Positions 1 through 64,000 of a DNA stretch of 64,000 nt are shown here, in pieces. The translations under genes and the position numbers were made by a program. Source of the stretch: Squalus acanthias (lineage: Eukaryota); assembly GCA_030390025.1 (NCBI GenBank), contig CM059431.1, forward strand, positions 145,764,001 to 145,828,000. Reading direction: 5' to 3'. Position 1 is the stretch's first letter. Each line of letters opens with the position of its first letter. The notes beneath the pieces were generated by a model that did no database searches, was not told where the DNA came from, and saw only the letters and a list, made by a program, of their open reading frames with translations.

Positions 1-1168
1 TGCCTTCTTTAGGTTTACCGTAAAGCCCTCTTGCCTGAGCAGTTCCAGCAGTTCTGCAGAAGGAGACCATGTTCCTCTCACTCATCGGTAAAGAGGATTA
101 GGCCGTCCACATACTGGACCAGCTGATGGGCCTGCTGAAGCCCTTCAAGCAATTCACCATACATTGGGGAAACATGCTGGGCTGTTGTGGGAGCCCTAGG
201 GCAGACAGTTCCATGTGGACGGTTGGCCTTTAAATGTAAAGGCGAACTTGTACTGATCCTTAGAGGGATGGACCAGAAACCGTTGGAAATATCCAGCACT
301 GTAAAGGTGGTCGCAGATGCCGGGAAACTTCCAATGAGGTCGGCTACGGCTGCAACCGTGCGGGCACAGGCGGGGATGTTTCGGTTGAGTACTCGATAGT
401 CTACTGTGGCCCTCCAGGATTTATCTGGTTTTCTAACCGGCCACAGTGGGGAGTTCACATGGGTAACTATAGATCTCAATATCCCCTGCTTGACTAAAGA
501 AGTCAAAGCCGTTTCAAGTCTGTCTAAGCTTCCCTGGGGAAGTTATACTGCTTTTGTGGGCGGTTCATGGGGTCCCCACTGACACTAACCTCGACCCCGG
601 TTACACTCCCACAGTCGTGCTTGTGAGTGGCAAATGCTGCGAGGTTTTCCGGCACAAATGCCTGGTACTCCCTTGGAGTGTGACTGACCATGAGTTCTAG
701 GTCGTAACCATCCTTTGGTTTTACTGTGCACAAGGTCCCCTTGCCTTGTGCCTCCGGGATGACTGCTACCTCACTACTATTTTGGGTACATGCTCCCCAT
801 AGACAGTGGTTCCTTAAATCCACTAAAATCCTGTGGCCTGTGATAAAGTCGGCCCCCAGGATCCCCTTCCCTTCTTGCTCCCACTTCATTAGGACACAGG
901 TCCACTTGGTGTGGAGCGTTCACAAATGAATGGACAGCGGGATGGAGAATGAGCCAGCCTGCTCGTTACCTGTGAATCCCACTAGGCTGCACGGGACCCC
1001 GTTATACAGAGGTGAATTGGCTGGGTTATCTGAATAAATGAGGGTGCTCGAAGCTCCTGTGTCTAACAGATAGTTCCCTTCTACCTTTTCTACCTCCATC
1101 TTAACATGCGGTATCTTCCAGGCATCATACTCGAGGGGACACAGGTAGACCGGCTGTGCTAGCTCCAG
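1..1168 (-). pseudogene. pol: pol: aspartic protease (~1168-850) followed by reverse transcriptase; frameshifted
   Basis: Manual translation LELAQPVYLC...EGNYLLDTGASSTLIY; ORF 524-889 has GILGADF (protease C-terminal motif); ORF 78-506 has RT motifs. Confidence 0.9.
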
Positions 1169-2914
1169 TCATGCCTCTGGGTTGAATGGGGCAGATGGGA
1201 TCAGAGCGCCAGTGGCTGTAGCCACCTTCCCTGGGCCACAAACAGGACTCTGATGGCCACTACTATTATGTCCAGTGTGAGGGAAGACGTCGGAGCCTCT
1301 ACTTTTGGGGCAGGAGTTGGGGACTTCTTTGCTAGGCTCTCCTTCCAGGGATTCCTACAGTCCTTTCTCCAGTGCCCAGTCTTCCCGCACCCGAAGCAGC
1401 TACGCTTCGTGTCGGAAGGTTTACCACCTTCCTGGTGCCACTCCTTCTTATCCTGACTGGGCTTTATCTCATGCACCTTCCCTTTCGGTGGGGTGTCTTC
1501 ATCTCCCCTAACGTTCCAGTAGGCTATTGTCAGTTGCCCTGACCACTGCCTCCTCGGTGACCCGGGGCTATCTTGGTCAAACCAAAGCTCAGCCTTGGCT
1601 TTGACTCGTGGCAAGCTGTTTGCCACTACTCTACGGAGCCAGTGGGCCAGCTCGTCCCGGTTCAGGTAAGCCCTGTCGAGAGCCCCATTACAAGCACCCC
1701 TGTACACCGGCCACAGCCTGTCTGCGAAAACCTGTTGGGTCTCCCCTGCGAGCTGCACTGTTTTCTCCACCCGGGAGAAAGGACATCCCTCAGTCATTCC
1801 CATGGCCTCTAATACTTCCTCCCTGAAGGCAGCATACCCGGTCTGTCCTCCCTTGCTCTCAGTAGAGAGTGACTGGTACAATTTGCCATCTAATGAGAAC
1901 AAGAGCAATTTTGCCATATCGGCATCGTCAATCGTAATGGCTCCTGATTGTTCCACCTCCATGAAGTGGACTGAGGGGTCTTCCTTTTGGGTAAGTTTAC
2001 TCAGGTGGCTTACCATAGCCCTAAGCTGTTGTGTACCGTGGGGAGCCAAGAATTGACTTTCAAGGGGTCCCTGACCTCCACCACCGGCGTGCGGGCCGAA
2101 TTTTTGCTGTCGTGCTGGGCACATTGGCCCTGGCTCCGACTTCTCGTGCATCGATTCGCCCCCCTCTCCCTGCTGCCAGAACGAGTCAAAACTCGGCGCC
2201 ACAGGTGCTGGTGTGCACTCCCTGTCAGCCTCACAGATTGACTGCACCTCCTGCTGCCTAACCAAGCTTCTCCTTGGCGCCACAGGTGGTGGGTCGAACA
2301 GTCTCCCCCTGCTCTTCCAGGTCTGACCTGGCCGCACCCGGACTTATCAGGCACAGCATGCCTTTCGTCTTGGACAGAGCAAGGTTCAGACTCTCAATCT
2401 GCCTTCTGACAGGGGCCGTGGTCCCCTACCTCAAACTCCCTTGTACTGGCTACTCTATAGGCTGCCTGAACATCGTTTAACTTCTCTGTGAGTTCCCTAA
2501 TTGCTTGGCAAGGCGGGTGTTCACTTCGCGCAATGCCAGTTCACTACTTTTGGCCTCGGTGGCCTGACACTGGAGGTATCCCTTACTGGCACTGTGTTCC
2601 TCCAGCATCTGTGACTGTTCCTGGATCTTTTATGCCGAGCTCTGCTAACAACCTATCCCCTGCTATAGCTCTGGCACGGGACAGTTGGCTTTCTTCCTTT
2701 AGCTCTTCTGTGAGAGCCTGAATGCGCTTCCCATAAGCTGCATTTGTTTCTGGGAGCAGACCAACCATATGGCTATCTCCAAAGACTTAGAGTATTCTAT
2801 GCTCTCAGTCCATGCAGCTGCATCGTCCATAAGACGTTCAGCATGCAATAGCCTGAGGACCCATTTCTTGTGATATTACTTTTTTATATACACAGGATGA
2901 CATCCTCTCTTCCA
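1169..2914 (-). pseudogene. gag: gag (capsid plus CCHC nucleocapsid), broken into several frames
   Basis: ORF 1201-2337 (378 aa) with CX2CX4HX4C; upstream fragment 2583-2768; probable true end ...ALIPSAPFNPEA-TGA at 1169-1171 after a 1-nt frameshift. The start position is approximate. Confidence 0.8.
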
Positions 2915-2971
2915 TTTTTGTTCTCTCCACAAAACCAGCTTTTACTGCTTCACAAGCCTTTCGCCAAAGTA

Positions 2972-2986
2972 CTGCCGCGGTCGCCA
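2972..2986 (-). promoter_or_regulatory. Primer binding site complementary to the tRNA-Arg 3' end
   Basis: Minus strand TGGCGACCGCGGCAG, 3 nt after the LTR-terminal CA; matches the vertebrate tRNA-Arg 3' end ...CTGCCGCGGTCG-CCA as I recall it. Confidence 0.8.
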
Positions 2987-2989
2987 TTA

Positions 2990-4123
2990 TGTAAGGGGTA
3001 TCTTAAGTGAGCGGTTCGAATCGACCAACACCCCTCCGGTTCCTAGACTTTGTGCTTATTTAGGGATTGTGAACAAAATTGCAGTAAACAGGTTCTGATG
3101 AAAGAAATTTACTTTATTGAAAGAAAAAGGTAACAAACTTGAAACACACTTATTACTTAAAACACAGATTCGGGGAACACACGGTACAAGCGAGGGAAAT
3201 GACAATATATCAAACAAAACCTTATCCCTCCCAAATAACTCACTATCTGGCTAGGATTTTGGTTTCAGGAGATCAGGGATAATGCTCACCATCGAGTCCT
3301 TGACAGGATATAGAGTCTTTTTTTTTAAAAGGACTCCGTAAGGCCCTTGGTGCTGCGAGGTGTCTGATGGCCACTGCGGCAGTTGCTCTGGTTTCTTCTT
3401 GCGTGCTGATCTCCTGGCCTCCTTCCTCGTGGCTTGTGGTAAGTTTTGCTGGAGCAGGGAGAGAGAGCTGTGTTTGCGTGGTCAGTCATCCTGAAAAGAG
3501 AGAGATTATGGCCCAGGCTTTCAAATTTATACTGTATCCTTTTTCGCGCTCAAAACCCCTTACTAAAACGAATTCCTTTTTGAATGTAATGACCCTTTGT
3601 CTCGTTTTTGGCGGGCTGGCCAGCTCCGATGGTTTTTGCTTAGTGTTAATCGCTTTCCGATTTAAACACCGCCTTATCTACGCGCCAAATCTTCACTCTA
3701 TTGTCCTTCTGTTGGCGGGCTTTTAAAACTTTTCTCTGGAATACCTGGTTGATTGTTTTTTTGGATGGGATAATGGCTATGAAACTGTGTGATCGGTTTT
3801 ATATTGTCATTGAATCGTTTTTAGATTTCCAGCATTTTGTTTGCCCCTGGGGATCCATATTGAATGTGTTTGTGAGTTTTTTTTGGTCGACAGTTTATTG
3901 CACTGCCTGACCACGCCCCTCTGCAGCCTGTGTGTCTGTGGAGGCGTCTTTCCCCAGTAAGATTCGAAAAGTCAGTTTCCTCAGGTTTTCTTCTTGTGAT
4001 CTTTAGGTTTTTACATCAAATCACTTCACTGAGGTCCCATCATCCCTTAGTTTGTATGAAAAGTCCAAAAATCACTCCTTTAAAACTCTTGTTCGAGTTT
4101 CTGGGGGATTATGCGAAGCTACA
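2990..4123 (-). repeat. 5' LTR (~1.1 kb)
   Basis: TGTA...TACA termini; minus-strand TATAAA near 3525-3530 and AATAAA at 3113-3118; abuts the PBS on one side and satellite on the other. The right boundary is inferred because the partner LTR is outside the window. Confidence 0.7.
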
Positions 4124-4129
4124 GCCATT

Positions 4130-5230
4130 AAAGTCAGAGCAGAGTCACCACCAGTAATGTCAGTGTAGGGTCAGCGCCATAATGTCAGAGTAGAATCACC
4201 ACCAGTAATGATAGAGTAGGGTCACGACAGTAATGTTCGACCAGGTTCACCAACAGTAATGTTAGAGTAGTTTCAACACCAGTAACGATAGAGTAGGGTC
4301 ACCACCGGTTATGTTAGGGCAGGATAACAACAGTAAAGGTTAGAGTTGAGTCACCACCAATAATGTACGAATAGTGACACCTTCAGTAATGTTAGAGTAG
4401 CGTTACCAGGCAGAATTTTAGAGTAATGTAAGCCACCAGTAATGTGAGAGTTGGTGCATCTCCAGTAATGTTACAGAAGGATCACTACCATTGATGTTAC
4501 TGTAGGATCACCAGTCAGTCACGTTATCATAGAGTACATCACCAGTAATGTTAAAGTAGGGACACACTTGGAATGGTAGAGGAGGGTCAGCCAGTCAGTT
4601 GTGTTAGAGTAGGGTCAAGTAATATGTAATGTTAAACCAGGGACACCACAAGTATTGTTAGATAGTTTCGCCACTAGTAACGTTAGATTGAAGTCATTAC
4701 CAGTAATGTTAGAGTAGGATCACCGCCAATAATATTAGAGTGGTGTCAACAACAGTAATGTTAGAGTAGGGTCACCACCAGTAATGATAGAGTAGTTTCA
4801 CCATCAGTAACGTTACAGTAGGGTCACCACCAGTAATGTTAGAGTAGGGTCACCACTGGTAATATTAGAGTAGGGTCACCACCAATAATATTAGAGTAGG
4901 ATCACCAAAAGTAATATTAGAGCAGGGTCACCACCAGTAATGTTAGAGTAGGTTCACCAAATGTAATGTTAGAGTAGAGCGAACACCAGTAATGTTAGAG
5001 TAGGAACACCATCAGTAATGTTAGAGTTGGCTCAACACCAAGAATAACAGAGTGGGGTTAACACCATTAATGTTGGAGTAGTTTCACCACCAATAATGTT
5101 GAAGTAGGGTCACCAACAGCAATGACAGAGTAGGGTCACAATAAGTTCAGTTAGAGTAGGGTCACAACAGTAATGTTAATTCCACGATCACCACCAGTAA
5201 TGTTGGAGAATGGTCACCATCAGTAGTGTT
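4130..5230 (+). repeat. 26-bp satellite (AGAGTAGGGTCACCACCAGTAATGTT)n, degenerate
   Basis: Visible tandem monomers. Confidence 0.95.
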
Positions 5231-5291
5231 AAACGCATCTTCCCCTTTGCTTCCCTTTCAGCATTCCGTAGGGACCGCTCCCTCTGCAACA

Positions 5292-8200
5292 TGGTGCAGA
5301 TCGGAACAAAGTGTTAAGCTGCGAGTTTGGTGAGTGAGGGAGTGAATCTTAAAGGTCAGTCTCTTGTTTTTATATACAATCTTGTCTTGTATGCTTGCAA
5401 TGAGCATTTACATAAATTGAAATGTACTCTTTCTAGTTTTAAGTTTTCTTCCAGCTTGGGCAGGCCTAAGCAAGCTCTATGCTGAGAGAGCAGGTGAGAG
5501 CAATTAATTAATAACTCGTCTAATCTGGTTCTGTAACTGCCAGAGAGCTCACTTACTTAAATTTCAGCAGTATAAATAAGGGAAGCTAGAGTGCTTTATG
5601 TCACGGAGTGCAGATCGGAACACAGTGGTAAGCTGCTAGTTTGGTGAGTGAGTGAAGTGAGTGAGTGAGTGAGTGAGTGAGTAGTGAGTGAGTGAGTGAG
5701 TGAGTGAGTGAGTGAGTGAGTGAGTGAGTGAAGTGAGTGAGTGAGTGAGTGAGTGAGTGAGTGAATGAGTGAGTGAGTGGAGTGAGGTGTTCCTTTCTTT
5801 CTCTATCTTTCTCTATCTTTGTCAGCTTCCAGGAGAGCAGGCGCTAAAAAAGCTGCACAAGAGGGGACAGAGAACCTGCGGTGAGTATTTCTACAGTATT
5901 TCTACATTCCAGTAGCTAAAGTAAAAGTAAGGTCTCTAGTTTAGAGTAAGTAGTGTTTCAAGGGAATAAGGTTCCTAGTGTATTTAATATTCTTTAATTT
6001 AAAGGCAGTAAATGTGTAAAATAAGGGTAGGCCATGGCAGGCAGCTCGGCAGCCTGGAGTCCTCCTCCTGTGCTATGTTGGAATTCAGCGAAACTTAGGT
6101 GTCAGGGCGAACACATGTGCAGGAAGTGTCTCCAGACCCTGCAGCTACTCGAAATCCGTGTTTCGGAGCTGGAGCTCCGGCTGGAGTCACTGTGGAGCAT
6201 CCGGAAGCTGAGATCTTCGTGGGATAGCACGTTTAACAGATGGTTCACATTGCAGGTAAAGAGTGCACAGGCAGACAGGAATGGGTGACCGCCAGAGAGA
6301 GTAAAAGAACTGGGAAGGTAGTGCAGGAGTCCTCTGCGTACATCTTCCTCTCAAACAGATTTTCCTTTTTGGATACTGCGGGGGGAGATGGTTTCCTCAG
6401 GGGAATGCAGCAGGAGCCAAGTCTGTGGCACTACGAGTGGCTCAGCTGCACAAGAGGGGAGGAAAAAGTGTGGAGAGCAATAGTGACAGGGATTCTATCG
6501 TAAGGGGAACAGATAGACGTTTCTGTGCCGCAGACGTGACTCCAGGATGTATGTTGCCCTCCCTGGTGCAGGGTCAAGGATGTCATGAACGGCTGCAGGG
6601 CATTCTGAAGGGGGAGGGCGAACCGTCAGAGGTCGTGGTTCACATTGGTACCAACGACATGGGTAGAAAGAGGGATGAGGTCCTGCTACAAGTATTTAGG
6701 GAGCTAGGTGGAGATTAAAAAGCAAGCCTCAAATGTTGTAATCTCTGGATTACTCCCGGTGCCACGTGCGAGTGAGTATAGGAATAGGACGATAGAGCAG
6801 ATGAGTGCGTGGCTAAAGAGTTGGTGCAGGAGGAGGGCCTTTAGTTTTCCTGGATCAAGGTCTGCTTCTGTGGAAGGTGGGACCTGTACAAGTCGGACGG
6901 GTTACACCCGAACCGGAACGGGACCAACATCCTTGCGTGGAGGTTTGCTAGTACTGTTTAAGGGCGGTGGTTTAAACTAACTTGGCAGAGGGATGGGAAA
7001 CGGAGTGAGCTATAGTAGGGGTTGATGCACAGCCAAATATAGAGGGAAAAACAGTCAGCCTGGAAGGCAGAACAAATATGTAACGGCAAAAGGAGTATGA
7101 CAAGGCTGGGATGGCATTTATTTTGATTCAAGGAGTCTTGCGAGTAAGGCAGATGAAGTGAAGCTGTTGATGAGCACATGGGAGTATGATATTGTTGCTA
7201 TCACAGAGACATGGTTGAAGGAGGGGCCGGACAGCTAGCTCAATATTCGGGGTATAGAATCTTCAGGCGAGACAAAGGGGGGCGTAAATGAGGTGGAGGT
7301 GTCGCAATATTAATCAAGGAGTCAATTACTGCTGTAAGGGGGAATGATATCTTCGCAGGTTCTCAAATGAGGCCATATGGGTAGAACTTAAAAACAAAAA
7401 GTGGGCAAGCACTTTGCTGGGAGTGTACTATAGCCCCCAAATAGTCTGGGGAGATAGAGTGAACAGATATGTTAAGCAATTCTCAGAGAAGTGTCGAAAT
7501 AATAGGTTAATAATATTAGGGGATTTCAACTTCCCCAATATTGAGTGGGATAGTCAGGGTGTGAAATGCTTAGAGGGTGCGAATTGTTAAAGTGAATCCA
7601 GGAGAGCTTTTTGGAGCCCAGCATGTAGAAAGTCCTGCAAGAGAGGGGGCGGTACTGGACCTAATTCTAGGGAATGCAGCCGGGCAAGTGGTCGAAGTGA
7701 CAGTAGGAGAGCATTTTGGTGAGAGTGAGCGTAATTCGACGAGATTTAAGGTTGTCATGGAAAAGGACAAAGATGGACGGAAATAAAGGTTCTAAATTGG
7801 GGGAAGGCCGATTGTAATATGATAAGGCAGGATCTGGCCAAAGTGGACTGGGATCAGCTACTTGTAGGAAAATCCACATCAGAGCAGTGGGAGTCTTTCA
7901 GAAAGGAAATAGAGTGAGTACAACGCCAACATGCTCCCGCAAAGGTCACGGGTGGGAACAACAAGCCCAGGGAACCCTGGATGTAAAGGGATATACAAGA
8001 ATGGATTAGGAATAGAACGGAGGCTTTTGCCAGATACAAAGGACTAAAAACAGTGGAAGCCCTAGAGGAGTATAGAAAGTGCAGGGGGGTACTTAAAATT
8101 AAATTAGGAGAGCGAAGAGGGAGCATGAAAAAACACTGGCGGGCAAAAGAAAGGAAAATCCCAAGGTGTTTTATACAAGTATATTAAGGACAAGAGGATA

Positions 8201-9989
8201 ACCAGGGAAAGGAGTAGGGCCCATTAGGACAAAAGTGGCAATCTGTTTGTAGAGTCGGAAGATGTAGGTGAGGTTTTAAATGAATATTTTGCATCTGTGT
8301 TCACTATGGAGAAGGACGATGTAGGCATAGAAATCAGGCAGGCGATTGTGATATACGTGAACAAATTAGTATTGAGAGGGAGGAGATACTAGCGTTTTAG
8401 CGGGCTTAAAGGTGGATAAATCCCCAGGCCCAGACGAGATATATCCCAGCTTGCTGTGTGAGGCAAGGGAAGAGATTACAGTGCTCTGACCCAAATTTTC
8501 ATAAACCTCTCTGGCCACAGGGGAGGTGCCAGAGGACGGAGCACAGATAACGTAGTACAATTATTCAAGAAGTGATAGTAGGGATAAACCAGGGAATTAC
8601 AGGCCAGTGTGCCTACAATAATGGTAGGAAATTATTGGAAAAAATTCTGAGGGACAGAATTAGTCTCCACTTGGAGAGGCAAGGATCAAACAAGGATAGT
8701 CAGCATGGCTTTGTCAGGGGGAGATCATGTCTGACCAATTTGATGAATTTTTCGAGGAGGTGACTAGGTGTCTGGATGAGGGTAGTGCAGCTGATGTGGT
8801 CTACATGGACTTTCAGTAAGGCTTTCGTCAAAGTCCCGCATGGGAGACTGGTCAGAAGGAAAGAGCCCATGGGTTCCAGGGCACCTTGGCAAATTGGATC
8901 CAAATTGCTTATTGGCAGGATGCGGTTGGTGTTGGTCGAAGGTTATTTTTGTGACTGGAAGCCTGTGTCCAGTAGTGTACCGCAGGGATCGGTGCTGGGT
9001 CTTTGCTGTTTGTAGTGTACATTAATGACTTAGATATGAATATAGGAGGTATGATCAGTAAGTTCGCAGATGACACGAAAAATTGTGAAGTGATAAATAG
9101 CGAGGAGGGAAGCTCAGGCTACAGGACGACTAAGACGGGTTGATTCGATGGGCAGAAGAGTGGCAAATGGAATTTAACCCTGAAAAGTGTGAGTGATGCA
9201 TTTTGGGGGGACTAACAAGGCAAGGGAATACAGAATGAATGTAGGACCCTAGGAAGGACAGAGGATCAAAGGGACCTTGGTGTGCATGTACATAGATCCC
9301 TGAAGTCAGCAAGTCAGTTAGATAAGTTGGTTAAAAAGGCATATGGGATACTTGCCTTCATTAGCCGAGGCCATAGAATATAAGAGCAGGGAGGTTATGA
9401 TGGAGCTGTACAAAACGCTGATTAGGCCACAGCTGGAATATTGTGTGCAGTTCTGGTTGCCACTCGATAGGAAGGATGTGATTGCATTGGAGAGGGTGCA
9501 GAGGAGATTCACCAGGATGTTACCTGGGCTGGAGCGCTTCAGCTATGAAGAGGGACTGGTCAGGGTGGGGTTGTTCTCCTTAGAGCAGAGAAAGCTGAGG
9601 GGGGACCTGATTGAGGTGTACAAAATTATGAGGGGCATATAGATGGTAGTTATAAAGGAACGTTTCCCCTTAGTAGAGGGGTCAATAACCAGGGGGCATG
9701 GTTTCAAGGTAAGGGGCAGGAGGTTTAGAGGGGATTTCCGGAAAAACTTTTTCACCCAGAGGGTGGTTGGAATCTGGAACTCACTGCCTGAAAGGATGGT
9801 AGAGGCAGGAATCCTCACAACATTCAAGAAGCATTTAGATGAGCACTTGAAACGCCATAGCATACAAGGCTACGGACCAAGTGCTGGAAAATGGGATTAG
9901 AATAGACAGGGCTTCATGGCCGGCACGGACACAATGGGCCGAAGAGCCTCTTTCTGTGCTGTATAACGCAATGACTATGACTCTATGAC
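5292..9989 (+). mobile_element. CR1 LINE, full length, many frameshifts
   Basis: ORF1 remnants (HMCRKC, HIGTND, ends GGGLN-stop at 6980); ORF2 EN/RT remnants ending IQGYGPSAGKWD-stop at 9900; (CTATGA)n tail. Confidence 0.95.
5645..5780 (+). repeat. (GAGT)n microsatellite inside the CR1 5' UTR
   Basis: Direct reading. Confidence 0.95.
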
Positions 9990-10369
9990 ACCCTAGTCTA
10001 CTCCTCTAGTCACTTCACAGCCCTCTGGACTCAACATAGAGTTCAACAATTTCAGATAATATCCTCAGCCCCTATCATTTATATATATATTTTTTTATCC
10101 AGACTCTTTGTCTGTCTTTTTTTTCTTCTCCCCCACATGGCAACTGTCTTTCATTCTGCCAGCGCAATTTACACTTCACCTAGAGTCATCCTTTGTTTCT
10201 TAACCTGTCCCATTACCATCTCCTTTTGCCTTTAAAATCTCTTAATGTCTCTTAACCTCTTCCATCCTTCTATCCTATCACAGATCTTCCCTTTTGTTCT
10301 TTCATCCGCTCGCCACTTTCCCAGCCTCTACACTTGCTTAAAAATCTGTTCAATTTTCTGCTTTATTCC

Positions 10370-10406
10370 AGTTGTGACGAAAGGTCATCGACCTGAAACG
10401 TTAACT
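10370..10406 (+). ncRNA. Minimal hammerhead ribozyme motif of Penelope type, core mutated (GUGACGA instead of CUGANGA)
   Basis: AGTT-GTGACGA-AAGGTC-ATC-GACCT-GAAA-CGTT-AACT. Confidence 0.65.
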
Positions 10407-10489
10407 CTGTTTATCTCTTCACAGATGCTGCCTGACCTGCTGAGTTCCTCCAGCTTTTTCTGTTTTTATACCAGTAAATTAATCATTGG

Positions 10490-11339
10490 CTCACCACCAG
10501 TAATGTTAGAATAGGGTCACCATCAGTAATGTTACAGTAGGGTCACCATCAGTTATGCTAGACTAGGATCACGAACAGAATTGTTAGAGTAGTTTCAACA
10601 CCAGTAACGATAGAGTAGGGTCACCACCAGTTATGTTAGAGCAGGGTAAACACCAGTAATGTTAGAGTAGATTCACCACCAATAATGTTGGAATAGTGTC
10701 ACCATCAGTAATGTTAGAGTAGAGTTACCAGCAGTAATGTTGGAGTAAAGTAAGCCACCAGTAATGTAAGAGTGCAGCATCACCAGTAATGTTACAGAAG
10801 GATCACTACCATATATGTTACTGTAGGATCACCAACAGTAAAGTTATCATACAGTCACAACCAGTAATGTTAGAGTAGGGTCACAACTAGGAATGTTAGA
10901 GTTGGGTCACAGTCAGTTGTTTTAGAGTAGGGTCATAAAGAGTCATGTTAAACCAGGGACACCACAAGTAATGTTAGATAGTTTCGCCACCAGTAACGTT
11001 AAAGTACAGTCATTACCAGTAACGTCAGAGTAGGATCACCGCCAATAATATTAGAGTAGGGTCAACAACAGTAATGTTAGAGTAGGGTCACCACCAGTAA
11101 CGTTAGAGTAGGATCACCGCCATTGATGTTAGAGTAGGGTCACCATAAGAAATGTTGGAGTTGAGTCACCACCAGTAATGTTAAAGTGCAGTCAGCACCA
11201 GCAATGTTAGAGCTGGCTTACCACCGTTAATGTTGGAGTAGATTCACCACCAATAATGTTAGAGTAGAGTCGCCAACAGCAATGATAGAGGAGGGTCACA
11301 ATCAGTTATGTCAGAGTGGGGTAACCGCAGGTAATTTTA
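10490..11339 (+). repeat. 26-bp satellite, continuation of the 4130-5230 array
   Basis: Same monomer. Confidence 0.95.
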
Positions 11340-11539
11340 NNNNNNNNNNNNNNNNNNNNNNNNNNNNNNNNNNNNNNNNNNNNNNNNNNNNNNNNNNNNN
11401 NNNNNNNNNNNNNNNNNNNNNNNNNNNNNNNNNNNNNNNNNNNNNNNNNNNNNNNNNNNNNNNNNNNNNNNNNNNNNNNNNNNNNNNNNNNNNNNNNNNN
11501 NNNNNNNNNNNNNNNNNNNNNNNNNNNNNNNNNNNNNNN
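11340..11539. other. Assembly gap (200 N)
   Basis: Run of n. Confidence 1.
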
Positions 11540-11684
11540 CACTGGTCAGCAGATGCCGTCAGAGACCCACGGAGCAGGCCAATGGCCCTCTTGTGGCAGC
11601 ACTGGGGAACTGCAGGGCCTCCCGTCTTAAAGGGACAGCCAGCCAGCATTAACGGTGTGGAACTGCTTTACCAGAAAGTAGGTC

Positions 11685-11835
11685 AGGCACTGATCTCTCA
11701 ACCTCTGGGACTGGGGCTCAGGTACTGAACTCTCCCCTCTGGGACTGTGGGTCTGTCACTGACCTCTCACCCTCTGGGACTGGGGCTCAGGCACTGACGT
11801 CTCACCCTCTTGGACTGGGGGTCAGGCACTGACCT
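11685..11835 (+). repeat. 35-bp VNTR (CTCTCACCCTCTGGGACTGGGGGTCAGGCACTGAC)n; also at ~24445-24662 and ~30140-30562
   Basis: About 4, 6 and 12 monomers in the three units. Confidence 0.93.
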
Positions 11836-11885
11836 GTCTCACTAAAACACTATAAACCAAACACTTAAACTAACTTGACACTGAC

Positions 11886-12074
11886 TGACATAAGGATTCT
11901 ACTAGGCACTCGGTCTAAGCGTTAAACAAAGCTTTAATCAACTGTTATTCAACATGGAGATCGATTTGACCTCCTAGTTCCTGTTGAGGAATGTCCTGAG
12001 CACGCTGGGCCCATGCCCGAGTATTTATACTCTCCCTGGACAGCGCCACCAGCAGGCCGCCCAGTATTTCTTCA
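11886..12074 (-). mobile_element. 189-bp solo LTR with 5-bp TSD CTGAC
   Basis: TGA...TCA ends; CTGAC at 11881-11885 and 12075-12079; minus-strand TATAAAT and ATTAAA; empty site at 30617-30621. Confidence 0.8.
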
Positions 12075-12364
12075 CTGACCATCAAATATTTAGCCCAATT
12101 CCTTATCCAAAATACTTCTTGTTGGCGGATTTCTTCCCCATAGTTACCTTCGCCATGTTGGGTTGTTCTTCCATCAACAAGAACTTCCGGCCCGGGTAGT
12201 TTAAACAACAAGCTTCAATGTATTGACTATTAACAGTATTGCTCTTTTATCGCTTTTCGACACTATTACATTAAACGGCCAACAATTAATACAGCCTGGT
12301 TTTCCCTCACACTCCAGAAGATCTGGCCGGACATACAGGAGCTGCCTTCGAGGCAATGGATGTC

Positions 12365-12450
12365 TGACAACTTTAAAATTCTCATCTTGTTTTCAAACCC
12401 TTTCATGGCCCTCACCCCTCCCTATCACTGTAATCTCCTCCTGCCCCTAC
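12365..12450 (+). mobile_element. L2-clade LINE ORF2 C-terminal remnant; also at ~25205-25280 and ~30910-30990
   Basis: Reads with frameshifts as FKILILxFKxxHGLxPPYLCNLLQPYNPP, resembling the L2 ORF2 motif FKILLLVFKxLHGLAPPYL. Confidence 0.65.
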
Positions 12451-13589
12451 AACCCTCCCTATTTCTGTAACCTCCTCCAGTCCCTACAATACTCCCTATC
12501 TCTGTAACCTCCTCCAGCCCTACAACCCTCCCTATCTCTGTAACCTCCTCCAGCCCCACAATCCTCCCTATCTCTGTAACCTCCTCCAGTCCCGACAACC
12601 CTCCCTAACTCTGTAACCTCCTCCAGCCCCTACAACCCTCCCTATCTCTGTAACCTCTTCCAGCCCTACAACCCTCCCTATCTCTGTAACCTCCTCCAGC
12701 CCTACAACCGTCCCTATCTCTGTAACCTCCTCCAGCCCTACAATCCTCCCTATCTCTGTAACTTCCTCCAGCCCTACAATCCTCCCTATCTCTGTAAACT
12801 CCTCCAGCCCTACAATCCTCCCTATCTCTTTATACTCCTCCAGCCCTCCCTATCTCTGTAATTTCCTCCGACAATCCACCCAATCTCTGTTACCTCCTCC
12901 AGCCCCTACAACCCTCACTATCTATAACCTCCTCCAGCCCCATTAACCCTCCCTATCTCTGTAACATCCTCCAGCCCTGCAACCCTCCCTATCACTGTAA
13001 CCTCCTCCAGCACAACAACCCTCCCTATCTCTGTAATCTCCTCCAGCCCTGCAACAATCCCTATCTCTGTGAACTTCTCCTGCCCTACAACCCTCGCTAT
13101 TTCTGTAACCTCCGCCAGCCCCTACAATCCACCCAATCTCTGTAACCTCCTCCAGCCCTACAACCCTCCCTATCTCTGTAACCTCCTCCAGCCCTACCAC
13201 CCTCCCTATCTCTAACCTCCACCAGCCCCTACAATCCGCCCTATCTCTGTAACCTCCTCCAGCCCCTACAACCTTCCTAATCTCTATAATCTCCTCCAGC
13301 CTCACAACCCTCCCTATCTCTGTACCCTACTCCAGCCCGTACAAACCTCCCTATATCTGTAACCTGTTCCAGCCCTACAACCTTCCCCATCTCTGTAACC
13401 TCCACCAGCCCTACAAACCTCCCTATCTCTGTAACTTCCTCCAGCCCCTACAACCCTCCCTATCTCTGTAACCTCCTCCAGCCCCTACAACCCTCCTTAT
13501 CTCTGTAAACTCCTCCAGGCACACAAGATTCCCTATCTCTGTAACCACCCCCAGCCCTACAACTCTCCCGATCTCTGTAACCTCTGTAA
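12415..13589 (+). repeat. 36/37-bp satellite (CCCTCCCTATCTCTGTAACCTCCTCCAGCCC[C]TACAA)n; further arrays ~19553-20285, 23107-24040, 25255-25935, 30960-31470
   Basis: Direct reading. Confidence 0.97.
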
Positions 13590-16500
13590 CCAGAGCTGAG
13601 CGGCGGACCTGCGAGAGGCACAGGGTCAGCGAGAGGGACTCAGCACAGGAGTGATGTCAGAATTCAGAAGTGAGGGGGTCAGAGGGGAGCTGATTGGTGA
13701 GTAGCTGGTGGGTATTTTCTGCTAAGTTTTTTGTTCAGTTTTAAGTATATTTCTGCTGAGTAGTTCATAGCCCATTACTAGAGGGAGAGCGCTCATTGGT
13801 GAGTTGCAGGTGAGTGTTTTTGTTCAGTTTTTAAGTTTATTTCACGGGCTTTTTTACAGGGGCCAGTGTCGGGAGCGGAGAGAGCAGCAGCACTGTGAGT
13901 AGTTAAACTCACTTTCGTGGGATTTTTACAGAGGACAGTGTCCGGAAAGGGCCCTTGAGTATATCATTTAAGTGAAGTGAAATTGGTGGGATTCACTTAA
14001 TTTAATTTTAATTCATTAATTAAAGGTTAAGTCATGGCAGGAGAGCTCCGCCCCGTGATGTGCTCCTCCTGCTATATGTGGGAAATCAGGGACCCTTCCT
14101 GTGTCCCTGACGACCATGTGTGTGGGAAATGTATCCAGCTGCAGCTACTGATAGACCGCATTGCGGCGCTGGAGCTGCGGATGGATGCATATTGGAGCAT
14201 TTGCGACACTGAGAACATCGTGGATAGCACGTTTAGCGAGTTGGTCACACCGCAGGCAAAGGGTGTACAGGCAGGAAGTGAATGGGTGACCACCAGGCAG
14301 AGTAAGAGGTGCAGGCAGGTAGTGCAGGGGTCCCCTGTGGACATCCCCCTCTCAAACAGATATACCACTTTGAATACTGTTGGGGGGGACAACTTATCAG
14401 GGGAAGGCAGCAGCAGCCAACTTCCTGGCACCATGGGTGGCTCTGCTGCACAGGCTGGGAGGAAAAAGTGTGGAAGAGCTATAGTGATAGGGGATTCTAT
14501 TGTAAGGGGAATAGATAGGCGTTTCTGCGGCCGCAAACGAGACTCCAGGATGGTGTGTTGCCTCCCTGGTGCATGGGTCAAGGACGTCTCGGAGCGGCTG
14601 CAGAACATTTTGGAGGGGGAGGGCGAACAGCCAGTTGTCGTGGTGCACATAGGCATCAACGAAATAGGTAAAAAACGGGATGAGGTCCTAAAAGCAGAAT
14701 ATAGGGAGTTAGGAGGTAAATTAAAAATAGGACCTCAAAGGTAGTAATCTCAGGATTGCTACCAGTGCCACGTGCTAGTCAGAGTAGAAATAGGAGGATA
14801 TTTCAAATGAATACATGGCTAGAGGAATGGTGCAAGGGGGAGGGATTCAAATTCCTTGGACATTGGAACCGGTTCTGGGGAGGTGGGACCAGTACAAACG
14901 GGACGGTCTGCACCTGGGCAGGACCGGGACCGATGTCCTAGGGGGAGTGTTTGCTAGTGCTGTTGGGGAGGGTTTAAACTAAAGTGGAAGGGGGTTGGGA
15001 ACCTGAGCAGGGAGAAAGAGGAAAGGGGAACAAGGATAAAAGCAAAAGACAGGAAGGAGAAAAACAAAAGCAGAAGGCAAAGAACTCAACGGTTTAAATC
15101 AAACATGGTCACAGTGAATAATAATTCATATAGGTCTGAGAGCGTTAAAAAAACAAGCCTGAAGGATTTGTGTCTTAATGCAAGGAGCATTCAGAACAAG
15201 GTGGATGAATTAGCTGTGCAAATAGAGGTTAATGAATATGATTTGATTCGGATTACAGAAACATGGCTCCAGGGTGGCCAAGGCTGGGAACTCAAAATCC
15301 AGGGGTATTCAATATTTAGGAAAGATAGGCACAAAAGAAAGGGAGGTGGGGTAGCATTGCTGGTTAAAGAGGGGATTAACACAATTGAAAGGAAGGATAT
15401 TAGCTCTGATGATGCAGAATCTGTATGGGTAGAACTGAGAAATAACAAGGGGCAGAAAACGTTAGTGGGAGTGGTATATAGACCTCCAAACAGTAATACG
15501 GCGGTTGGGGATGGCATTAAAAGGGAAATTAGAAAAGCGTGCAATAAGGGAACAGCAGTCATCATGGGTGACTTTAATTTACATATAGATTGGGCTAACC
15601 AAATTAGTAAAAATACTGTGGAGGAGGAAATCCAAGAATGTTTATGGGATGGTTTTCTGGAACAATATGTCGAGGTACCTACCAGAGATCAGGCCATCTT
15701 AGACTGGGTAATATGTAACGAGAAAGGATTAATTAGCAATCTTGTTGTACGAGACCCCTTGGGTCAGAGTGATCATAATATGATAGAATTCTTCATTAGG
15801 ATGGAGAGTGAAGTACTTGAATCAGAGACTAGGGTCCTGAATTTAAATAAAGGAAACTACGATGGTATGAGGCGCGAATTGGGTAGGATTGACTGGGGAA
15901 TGTCACTCAAAGGGTTGACGGTCGATAGGCAATGGCAAACATTCAAAGACTGCATGGATGAACTACAGATTTTGTTCATCCCAGTGTGGCATAAGAATAA
16001 AACAAAAACGGTGACTCAACCGAAGCTAATAAGGGAAATTAGGGATAGCATAAGATCCAAGGAGAGGGCATATAAATTGGTCAGAAGAAGCGGTAACCCT
16101 GAGGATTGGGAGCAGTTTAGGATTCAACAAAGGAGGACAAAGGGATTAATTAAGAAGGGGAAAATAGAATATGAAAGTAAGCTTCCAGGGAACATTGAAA
16201 CTGACTGTAAGAGTTTTTATAGATATGTGAAGAGAAAAAGATTAGTGAAATCAAGTGTAGGTCCCTTGCAGTCAGAAGCGGGGGAAGTTATAATGGGGAA
16301 CAAAGAAATGGCTGACCAATTAAATGCATATTTTGGTTCTGTCTTCAGAAAGGAGTACAGAAATAACCTCCCAGAGATGTTGGAGAACATAGGGTCTGAT
16401 GAAAGGGAGGAACTGAAAGAAATCAGTATTTGCAGGGAAATGGTGTTAGGGAAATTGACGGGATTGAAGGCCGATACATCCCCAGGGCCTGATAATCTAC

Positions 16501-17117
16501 ATCCTAGGATACATAAGGAAGTGGCCCTAGAAATAGTAGATGCATTGCTGATCATCTTCCAACATTCGTTGGAAACTGGAACTGTACCCATGGATTGGAG
16601 GGTAGCTAATGTTACCCCACTATTCAAAAAGGATGGTAGAGAGAAAGTGGGGAATTACAGACCGGTAAGCCTGACATCGGTAGTGGGGAAAATGCTAGAG
16701 TCCATTATAAAGGATGTAATAGCTGAGCACTTGAAAAACAGTGACAGGATCGGACAAAGTCAACATGGATTTACAAAAGGTAAATCGTGCTTGGCTAATC
16801 TACTGGAATTTTTTGAGGATGTATCTGGGAAAATAGATAAGGGAGAACCAGTAGATGTGGCGTATTTGGACTTTCAAAAGGCTTTCGATAAGGTCCAGCA
16901 TAAGAGATTAGTGTGTAAAGTTAAGGCACATGGGATTGGTGGCAAAGTATTGACTTGGATAGAGAACTGGTTGACGGACAGAAAGCAGAGAGTAGGAATT
17001 AATGGGTCTTTTTCCGAGTGGCAGGCAGTGACTAGTGGGGTACCGCAGGGTTCGGTCCTTGGACCCCAGCTATTCACAATATACATTAATGATCTGGATA
17101 AGGGAACTAAATGTAGT

Positions 17118-18611
17118 GGCCCAGAAATTAAACACTGAGGGGGAAAAATTCAGCTGCTTGCGCCTCCCGTTAGCGCCTTAAGAGGGCGCTAATGGGGCGT
17201 AAAGCAGCTAACGCCCGGGCGCATCGCCGCCCACGCCTCCCGAAAAATTCAGCGGGAGGTTAGCGGCGGCGCCAGCCGGTAGCGCCCTGTGGCGCTGCAC
17301 CGCCGGCGATGACGTCATCGCCGTGCGCAGCACCCCGCTCGCGCTCCAGCCGCGATCTTCAGTCGCGCCCCCTGATTTACCACCAGACGCTATGTCCGAC
17401 GGGTTCAGGGAGGCGTACGTGCGGCCGGGGCGGCGATATTTAAAGGGGAGGTGGCAGGCGGCCATTTTTGTTGCTGGCCGCCTGCCAGCACCTGCCCCGT
17501 TGCTGTCCCCGGCCCCCGTGAAGCCCCCCCACCGTGAAGTGCCGGCTGCGCTCCAAGAGCGCTCCACTTCTCTTGAGTGCCGGGCTCTTTTGCCAGCACT
17601 CCCGATCCCTGGGGACCCAGCTGGGCCCCGGTTCGCGCTGCGCAGGGTCCCTCCCCTTTAAGAAGGGGAGGAAGGCCTGCAATACCGCGGCGCGACGTGG
17701 CGCTGCGGCACGTAGCGCCAGGATATTCCCTCGCAGCGCCCCAAGAGGGATGCGGGGTGCTTCCAGTGGCGCCCCGCTTCCCTCTTGGGGCGCAACCACT
17801 GAAGTTCCGGCGCGGGGCCGCTAATTTTTTCGGGGCGCTAAAAGTCGCGCCCCGGCGAGGTTAGCGCCCCAAATGGGGCGCGACTCAATTTTTACCCCTG
17901 AGTGTTCACGCGGGGGTAAGGCTTCCCCGCGATATATCACTCCGCGCCTATCATTTTCCTCCGTGCCCACTTGAACTTTAGTTTCAAGGCTGCAGCTGTG
18001 CAGTGCTTGCGTGACCCAGAGACGCAATTAGTTTGTGCGAGCTCTGGGATCACGTGATTCAGTTAGTGGCAGCACACCATCTTTCATTCATAGTTTTGAC
18101 AGGAAGACCTGTCAAAGCTGTGAATACTATACCCCCCAAAAGAACAGCTAAACCTCAATTAAATTTATCAAAAGCCATCACATTAATAAAATAAGTATAG
18201 TTAAATAAATTAACCACTTTAAACAAAAAATAAAATATTTGAAAAAATTTAAAATCTTTTTAAAAGTTATAAAAATAAACTTACCTTTCTTTATAGTCTC
18301 TAAAAAAGATAAACCTGTTGAAAAAAATTTAAAATACTTAATTAACTACTTACCTTGTTAAGAGGGTCTTACGCCTCCTTTCTTTATGTGTAAAATCTTC
18401 CTTGCTTACCTGCGCGTTCAAAGCACTAAGTGCACTGCGTGCGTACAGCCTGTAGCGCGCACGCGGTTCACTTAGGAACCGCCCCCTTTTGAAATCACGA
18501 AGTGCCGGTTTCCCGCGCATGCGCAGTGCATGCAGGAAACCGGCATTTGGAGAACTAAAACGCGAGAGTACACAGTGCGTACTCTCGCATATTAGGTCTA
18601 ATTTTCGGGCC
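17118..18611. mobile_element. Non-autonomous PIF/Harbinger-like DNA element (family A)
   Basis: TIRs GGCCCAGAAATTAAAC / GGCCCGAAAATTAGAC; 3-bp flanks AGT/AAT; removing it restores the CR1 RT sequence TGTAxTATCTCCAAG; homologous to 43529-44292. The superfamily is inferred from the TIR and TSD pattern. Confidence 0.85.
17139..17898. mobile_element. Nested GC-rich non-autonomous Harbinger-like element (family B)
   Basis: TIR GGGG(G/T)AAAAATT; TSD TGA at 17136-17138 and 17899-17901; ends homologous in inverted orientation to 51869-53125. Confidence 0.85.
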
Positions 18612-20361
18612 AATATCTCCAAGTTTGCAGATGAAGCAAACCTGGGTGGGCGTGTGTGCTCCGAGGAGGATACTGAGAAACTCCAGGATGATTTGGACAG
18701 GTTGGGTGAGTGGGCAGAAGCGTGGCAGATGCAATATAACGTGGATAAATGTGAGGTTATCCACTTTGGTGTCAAAAACAGAAAGGCAGACTATTATCTG
18801 AATGGCAATAGATTGGGAGAAGGGGAAGTGCAACGAGACCTGGGTGTCCTTGTGCACCGGTCGCTGAAGGTAAGCATGCAGGTGCAGCAGGCGGTGAAGA
18901 AGGCATTGGTATGCTGCCCTTCATAGCGAATGGGTTTGAGTATAGGAACAGGGATGTCCTGTTGCAGTTGTACAGGGCCTTGGTGAGACCACACCTTGAG
19001 TACTGTGTATAGTTTTGGTCGCCTTATCTGAGGAAGGATGTTGTTGTCATGGAAAGAGTTCAGCGAAGATTCACAAGGCTGATACCTGTGATGGCAGGAA
19101 TCACATATGAGGAGAGATTGGGTCGATTGGGCTTATACTCGCTGGAGTATAGAAGAATGAGAGGGGATCTCATCGAAACATACAAAATTCTGACCGGTCT
19201 GGACAAACTAGATGCAGGATGAATGTTCCCAATGATCGGAGAGTCCAGAACCAGGGGTCACAATCTAAGGATAAGGGGTAAGCCATTTACGACAGAAATG
19301 AGGAGGAATTTCTTCACCCAGAGAGTGGTGAACCTGTGGAATTCTCTACCACAGAAGGTAGTTGAGGCCAAGTCATTAAATATAATCAAAAATGAGTTAG
19401 ATATATTTCTTAAAGCTAAAGGTATCAAGGGATATGGGGAGAAGACAGGTAGAGGGTACTGAGTTTGGATGATCAGCCATGATCTCATCGAATGGCGGAG
19501 CAGACTCGAGGGGGGGAATGGCCTACTCCTGCTCCTATCTTCTATGTTTCTATGTAACCTCCTCCAGCCCTAGAACCCTCCCTATCTCTGTAAGCTCCTC
19601 CAGTCTTACAACCCTCGTAATCTCAGTAACTTCCTCCTACAATCCACCCAATCTCTGTAACCTCCTCCAGCCCCTACAATCCTCCATATCTATGTGACCT
19701 CCTCCAGCCCTACAACCCTCCCTATCTCTGTAAACTCCTCCAGCCCTACAACACACCCTATCTCTGTAACCTCCTCCAGTCCCATCAACCCTCCCTATCT
19801 CTGTAACCTCCTGCAGCCCCATCAACCCTCACTATCTCTGTAACCTCCTCCAGCATAACAACCCTCCCCATCTCTGTAACCTCCTCCAGCCCTGCAACCA
19901 TCCCAAGCTTTGTAAACTCCCCCAGCCATACAACGCTCCCGATCTCTGTAACCTCCTCCAAATCTACAACCATCCCTATCTCTGTAAACTCCTGCAGCCC
20001 CTACAACCCTCGCTATTTCTGTAACCTCCACCAGCCCCTACAATCCACCCAATCTCTGTAACCTCCTCCAGCCCTACAACCCTCCCTATCTCTGTACACA
20101 CCTCCAGCCCCTACAACCCTCCCTATCTTTGTAACCTCCTCCAGCCCTACAATCCTCCTGATCTCTGTAACCTCCTCCAAATCTACAACCCTCCCTTTCT
20201 CTGTAACCTCCTCCAGCCATGCATTCCTCCCTATCTTTGTAACCTCCTCCAGCCCCTACAACCCTCCCTATCTCTTTAACCTCCTGCTCTGTTTGTGTGT
20301 GCGCGGGGGGAATCTCGTCCTGGGATGGAGCCTGGGCGTTTCCTGATCTGTGTGTTAGTGT

Positions 20362-23040
20362 GTCATCGAGTGATAGTCATACAGCACAGAAAGAGGCCCT
20401 TTGGCCAATCATGTCCGTGCCGGCCATCAAGCCCTGTCTATTTTAATCCCATTTTCCAGCACTTGGTCCATAGCCTTGTATGCTATGGCGTTTTAAGTGC
20501 TCATCTAAATGCTTCTTGAATGTTGTGAGGGTTCCTGCCTCTACCACCCTTTCAGGCAGTGAGTTCCAGATTCCAACCACCCTCTGGGTGAAAAAGTTTT
20601 TCCTCAAATCCCCTCTAAACCTCCTGCCCCTTACCTTGAAACTACGCCCCCTGGTTATTGATCCCTCTACGAATGGGTAAAGTTCCTTTCTATCTACCCT
20701 ATCTATGCCCCTCATAATTTTGTACACCTCAATCAGGTCCCCTCTCAGACTTCTCTGCTCTAAGGAAAACAACCCCACCCTGTCCAGAGTCTCTTCGTAG
20801 CTGAAGCGCTCCAGCCCAGGTAACATCCTGGTGAATCTCCTCTGCACCCTCTCCAATACAATCACATCCTTCCTATAGTGAGGCGACCAGAACTGCACGC
20901 ATTATTCCAGCTGTGGCCTAACTAGCGTTTTGTACAGCTCCATCATAAATTCCCTGCTCCTATATTCTATGCCTCGGCTAATGAAGGCAAGTATCCCATA
21001 TACCTTTTTAACCACCTTATCTACCTGTCCTGCTGCCTTCAGGGATCTATGTAAATGCACACCAAGGTCCTTCTCATCCTCCCAAAATGCATCACCTCAC
21101 ACTTTTCAGGGCTAAATTCCATTTGCCACTGTTCTGCCCATCTAACCAACCCATCTATATCGTCCTGTAGCCTGAGGCTTCCCTCCTCGCTATTTACCAC
21201 TCCACCAATTTTCATGTCACCTGCGAACTTACTGATCATACCTCCTACATTCATATCTAAATCATTAATGTACACTACAAACAGCAAAGGACCCAGCACC
21301 GATCCTCTGCGGTACACCACTGGACACAGGCTTCCACTCACAAAAACAACCTTCGACCATCACCCTCTGCCTCCTGCCACAAAGCCAATTTTGGATCCAA
21401 TTTGCCAAGTTGCCCTGGATCCCATGGGCTCTTACCTTCTTGACCAGTCTCCCATGCAGGACTTTGTCAAAAGCCTTACTGAAGTTCATGTAGACTTACA
21501 TCAACTGCACTACCCTCATCCACACACCTAGTCACCCCCTCTCAAACTTCAATCAAATTGGTGAGACATGATCTCCCCCTGACAAAGCCATGCTGACTAT
21601 CCTTGATTAATCCTTGCCTCTCTAAGTGGAGACTAATACTGTCACTCAGAATATTTTCCAATAATTGCCCAACCACTGATGTTAGGCTCGCTGGCCTGTA
21701 ATTCCCTGGTTTATCCCTACTACCCTTCTTGAATAATGGTACAATGTTAGCTGTCCACCAGTCCTCTAGCGCCTGCCCTGTGGCCAGAGAGGTTCTGAAA
21801 ATTTGTGTCAGAGCTCCTGCAATCTCCTCCCTTGCCTCACACAGCAGCCTGGGATACATCTCATCTGGGCCTGGGGAATTATCCACTTTTAAGCCCGCTA
21901 AAACCGCTAGTACCTCCTCCCTCTTAATACTAATTTGTTCAAGTATATCACAATCCCCCTGCCTGATTTCTATGCCTACATCGTCCTTCTCCATAGTGAA
22001 CACAGATGCAAAATATTCATTTCAAACCTCACCTTCATCTTCCGGCTCTACACACAGATTGCCACTTTGGTCCTTAATGGGCCCTACTCTTTCCCTGGTT
22101 ATCCTCTTGCCCTTAATATACTTATAAAACACCTTGGGATTTTCCTTTATTTTGCCCGCCAGTGTTTTTTAATGCCCCCTCTTCGCTCTCCTAATTCCTT
22201 TTATAGTACCGCCTGCACTTTCTATACTCCTCTAGGGCTTCCATTGTTTTTAGTCCTTTGTATCTGCCAAAAGCCTCCCTTTTCTTCCTAATCCATTCTT
22301 GTATATCCCTTGACATCCAGGGCTCCCTGGGCTTGTCGGTCTACCCTTGAACTTTACAGGAACATGTTCGCATTGTACTCTCTCTATTTCCTTTCTGAAA
22401 GAATGCCACTGCTTTGATGTGAATTTTCCTACAAGTAGCTGATTCCAGTGCAATGTGGCCAGATCCTGCCTTATCATATTAAAATCGGCCTTCCCCCAAT
22501 TTAGAACCTTTATTTCCGGTCCATCTTTGTCCTTTTCCATGACTACCTGAAATCTCACCGAATTATTGTCACTGTCACCAAAATGCTCTCCTACTGACAC
22601 TTCTACCACTTGCCCGGCTACATTCCCTAGAATTAGGTCCAGTACCACCCCCTCTCTTGTAGGACTTTCTACATGCTGGCTCAAAAAGCTCTCCTGAATG
22701 CACTTTAAGAATTCCGCACCCTCTAAGCCTTTCACACTCTGACTATCCCAGTTAATATTGGGAAAGTTGAAATCCCCAACTATTATTACCCTATTATTTC
22801 CACACTTCTCTGAGATTTGTCTCCGTATCTGTTCGTGTATCTCCCCCTGACTGTTTGGGGCCCTATAGTACACTCCCACCAAAGTTCTTGCCCAGTTTTT
22901 TTTTAAATTCTACCCATATGGCCTCTTTAGAGGAACCTGCTAAGATATCATCCCTCCTTACAGCAGTAATTGATTCCTTGATTAATATTGCGACACCCCC
23001 TCCTCTTTTATAACCCCTCTGTCTCGCCTGAAGATTCTAT
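20362..23040 (-). mobile_element. 5'-truncated CR1 (ORF2 EN-RT)
   Basis: ORFs 22250-22882, 21542-22003, 21039-21341 and 20443-20898, the last ending IQGYGPSAGKWD. Confidence 0.95.
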
Positions 23041-23794
23041 TGTATGTGTGGGGCACCAGTCCGAGGATGGAGCCTGGGCCTTTCCTGCTCTGTGTGAGTG
23101 TGTGTGTTACTCCCTATCTCTGTAACATATTCCAGGCCTACAACACTCACTATCTCAATAAACTCCTCCAGCCCTACAACCCTCCCTATCTCTGTAACCT
23201 CTTCCATCCCCTACAACCCTCCCTATCTCTGTAACCTCCGCCAGTTCATACAACCCTCCCTATCTCTGTAACCTCCTCCAGCCCTACAACCCTCCCTATC
23301 TCTGTTACCTCCTCCAGACCCTGCAACCCTCCCTATCTCTGTAACCTCTTCCATCCCCTGCAACCCTCCCTATCTCTGTAACCTCCTCCAGCCCCACAAC
23401 ACTCCCTATCTCTGTAACCTCCTCCAGACCCTGCAACCCTCCCTATCTCTGTAACCTCCTCCAGCACTACAACCCTCCCTATCTCTGTAACCTCCTCCAG
23501 CCCTACAACCCTCCCTATCTCTGTTACCTCCTCCAGACCCTGCAACCCTCCCTATCTCTCTGTAAACTCCTCCAGCCCCACAACACTCCCTATCTCTGTA
23601 ACCTCCTCCAGGCATACAACCCTCCCAATCTTTGCAACCTCCTACTGGCCTAAAACCATCCCTATCTCTGTACCCTCCTCCAGCCCTACAACCCTCCCTA
23701 ATTCTGTAACCTCCTCCAGGCCTACAACCCTCCCTATCTCTGTAACCTCCTCCAAATCTACAACCGTCCCTATCTCTGTAACCTCCTGCTCTGT

Positions 23795-24260
23795 GTGAGT
23801 GTGTGGGGCTCTAGTCCGGGAATGGAGCCTGGGCCTTTCCTGCTGTGAGTGTGTGTGTGTGTGAGCCTGGGCCTTTCCTGCTCTGTGTGTGTGTGTGTGT
23901 GTGTGTAACTCCCTATCTCTGTAACCTCCTCCAGCCCCTACAAACCTCCCTATCTCTGTAACATCTTCCAGCCCTACAACCCTCCCTATCTCTGTAACCT
24001 CCTCCAGCCCCTACAACCCTCCCTATCTCTGTAACCTCCTGCTCTGTGTGTGTGGGGCTCTAGTCCGGGGATGGATCCTGGGCCTTTCCTGCTCTGTGTG
24101 TGTGGGGCTCTAGTCCGGGGATGGATCCTGGGCCTTTCCTGCTCTGTGTGTGTGGGGCTCTAGTCCGGGGATGGAGCCTGGGCCTTTCCTGCTCTGTGTG
24201 TGTGGGGCTCTATTCCAGGGATGGATCCTGGACCTTTCCTGCTCTGTGTGTGTGTTTGGT
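23795..24260 (+). repeat. ~50-60-bp minisatellite GGGGCTCTAG(T)CCGGGGATGGATCCTGGGCCTTTCCTGCTC(TG)n; also 29410-29945
   Basis: Tandem monomers, each with an embedded variable (TG)n and G tract. Confidence 0.92.
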
Positions 24261-24721
24261 CTGAGGTCCACACACTGGGTGAGCCGCAGTACCGGGCCAC
24301 GGCCACCAGATGCCGTCAGAGACCCACGGAGCACGTCAATGTCCCTCTTGTGGCAGCACTGGGGAACTGCAGCGCCTCCCGTCTTAAAGGGACAGCCACC
24401 CAGCATTAACGGTGTGGAACATCTATACCAGAAAGTAGGTCAGGCACTGATCTCTCAACCTCTGGGACTGGGGGTCAGGCACTGACCTCTCACCCTCTGG
24501 GACTGGGGCTCAGGTACTGAACTCTCCCACTCTGGGACTGTGGGTCAGGCACTGACCTCTCACCCTCTGGGACTGGGGGTCAGGCACTGACCTCTCACCC
24601 TCTGGGACTGGGGCTGAGGCACTGACCTCTCACCCTCTGGGACTGGGGGTCAGGCACTGACCTGTCTCATTAAAACACTAAAACACTATAAACCAAACAC
24701 TTAAACTAACTTGACACTGAC

Positions 24722-24911
24722 TGACATAAGGATTCTACTAGGCACTCGGTCTAAGTGTTAAACAAACCTTTAATCAACTGTTATTCAACATGGAGATCCA
24801 GTTGTCCACCCTAGTTCCTGTTGAGGAATGTCCTGAGCACGCTGGGCCCATGCCCGAGTATTTATACTCTCCCTGGACAGCGCCACCAGCAGGCCGCCCA
24901 GCATTTCTTCA
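24722..24911 (-). mobile_element. Second copy of the solo LTR, duplicated with its unit
   Basis: Same CTGAC flanks at 24717-24721 and 24912-24916. Confidence 0.8.
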
Positions 24912-27426
24912 CTGACCATCAAATATTTAGCCCAATTCCTTATCCAAAATACTTCTTGTTGGCGGATTTCTTCCCCGTAGTTACCGTCGCCATGTTGGGT
25001 TGTTCTTCCATCAACAAGAACTTCCGGCCCGGGTAGTTTAAATAACAAGCTTCAATGTATTGACGATTAACAGTATTGCTCTTTTATCGCTTTTCGACAC
25101 TGTTACATTAAACGGCCAACAATTAATACAGCTTGGTTTCCCCACACACTCCAGGAGATCAGGCCGGACATACATGAGCTGCCTTCGAGGCAATGGATGT
25201 CTGACAACTTTAAATTTCTCAATTTGTTTTCAAACACATTCATGGCCCCAACTGCTCCCTATCTCTTTAAACTCCTCCAGCCCTGCAACCCTCCCTATCT
25301 CTGTAACCTCCTCCAGCCCCTACAAACCCTCCCTTTCTCTGTAACCTCCTCCAGCCCCTACAAACCTCCCTATCTCTGTAACCTCCTCCAGCCCCTACAA
25401 ACCTCCCTATCTCTGTAACCTCCTCCAGCCATACAACCCTCCCAAGCTTTGTAACCTCCCCCAGCCCTACAACGCTCCCGATCTCTGTAACCTCCTCCAA
25501 ATCTACAACCATCCCTATCTCTGTAAACTCCTGCAGCCCCTACAACTCTCGCTATTTCTGTAACCTCCACCAGCCCCTACAATCCACCCAATCTCTGTAA
25601 CCTCCTCCAGCCCCTACAACCTTCCCTATCTCTGTAACCTCCACAAGCCCTACAGCCCTACCTATCACTGTAAACTCCTCCAGCCCCTACAAACCTCCCT
25701 ATCTCTGAAACCTCCTCCAGCCCCTACAACCCTCCCTATCTTTGTAACCTCCTCCAGCCCTACAACCCTCCCTATCTTTGTAACCTCCTCCAGCCCTACA
25801 ATCCTCCTGATCTCTGTAACCTCCTCCAAATCTACAACCCTCCCTTTCTCTGTAACCTCCTCCAGCCATGCATTCCTCCCTATCTTTGTAACCTCCTCCA
25901 GCCCCTACAACCCTCCCTATCTCTTTAACCTCCTGCTCTGTTTGTGTGTGCGCGGGGGGAATCTCGTCCTGGGATGGAGCCTGGGCGTTTCCTGATCTGT
26001 GTGTTAGTGTGTCATCGAGTCATAGTCATACAGCACAGAAAGAGGCCCTTTGGCCAATCATGTCCGTGCCGGCCATCAAGCCCTGTCTATTTTAATCGCA
26101 TTTTCCAGCACTTGGTCCGTAGCCTTGTATGCTATGGCGTTTTAAGTGCTCATCTAAATGCTTCTTGAATGTTGTGAGGGTTCCTGCCTCTACCACCCTT
26201 TCAGGCAGTGAGTTCCAGATTCCAACCACCCTCTGGGTGAAAAAGTTTTTCCTCAAATCCCCTCTAAACCTCCTGCCCCTTACCTTGAAACTACGCCCCC
26301 TGGTTATTGATCCCTCTACGAATGGGTAAAGTTCCTTTCTATCTACCCTATCTATGCCCCTCATAATTTTGTACACCTCAATCAGGTCCCCTCTCAGACT
26401 TCTCTGCTCTAAGGAAAACAACCCCAGCCTGTCCAGAGTCTCTTCGTAGCTGAAGCGCTCCAGCCCAGGTAACATCCTGGTGAATCTCCTCTGCACCCTC
26501 TCCAATACAATCACATCCTTCCTATAGTGAGGCGACCAGAACTGCACACAGTATTCTAGCTGTGGCCTAACTAGCGTTTGGTACAGCTCCATCATAAATT
26601 CCCTGCTCTTATCTTCTATGCCTCGGCTAATGAAGGCAAGTATCCCATATACCTTTTTAACCACCTTATCTACCTGTCCTGCTGCCTTCAGGGATCTATG
26701 TAAATGCACACCAAGGTCCCTCTCATCCTCCCAAAATGCATCACCTCACACTTTTCAGGGCTAAATTCCATTTGCCACTGTTCTGCCCATCTAACCAACC
26801 CATCTATATCGTCCTGTAGCCTGAGGCTTCCCTCCTCGCTATTTACCACTCCACCAATTTTCATGTCACCTGCGAACTTACTGATCATACCTCCTACATT
26901 CATATCTAAATCATTAATGTACACTACAAACAGCAAAGGACCCAGAACCGAACCCTGCGGTACACCACTGGACACAGGCTTCCACTCACAAAAACAACCT
27001 TCGACCATCACCCTCTGCCTCCTGCCACAAAGCCAATTTTGGATCCAATTTGCCAAGTTGCCCTGGATCCCATGGGCTCTTACCTTCTTGACCAGTCTCC
27101 CATGCAGGACTTTGTCAAAAGCCTTACTGAAGTCCATGTAGACTACATCAACTGCACTACCCTCATCCACACACCTAGTCACCCCCTCGAAAAATTCAAT
27201 TAAATTGGTGAGACCTGATCTCCCCCTGACAAAGCCATGCTGACTATCCTTGATTAATCCTTGCCTCTCCAAGTGGAGACTAATTCTGTCACTCAGAATT
27301 TTTTCCAATAATTGCCCGACCACTGATGTTAGGCTCACTGGCCTGTAATTCCCTGGTTTATCCCTACTACCCTTCTTGAATAATGGTACTACGTTAGCTG
27401 TCCTCCAGTACTCTGGCACATCCCCT

Positions 27427-28135
27427 CATACGTTGCAGGAAAGAATGCACCGCGGCATGGTACATCGGCGAGACCATGCAGACACTGAGACAACGTATGA
27501 ACGAGCACCGCGCAACAATCGCCAGGCAGGATTGTTCCCTCCCAGTCGGGGAACACTTCAGCAGTCAAGGACATTCAGCCTCGGATCTGCGGGTAAGCGT
27601 TCTCCAAGGCAACCTTAGAAACACACGACAACGCAAAATCATCGAGCAGAAACTGATAGCCAAGTTCTGCACTCATGAAGACGGTCTCAATCGGGATCTT
27701 GGGTTTATGTCACGATACATGACGTGATCCGGACTCGAGTCGTCGTTAGCTTGTTCACAGATGTGATTCCCAGTAAAAAAGTAAAAATTTTCCCAGTAAA
27801 AAAGTAAATTTTTTTTTAAAGACGGCAGCTTTTGACACGTTAGAACCCCTGCGACTTCACCTCATTGTCTCAGTTGTATCTTGCTATGTCTTTTGATGTG
27901 GTACCTTCCTGGCTGACTTAATTAACTTTATCACACCTCGGCAGATAGTCAGGATGATTTAATTTATTGGTCTGCAATTGTAAAGTACACATGCTTTTTT
28001 TTCCATCTATATATGCTCTGACGATTCTGTATCCAATTTACTTCACCTGAGGAAGGAGCGATAGTTCCGAAAGCTTGTGATTTCAAATAAAACTGTTGGA
28101 CTATAACCTGGTGTTGTGCGACCTCTCAATTTTGG
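27427..28135 (+). mobile_element. 5'-truncated Penelope-like element (GIY-YIG endonuclease end plus pLTR/3' region)
   Basis: WYIGETMQTLRQRMNEHR...VGEHF...GLNRD; TSD ACATCCCCT at 27418-27426 and 28136-28144; absent from the paralogous CR1. Confidence 0.92.
28042..28080 (+). ncRNA. Minimal type I hammerhead ribozyme (Penelope)
   Basis: TTCAC-CTGAGGA-A-GGAGC-GATA-GTTCC-GAAA-GCTT-GTGA: intact CUGANGA/GAAA core, stem I TCAC/GTGA, palindromic AAGCTT stem III. Confidence 0.8.
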
Positions 28136-31100
28136 ACATCCCCTGTGGCCAGAGAGGTTCTGAAAATTTGTGTCAGAGCTCCTGCAATCTCCTCTCTTGC
28201 CTCACACAGCAGCCTGGGATACATCTCGTCTGGGCCTGGGGATTTATCCACTTTTAAGCCCACTAAAACCGTTAGTACCTCCTCCCTCTCAATACTAATT
28301 TGTTCAAGTATATTACAATCCCCCTGCCTGATTTCTATGCCTACATCGTCCTTCTCCATAGTGAACACAGATGCAAAATATTCATTTTAAACCTCACCTA
28401 CATCTTCCGGCTCTACACACAGATTGCCACTTTGGTCCCTAATGGGCCCTACTCTTTCCCTGGTTATCCTCTTGCCCTTAATATACTTATAAAACACCTT
28501 GAGATTTTCCTTTATTTTGCCCACCAGTGTTTTTTCATGCCCCCTCTTCGCTCTCCTTATTCCTTTTATAGTACCGCCTGCACTTTCTATACTCCTCTAG
28601 GGCTTCCACTGTTTTTAGTCCTTTGTATCTGCCAAAAGCCTCCCTTTTCTTCCTAATCCATTCTTGTCTATCCCTCGACATCCAGGGCTCGCTGGGCTTG
28701 TCGGTCTACCCTTGACCTTTACAGGAACATGTTCGCATTGTACTCTCTCTATTTCCTTTCTGAAAGACTGCCACTGCTTTGATGTGAATTTTCCTACAAG
28801 TAGCTGATCCCAGTGCACTTTGGCCAGATCCTGCCTTATCATATTAAAATCGGCCTTCCCCCAATTTAGAACCTTTATTTCCGGTCCATCTTTGTCCTTT
28901 TCCATGACTACCATAAATCTCACCGAATTATGGTCACTGTCACCAAAATGCTTTCCGACTGACACTTCAACCACTTGCCCAGCTACATTCCCTAGAATTA
29001 GGTCCAGTACAGCCCCCTCTCTTGTAGGACTTTCTACATGCTGGCTCAAAAAGCTCTCCTGGATGCACTTTAAGAATTCCACACCCTCTAAGCCTTTCAC
29101 ACTCTGACTATCCCAATTAATATTGGGGAAGTTAAAATCCCCAACTATTATTACTCTATTATTTGTACACTTCTCTGAGATTTGTCTCCGTATCTGTTTG
29201 TCTATCTCCCCCTGACTGTTTGGGGCCCTATAGTACACTCCCAGCAAAGTTCTTGCACCCTTTATTTTAAAATTCTAACCAAATGTCCTCATTAGAGCAA
29301 CCTGCTAAGATATCATCCCTCCTTACAGCAGTAATTGATTCCTTGATTAATATTGCGACACCCCCCTCCTCTTTTATAACCCCTCTGTCTCGCCTGAAGA
29401 TTCTATTGTATGTGTGGGGCACCAGTCCGAGGATGGAGCCTGGGCCTTTCCTGCTGTGTGTGTGTGTGTGTGTGGGGCTCTAGTCCGGGGGTGGAGCCTG
29501 GGCCTTTCCTGCTGTGTGTGTGTGTGTGTGTGTGGGGCTCTAGCCGGGGATGGATCCTGGGCCTTTCCTGCTCTGTGTGTGTGTGTGGGGGGGGGGGGGC
29601 TCTAGCCGGGGATGGATCCTGGGCCTTTCCTGCTCTGTGTGTGTGTGTGTGTGGGGCTCTAGCCCGGGGGTGGTGCCTGGGCCTTTCCTGCTCTGTGTGT
29701 GTGTGTGTGGGGGGGGCTCTAGCCGGGGATGGATCCTGGGCCTTTCCTGCTCTGTGTGTGTGTGTGGGGGGGGGGGGGGGCTCTAGCCGGGGATGGATCC
29801 TGGGCCTTTCCTGCTGTGTGTGTGTGTGTGTGTGGGGCTCTAGCCCGGGGGTGGTGCCTGGGCCTTTCCTGCTCTGTGTGTGTGTGTGTGGGGGGGGCTC
29901 TAGCCGGGGATGGATCCTGGGCCTTTCCTGCTCTGTGTGTGTGTTTGTTCTGAGGTCCACACACTGGGTGAGCCGCAGTACCGGACCTTGGCCACCAGAT
30001 GCCATCAGAGACCCACGGAGCAGGCCAATGTCCCTCTTGTGGCAGCACTGGGGAACTGCAGCGCCTCCCGTCTTAAAGGGACTGCCAGCCAGCATTAACG
30101 GTGTGGAACATCTATACCAGAAAGTGTGCCACGCATTGACCTCTCATCCTCTGGGACTGGGGGTCAAGCACTGACCTCTCACCCTTTGGAACTGGGGCTC
30201 AGGCACTGAGCTCTCACCCTCTGGGATTGGGGGTCAGGCACTGAGCTCTCACCCTCTGGGACTGGGGGTCAGGCACTGACCTCTCACCCTCTGGGACTGG
30301 GGGTCAGGCACTCACCTCTCACCCTCTGGGACTGGGGGTCAGGCACTGACCTCTCACCCTCTGGGACTGGGGGTCAGGCACTGACCTCTCACCCTCTGGG
30401 ACTGGGGGTCAGGCACTGACCTCTCACCCTCTGGGACTGGGGGTAAGGCACTGGCCTCTCACCCTCTGGGACTGGGGGCCAGGCACTCACCTCTCACCCT
30501 CTGGGACTGGGGGTCAGGCACTGACCTCTCACCCTCTGGGACTGGGGGTCAGGCACTGACCTGTCAAAATAAAACTCTAAAAACACGATAAACCCAACAC
30601 TTAAACTAACTTGACACTGACCATCAAATATTTAGCCCACATCATTGTCCGAAAAACTTCTTGTTGGCGGATTTCTTCCCCGTAGTTACCGTCGCCATGT
30701 TGGGTTGTTCTTCCTTCAACAAGAACTTCCGGCCCGGGTAGTTTAAACAACAAGCTTCAATGTATTGACTATTAACAGTATTGCTCTTTTATCGCTTTTC
30801 GACACTGTTACATTAAACGGCCAACAATTAATACAGCCTGGTTTCCCCTCACACTCCAGGAGATCAGGCCAGACATACATGAGCTGCATTCGAGGCAATG
30901 GATGTCTGACAACTTTAAAATTCTCATCTTGTTTTCAAACACATTCATGGCCCCAACTCCTCCCTATCTCTTTAAACTCCTCCAGCCCTACAACCCTCCA
31001 TATCTCTGTAACCTTCTCCAGCCCCTACAACCCTCCCTATCTCTGTAATCTCCTCCAACCCTACAACTCTTCCTATCTCTGTAACCTCCTCCAGCCATAC

Positions 31101-31474
31101 AACTCTCCCTATCTCTGTAACCTCCACCAGCCCTACAACCCTCCCTATCTCTGTAACCTCCTCCAGCCCCTACAACAATCCCGATCTGTAATCTCCTCCA
31201 GCCCTGCACCCTCCCTATCTCTGTAACCTACTCCAGCCCCTACAACCCTCCCTATCTCTGTCAATCCTCCAGCACAACAACCCTCCCTATCTCTGTAACT
31301 TCCTCCAGCCCTTCAACCCTCCCTATCTCTGTAACCCCCTTCAACCCTCCCTATCTCTGTAAACTCCTCCAGCCCTACAACACTTCCTATCTCTGTAACC
31401 TCCTTCAAACCTACAACCCTCCCTGTCTCTGTAACCTCATCCAGCCCGACAATCATCCCTATCTCCATAAGCTA

Positions 31475-34400
31475 TGGATGGAGAGCGGTGCAGTGGGATT
31501 AGTTAGGGATTGATACAGTGCTATGGGGATAGAGCGGGGCAGTGGGATTAGCTTGGGTTTAATGCAGTGGTATGGGGATAGATGGGGCGGTGGAATTAGT
31601 TTGGGATTGATCCAGGGCTATGGGTAAAGAGCGGGGCACTTGTATTAGTTTGGGATTGATCCAGGGCTATGGGGAGAGAGCGGGGCAGTGGGATTAGTTT
31701 GGGATTGATCCAGGGCTATGGGGAGCGCAGGGCAGTGGAATTAGTTTGGGATTGATACAGGGCTATGGGGAGAGAGCGGGGCAGTGGGATTAGTTTGGGA
31801 TTGGTACAGGGCTATGGGGATAGACCGGGACAGTGGGATTAATTTGGGGATTATTACAGGGCTATGGGGAGAGAGCGGGGCAGTGGGATTAATTTGGGAT
31901 TGTTACAGGGCTACGGGGAGACAGCGGGGCAGTGGGATTAGTTTGGGATTGATACAGGGCATTGTGGAGAGAGCGGAGCAGTGGGATTAGTTTGGGATTG
32001 ATACAGGGCTATGGGGAGAGAGCGGTGTACTGGGATTAGTTTGGGATTGATACAGGGCTATGGGGAGAGAGCAGGGCAGTGAGATTAGTTTGGGATTGAT
32101 ACAGGGCTATGGGGATAGAGCGGGGTAGTGGGATTAGTTTGGGATTTATCCTGGGCATTCGGTGGAGGGCTGGGCATTGGATTTAGTTTGGGATTGATAC
32201 AGGGCTATGGGGAGAGAGCGGGGCAGTGGGATTAGTTTGGGGATTGATACAGGGCTATGGGGAGAGAGCGGGGCAGTGGGATTAGTTTGTGATTGATACA
32301 GGGCTATGGGGAGAGAGAGGGGCAGTGGGATTAGTTTGGGGATTGATACAGGGCTATGGGGAGAGAGAGGGGCAGTGGGATTAGTTTGTGATTGATACAG
32401 GGCTATGGGGAGAGAGCGGGGCAGTGGGATTAGTTTGTGATTCATACGGCGCTCTGGGGAGAGAGAGGGGCAGTGGGATTAGTTTGGGATTCATACAGCG
32501 CTCTGGGGAGAGAGAGGGGCAGTGGGATTAGTTTGGGATTGATACAGGGCTATGGTGAGAGAGCGGGGCAGTGGGCTGAATTTGAGATTGATACAGGGCT
32601 ATGGGGAGAGAGCGGGGCAGTGGGATTAGTTTGAGATTGATACAGGGCTATGGGGAGAGAGCGGGGCAGTGGGATTAGTTTGGGATTGGTACAGGGCTAT
32701 GGGGATAGAGTGGGGCAGTGGGATTAGTTTGAGATTGATACTGGGCTATGGGGAGATTGCGGACAGTGGGAATAGTATGGGATAGATAAAGGTCTATGGG
32801 GAGACAGCGGGGCACTGGGATTAGTTTGGGAATGCTACAGGGCTATGGAGAGAGAGCGGAACAGTGGGATTAGTTTGGGTTGAAAAAGGTCTATGGGGAG
32901 TGCGGGGCAGTGGGATTAGTTTAAGATTCATACATATCTATGAGGGGGCAGTGGTATTAGTTTGGGATTGATACAGGGCTATGGGGAGACGGTTGGACAG
33001 TGGCATTAGTTTGGGATTGAAAAAGATAAATGGGGAGAGAGCGAGGCAGTGGATTAGTTTGGGATTGATACAGGGCTATGGGGACAGTACGGGGCAGTGG
33101 GTTTAGTTGTGGATTGATACACGGCAATGGGGAGAGAGCAGAACAGTGGGATTATTTTGGGATTGATTCAGGGCTATGGGGATAGTGGGGGAATTGAATT
33201 AGTTTGGGATTACTACAGAGTTATGCGGGGAGAGCAGGGCAGTGGGATTAGTATGGGATTGGTACAGGGCTATGGGGATAGACCGGGACAGTGGGATTAG
33301 TTTGGGGATTATTACAGGGCTATGGGGAGAGAGCGGGGCAGTGGGATTAATTTGGGATTGTTACAGGGCATTGTGGAGAGAGCGGAGCAGTGGGATTAGT
33401 TTGGGATTGATACAGGGCATTGTGGAGAGAGCGGAGCAGTGGGATTAGTTTGGGATTGATACAGGGCTATGGGGAGAGAGCGGTGTACTGGGATTAGTTT
33501 GGGATTGATACAGGGCTATGGGGAGAGAGCAGGGCAGTGAGATTAGTTTGGGATTGATACAGGGCTATGGGGATAGAGCGGGGTAGTGGGATTAGTTTGG
33601 GATTTATCCTGGGCATTCGGTGGAGGGCTGGGCATTGGGTTTAGTTTGGGATTGATACAGGGCGATGGGGAGAGAGCGGGGCAGTGGGATTAGTTTGGGG
33701 ATTGATACAGGGCTATGGGGAGAGAGCGGGGCAGTGGGATTAGTTTGTGATTGATACAGGGCTATGGGGAGAGAGAGGGGCAGTGGGATTAGTTTGTGAT
33801 TGATACAGGGCTATGGGGAGAGAGCGGGGCAGTGGGATTAGTTTGTGATTCATACGGCGCTCTGGGGAGAGAGAGGGGCAGTGGGATTAGTTTGGGATTC
33901 ATACAGCGCTCTGGGGAGAGAGAGGGGCAGTGGGATTAGTTTGGGATTGATACAGGGCTATGGTGAGAGAGCGGGGCAGTGGGCTGAATTTGAGATTGAT
34001 ACAGGGCTATGGGGAGAGAGCGGGGCAGTGGGATTAGTTTGAGATTGATACAGGGCTATGGGGAGAGAGCGGGGCAGTGGGATTAGTTTGGGATTGGTAC
34101 AGGGCTATGGGGATAGAGTGGGGCAGTGGGATTAGTTTGAGATTGATACTGGGCTATGGGGAGATTGCGGACAGTGGGAATAGTATGGGATAGATAAAGG
34201 TCTATGGGGAGACAGCGGGGCACTGGGATTAGTTTGGGAATGCTACAGGGCTATGGAGAGAGAGCGGAACAGTGGGATTAGTTTGGGTTGAAAAAGGTCT
34301 ATGGGGAGTGCGGGGCAGTGGGATTAGTTTAAGATTCATACATATCTATGAGGGGGCAGTGGTATTAGTTTGGGATTGATACAGGGCTATGGGGAGACGG

Positions 34401-36292
34401 TTGGACAGTGGCATTAGTTTGGGATTGAAAAAGATAAATGGGGAGAGAGCGAGGCAGTGGATTAGTTTGGGATTGATACAGGGCTATGGGGACAGTACGG
34501 GGCAGTGGGTTTAGTTGTGGATTGATACACGGCAATGGGGAGAGAGCAGAACAGTGGGATTATTTTGGATTGATTCAGGGCTATGGGGATAGTGGGGGAA
34601 TTGAATTAGTTTGGGATTACTACAGAGTTATGCGGGGAGAGCAGGGCAGTGGGATTAGTATGGGATTGGTACAGGGCTATGGGGATAGACCGGGACAGTG
34701 GGATTAGTTTGGGGATTATTACAGGGCTATGGGGAGAGAGCGGGGCAGTGGGATTAATTTGGGATTGTTACAGGGCTACGGGGAGACAGCGGGGCAGTGG
34801 GATTAGTTTGGGATTGATACAGGGCATTGTGGAGAGAGCGGAGCAGTGGGATTAGTTTGGGATTGATACAGGGCTATGGGGAGAGAGCGGTGTACTGGGA
34901 TTAGTTTGGGATTGATACAGGGCTATGGGGAGAGAGCAGGGCAGTGAGATTAGTTTGGGATTGATACAGGGCTATGGGGATAGAGCGGGGTAGTGGGATT
35001 AGTTTGGGATTTATCCTGGGCATTCGGTGGAGGGCTGGGCATTGGATTTAGTTTGGGATTGATACAGGGCGATGGGGAGAGAGCGGGGCAGTGGGATTAG
35101 TTTGGGGATTGATACAGGGCTATGGGGAGAGAGCGGGGCAGTGGGATTAGTTTGTGATTGATACAGGGCTATGGGGAGAGAGAGGGGCAGTGGGATTAGT
35201 TTGGGGATTGATACAGGGCTATGGGGAGAGAGAGGGGCAGTGGGATTAGTTTGTGATTGATACAGGGCTATGGGGAGAGAGCGGGGCAGTGGGATTAGTT
35301 TGGGATTCATACGGCGCTCTGGGGAGAGAGAGGGGCAGTGGGATTAGTTTGGGATTCATACAGCGCTCTGGGGAGAGAGAGGGGCAGTGGGATTAGTTTG
35401 GGATTGATACAGGGCTATGGTGAGAGAGCGGGGCAGTGGACTGAATTTGAGATTGATACAGGGCTATGGGGAGAGAGCGGGGCAGTGGGATTAGTTTGGG
35501 ATTGGTACAGGGCTATGGGGATAGAGTGGGGCAGTGGGATTAGTTTGAGATTGATACTGGGCTATGGGGAGATTGCGGACAGTGGGAATAGTATGGGATA
35601 GATAAAGGTCTATGGGGAGACAGCGGGGCACTGGGATTAGTTTGGGAATGCTACAGGGCTATGGAGAGAGAGTGGGGTAGCGGGATTAGTTTGGGATTGA
35701 TACAGGGCGATAGGGCGAGAGCAGAACAGTGGGATTAGTTTGGGTTGAAAAAGGTCTATGGGGAGTGCGGGGCAGTGGGATTAGTTTAAGATTCATACAT
35801 ATCTATGAGGGGGCAGTGGTATTAGTTTGGGATTGATACAGGGCTATGGGGAGACGGTTGGACAGTGGCATTAGTTTGGGATTGAAAAAGATAAATGGGG
35901 AGAGAGCGAGGCAGTGGATTAGTTTGGGATTGATACAGGGCTATGGGGACAGTACGGGGCAGTGGGTTTAGTTGTGGATTGATACACGGCAATGGGGAGA
36001 GAGCAGAACAGTGGGATTATTTTGGGATTGATTCAGGGCTATGGGGATAGTGGGGGAATTGAATTAGTTTGGGATTACTACAGAGTTATGCGGGGTGAAC
36101 AGGGCAGTGGGATTAGTTTGGGATTGATACAGTGCTATTGGGAGAGTGCGGGGCAGTGCGATTAGTTTGGGATTGATACAGGGCTATTGGGAGAGAGCGG
36201 GGCAGTGGGATTAGTTTGGGATTGATACAGGGCTATTGGGAGAGAGCGGGGCAGTGGGATTAGTTTAGGATTGATACGGGTCTATAGGGGGA
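31475..36292 (+). repeat. 49-bp G-rich satellite (GGGATTAGTTTGGGATTGATACAGGGCTATGGGGAGAGAGCGGGGCAGT)n with a ~1.41-1.46-kb higher-order repeat
   Basis: Variant landmarks recur at 32145/33603/35010 and 32923/34331/35788. Confidence 0.96.
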
Positions 36293-38067
36293 GAGCCACA
36301 GAGTCATAGTCAGCGCCGGCCATCAAGCCCTTTCTATTCCAATCCCATTTTCCAGCACTTGATCCGTATCCTTGTATGCTAAGGCGTTTCAAGTGCTCAT
36401 CTAAATGCTTCTTGAATGTTGTGAGGGTTCCTGCCTCTACCATCCTTTCAGGCAGTGAGTTCCAGATTCCAACCACCCTCTGGGTGAAAATGTTTTTCCT
36501 CAAATCCCCTCTGAACATCCTGCCCCATACCCTGAAACTATGCCCCATGGTTATTGACCCCTCAACGAAGGGGAAAGCTCCTTTCTATCTACCCTATCTA
36601 TGCCCCTCATAATTTTGTACACCTCAATCAGGTCCCCCCCTCAGGCTTCTCTGCTCTAAGGAAAACAACCCCAGCCTATCCAGTCTCTCTTCATAGCTGA
36701 CGCGCTCCAGCCCAGGTAACATCCTAGTGAATCTCCTCTGCACCCTCGGCAATGCAATCAAATCCTTCCTGTAGTGTGGCGACCAGAACTGCACACAGCA
36801 TTCCAGCTGTGGGCTAACTAACGTTTTGTACAGCTCCATCATAACTTCCCTGCTCTTATATTCTATGCCCCGGCTAACGAAGGCAAGTATCCCATATGCC
36901 TTTTTAACCAACTTATCTACCTGTCCTGCTGCCTTCAGGGATCTATGTACATGCACACCAAGGTCCCTCTGATCCTCTGTCCTTCCTAGGGTCCTACCAT
37001 TCATTGTGTATTCCCTTGCCTTGTTAGTCCTCCCAAAATGCATCACCTCACACTTTTCAGGGTTAAATTCCATTTGCCACTGTTCTGCCCATCTAACCAA
37101 CGCATCTCTATCGTCCTGTAGCCTGAGGCTTCCCTCCTCGCTATTTACCACTCCACCAATTTCCGTGTCATCTGCGAACTTACTGATCATACCTCCTACA
37201 TTCATATCTAAATCATTAATGTACACTACAAACAGCAAAGGACCCAGCACCGATCCCTGCGGTACACCACTGGACACAGGCTTCAAGTCACAAAAACAAC
37301 CTTCGACCATCACCCTCTGCCTCCTGCCACTAAGCCAATTTTGGATCCAATGTGCCAAATTGCCCTGGATCCCATGGGCTCTTACGTTCTTGACCAGTCT
37401 CCCATGCAGGACTTTGTCAAAAGCCTTACTGAAGTCCATGTAGACTGCATCGACTGCACTACCCTCATCCACACACCTAGTCACCTCCTCGAAAAATTCA
37501 ATCAAATTGGTTAGACATGATCTCCCCCTGACAAAGCCATGCTGACTATCCCTGATTAACCCTTGCCTCTCCAAGTGGCGACTAATTCTGTCCCTCAGAA
37601 TTTTTTCCAATAATTTCCCTACCACTGATGTTAGGCTCACTGGCCTGTAATTCCCTGGTTTATCCCTACTACCCTTCTTGAATAATCGTACTATGTTAGC
37701 TGTCCTCCAGTCCTCTGGCACCTCCCCTGTGGCCAGAGAGGTTCTGAAAATTTGTGTCAGAGCCCCTGCAATCTCCTCCCTTGCCTCACACAGCAGCCTG
37801 GGATACATCTCGGCTGGTCCTGGGGATTTATCCACTTTTAAGCCCGCTAAAACCGCTAGTACCTCCTCCCTCTCAATACTAATTTGTTCAAGTATATCAC
37901 AATCCCCCTGCCTGATTTCTATACCTAAATCTTCCTTCTCCATAGTGAACACAGATGCAAAATATTCATTTAAAACCTCACCTTCATCCTTTGGCTCTAC
38001 ACACAGATTGCCACTTGGGTCCCTAATGGGCCCTACTCTTTCCCTGGTTCTCCTCTTGCCCTTAATC

Positions 38068-41000
38068 CTATAGGAAGGATGTGATTGCATTGGAGAGGGT
38101 GCAGAGGAGATTCACCAGGATGTTACCTGGGCTGGAGCGCTTCAGCTATGAAGAGAGACTGGACAGGCTGGGGTTGTTTTGCTTAGAGCAGAGAAGGCTG
38201 AGGGTGGACCTGATTGAGGTGTAGAAAATGATGAGGGGCATAGATATGGTAGATAGAAAGCAATTTAAAGAGGAGATTAACACAATATTAAGGAATGGTA
38301 TTAGCTCTGATGATGTGGAATCTGTATGGGTAGAGCTAAGAAATACCAAGGGGCAGAAAACATTAGTGGGAGTTGTATACAGACCCCCAAACAGTAATGC
38401 TGTGGTTGGGGATGGCATTAAATGGGAAATTAGAAATGCTTGCAATAAGGGCACAGCAGTTATCATGGGTTACTTCAATCTACATATAGATTGTGCTAAC
38501 CAAATTAGTAACAATACTGTGGAAGAGCAATTCCTAGATAGCATACGGGATGGTTTCCTGGACCAATATGTCGAGGAACCAACTAGAGATCAGGACATCT
38601 TAGATTGGGTATTATGTAATGAGATGATTAATTAGCAATCTTGTTGTCCGAGGCCCCTTGGGGAGGAGCGATCATAATATGTTAGAATTCTTCATTAAGA
38701 TGGAGAGTGAAGTAGTAGTTGACTCAGAGATCCTGGTACTGAATGTAAATAAAGCAAACTACGATGGTATGAGGCACGAGTTGTCTAGGATGGATTGGGG
38801 AATGTTACTTAAAGGGTTGATAGGTGGATACGCATGGCAAACATTTAAAGATCGCATGGATGAACTACAGAATTTGTTCATCCCTGTTTAGCATAAAAAT
38901 AAAACAAAAAAGGTGACTCAACAGTGACTAACAAGGGAAATTAGGGATAGCATTAGAGCCAAGGAGAGAACATATAAATTGGTCAGAAAAAGCTGCAAAT
39001 CTGAGGATTGGGAGCAGTTTAGGATTCAGCAAAGCAGGACAAAGGGATTAATTAAGAGGGGGAAAATAGAGTTTGAGAGTAAGCTTTCAGGGAACATAAA
39101 AACTGATGGTAAAAGCTTCCATAGATATGTGAGGAGAAAAAGATTGGTGAAGTCAAGCGTAGGTCCCTTGCAGTCAGAATCAGGGGAATTTATAATGGGG
39201 AACAAAGAAAAGGCTGACCAACTAAATACATACTTTGGTCATGTCTTCAAAAAGGAGGACACAAATGAACTCCCAGAGATGTTGGGGAACATAGGGTTTA
39301 ATGAGAGGGAGGAACTGAATGAAATCAGTATTTGTAGGGAAATGGTGTTAAGGAAATTGACTGGATTGAAGGCCGATAAATCCCCAGGGCCTGATAATCT
39401 ACATCCTAAGGTACTTAAGGAAGTGGCCCTAGAAATACTAGATGCATTGCTGGTCATCTTCCAAAATTCTATATACTCTGGAACAGTTCCCATGGATTGG
39501 AGGTTGGCTAATGTAACCCCACTATTTAAAAAAGGTGGTAGAGAGAAAACGGGGAATTATAGACCGGTAAGACTGACATCGGTAGTAGGGAAAATGCGAT
39601 AGTCCATTATAAAAGATGTAATAGCTGAGCACTTGAAAAACAGTGGCAGGATCGGACAAAGTCAACATGGATTTACAAAAGGTAAATCATGCCTGACTAA
39701 TCTACTGGAATTTTTTGAGGATGTAACTGATAGAATAGATAAGGGAGAACCAGTGGATGTGGTGTATTTGGACTTTCAGAAGGCTTTCAATAAGGTCCCG
39801 CATAAGAGATTAGCGTGCAAAGTTAAATCACATGGGATTGGGATAAGGTACTGACTTGGATAGAAAACTGTTTTGCAGACAGGAAGCAAAGAGTTGGAAT
39901 AAACGGGTCTTTTTCCAAGTGGCAGGCAGTGACTAGTGGGGTACCGCAGGGATCGGTCCTAGGACCCCAGCTATTCACAATATATATTAATGATCTAGAC
40001 GAGAGAACTGGATGTAATATCTCCAAGTTTGCAGACGACACAAAGCTGGGTGAGCGTGTGTGCTGTGAGGAGAATGCAGAGAAACTCCAGTATGATTTGG
40101 ACAGGTTGGGTGATTGGCAGATGCATGGCAGATGCAGTATAATGTGGATAAATGCGAGGTTATCCACTTTGATGGCAAAAACAGGAAGGCAGATTATTAT
40201 CTGAACGGCAATAGATTGGGAAAAGGGGAAGTGCAACGAGACCTGGGTGTCCTTGTTCACCAGTCGCTGAAGGTAAGCATGCAGGTGCAGCAGGCGGTTA
40301 AGAAAAGCAAATGGTATGTTGGCACTCATAGCGAGAGGATTCGAGTACAGGAGCAAGGATGTCTTGCTGCAGTTGTACAGGGCCTTGGTGAGATCACACC
40401 TTGAGTATTGTGTGCAGTTTTGGTCGCCTTATCTGAGGAAGGATATTCTTGCCATGGAGGGAGTGCAGCGAAGATTCACCAGACTGATACCTGGGATGGC
40501 AGGAATGACGTATGAGGAGAGATTGGGTCGATTAGGCTTATATTCGCTAGAGTTTAGAAGAATGAGAGGGGATCTCATTGAAATTTATAAAATTCTAACA
40601 GGACTAGACAGACTAGATGCAGGAAGGATGTTCCCGATGGCGGGGGAGTCCAGAACCAGGGGTCACAGTCTAAGGATAAGGGGTAAGCCATTTCGGACTG
40701 AGATGAGGTGGAATTTCTTCACCCAGAGAGTGGTGAACCTGTGGAATTCTCTACCACAGAAGGAAGTTGAGGTCAATTCATTAAATATATTCAAGAAGGA
40801 GATAGAGATATTTCTTAAGGCTAAGAGGATCAAGGGATATGGGAGAAGCAGGGACAGGGTACTGAAATTGGATGATCAGCCATGATCGCATTGAATGGCG
40901 GAGCAGGCTCGAGGGGCCGAATGGCCTACTCCTGCTGCTCCTATCTTCTATGTTTCTATGTTTCCCCTTAGTAGAGGGTTCAATAACCAGGCGGCATAGT

Positions 41001-41287
41001 TTCAAGGTAAGGGGCAGGAGGTTTAGAGGGGATTTGAGGAAAAACTTTTTCACCCAGAGGGTGGTTGGAATCTGGAAGTCACTGCCTGAAAGGATGGTAG
41101 AGGCAGGAACCCTCAACATTCAAGAAGCATTTCGATGAGCACTTGAAACGCCACAGCATACAAGGCTACGGACCAAGTGCTGGAAAATGGGATTAGAATA
41201 TATAGGGCTTGATGGCTGGCGCGTACACGATGGGCCGAAGGGTCTCTTTCTGTGCTGTATAACTCTATGACTCAATCTATGACTCTA
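38068..41287 (+). mobile_element. Short CR1 3' fragment (38068-38262 plus 40961-41287) inserted antisense in the above CR1
   Basis: [20 protein letters not shown]... resumes as FPLVEGSITR after the nested copy; (CTATGA) tail. Confidence 0.85.
38263..40960 (+). mobile_element. 5'-truncated CR1 of another subfamily nested in the fragment above
   Basis: EN/RT ORFs 38228-40885; (CTATGTTT) tail at ~40948-40962. Confidence 0.92.
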
Positions 41288-43528
41288 ATATAATTATAAA
41301 ACACCTTACGATTTTCCTCTATTTTGCCCGGCAATGTATTTTCATGCCCCCCCTTCGCTCTCCTAATTTCATTTTTAAGTACCCCCCTGCACTTTCTATA
41401 CTCCTCTAGGGCTGCCACTGTTTTTAGTCCTTTGTATCTGCCAAAAGCCTCCCTTTTTTCCCTAATCCATTCTTGTATGTCCCTTGACATCCAGGGTTCC
41501 CTGGGTTTGTTTGTCCCACCCTTGACGTTTACGGGAACATGTTTGTGTTGTGCTCTCTCTATTACCTTTCTGAAAGACTCCCACTGCTCTGATGTGGATT
41601 TTCCTACAAGGAGCTGATCCCAGTCCACTTTGGCCAGATCCTGCCTTATCATATTAAAAATCGAACTTCCCCCAATTTAGAACCTTTATTTCCGGTCCAT
41701 CTTTGTCCTTTTCCATGACTACCTTGAATCTCACCAGTTATGGTCACTTTCATCAAAATGCTCTGCTACTGACACTTCTACCACTTGCCCGGCTACATTC
41801 CCTAGAATTAGGTCCAGTACCGCCCCCTCTCTTGTAGGACTTTCTACATGCTGGCTCAAAAAGCTCTCCTGGTTGCACTTTAAGAATTCCGCACCTCTCT
41901 AAGCCTTTCACGCTCTGACTATCCCAGTTAATATTGGGGAAGTCGAAATCCCCTCCTATTATTATCCTATTATTTCTATACTTCTCTGAGATTTGCCTAC
42001 ATATCTGTTCCTCTATCTCACCCTGACTGTTTGGGCGCTGATAGTACACTGCCAGCAAAGTGCTTGCCCCCTTTTCGTTTTTAAGTTCTACCAATATGGC
42101 CTCATTAGAGGAACCTGCTAAGATATCATCCCTCCTTACAGCAGTAATTGACTCCTTGATTAATATTGCGACACCCCCTCCTCTTTTACACCCCCCTATA
42201 TCTCGCCTGAAGATTCTATACCTCGGAATATTGAGCTGCCAGTCCTGCCCCTCCCACAACCATGTCTCTGTGATCGCAACAATATCACACTCCCATGTGT
42301 TCATCAACACCTTCAATTCATCTGCCTTACTCGCAAGACTCCTAGCATTAAAATAAATGCCATCCAGCCTTGCCATACTCCCTTGTGCCGTTACATTTTT
42401 GCTCTGCCTTCCAGGCTGACTTGTTTTTTCCTCTATATTTGGCTGTGCATCACCTCCTACTATAGTTCCACTCCGTATCCCACCCCCCTTGCCAAGCTAG
42501 TTTAAACACCCCCCCCCCCAACAGTACTAGCAAACCTCTCCGCAAGGATGTTGGTCCCGTTCCGGTTCAGTTGCAACCCGTCCGACTTGTACAGGTCCCA
42601 CCTTCCCCAGAAGCAGACACGGTGATCCAGGAAACTAAAGCCCTCCCTCCTGCACCAACTCTTTAGCCACGCATTCATCTGCTCTATCCTCCTATTTCTA
42701 TACTCACGAGCACGTGGCACCGGGATTAATCCAGAGATTACAACCTTTGAGGTCCTGCTTTTTAATCTGCTACCTAGCTCCCTAGATTCTTGCTGTAGGA
42801 CCTCATCCCTCTTTCTACACATATCGTTGATACCAATGTGAGCCACGACCTCTGACTGTTCGCCTCCCCCTTCAGAATGCCCTGCAGCCGTTCAGTGACA
42901 TCCTTAACCTGGCACCAGGGAGGTAACATACCATCCTGGAGTCACATCTGCAGCCACAGAAACGTCTATCACTATTGCTCTCCCACACTTTTTCCTCCCC
43001 TCCTGTGCAGCTGAGCCACTCGTAGTGCCACAGACTTGGCTCTTGCTGCATTCCCTGAGAAACCATCTCGCCCAGCAGTATCCAAAATGGAAAATCTGTC
43101 CGAGAGAGAGATGGTCCCAGGGGACTCCTGCACTACCTTCCTAGTTCTTTTACTCTGTCTGGCGGTCACCCATTTCCTGTCTGCCTGTGCACACTTTACC
43201 TGCGTTGTGAACACCTCGTTAAACGTGCTATCCACGAAGATCTCAGCTTCGCGGATGCTCCACGGTGACTCCAGCCGCAGCTCCAGCTCCGAAACGCGGA
43301 TTTCTAGTAGCTGCAGCTGGAGACACTTCCTGCACACGTGTTCGCCCTGGACACCGAACGTGTCCCTGACTACCCACATAGCACAGGAGGAGCACTCCAT
43401 GCTGCCGAGCTGCCCTGCCATGTCCTACCCTTAATTTACTCCCTTTACTTCCATTAAATTAAAGGATATTAAATACACTAGGGACCATACATCCCTTTAA
43501 ACACAACTTACTCTAAACTAGAGACATT

Positions 43529-44292
43529 GGCCCAGAAATTAGACTTCGATGGTTGCCGCGGGGGTAAGGATCATGCGCGATCTAACCTACCGCGCCTGCC
43601 TTTATGGTTCGGGCCCACACGAACTTCAGCTCCTGGGCCTCTCCCTGTTGCCGGCGCGCAGTGTGTGCGTGTCCCAGAGGCGCAGTTAGTTCGATGCCAC
43701 CTCTGGGATCACGTGGGCCAGTTAGAGCCAATGGCAGCACACCATCTTTCATTCATAGTTTTGACAGGAGAACTGTCAAAACTATGAATACAACTTGCCC
43801 CCAAAAGAACAGCTAAACCTCAATTAAATTTTTTTTAAAACCCATCACATTAATAAAATAACTAAAGTGGTTAATTTATTTAACTATAAACAAAAATTTA
43901 CATTTTTGAAAAACTTTAAATTCTTTTTAAAAGTTCTAAAAATAAACTTACCTTTCTTTAAAGTCTCTAAAAATATAAACCTGTTGAAATTTTTTTTAAA
44001 TAATACTTAATTAACTACTTACCTTGTTAAAAGGGGGTCTTACGCCTCCTTTTTTCATGTGTAAAATCTTCCATACTTACCCTCGCGTTCAAACCTGAAC
44101 AAAAACCTAAGTGTGCTGCATGCGCACAGCCTGTAGTGCGCACGCGGTTCACTTTGGAAACGCCCCTTTGCAATATCGGAAGTGCCGGTTTCCCGCGCAT
44201 GCGCAGTGCATGCAGGAAAACCGGCACTTCGGGACCGAATATGGGTGAGTACACAGTGCGCACTCTCCCATATTGGGACGAATTTCTGGGCC
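43529..44292. mobile_element. Non-autonomous Harbinger-like element (family A) in the CR1 5' UTR
   Basis: Perfect 12-bp TIR GGCCCAGAAATT; TSD ATT at 43526-43528 and 44293-44295. Confidence 0.92.
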
Positions 44293-44511
44293 ATTACTTT
44301 TACTTTAACGACTGGACTGTAGAAATACTCATCAGGTCCTACTTCCCTGTTTGTGACGTCACTTCAGCGGTTTTGCAGTTGTTGTTGTTTGACTGCTCCC
44401 GCTCTTGGACTCTTTCTTTGGTGTAAAGTAAGAACCAATTCCTACAGGTTAGGAAAAACAAAGGCGAAGCAAGGCAGCTCCTCCTTCCACTCCTCACCTT
44501 TCTCCTTGGCT

Positions 44512-44680
44512 CACCCAACTCGCAGCACTCTGTTTAAACCGCACTCAGTGCAAAATCGCACTTCAAAGCTTGTTTTTATAGGGCCTGAAACAAAGGATAC
44601 TTGCTGAGCCCAGTTACAGGAGAACCAGTTTAATCTAGTTTCCTTATTTAACTGCCTTCAGCTGCTCTGAATTGTAGGCC
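44512..44680 (-). promoter_or_regulatory. 169-bp TATA-containing module, copy 1 (copy 2 at 51588-51756)
   Basis: Direct repeat with about 8 mismatches counted by eye; minus strand CCTATAAAAAC followed by ...GAGTGCTGCGAGTTGGGTG. Promoter function is inferred. Confidence 0.7.
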
Positions 44681-44745
44681 TTGCACTCTTTTGGGCAAAC
44701 ATAAAACGACTGTAAAGCAATAGAACTTTAAATAAAATTAACAAA

Positions 44746-47700
44746 TTAAATTAGTATTATATTGGCCGGTGTGACAATGCGCTCCAGTCCTTGCGGCGCC
44801 CGCTGGTCGCAGAAGGCCTCGAGCGTGCCGGCAGACACCACGTCCTCCATCGCTAGGGACACCCGGGCGCGAACATAGCTGCGGAAGGGAGGCAGGCAAT
44901 CGGGCCGAACGACCCCCCCGACCGCCCACTGCCTGGCCTGTTTATGGCTACTTTTGCCAGGCCCAAGAGCCATCCCACAAGGAGGTCCTCCGACCTGCCC
45001 GCTCCCCTCCACACCAGGTGACCTTAGATCAGGAGCGTGGGACTGAAGGGCGATGAAAAATCGAGGAGCAGCCCCTTCAAATATTGAAAGAGGGGCTGCA
45101 ACCTCTCACATTCTATGTACATATGGAACACGGACTCCTCCAGGCCGCAAAAAAGACAGGCGGTCTGGGAGTCCGTGAACCTACTTAGAAACGGATTGCA
45201 CGGGACTGCTCCGTGCAACACCCTCCAGGCCAAGTCCCCAATAGAAAAGGGGAGGTCTCCCGCGTAGAGAGCCCTCCATTGGGGACCTTCACCTCCGCCG
45301 GACGGCAAGATGGCACGCCAAGGTGTGTCCGGACGGCAGGCGAAGATGAGAAAGTGGAAAGTGTGCAGGAGCAGACCATACAGGAAACCCCTCCATGCAG
45401 AACTGAAGGGCACGGAGGGCATTTCCCAGAGATGGCTCAAGTTGTGAGGCGCCGGTTCCCGAGAGGGGTTTCGGGGCCGCGCGCCGATGAGGAATTCCGT
45501 CTGAACTGGATTGCCCCACGTGCCTGAGCCTCCTCGATACACCTAGTGGAGTCGGGGCCCAGTGCCACTTTCAGCGACTCGATGGCTTTGGTCGCGCGCC
45601 AGCCCGCTCCTCCGCCATCGAGCAGGTCCCTGACTCTGATCACCTTGCCAGGCACAGCCCTGCCCTCCGCCAGCCACCCGATCCGTCGGACGTGGAGGTG
45701 CGGATTCCTGAGCAGCGGCTCCCGAAGGAGAGCCGCCACTCCTGACAGGGGAGAACTCCGCCTGGAGGCGAACTGGTTCCAGACCCATAGCAGTTCCTGG
45801 TAGAAGACAGGCAGCTCCCACAGGTAGGCTCGCGTGCGGCCCAATTCCACAAACAGGAGCTGCGTGTCGTAGTTGAGGCCATGCATCTGGCGGAAGAAAT
45901 ACTTCGCCAGCGCACACCATCTGGGAGGATTCTCGACGTAAAGGTACCTCTGCAGCGTCTGAAGACGGAAAGTCGCCGCCTGGGTGCGAAGGCACACCAG
46001 CGCCTGACCGCCCTCCCTAAGCGGGAGACACAGAACCGCGGCAGGGACCCAGTGCTTCCTTTTGTCCCAGAAGTCGATGAGCATCTTCTGTATCTTGGCG
46101 ACAAATGCAGGGGGAGGGACCAAAGTGACCAACCGGTACCACAACATGGCGGCCACCAGCTGGTTTATGACCAGAGCTCGACCCCTGTAGGACAACACTC
46201 GGAGCAACCCTGTCCAGCGTCCTAGGTGAGCGGTGACTTTGGCCTCCAGCTCTTGCCAGTTCGCCGGCCAGGTGTCCTCGGCAGGGCCGAGGTAGACTCC
46301 CAATTAGAGGAGGTGCGTTGTGCTCCAGGCGAAGGGCCTGAACTCCTCCGGCAGGGAGTCCACCCGCCACTGGCCCACCAGGAGTCCAGAACATTTCTCC
46401 CAGTTGATCCTGGCGGAAGATGCGTCCGAGTAAATCTGCTGGCATTCTCGTATCCTCCGCAGGTTGACGGGATCCGTGACCATGAGGAGCACATCATCGG
46501 CGTAAGCCGAGAGGACGACCTCCACGCCCGGCCCTTGCAGAGCCAGTCCCGTCAACCTCTTCCGCAAGAGGCGCAGGAAAGGCTCCACGCAAACGGCATA
46601 TAACTGACCGGACATGGGGCATCCCTGATGCACCCCCCTCCCAAAGCGAAGGGGCGCCGTCAAAGACCCGTTAACTTTAATCAGACACTCCGCGGCGGCG
46701 TACAAAAGTCAGATCCGGGCGACGAAATGCGTCCCAAACCCGAATGCGCGCAGAGTCCCGAAAAGATACTCGTGATCCACCCTGTCAAACGCCTTCTCCT
46801 GATCCAGGGAAAGGAATGCGACCAACAGACCAGTCCTCTGGGAAAGGTGGACCAGGTCCCGGACCAGATGGATTTTGTCGTGGATTGTCCGGCCCGGGAC
46901 CGTGTAGGACTGGTCGGGGTGGACCATGTGGGCCAGCACGGTGCCGAGGCGGGCAGACATGGCCCTGGCAAAAATGTTATAGTCCGTGCTGAGGAGGGAG
47001 ACCGGGCGCCAGTTTTTTAAAAGGCGGAGATCACCCCTCTTGGGCAGCAGGACGATGACCGCCCTGCGCCAAGAGAGGGGCATCTCCCCGGTCGCCAGAC
47101 TTTCCCCCAGGACCCACGCATAGTCGCCCCCCAAGACATCCCAGAATGCACTGTGGAACTCCACAGTCAGCCCGTCCAGCCCCGGGGACTTTCCCCTCGA
47201 GAGCTGGCCGAGGGCGCCGGTCAGCTCCGCCAAGCTTAGCGGAGCGTCCAATTCTTCGGCGCCCTCCGGGCCGACCTTCGGCAGGTCCTCCCACAAAACT
47301 CTGCACGCATCCTCACTGGACGGATCCGGAGAGAACAGAGCCCCGTAATAGGCTCGGGTCTCCGCGCTGATCCCCTCCGGATCCGAGACCAGAGATCCGT
47401 CGTCGGCCAGCAGCCCCAAGAGCTGCTTACGGACCCCTCGTCTTTTTTCCAGCGAGTAGAAGAAGGGGGAGCCGCGGTCCAGTTCCCGGAGGAACTGGAT
47501 CCGCGACCTCACGTATGCGCCTCGGGACCCGACCAGCTGCAGGTCCTTCAGCGCGCCCTTCTTCTCTTCGTACACCTTCTGCAGGGCCGGGTCTTCGACG
47601 ACTTGACCGAGACGGGACTCCAGGTCGAGCACCTCCCTCTCCAACCGCCCAACCCGGGCCTCCTGCCTCTTGGTCGACCCCCTCGCGTACTCTTGACAGA

Positions 47701-48531
47701 AGAGACGGACGTGAGCCTTGCCCACGTCCCACCATAGCCTCAAGGAGGGGAAGCCCCCCTGCTTCCTTCTCCAGTTGGCCCAGAACCGGCGAAACGAATC
47801 CCGGAACCGCACGTCCTCCAGCAGCAGGTTGTTAAAATGTCAGTACGCGGACCCCCCCGGCGCGCGCAACGGAGCGAGCTCCTGCCCACACCAGGTGGTG
47901 GTCCGTGCACGGCACCGTCCGCATGGAAGCCGCCGGAACGCAGGAGACGTACGCCCGGGAAATATAAAGGTGGTCGATTCTGGACCTTCCTCCTCCAGAC
48001 CCCACCCAAGTGAAGGCGCTGGAGTCGGGACGGGGATTTCGCCAGATGTCCACCAATTCGAAGGACCCGACCAGGTCCCTCAACTTCACCATCGCCGCCA
48101 GGCTTCGCGGAGGGCCCGAATGGTCCCTCGCCTCGAGTGTACAATTAAAATCCGCCCCGAGGATGACGCACTCGCCGACGTCGACGGTGCCCAGAAGAGC
48201 GGACACTTCTTCGAAGAAGCGCACTTGCTGCGCACCGGCCTGGGTGGCGTGCACGCCCACTACATGGAGCGGCATGCCCCCCAGGCGAACAGTGACCTGG
48301 AGCAAGCGGCCCGGCACATGCTCCTTGACCCCCAAGATCTGCAGTTGAAAATGCGGGGCCAGGAAGATAGCCACCCCACCGGAGCCACGTGGCCTCGTCT
48401 CCCGGAACGGTGTGAGTTTCCTGCAGGAAGCACACCGCATGCCTCCCTTCCTGAAGGGACGAGAAGTTATTAAATCTACGGCGTGCCTCTCTGCTGCCAT
48501 TGATGTTGAGGCTGGCTATGGTTATCTTCAT
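44746..48531 (-). pseudogene. Tx1 ORF2 (APE endonuclease, RT, zf-RVT)
   Basis: MKITIASLNING; NWRPVSLLSTDY; LDQEKAFDRVDH; QGCPMSG; AYADDV; CLFCGLEESVFHMYIEC. Confidence 0.93.
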
Positions 48532-48562
48532 GACAAGAGCATAGTGCAACCTCTACCTTACT

Positions 48563-50625
48563 CTAACGGGAGGAGGGAGCGCGGCCGCTAGTCGACCGCC
48601 ACTCCCTTCTAAGCCCAGCGAGGAACTTCCGGATCCGACGCCGCTCAGCCGGGCCCACGCCCCCGTCCGCGCCCATGGTTTTGACTGCGGCGCGGACGGA
48701 GCAAACGAGCAGCGCCAGATCCGACCATTTATCAACGGCCAGCCGGATTATATCCTGGCGACCCTGGCCCATTGCCACAAAGTCCCGGAGATCCACAACG
48801 GGGATGAGGGGGGACCCGGAGGGGGGCACGAGGGCATCCACCGCCTCGCTGGCGACGGATTCCATGTCATCCTCAGTGTCCTCCGCCGGGTCCCCGTCCT
48901 CCTCCGGGGGTTCGCCATTGGCCGGCCCTACCTTTGCCCCGATCCCACTCCCAGGATCAGCAGCAGAGTCCTCCTCCCTGGGCTCCTCCAGAGGCGCCGG
49001 GTCAGGAAGCGGCGGCGGCTCGGGCCCCTCCTCCGCCCCCGGCACCGGGGTGCATGGGGAAACCGGGGAGTACATTAGTGCCAGTTCCCCCAACACCCCC
49101 AGCGCCAACGTCGGAGACGGAGTCAGGTGGCCTTCCCCTTCACCGCCACCATCCTCTGACCCAGCGGACCGGGGACATTGATTGAATTGCTCCACCAGGT
49201 CGAGCAGCACCTGGGAGTAATCCTGACCGTATACGCCTGCCCCAGTCCCCAGGACGCCCGACCTGGCGAGAAAAACGGTTCAGTGTAATTTCCAACCGCG
49301 GGTAGTTCCGCTGCCCCCCCCACGAGCAGGGCCTCTTCCCCATCCCCTGGGAGGCACAGGCTGGACAGACTCATCTGTCGTGCCCTCCCGAGGGACAGGC
49401 GACCCCTCCCGGATGTCGGTGACGGTGTCGCTGGGGGGGGGGCGCAGCACCCGCGGCGGGCGACGACTCCCCTTGCGAGGGGTGCCCTGTTCCTCGCGGT
49501 CCTCCTCCTCATCCAGGGCGTTGCGCCTCCTTTTCAGTGCGGAGGGACACGAAGGTTGGGAGACCTCCATGTGTACCGAGGCCTCCATCGCCGCTCCCCA
49601 CTGTCGATCGGTTTGCTCGGGGGTCCCGGGCCCGGTCACGGCCGCAGGTCTCGATTTTGCCGCCTCGGCGGTTGCGGCCGCAGACCCGGGCACGAGGCCC
49701 TCCGCACTCTCGAACTACGCCACCACCCGCGCAATGTATGGGGGCGCAAGCTCGGGTAGATAGTCGTGTACGTCAAGGGGACCCGCCTGAAGGTGTTTGG
49801 TTTTCCTCCGCGCCTTCCTTCCGATCGGACGCTCCCCCTTCCCCTCCACCGGAGGCCGCGACGGCGTTGACCTCCGGCGTCGACCGCGCATCGGGTTTCG
49901 CGGACGCGCAGGACAGAAACAGGGGGAGGAGCGGCGGCGGCGCCAGCCTTGGCCGCCTCAGATGTTTTGGCGGCTGGAGGCGGGCAGTTTCTTCTTATGT
50001 GCCCCACCTCCTTACAGGCTTGGCACCGCACACCGTCCAACGTCCAGAAGACGCGGTAGGTGGTCCCCTCGTGTTGGACGCTAAATGCGCCTTCCGTGTC
50101 CTCCTCCCGCACCAGCTGGATAAACAGCTGGCACCGGAAGGAGAAGATGTGCCGGAGGCTGGCCACCCTACAGCCGAGCGGGATCGGATTAATCCCCGAC
50201 CTCACCTCCCCCAGTTGACGTAGGTGGGGGAAGAGGAGCTCAACTGGAACAAAGGGCGGGACGTTGGAAAGAACGAGTCGCTGCGCGGTGGCCTCGAGCG
50301 GATCCACCGGCAGGAAGGTCCCGCCCATGGTGAGCCCCTCGGTGACGGCCAGGGACACCGCCTGCTCCGACCCCAGGAAGAACACAGCCTTGCCATACAT
50401 TTTAGAGGCCGCTACGATGGCTGAGGGGCCGACTACCCAAGCCATGGCTTTAACGCAAGCCTCTATGGTCATGTTGGGGTGAGTGTAGCTCTTCACCCCC
50501 AGCTTTTTGGTCAGTACCCGGAAAGGCGATGGGGAAGCAGAAGCAGCGGGACCAGCTGTGGCCGTGGCTGCCACACCCGCATACGACCTTGCTTGCCCCG
50601 TCGCCGGCGAAGATGTGCTCGCCAT
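48563..50625 (-). pseudogene. Tx1 ORF1 (RRM-like region, CCHC, long acidic/Pro-rich tail), frameshifted
   Basis: ORFs 49636-50625, 49280-49693 and 48563-49210. Confidence 0.85.
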
Positions 50626-51868
50626 ACTGAGGTGCTATAGAGGGCTACACCCACCCCAAGTCACAGGCCGGGTGATGTTTGAAATGGCCTCGGTGGTGGG
50701 TTTTTTGGTCTCTTCCCTGAGCAGAGGGGGTTGTTTTAAAAATGAAGGCACACCTCTCCCTTTGATGATTGGAATTGGGAGAGGGGCCTTCTCCCCTCTG
50801 CTCAATTGGGTAATTAATAATATATAGAGGTGCCTCGTTAGAGAGAGAGAGAGGCAGAGAGAGAGAGAGAGAGAGAGGGGGGGGTGGGAAGGAGGAAGGC
50901 CGCACGGGCCTGTTCGCCACTCAGGATAGTGGGTGGGTGGGTGCTTCTGGGGGGGGGGCACTCTCCGATGTTAGTTATCGTCCTTGTTGATGTTCTTCTG
51001 GTGGGGGGAGAAGATGTCTTCACCTGGGGAAAAAAATAAAGCTGGAGATGCCCAGGCTCAGTCCACAACCAGGTCTTAACGATGTTCTAGATTGGAAAAA
51101 TGGGTTGATGACTTCGCCTGGGCAGCTCCAGCTGTCCCAGGTCAAGCAATAGGCAAGGGGTGCTTGTTGATGGTGTGTGTGGCCTAGTTATTGGCAAGAG
51201 CCACACACACTCACACACACCCCTTGCTGTTCCGGTTCCTTCTTCTTTCCTCCCTCCACCTAAAATACAAAGTCTTTTGGAGAGTGCCCCTTAACACCCA
51301 CCTGTAGATGTTTTCTCAATGGCTCTCCCGCCCTCCAAGCAGATGTTGGTCTTGTTTTCTTTCTCCCCTCTCTCCCTCTCCTGTAATGGAAACCAGTTGA
51401 GGAGGCAGTGATGGAATGGCTCCCCTCTGTTGGTTTTCTTTTCCCCTGGCCTCTGTGGTCTTTCTCCTCTTCTCTCTCTCCACTGGCACCTCAGCAGTAG
51501 TAATTGCTGTAGTAGTAGCAGCAGCAACAGTCGTGGTGGATAGGATCTCCACTCTGCCCTTCGTGGCTCGGGCTACTTCTTCTCTTCCACCCAACTCGCA
51601 GCACTCTGTTTAGACCACACTCAGTGCAAAATCGCACTTCAAAGCTTGTTTTTATAGGCCCTGAAACAAAGGAGACTTGCTGGGCCCAGTTACAGGAGAA
51701 CCAGTTTAATCTAGTTTCCCCAATTAACTGCCTTCAGCTGCTCTGAATTGTAGGCCCTGTATATCCCTTTATAACCCTTCTTAAAGCTGGGAAATTTAGC
51801 TTTTAAACATTAACAGTATATATGAAACAAACAAAAGTTTGATTTTAGCAAACAGTTAAGACTCCCTG

Positions 51869-53125
51869 GGGGAGAAATTCAGTATCGCCCCATTTGGGGC
51901 GCAATTATCCGTCAGGTGCAAAGCATAGAAGCATAGAAGATAGGAGCAGGAGTAGGCCATTCGGCCCCTCGAGCCTGATCCGCCATTTAATGACATCATG
52001 GCTGATCATCCAAATTCAGTACCCTGTCCCTGCTTTCTCCCCATATCCCTTGATCCCTTTAGCCTTAAGAAATATATCTATCTCCTTCTTGAATATATTT
52101 AATGAATTGGCCTCAACTGCCTTCTGTGGTAGAGAATTCCATAGGTTCACCACTCTCTGGGTGAAGAAATTCCTCCTCATCTCAGTCCTAAATGTCTCCC
52201 CCCTTATCCTTAGACTGTGACCTTTTGTTCTGGACTCCCCCGCCATTGGGAACATCCTTCCTGCATCTTTCCTGCATTAAGATTAGCGCCTGGCGCTAAT
52301 TATCGCCTCCAACTGCAAACTTGACTTTTATCATCCCTGGAGGTGATTGGAGCGCTAAATTAGGCGCTACACATGTGTCTTAAGGCACAAAGGCCAAGGA
52401 ACAAGGCGCTAACTCAGAGCGCTGGCGAAGCTCATGTGATGTCAGTCAGCAATGGAATCCAGACACAATGGCGCCGGCCTGTTCTTAAAGGGGAGGGTCG
52501 ATCTTGCTTTCCATCCACATCCTGCTCATTGCAGCCTTGAACCTCGGCTTGGAGAGAACTGCACATGAAATCTGCTGGAAAGAACAATGGAGAGTACCAG
52601 GGAAAGAGCTCAGAGTGCAGCCCCCACGGTCTCTTCTAAATCGATACAAGGAAGGGCAAATCAAAATGAACATGCAAAGTGCTGCTCAGTACCCAAAACT
52701 CCTTCACACAGCGTTGAATCTCTCCAGAAGTCTCTCTCTCTCTCTCTCTCTCTCTCAGAATGCGTGGTTCAAAAATGTCACCAACATAAAAAGGAAGGAA
52801 GCGGGTGCCTTTAAATAGCGCTCCCCCAGTCCCTTCCTGACTGCAAAACGCTCCCCTCAACCTGTCGTTGCTAGCGGCAGGCGGTAAGGCAGGTGGCACC
52901 ACTCAATATCCACTCCGGGGCGCTACCGGGGCATTGCGCACTCGACTGATGTCACGATCTGCAGGCGCAGGAGATCATGGCGGTAATGTTTAGCACCGCA
53001 GCAAAATGTCTAGTTAAATTTGTGAGCGGCGCAAACATCGGCGCGCACGGGCTAGTTGCTTTGCGCCCCATTAGCGCCCTCTTAAGGCGCTAACAGGATG
53101 CACAACCAACTGAAATTTTCCCACC
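51869..53125. mobile_element. Harbinger-like element (family B relative, inverted) containing a CR1 3' fragment
   Basis: Ends GGGGAGAAATT / AAATTTTCCCACC, flanked by CTG on both sides; subterminal homology to 17139-17898. Confidence 0.75.
51924..52268 (-). mobile_element. CR1 3' fragment
   Basis: ORF 52016-52255 ends IKGYGEKAGTGY; (CTATGCTT) tail. Confidence 0.92.
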
Positions 53126-53150
53126 CTGACTCAAACAACTCGCAGCACTC

Positions 53151-55362
53151 GGGAGGTGTGGGTCTGGGGGATGACCGGTGCCCGGGAGGTGTGGGTCTGG
53201 GAGATGACCAGTGCCCGGGATGTGTGGGTCTGGGGGAGCACCAGTTCAGGGAGGTGTGGGTCTGGGGGTTGACCCATGAAGTGTGGGTCTCGGGGATGAC
53301 CAGTGGCCAGGAGGTGTGGGTCTGGGGGATGACCGGTGCCCGGGAGGTGTGGGTCTGGGGGATGACCAGTGCCCAGGAGGTGTGGGTCTGGGGGATGACC
53401 GGTGCCCGGGAGGTGAGGGTCTGGGGGATGACCAGTGGCCGGGAGGTGTGGGTCTGGGGGATGGCCGGTGCCCGGGAGGAGTGGGTCTGGGGGATGACCA
53501 GTGCCCGGGAAGTGTGGGTCTGGGGAATGACCGGTGCCCGGGAGGTGTGGGTCTGGGGGATGACCAGTGGCCAGGAGGTGTGGGTCTGGGGGATGACCGG
53601 TGCCAAGGAGGAGTGGATCTCGGGGATGACCAGTGCCCGGGAGGTGTGGGTCTGGGGGATGTCCGGTGCCCGGGAGGTGTGGGTCTGGGGGATGACCGGT
53701 ACCCGGGAGGTGTGGGTCTGGGGAATGACCGGTGCCCAGGAGGTGTGGGTCTGGGGAATGACCGGTGCCCGGGAGGTGTGCATCTGGGGGATGACCGGTG
53801 GCCAGGAGGTGTGGGTCTGGGGGATGACCAGTGCCCGGGAGGTGTGGGTCTGGGGGATGACCAGTGCCCGGGAGGTGTGGGTCTCGGGGATGACCGATGC
53901 CCAGGAGGTGTGCATCTGGGGGATAACCAGTGGCCAGGAGGTGTGGGTCTGGGGGATGACCGTTGCCCGGGATGTGTGGGTCTCGGGGATGACCGTTGCC
54001 CGGGATGTGTGAGTCTCGGGGATGACCATTGCCCGGGATGTGTGGGTCTCGGGGATGACCGTTGCCCGGGAGGTGTGGGTCTCGGGGATGACCGTTGCCC
54101 GGGAGGTGTGGGTCTCGGGGATTACCGGTGCCCGGGAGGTGTGGGTCTGGGGGATGACTGGTGCCCGGGAGGTGTTGGTCTCGGGGATGACTGGTGCCCG
54201 GAATGTTTGAGTCTCGGGGATTACCAGTGCCCGGGAGGTGTGGGTCTGGGGGATGACCGGTGCCCGGGAGGTGTGGGTCTCAGGGATGACCGGTGCCCGG
54301 GAGGTGTGAGTCTGTTGGATGACCGATGCCCGGGAAGTGTGGGACTGGGGAATGACCGGTGCCCGGGAAGTGTGAGTCTGTGGGATGACCAATGCCCGGG
54401 AGGTGTGTGTCTGGGGGATGACCGGTGCCCGGGAGGTGTGTGTCTCGGGGATGACCGGTGCCCGGGAAGTGTGAGTCTGTGGGATGACCAATGCCCGGGA
54501 GGTGTGGGACTGGGGAATGACCGGTGCCCGGGAGGTGTGAGTCTGTGGGATGACCAATGCCCCTGTGGTGTGGGACTGGGGAATGACCGGTGCCCGGGAG
54601 GTGTGGGTCTGTGGATGACCAGTTGCCAGGAGGTCTGGGTCTGGGGGATGACCGGTGCCCAGGAGGTGTGGTTCTGGGGATGACCAGTGCCCGGGAGGTG
54701 TGGTTCTGGGGGATGAGCGGTGCCCGGGAGGTGTGGTTCTGGGGATGACCAGTGCCCGGGAGGTGTGGTTCTGGGGGATGAGTGGTGCCCGGGAGCTGTG
54801 GTTCTGGGGATGACCAGTGCCCGGGAGGTGTGGTTCTGGCGGATGAGCGGTGCCCGGGAGTTGTGTGTCTGGGGATGACCAGTTGCCGGGAGGTGTGTGT
54901 CTGGGGGATGACTGGTGCCCAGGAAGTATGATTCTGTGGGATGACCAATGCCCGGGAGGTGTGGGACTGGGAATGACCGGTGCCCGGGAGGTGTGTGTCT
55001 GGGGGATGACCGGTGCCTGGGAAGTGTGAGTCTGTGGGATGACCAATGCCCGGGTGGTGTGAGTCTGTGGGATGACCGATGCCCGGGAGGTATGAACCTG
55101 GGGATGACCGGTGCCTGGGAGGTGTGGGTCTGGGGGATGACTGGTGCCCGGGAGGTGTGGGTCTGGGGGATGACCAATGCCCGGGAAGTGTGAGTCTGTG
55201 GGATGACCGATGCCCGGGAGGTGTAGGTCTGGGGGATGACCGGTGCCCAGGAGGTGTGGGTCTGGGGGATGACCACTGTGGGAGGTGTGGGTCTGGGAGA
55301 TGACCGGTCCTCAGGAGGTGTAGGTCTGGGGAATGACCGGTGCCCGCGTTGTGTGGTTCTCG
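53151..55362 (+). repeat. 33-bp GC-rich satellite (CGGGAGGTGTGGGTCTGGGGGATGACCGGTGCC)n
   Basis: Direct reading; 11-aa periodic ORFs. Confidence 0.97.
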
Positions 55363-55469
55363 GGCAGCTGCACAGAGTGAACAACTGCGAGTTTGGTAAG
55401 TGTTGGAGTTTAAAGAGTTATTCTCTTTTAAAATCTCTTGTTAATTGCTAGTAGCTCTTAAGTAAGATA

Positions 55470-55880
55470 AAACTTAGAATAAGGGGCTGTTCTTTCAAAA
55501 CTGAGATGAGAAGGAACTACTTCACTCAGAGGGTGGTCGGTCCATGGAATATGCTGCCCCAAAAAGCTGTAGAAGCTACATCATTGCATAAATTTAAAAC
55601 AGAAATAGACAGTTTCCTAGAAGTAAATGGAATTAAAGGTTACGGGGAATTTGGACATGAGTCTAGGTTCGGCCCTGTGGGTAGCGCAACGGGCCCAGGG
55701 CCCGTGTAGCCTGATCCTGCTCCTATTTCGTGTGTCCAATTTTGTTAGGTTCAGGAGATGGTTCTGTGATAGTATATTGGCGGTTAGGATCAGGTCAGCC
55801 ATGATCTTATTGAATGGCGGAGCAGGCTCGAGGGGCCAATTTGCCTACTCCTGCTCCTATTTCTTCTGATATGTTCTAAC
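55470..55880 (+). mobile_element. CR1 3' fragment inserted in the 5' monomer
   Basis: MRRNYFTQRVV...GIKGYG; CR1 3' UTR GAATGGCGGAGCAGGCTCGAGGGGCC. Confidence 0.85.
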
Positions 55881-56815
55881 TGTTTAAGTTAAAATTTAAA
55901 CTTTACATTTTTAAGTTTCTTCAGGCTTAAGCAGAGACAAGCAAGCAAGCTCTCCTGCTGGAGAGCTGCGGTAAGTAGTTAATTAGCTAACAGGAATAAA
56001 CTGCTTTAAGAAACAGTAGCAGAGCTGTGGTGACTCATCTGTACAAATACAGGGGCCTGTAACTCATCTGACCAGTACAAATACAGGGGCCTGTGAGTGC
56101 AGCCAGCACTGAGTGCAGCGAGTCCAGAGTGAACAACTGGGAGTTTGGTAAGTGTGGAAGTTCGGTGAAGTCGGGGGAGGAGGTGCTTGCTTTTCGTAAC
56201 TTCTCCCGCAGAGCAGGGTGGACCTGAGCGGGAGCAGACCGAGGCCCGAGAGCGGGGAGAAAAGCAGCAGCGGACCTGCATCAACAGGTAGGTAGGCTCA
56301 GGTAGGCCTCAGACCAGCGTCGACAGCGGCGGAGGAGGAGCCTTTCTTTCTTTTTCTCCCACAGAGCGGTCGGCAGCGGGGAAGGAGGAGCGGACCTGGT
56401 TGGAGCGGCATTTAAGGAGGGTGGTGGCTTAAACCCGAGTTCCTACAGAGTAGGAACCCCCACCCGCCCTCCTCCTCTAACCTAGTAGTCTTTTAGCAGT
56501 CTAAAAACAGAGGTCACAAATTTTTTGGTCTCAGTTTCTTTTCAGCAGAGCAGGAACCGGGAGGAGCGGGAAGTCGGCGTAGGACCAAGGGGACACAAGA
56601 CCGGGAAGTCAGCGAAAGACCAGGGAGGTAAGACTAACTGGTAAGTACTTTCCTCAAACCTTCCTAGAAAGTACAACTAAAACTAGTGCGATTTGGTTAG
56701 TTTAAAAAGGAATAAGAGGAGTACAGTATACATTGGTCTAAGTAAGCTTCGGGAAAACAAAAGTCAATAAATAAACTAAAACTAGAAAATTAATAAGTAA
56801 TATAAGGGTTAAGTC

Positions 56816-57763
56816 ATGGCAGTAGAGCTCGGACCTGTGTCATGCTCCTCCTGTAACATGTGGGAAATCATGGACGCTTCCTGTGTCCCTGACAACCATG
56901 TGTGCGGGAAGTGTGTCCAGCTGCAGCTCATGTGGGACCGCATGACGGCCCTTGAGCTGCGGATGGACTCACTTTGGAGCATCCACGATTCTGAGAGGGT
57001 TGTGAATAGCACATTTAGTGAGTTGGTCACACCGCAGGTTAAGGCCAGAGTAGATAGTACATGGGTGACCAAAAGGCAGAGCAAGGGCAGGAAGGTAGTG
57101 CAGGAATCCCCTGGGGTTGTCTCCCTCAGCAACAGGTTCACCGCCTTAGGTGCTGTTGTCGGGGGGGATGACTCATCGGGGGAAGGCACCAGCAGCCAGG
57201 CTCATGGCACCATGACTGGCTCTGTTGCAAAGAAGGGAGGGAAAAAGAGTGGCAGGGCTATAGTAATAGGGGATTCGATTGTAAGGGGAATAGATAGGAG
57301 TTTCTGTGGTCGCGACCGAGACTCCAGGATGGTAATTTGCCTCCCTGGTGCAAGGGTCAAGGATGTCTCGGCGCGGGTGCAGAACATTCTGGAGGGGGAG
57401 GGGGAACAGCCAGTTGTCGTGATACATGTTGGTACCAACGACGTAGCTAAAAAAAGGGAAGAGGTCCTACAAGTAGAATTTAGGGAGTTAGGAGCCAAGC
57501 TAAAAAGTAGGACCTCGAAGGTAGTAATCTCTGGATTACTACCAGTGCCACGTGCTAGTAAGAGTACAGAGAACAGGATAGTTAGGCTAAATACGTGGCT
57601 TGAGCAGTGGTGTAAGAGGGAGGGTTTTAAATTTTTGAGGCATTGGGACCAGTTTTGTGGTAGGTGTGACCTATACAAAAGGGACGGTCTACACCTGTGC
57701 AATGATGGAACTGATGTTCTCGGGGTAAATTTTGATAAAGCAGTTCGGGAGCATTTAAACTAG
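56816..57763 (+). CDS. CR1 ORF1p: N-terminal zinc finger, coiled coil, SGNH/GDSL esterase domain (315 aa)
   Basis: CSSC...CGKC; IVIGDSIVRG; HVGTND; DGLH. Confidence 0.93.
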   Translation: MAVELGPVSCSSCNMWEIMDASCVPDNHVCGKCVQLQLMWDRMTALELRMDSLWSIHDSERVVNSTFSELVTPQVKARVDSTWVTKRQSKGRKVVQESPGVVSLSNRFTALGAVVGGDDSSGEGTSSQAHGTMTGSVAKKGGKKSGRAIVIGDSIVRGIDRSFCGRDRDSRMVICLPGARVKDVSARVQNILEGEGEQPVVVIHVGTNDVAKKREEVLQVEFRELGAKLKSRTSKVVISGLLPVPRASKSTENRIVRLNTWLEQWCKREGFKFLRHWDQFCGRCDLYKRDGLHLCNDGTDVLGVNFDKAVREHLN

Positions 57764-60705
57764 TATGGCAGGGGGCTAGAAACCCATGTAGTGAAATAGA
57801 GGAAAGTGAAAGGCAGACAGAAATAAATGGTAAAAAGGAGAGGAACAAAAAACAAAGGGCCAAACTAATTCATAAAAAATGTGAGCATAAAAAAAGCCTG
57901 AGGGTTTTATACCTTAATGCGAGAAGCATCAGGAACAAGGTAGATGAATTAGCTGTGGAAATAGAGGTTAATAATTATGATCTAATTGGGATTACGGAAA
58001 CATGGTTGCAGGGTGAGCAGGGCTGGGAGCTTAACATACAGGGGTATTCAGTATTTAGGAAGGATCGACAAAAAAGAAAGGGAGGAGGGGTAGCATTGCT
58101 GGTAAAAGAGGGGATAAATGCAATTGAAAGGAAGGATATTAACTCAGTTAATACAGAATCTATATGGGTGGAGCTAAGAAATAGCGAGGGGCGAAAAACA
58201 TTAATAGGAGTGGTATATAGGCCTCCAAATAGTAAAATAGAGGTTGGGGAGGGCATCACGAGGGAAATTAGAGAAGCGTGCAATAAGAGCACAGCTGTCA
58301 TCATAGGTGACTTTAACTTACATATAGATTGGACTAGCCTAATCAGTAAAAATAATGAGGAGGAGGAATTCCTTGAGTGTTTAAGGGATGGTTATCTGGA
58401 TCAATATGTCGAGGAACCAACTCGGGAACAGGCTATATTGGACTGGGTACTGTGCAATGAGAAGGGACTAATTAGTAATCTTGTTGTACGGGGACCCTTG
58501 GGTCAGAGCGATCATAACATGATCGATTTCTCACTCGAAATGGAGAGCGAAGAAATTGACTCAGAGACTCAGGTCCTGAATTTAAACAAGGGGAATTATG
58601 ATGCCATTAGACGGGAACTGAGTAGGTCTGATTGGACAACGTTCCTGGGAGGACTGGAGGTAGATAAACAATGGCAAGCATTTAAAGATAGAATGACAAA
58701 ATTGCAAAAATTGTTTATACCAATCTGGCATAAAAGGAAATCTAAAAAGGTGACTCAACCGTGGATAACAGGGGAAATTAGAGACAGCATAAAATCCAAA
58801 GATAGGGCGTATAAAATAGCCAAAAAACACGCCAGAGCGGAAGATTGGGAACAGTTTAAGATAGAGCAAAGGAGGGCAAAGGGCTTAATCAAGAAGGGCA
58901 AAATAGCTTACGAAAGCAAGCTGGCGGAAAACATAAAAACTAACTCCAAAAGCTTTTATAAGTATATCAAGAGGAAAAGACTGGTGAAAACCAAAGTTGG
59001 TCCATTGCAGTCAGATACGGGGGAATATATAATGGGAAATAAGGAAATGGCAGACCAACTAAATGCATACTTTGGGTCAGTCTTTACGAAGGAAGACACA
59101 AAAAACCTCCCTGGGATATCGGGAAAAATAGGGACATTGGCAAAGGAGGAACTGACGCAAATCAATATCTCTAAGGATATGGTGTTAAGGAAGCTAAAGG
59201 GATTGAAGGCGGACAAATCCCCAGGGCCTGATAACATGCATCCTAGGGTACTGAAGGAGGTGGCCCTAGAGATAGCGGATGCACTAAGCATGATTTTTCA
59301 GAATTCATTAGACTCGGGAACAGTGCCCATGGATTGGAGGGTAGCTAACGTTACCCCACTATTCAAAAAGGGGGGTAGGGAAAAAGCAGGTAATTACAGA
59401 CCTGTAAGCCTTACATCAGTTGTGGGCAAAATGCTGGAGTCCATCATTAAGGATGAAATAGCCGAGCACTTAGCAAATGGGGACAGGATAGGACAGAGTC
59501 AACATGGATTTACAAAGGGTAAATCGTGCTTGACTAATCTATTGGAATTTTTTGAGGGAGTAACTGGTAAAATAGATGGGGGAGAGCCAGTAGATGTGGT
59601 GTACCTGGACTTCCAAAAGGCCTTCGATAAGGTCCCACATAAAAGATTAGCATGGAAAATTGAAGCTCATGGGATAAAGGGGAAAGTATTGACGTGGATA
59701 GAGAACTGGCTGTCAGATAGAAAACAGAGAGTTGGAATAAACGGCTCATTTTCTGAATGGCAGGCAGTAACAAGTGGGGTACCACAGGGATCTGTCCTGG
59801 GTCCCCAGCTGTTCACAATTTATATTAATGACCTGGATCAGGGAGTCGAATGCAGCATTTCCAAATTTGCAGACGACACTAAACTAGGAGGGGGGGTGGG
59901 CTCAGAGGAGGAGACCAGGAAGCTCCAGAGCGATTTGGACAGACTGGGTGATTGGGCGGATAAATGGCAGATGCACTATAATGTGGACAAGTGCGAAGTT
60001 ATCCACCTTGGGTGCAGGAACGGGAGGGCAAATTATTATTTAAATGGCAATAAATTGGGAGAGGGGGAAGTACAGAGAGACCTGGGTGTTCTTGTACACC
60101 AGTCACTGAAGGCGAGCATGCAGGTGCAACAGGCGGTCAAGAAGGCAAACGGTATGCTGGCCTTCATAGCAAAAGGGTTGGAATACAGGAACAGGGATAC
60201 CTTGCTGCAGCTGTACAGGGCACTGGTGAGACCACACCTAGAGTACTGTGTACAGTTTTGGTCGCCTCATCTGAGGAAAGATGTTCTTGCCATGGAGGGG
60301 GTGCAGCGGCGATTCACCAGGCTGATACCAGGAATGGCGGGATTGACCTATGAGGAGAGACTATGTAGTTTAGGGATGTACACACTGGAGTTTAGAAGAT
60401 TGAGAGGGGACCTCATAGAAGTGTATAAAATTCTGACAGGTCTAGACAGATTAGATGCAGAAGGAATGTTTCCCTTGGCGGGTGAGAACAGAACTAGAGG
60501 ACATAATTTAAGGATAAGGGCTAAACCATTTAGGACAGAAATGAGGGGGAATTTCTTCACTCAGAGAGTGGTGAACCTGTGGAACTCATTGCCACAGAGG
60601 GCAGTGTACGCCAGCTCATTAAATATATTTAAGAGGGAATTAGATATATTTCTACAGGCAAAAGGGGTTAAGGGTTACGGAGAGAAGGCGGGGACGGGAT
60701 ACTGA
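57739..60705 (+). CDS. CR1 ORF2p: APE endonuclease plus reverse transcriptase; frame open from 57739, with no ATG before the first EN motif
   Basis: [51 protein letters not shown]; the track start at 57955 is a GTG inside the EN domain. Confidence 0.95.
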   Translation, partial: SSSGAFKLVWQGARNPCSEIEESERQTEINGKKERNKKQRAKLIHKKCEHKKSLRVLYLNARSIRNKVDELAVEIEVNNYDLIGITETWLQGEQGWELNIQGYSVFRKDRQKRKGGGVALLVKEGINAIERKDINSVNTESIWVELRNSEGRKTLIGVVYRPPNSKIEVGEGITREIREACNKSTAVIIGDFNLHIDWTSLISKNNEEEEFLECLRDGYLDQYVEEPTREQAILDWVLCNEKGLISNLVVRGPLGQSDHNMIDFSLEMESEEIDSETQVLNLNKGNYDAIRRELSRSDWTTFLGGLEVDKQWQAFKDRMTKLQKLFIPIWHKRKSKKVTQPWITGEIRDSIKSKDRAYKIAKKHARAEDWEQFKIEQRRAKGLIKKGKIAYESKLAENIKTNSKSFYKYIKRKRLVKTKVGPLQSDTGEYIMGNKEMADQLNAYFGSVFTKEDTKNLPGISGKIGTLAKEELTQINISKDMVLRKLKGLKADKSPGPDNMHPRVLKEVALEIADALSMIFQNSLDSGTVPMDWRVANVTPLFKKGGREKAGNYRPVSLTSVVGKMLESIIKDEIAEHLANGDRIGQSQHGFTKGKSCLTNLLEFFEGVTGKIDGGEPVDVVYLDFQKAFDKVPHKRLAWKIEAHGIKGKVLTWIENWLSDRKQRVGINGSFSEWQAVTSGVPQGSVLGPQLFTIYINDLDQGVECSISKFADDTKLGGGVGSEEETRKLQSDLDRLGDWADKWQMHYNVDKCEVIHLGCRNGRANYYLNGNKLGEGEVQRDLGVLVHQSLKASMQVQQAVKKANGMLAFIAKGLEYRNRDTLLQLYRALVRPHLEYCVQFWSPHLRKDVLAMEGVQRRFTRLIPGMAGLTYEERLCSLGMYTLEFRRLRGDLIEVYKILTGLDRLDAEGMFPLAGENRTRGHNLRIRAKPFRTEMRGNFFTQRVVNLWNSLPQRAVYASSLNIFKRELDIFLQAKGVKGYGEKAGTGY

Positions 60706-60815
60706 ATTGAAGGATCAGCCATGATCTCATTAAATGGCGGAGCAGGCTCGAAGGGCCGGATGGCCTACTCCTGCTCCTATCTTCTATGTATCTATGTATC
60801 TATGTATCTATGTAA

Positions 60816-61118
60816 CAAGAGAAAACGGCAGTGTGACGTCACAGGCAAGGCAGGTAAGTGATTGGTAGTGACTGTGGGCTTAGTTTTAAGTTAACATATA
60901 ACATATAACTAAATTTTAAAAACTAAACTTAATTTAATTAATTTAATAAACTAAACGAGGTAAATAATTTGATTAATACTAAACTAATTAATTAAACAAA
61001 TAAAATAATGGGAGAGGAGGAGATGTGTTGCTGCTGCAATATATGGGAGCTTGTGGACATATTTGTCCAGGGCGACTACATCTGCAGTAAATGTTTGCGG
61101 CTCGAGGAACTCCAGGCC
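60816..61118 (+). mobile_element. Fragment of another CR1: 5' UTR end plus ORF1 N-terminus
   Basis: TGACGTCA and CAGGTAAGT, then MCCCCNIWELVD...YICSKCLRLEEL. Confidence 0.75.
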
Positions 61119-61989
61119 TGTAATTGTGGCACCCTTCTCCAATCATCTACCAAACACACTTCACACAAGCTTCTGGGATTTGTGTTATTGTTAAGTGAAG
61201 TATTATCCAGGTTAAAGCTTCAACTGTTCAATCACACACAGTGTGCTGAACTCTTCCAGCACTGAATAAGAGGTTTTGAACACAGCCACAATTCAGCCTT
61301 GTATTCTCACCATTTACCCTGACACAGGATACCATGTAAGAAGTCTGGAGACATTTATCAGGAAGGGCAGTCCTGAGAATGAAGAGCTTTGTTTTATACT
61401 TAAGCTATCCATTTCTTAATTCTAAAACACAAACAGGAGCATTGGACTAATTATAAAGGAATTGGATATCCAAACATACTCAATAACTGAACATAAACAC
61501 AAACAACAGATATCTAGGATAAATGCACAAAGCGACAAAAGCAGATTGATATTTGCAGTCAGCAGGGGCAATATCAAATATTAATAAGATTTACCACCTG
61601 GTACTAATCTTGCTTCATCTTAGTTTTTGACAGAAGGCCAAGATCTAAGCCTCCTTAGCTGGACTAAAGCCCACATGATTTGATATTTCTAACCACAATC
61701 ATGGATCTGTTTAAAAGCTAATCATTCCTACTAGCAACTGTTCTACATCACACACACTCCAAACCTACCTCCATCTCCTTTGTCAAGAGTAGCAAAAAGC
61801 AGTGTGGAAATAGCCTCGAACATTTGATTATATCCAATTGTTAATGGTTAAAAACATAACTTTGACATGACAAAGATCTACTTCAGTGATAAGAACCCAG
61901 TAGTAAGCAAACTAGAATTTTCGAAAGAATTTCAGAAATTAAGAATTGAGAATGGGCCTTTCAGCCCATCAAGCCCAGTCTTTCCACAT

Positions 61990-62295
61990 CCTATGGACAC
62001 TCTACCCACCAACTTAATCTCCTTCCACAACCCATGCACACTCTACCCTATCATGGACTCGACTCCACTAATTTAAACAACTTCCACAACCCATGGACAC
62101 TCTGCCATATCATAGTCTCTACCCCACCGATTTAAACTCCTTTCCACAGCCCACTTACACTGTAACAGATCATGGACTCTGCTTCACCCATTTAGCCTCC
62201 TTCCACATACCATGTACACTTTACCCTATCTCGGACTCTCGCCCACCCATTTAATCTCCTTCCACAGCCAATATATATTGTACCCTATCATGGGT
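61990..62295 (+). repeat. Degenerate ~58-60-bp tandem repeat (CATGGACTCT...TTTAA...CTTCCACA.CCCA)
   Basis: About 5 diverged monomers. Confidence 0.65.
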
Positions 62296-62889
62296 CTGGA
62301 GCCTTTCTGGGTGTTGATCCCCAATGGAAGCCAGGAGGTCCTGTGGCCTATAGTCAGTCCCACAGTTGCAGACCTCTCAGGCACTTGTGTTTGCGCCCCA
62401 CCTCCCTGATGCAAAGCCCTGCATCAGAGGTGATGTAAATGTAGCATGCTGATAACCCAACAAATTCAGGCACCCTGAGGCATAGTCAGATGCAGTGTAC
62501 TTTGGGTGTGCTAGGCCTGGTCAAATGGCCTCGGTAACGGGGTGGGGGGTTGGGAAATTGAGGTATTTATTATTGTAGCGCCTTTATTATGTAGGGAAGC
62601 ACAGTCAGCAAATCATGAAAATATGCATACAGGGTTCTTTTTGGCAGCCAGGTATCTGATACATACCCACAGAAACACAGACGTCCACATACACACTCAC
62701 GTACACAAGCTCAGCACTGCACTTAAAAGTTTCCAAAAGCACTACTGAGAAACCCACACATGTAGAGTCTCTGTTGGCTTTATATGGAGTGCACACTCTC
62801 CCCCTGTAGGTGTTTCACCAACTAAAGTCATTTGTACGTTTACTAGATGATGAGATTGAGGGAGTTGTGAGAGATAGCGAGGGTTTTAA

Positions 62890-64000
62890 TGCAGGAGGAG
62901 ATTACAGAGATAGGGAGGGTTGTAGGGGCTGGAGGAGGTTACAGAGATATGGAGGGTTGTCGGGTCTGGAGGAGGTTACAGAGATAGGGAGGGTTGTAGG
63001 GTCTGGAGGAGGTTACAGAGATAGGGAGGGTTGTAGGGGCTGGAGGAGGTTACAGAGATAGGGAGGGTTGCAGGGCTGGAGGAGGTTACAGAGATAGGGA
63101 GGGTTGTAGGGCTGGAGAAGGTTACAGAGATAGGGAGGGTTGTAGGGCTGGAGAAGGTTACAGAGATAGGGAGGGTTGTAGGGGCTGGAGGAGGTTCCAG
63201 AGATAGGGAGGGTTGTAGGGCTGGAGTTGGTTACAGAGATAGGGAGGGTTGTAGGGCTGGAGGTGGTTACAGAGATAGGGAGGGTTGTAGGGGCTGGAGG
63301 ATGTTACAGAGATAGGGACGGTTGTAGGGCTGGAGTTGGTTACAGAGATAGGGAGGGTTGTAGGGCTGGAGGTGGTTACAGATATAGGAATGGTTGTAGG
63401 GCAGGAGGAGTTTACACAGATAGGGAGGGTTGTAGGGCTGGAGTTGGTTACAGAGATAGGGAGGGTTGTAGGGCAGGAGGAGGTTACAGGGATAGGGAGA
63501 GTTGTAGGGCAGGAGGAGGTTACAGAGTTAGGGAGGGTTGTAGGGGCTGGAGAAGGTTACAGAGATAGGGAGGGTTGTAGGGCTGGAGGAGGTTACAGAG
63601 ATAGGGAGGGTTGTAGGGCTGGAGGTGGTTACAGAGATAGGAAGGGTTGTAGGGCAGGAGGAGGTTACAGAGATAGGGAGGGTTGTAGGGCTGGCGTTGG
63701 TTACAGAGATAGGGAGGGTTGTAGGGCAGGAGGAGGTTACAGGGATAGGGAGGGTTGTAGGGCAGGAGGAGGTTACAGAGTTAGGGAGGGTTGTAGGGGC
63801 TGGAGAAGGTTACAGAGATAGGGAGGGTTGTAGGGCTGGAGGAGGTTACAGAGATAGGGAGGGTTGTAGGGGCTGGAGGAGTTTACAGAGATAGGGAGGG
63901 TTGTAAAGGCTGGAGGAGGTTACAGAGATAGGGAGGGTTTTAGGGCTGGAGTTGGTTACAGAGATAGGGAGGGTTGTAGGGCTGGATAAGGTTACAGAGA
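62890..64000 (-). repeat. 36/37-bp satellite in opposite orientation, running to the window end
   Basis: Reverse complement of the monomer at 12415-13589. Confidence 0.97.

Follow-up and report, generated by a model that had tools for sequence, protein, structure and literature searches.

Translation of ORF2 in LINEs is called an open question in two reviews (PMC3708506, PMC3894237). For SART1, reinitiation at an overlapping UAAUG has been shown (PMC3708506); SART1 and L1 resemble CR1 in having a bicistronic RNA with low ORF2 output, whereas CR1 has no in-frame overlapping AUG and its ORF2 overlaps ORF1 in the -1 frame. In Dictyostelium, according to a review (PMC5911963), the non-LTR retrotransposons TRE5-A and TRE3-A depend on a -1 frameshift to express ORF2; they are APE-type LINEs like CR1 but belong to another clade and kingdom, and in CR1 a canonical heptamer has been retained throughout jawed vertebrates. 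X_XXY_YYZ heptamers of the same kind serve at retroviral gag-pol and coronavirus 1a/1b junctions, where, likewise, an abundant structural protein is paired with a rare polymerase fusion; U_UUA_AAC is the frameshift site of IBV and, together with G_GGA_AAC, is listed as one of the heptamers on which mammalian ribosomes shift most readily (PMC5009743). Virus-like translational recoding, as considered here, also occurs in CR1-clade LINEs with 2A StopGo elements (PMC3708506), which act within ORF2 and mostly in elements lacking ORF1 (PMC3894237). Among the sampled CR1 linker translations, no 2A-like NPGP motif was seen by eye. The full motif is DxExNPGP and lies at the N-terminus of ORF2. Our literature search, whose coverage stopped short of the original CR1 papers, returned no earlier report of a -1 frameshift for CR1. 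Herein, we propose that the CR1 ORF1/ORF2 junction is probably a -1 ribosomal frameshift site yielding a 1,296-residue ORF1-ORF2 fusion, a reading that is well supported, not proven: an X_XXY_YYZ heptamer stands in the ORF1 register, and from there the downstream ORF runs open in the -1 frame.

The focal element and the other junctions of the window

The analysed window, a stretch of 64,000 nucleotides from Squalus acanthias, contains a CR1 element with both ORFs (Table 1). The element is best assigned to CR1 LINEs with a type IV (esterase) ORF1, a class defined in PMC4120745, judging from its likeness to CR1-labelled junctions and from an esterase tree, which is a quick tree without bootstrap. 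It combines an SGNH esterase in ORF1, an AP endonuclease and reverse transcriptase in ORF2, and a 3' microsatellite tail. The family profile of ORF1 matches the ZfL2-1-type (L2) ORF1 esterase structure, PDB 4C1B, at E 1e-39, and the two proteins share the SGNH esterase domain. The initial annotation had read the end of ORF1 as caT TTA AAC TAG and had placed ORF2 in the -1 frame, open from 57739; the position and register of the heptamer and the extent of the open frame bear this out. Its further claim, that no ATG precedes the first endonuclease motif (YLNARS), holds for the focal copy, whose first in-frame ATG comes ~255 codons after the heptamer, but it is not universal, since the copy at 14973 has an in-frame ATG 132 nt past the heptamer start and Met is present in 21 of the 82 open linkers of the genome sample described below.

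Table 1. Positions of the focal CR1 features and of the other ORF1/ORF2 junctions in the window
Feature	Position	Strand	Basis
315-aa ORF1 with an N-terminal Cys-rich region and an SGNH/GDSL esterase domain; C-terminus VREHLN-stop	56816..57763	+	PF13472
Slippery heptamer U_UUA_AAC (TTTAAAC), X_XXY_YYZ register with ORF1	57754..57760	+	
ORF1 stop codon TAG, directly 3' of the heptamer	57761..57763	+	
G-rich tract TGGCAGGGGG, sole common downstream feature; candidate stimulator	57766..57775	+	
-1 frame linker, 50 codons (LVWQG...SLRVL), slip site to endonuclease; without stop, without Met	57760..57909	+	
Stop-to-stop ORF2 frame encoding AP endonuclease and reverse transcriptase; earliest in-frame ATG ~58519	57739..60705	+	
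3' UTR, ending in 8-bp tandem tail (ATCTATGT)n, CR1-like	60706..60815	+	by eye
Second junction (TTTAAAC-TAA), the -1 frame running open into ORF2 (14958-17138); ORF1 frame-broken in this copy	14973..14982	+	
Third junction, TTTAAAC-TAA, decayed copy	6971..6980	+	
Fourth junction, TTTAAAC-TAG, decayed copy, lineage shared with 6971	42497..42506	-	

The string TTTAAACTAR occurs five times in the window versus 0.23 expected, and four of the five sites are ORF1/ORF2 junctions. The fifth (56697-56706, minus strand) was rejected as a junction, lying antisense within an AT-rich 5' UTR. Three other, divergent junctions with TTTAAAC-TAR had been listed alongside the focal one; their coordinates stand, but the copies at 6971 and 42497, both decayed and frame-broken, belong to the same lineage, so that the four junctions represent three lineages. 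The -1 frame at 14973 runs stop-free into ORF2, as originally noted.

Conservation of the junction

Across the Squalus acanthias genome, TTTAAACTARNNTGG gave 24,659 matches versus 239 for the reversed control, a figure that reflects copy number and is not independent evidence. Of the 128 ORF1 ends that were anchored through the esterase, 116 carry exact TTTAAAC, as do 14 of 19 ORF1 ends within contiguous genome tiles, in a sample dominated by a few young families and partly picked near pattern matches. Of the 101 copies with an intact heptamer, 91 have the endonuclease motif in the -1 frame; the linker is open in 82 of these 91, and 61 of those 82 have no Met. In the hand-picked copies (n=16), the linkers are 45-71 codons long with a median identity of 20%, and the -1 frame is stop-free in 13, each of the other frames having 1-10 stops. 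The stretch that leads to the endonuclease is unrelated from lineage to lineage, yet its -1 frame is without stops. The ORF1 stop, TAG in the focal copy, is TAA or TGA in other copies, and in the -1 frame it reads as a CUA or CUG Leu codon. When the heptamer was wildcarded in the focal family, TTTAAAC was present in all of the first 100 matches listed (1,939 in total), a result of the family's youth alone.

At the codon level, the last Leu of ORF1 is encoded by TTA in 9/9 lineage representatives, whereas the other 11 invariant Leu columns all vary, and the preceding codon always ends in T (GGT, GCT, CAT or GAT). The TTA argument is weakened by single-codon use in 7 further invariant columns of 57 within the same genome. 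An LN C-terminus is present in 68 of 104 related esterases, and the residue before it is one whose codons never have U in third place (K, E, Q, M or W) in 1/68, with 30/68 and 21/68 one and two places earlier; these residues are also scarce at positions -6 to -8 (5, 3 and 7 of 68), which counts against uniqueness. Nucleotide conservation exceeds the need of the protein, with the relatedness of the sequences and by-eye scoring as caveats, and the free variation of the Leu-Asn codons across CR1 lineages that the initial annotation had proposed looking for was not seen.

DNA from vertebrates other than sharks came from a single source, the opening 400 letters of the individual consensus sequences in the PMC13343379 supplement. 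In these letters, as judged by eye, TTTAAAC followed by TAA, TAG or TGA stands at 18 junctions under 12 species labels, from sharks to crocodilians, and nine synonymous or first-base variants of the heptamer occur at 32 places, none of them a junction. Distant elements, ~32% identical in ORF1 and ~41% in ORF2, end ORF1 in a canonical G_GGA_AAC at three of the four loci that reach the ORF1 end, the fourth having merely an imperfect G_AAU_UUU; ORF2 lies in the -1 frame at both distant loci that include it. Nine further proteins have a Q-G-N or S-G-N C-terminus. Some additional searches aimed at related loci returned no matches.

Two groups of copies were considered separately. Copies with an in-frame ORF1-ORF2 fusion, caused by an extra G 5' of the heptamer (15/35 in a set partly chosen for fusion), were rejected as a mobile subfamily: they are scattered on the tree (13 changes versus a shuffled mean of 11.6), and thus arise repeatedly and say nothing on function. 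The lineage whose ORF1 ends in DRALN (13 copies) was rejected after alignment as a counter-example with a closed linker; its G run is unstable in old copies, the frame is open through the run in the three shortest-run copies, and each of these is broken further on by an individual lesion.

Alternative explanations

In termination-reinitiation, ribosomes would finish ORF1 at its stop codon and begin again in the -1 frame, so that ORF2p would be a free protein, as with SART1 and L1; the restart codon would be the CUA or CUG overlapping the stop, in the geometry of an AUGA overlap, or a later AUG. AUG-independent restart of L1 ORF2 was reportedly described by Alisch in 2006. The fixed position of the stop fits this explanation, as do the in-frame AUGs of some lineages; one distant element with a G_GGA_AAC junction (L091) has an AUG four codons 5' of the heptamer and two more just 5' of the endonuclease. 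We nevertheless regard it as unlikely. Reinitiation has no need of U_UUA_AA 5' of the stop or of its replacement by G_GGA_AA, and CUA is two positions off AUG. No AUG of the SART1 type, overlapping or adjoining the ORF1 stop in the ORF2 frame, was found; the focal ATG just 3' of the stop is out of frame and closed after four codons. Nor do the linkers share a start codon, the conserved alternative start that had been raised at the outset: four codons ahead of the endonuclease motif, Leu is encoded by CTG, TTG, TTA or CTA.

Very unlikely, in our judgement, is that Leu-Asn is kept for the esterase, as part of the fold or as a C-terminal signal, with the heptamer as a by-product and ORF2 reached through an internal promoter or IRES-like entry. 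In most vertebrate-type proteins, the spacing between the DGLH motif and LN is indeed fixed at 26 residues, and the single-codon columns in the same genome are in line with such a constraint. Against it, codons and not residues alone are fixed across the sampled vertebrates, and the base 5' of the Leu codon is fixed though its residue varies. The solved L2-type esterase matches only as far as position 306 of the 310 in the profile, short of LN, and LN is absent from 40 of 41 DGxHP-type (ZfL2-1-type) esterases, one of which has it, unlike CR1 ORF1. Moreover, the relatives swap Leu for Gly exactly as the heptamer swap predicts, and the switch to G_GGA_AAC is unexplained by protein constraint. 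A spliced subgenomic mRNA for ORF2, joining a donor in the 5' UTR or ORF1 to CAG/G after the stop with a branch-point region TTTAAACTAA, is extremely improbable. Many lineages have TGGCAG/G after the stop, and donor-like GGTAAG words occur in the 5' UTR; against splicing, a pyrimidine tract is absent, the elements of the site are very closely spaced, and CAG is missing in several lineages. Of 606 genomic copies that contain the downstream 22-mer, 591 keep the unspliced upstream bases, although a spliced RNA encoding ORF2 would be expected to be copied in cis. Splicing at the CAG that follows the site is thus conceivable for at most 15/606 focal-family copies, which speaks against the spliced-mRNA route envisaged by the initial annotation. 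Among the joints listed in public-read contigs (four runs, two presumed RNA), none ends at the junction, and these are uninformative on splicing or expression.

Proposed frameshift mechanism and its consequences

For the -1 frameshift, we propose that a minority of ribosomes would slip back one base at U_UUA_AAC, where tRNA-Leu and tRNA-Asn would re-pair from UUA/AAC to UUU/AAA. Most ribosomes would terminate and release the 315-aa ORF1p, and a few would read ...EHLN-LVWQG... to produce ORF1-linker-endonuclease-RT in 1,296 residues. The outcome would be a high ORF1p:RT ratio, with RT tethered to an ORF1p assembly in the manner of Gag-Pol. The esterase-EN-RT fusion suggested by the initial annotation as gag-pol-like is supported by heptamer conservation, the open -1 linker and the G_GGA_AAC switch. 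No protease domain was detected in the CR1 element; thus, the fusion may stay uncut. The pause would most likely come from the adjacent stop codon, the G-rich tract ~6 nt downstream, or both, rather than from a classical pseudoknot. A stop codon directly after the heptamer is also present in Rous sarcoma virus and some plant viruses.

A broader proposition, which we hold to be evenly balanced, is that all esterase-bearing CR1, the dominant LINE of most non-mammalian vertebrates, make RT only as an uncleaved Gag-Pol-like fusion, through an undescribed frameshift that predates jawed vertebrates, needs no classical RNA pseudoknot and is driven by the adjacent stop codon or the G tract. The worked cases of LINE ORF2 translation are of reinitiation, and a conserved -1 frameshift in CR1, if true, would be a third route, operating in a retrotransposon that is the commonest in birds, reptiles and sharks. 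The CR1 replicase would then be a fusion of ~1,300 residues bearing a membrane-binding esterase domain, the Gag analogy for ORF1p would be strengthened, and builders of active CR1 should neither add an AUG nor separate the ORFs. The CR1 junction would also offer a natural test of frameshifting stimulated by a stop codon or G tract.

The stem-loop hoped for in the initial annotation was not found. Unlike gag-pol and coronavirus 1a/1b, the CR1 junctions gave no conserved hairpin or pseudoknot in folding limited to nested pairs, and the G-rich tract is seen instead. The z score was -0.39 for the focal 100 nt and above -2 at 16/18 junctions. At the spacing of the stem-loop or pseudoknot in a canonical signal, 5-9 nt downstream, this folding gave no conserved stable hairpin; the G tract or a two-tier G-quadruplex may be the stimulator. 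For a long-range partner of the G tract in the rest of the element, the best candidates lay at differing places in 14 elements, without a shuffle control. Natural use of G-quadruplexes in frameshifting was anticipated but unknown in a 2016 review (PMC5009743); a two-tier G-quadruplex is predicted in 9/15 junctions of the genome but not in the focal one.

The focal CR1 element and its reading frames

The intact CR1 element encodes a 315-aa ORF1, an SGNH esterase, and an ORF2 with AP endonuclease and RT domains, followed by a tail of an 8-bp tandem repeat, and its family is young: of 150 matches in which the ORF1 end was scored, every one is 98-100% identical. ORF1 terminates in CAT TTA AAC TAG, and the -1 frame opens five codons upstream of the heptamer and extends 983 codons from it, with its first Met at approximately codon 255, about 200 codons beyond the endonuclease start. 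The initial annotation was right that ORF2 is open in the -1 frame with no ATG ahead of the endonuclease, and an ORF2 protein started at the first in-frame AUG would be without most of that domain. The source genome is 3.7 Gb, and the source-named relatives of ORF1 are mostly shark and ray proteins. The GGTAAG words listed below are also present at several shark CR1 consensus 5' ends; an intron within the 5' UTR is possible.

Features of the window
Feature	Position	Strand	Remarks
Intact CR1 element	56816-60815	+	ORF1, ORF2, tandem tail
Two GGTAAG words	56620-56650		Splice-donor-like, in 5' UTR
Fifth TTTAAACTAA match	56697-56706	-	Rejected as junction: antisense within AT-rich 5' UTR
Piece of another CR1	60815-61120		5' UTR and ORF1 start; directly abuts focal tail
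LTR-retroelement-like	78-2343	-	Broken; gag (CCHC knuckle) and RT pieces
Tx1/L1-like element	45024-50634	-	Broken; ORF1, endonuclease and RT pieces; family named by eye
Long tandem repeat	53082-55440		Open frames on both strands

Conservation of the junction heptamer

ORF1 ends from the window, 60 ten-kb tiles and 118 search loci were anchored by tblastn, using esterase fragments that stop short of the last 19 residues, and the best heptamer match inside a 20-nt window was scored at each end; two duplicate loci and ends too close to an edge were left out. Exact TTTAAAC was observed in 116 of 128 ends, in a sample biased by 10 tiles chosen near pattern hits and by four families over-represented among the search loci, and was followed by TAA (80), TAG (35) or TGA (1). 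The 50 contiguous tiles alone gave 14/19, the rest being three point-mutated and two disrupted copies. Nine natural copies taken as representatives, 59-98% identical, used TTA for the last Leu in 9/9, while the other 11 invariant Leu columns were all codon-mixed; the final Asn was AAC in 8/9, and the preceding codon (GGT, GCT, CAT or GAT) ended in T in 9/9. Seven other columns of 57 also kept a single codon, and thus this test on its own is only moderate.

Among 250 related proteins, 145 carry a DGxH block 20-40 residues from the terminus. The CR1-like type ended in LN in 68/104 and GN in 9/104, and the DGxHP (L2-like) type in LN in 1/41; a named alligator protein is among these relatives. Residues without any U-ending codon (K, E, Q, M, W) directly preceded LN in 1/68, compared with 30/68 and 21/68 at the two earlier places and 5, 3 and 7 of 68 further up (nominal p 7e-5, which is not a real probability because the rows are related). 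Seven distant esterase ORF1s (P0189, P0202, P0218, P0220, P0226, P0245, P0204) have KN, FF, FL or GF at or close to the C-terminus, and such pairs, read from protein sequence alone, could spell A_AAA_AAC, U_UUU_UUN or G_GGU_UUU. P0012, an LN-ending shark-type CR1 ORF1, has a database entry as an SGNH hydrolase from Pseudomonas aeruginosa, most likely a result of host contamination.

In the PMC13343379 supplement, covered to letter 400 of each consensus, TTTAAACTA occurs 23 times; 17 of these we judged by eye to be ORF1/ORF2 junctions, together with one TTTAAAC-TGA junction. Nine variant heptamer words, either synonymous or with a changed first base and covering part of the synonymous set, occur there at 32 places, none at a junction. 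The junction labels are AllMis, CroPor, PogVit, AquCat, LatCha, AmiCal, AldAff, CalMil, HypSab, PriPec, ScyCan and SquAca. We take these to represent crocodilians, lizard, frog, coelacanth, ray-finned fishes, chimaera, rays and sharks. The junction heptamer is a real, deeply conserved feature, and the anchored ends and vertebrate consensus junctions bear out the earlier claim that CR1 keeps a -1 slippery site there.

Proposed frameshifting and its alternatives

An endonuclease motif was detectable at 110 ends, 101 with an intact heptamer; it lay in the -1 frame in 91/101, and the linker from heptamer to motif was open in 82/91, with a Met inside in 21/82. Linkers span 45-71 codons (approximately 87 in one older lineage), with a median identity of 20%. 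In 16 copies, hand-picked mostly because they were intact, the -1 frame was stop-free in 13, each other frame held 1-10 stops, and shuffled linkers stayed open in 0-13% of cases. Unrelated linkers have thus each stayed open as far back as the heptamer, a pattern that fits translation from that site but not initiation close to the endonuclease. Some natural copies (L183 and also L176-L186) carry an extra G, in the run ahead of the heptamer, that joins ORF1 to ORF2 in one frame, of approximately 1,290 codons in L183 (G000:C10:954800-959300); these copies are scattered on the tree and so have arisen repeatedly.

Among five distant loci from metagenome contigs, the ORF1 end was reached in four: G_GGA_AAC_UAG in L091 and L092, G_GGA_AAC_UAC_UAG in L094, and an imperfect G_AAU_UUU_UAG in L095. 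ORF2, approximately 41% identical to that of the window, lies in the -1 frame in L091 and L095, behind open linkers of 70 and 87 codons, with several Met ahead of the endonuclease in L091 and none in L095. The G_GGA_AAC elements fall on a separate branch of a quick esterase tree built with C-termini excluded, and carry another residue pair at the ORF1 end. G_GGA_AAC ranks among the top slippery heptamers in PMC5009743, and this swap at the same position is the strongest single result of the present study.

We consider -1 frameshifting the best explanation of the CR1 junction, and a probable one. The main remaining rival, production of ORF2 by termination-reinitiation, draws on the AUGs present in some lineages and on a CUA/CUG overlapping the stop, which resembles an AUGA overlap; however, it gives no ground to expect G_GGA_AAC at the same place in a separate branch, and appears improbable. 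Nor would protein constraint predict that a different residue pair spells a slippery heptamer again. A spliced mRNA supplying ORF2, an explanation raised initially, is unlikely, as 591/606 copies retain the unspliced bases.

Downstream sequence and previous reports

No stimulator was established among the 18 junctions examined; the hoped-for downstream stem-loop was not borne out, with folding z no better than -2 in 16/18 and -0.39 at the focal junction. All 15 junctions of the source genome have a G-rich tract in common, with G making up 38-57% of nt 4-24. In 9/15 a two-tier quadruplex is predicted to start 6-8 nt past the heptamer, but not in the focal family. The stop codon adjoining the heptamer could also hold the ribosome.

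A frameshifting proposal for CR1 was not found in the passages covered of the open full-text literature. The 1997 papers that reportedly describe full-length chicken and turtle CR1, or the Repbase notes, could contain an earlier suggestion. The term 'frameshift' is absent from the CR1 papers among the sources consulted, which were PMC13343379 (with supplement), PMC3905857, PMC5009743, PMC3708506, PMC3894237, PMC2734521, PMC11303007, PMC4120745, PMC5911963 and PMC4316615 (supplement). LINE frameshifting in itself is not new, since TRE5-A and TRE3-A are stated in a passage of PMC5911963 to require a -1 frameshift.
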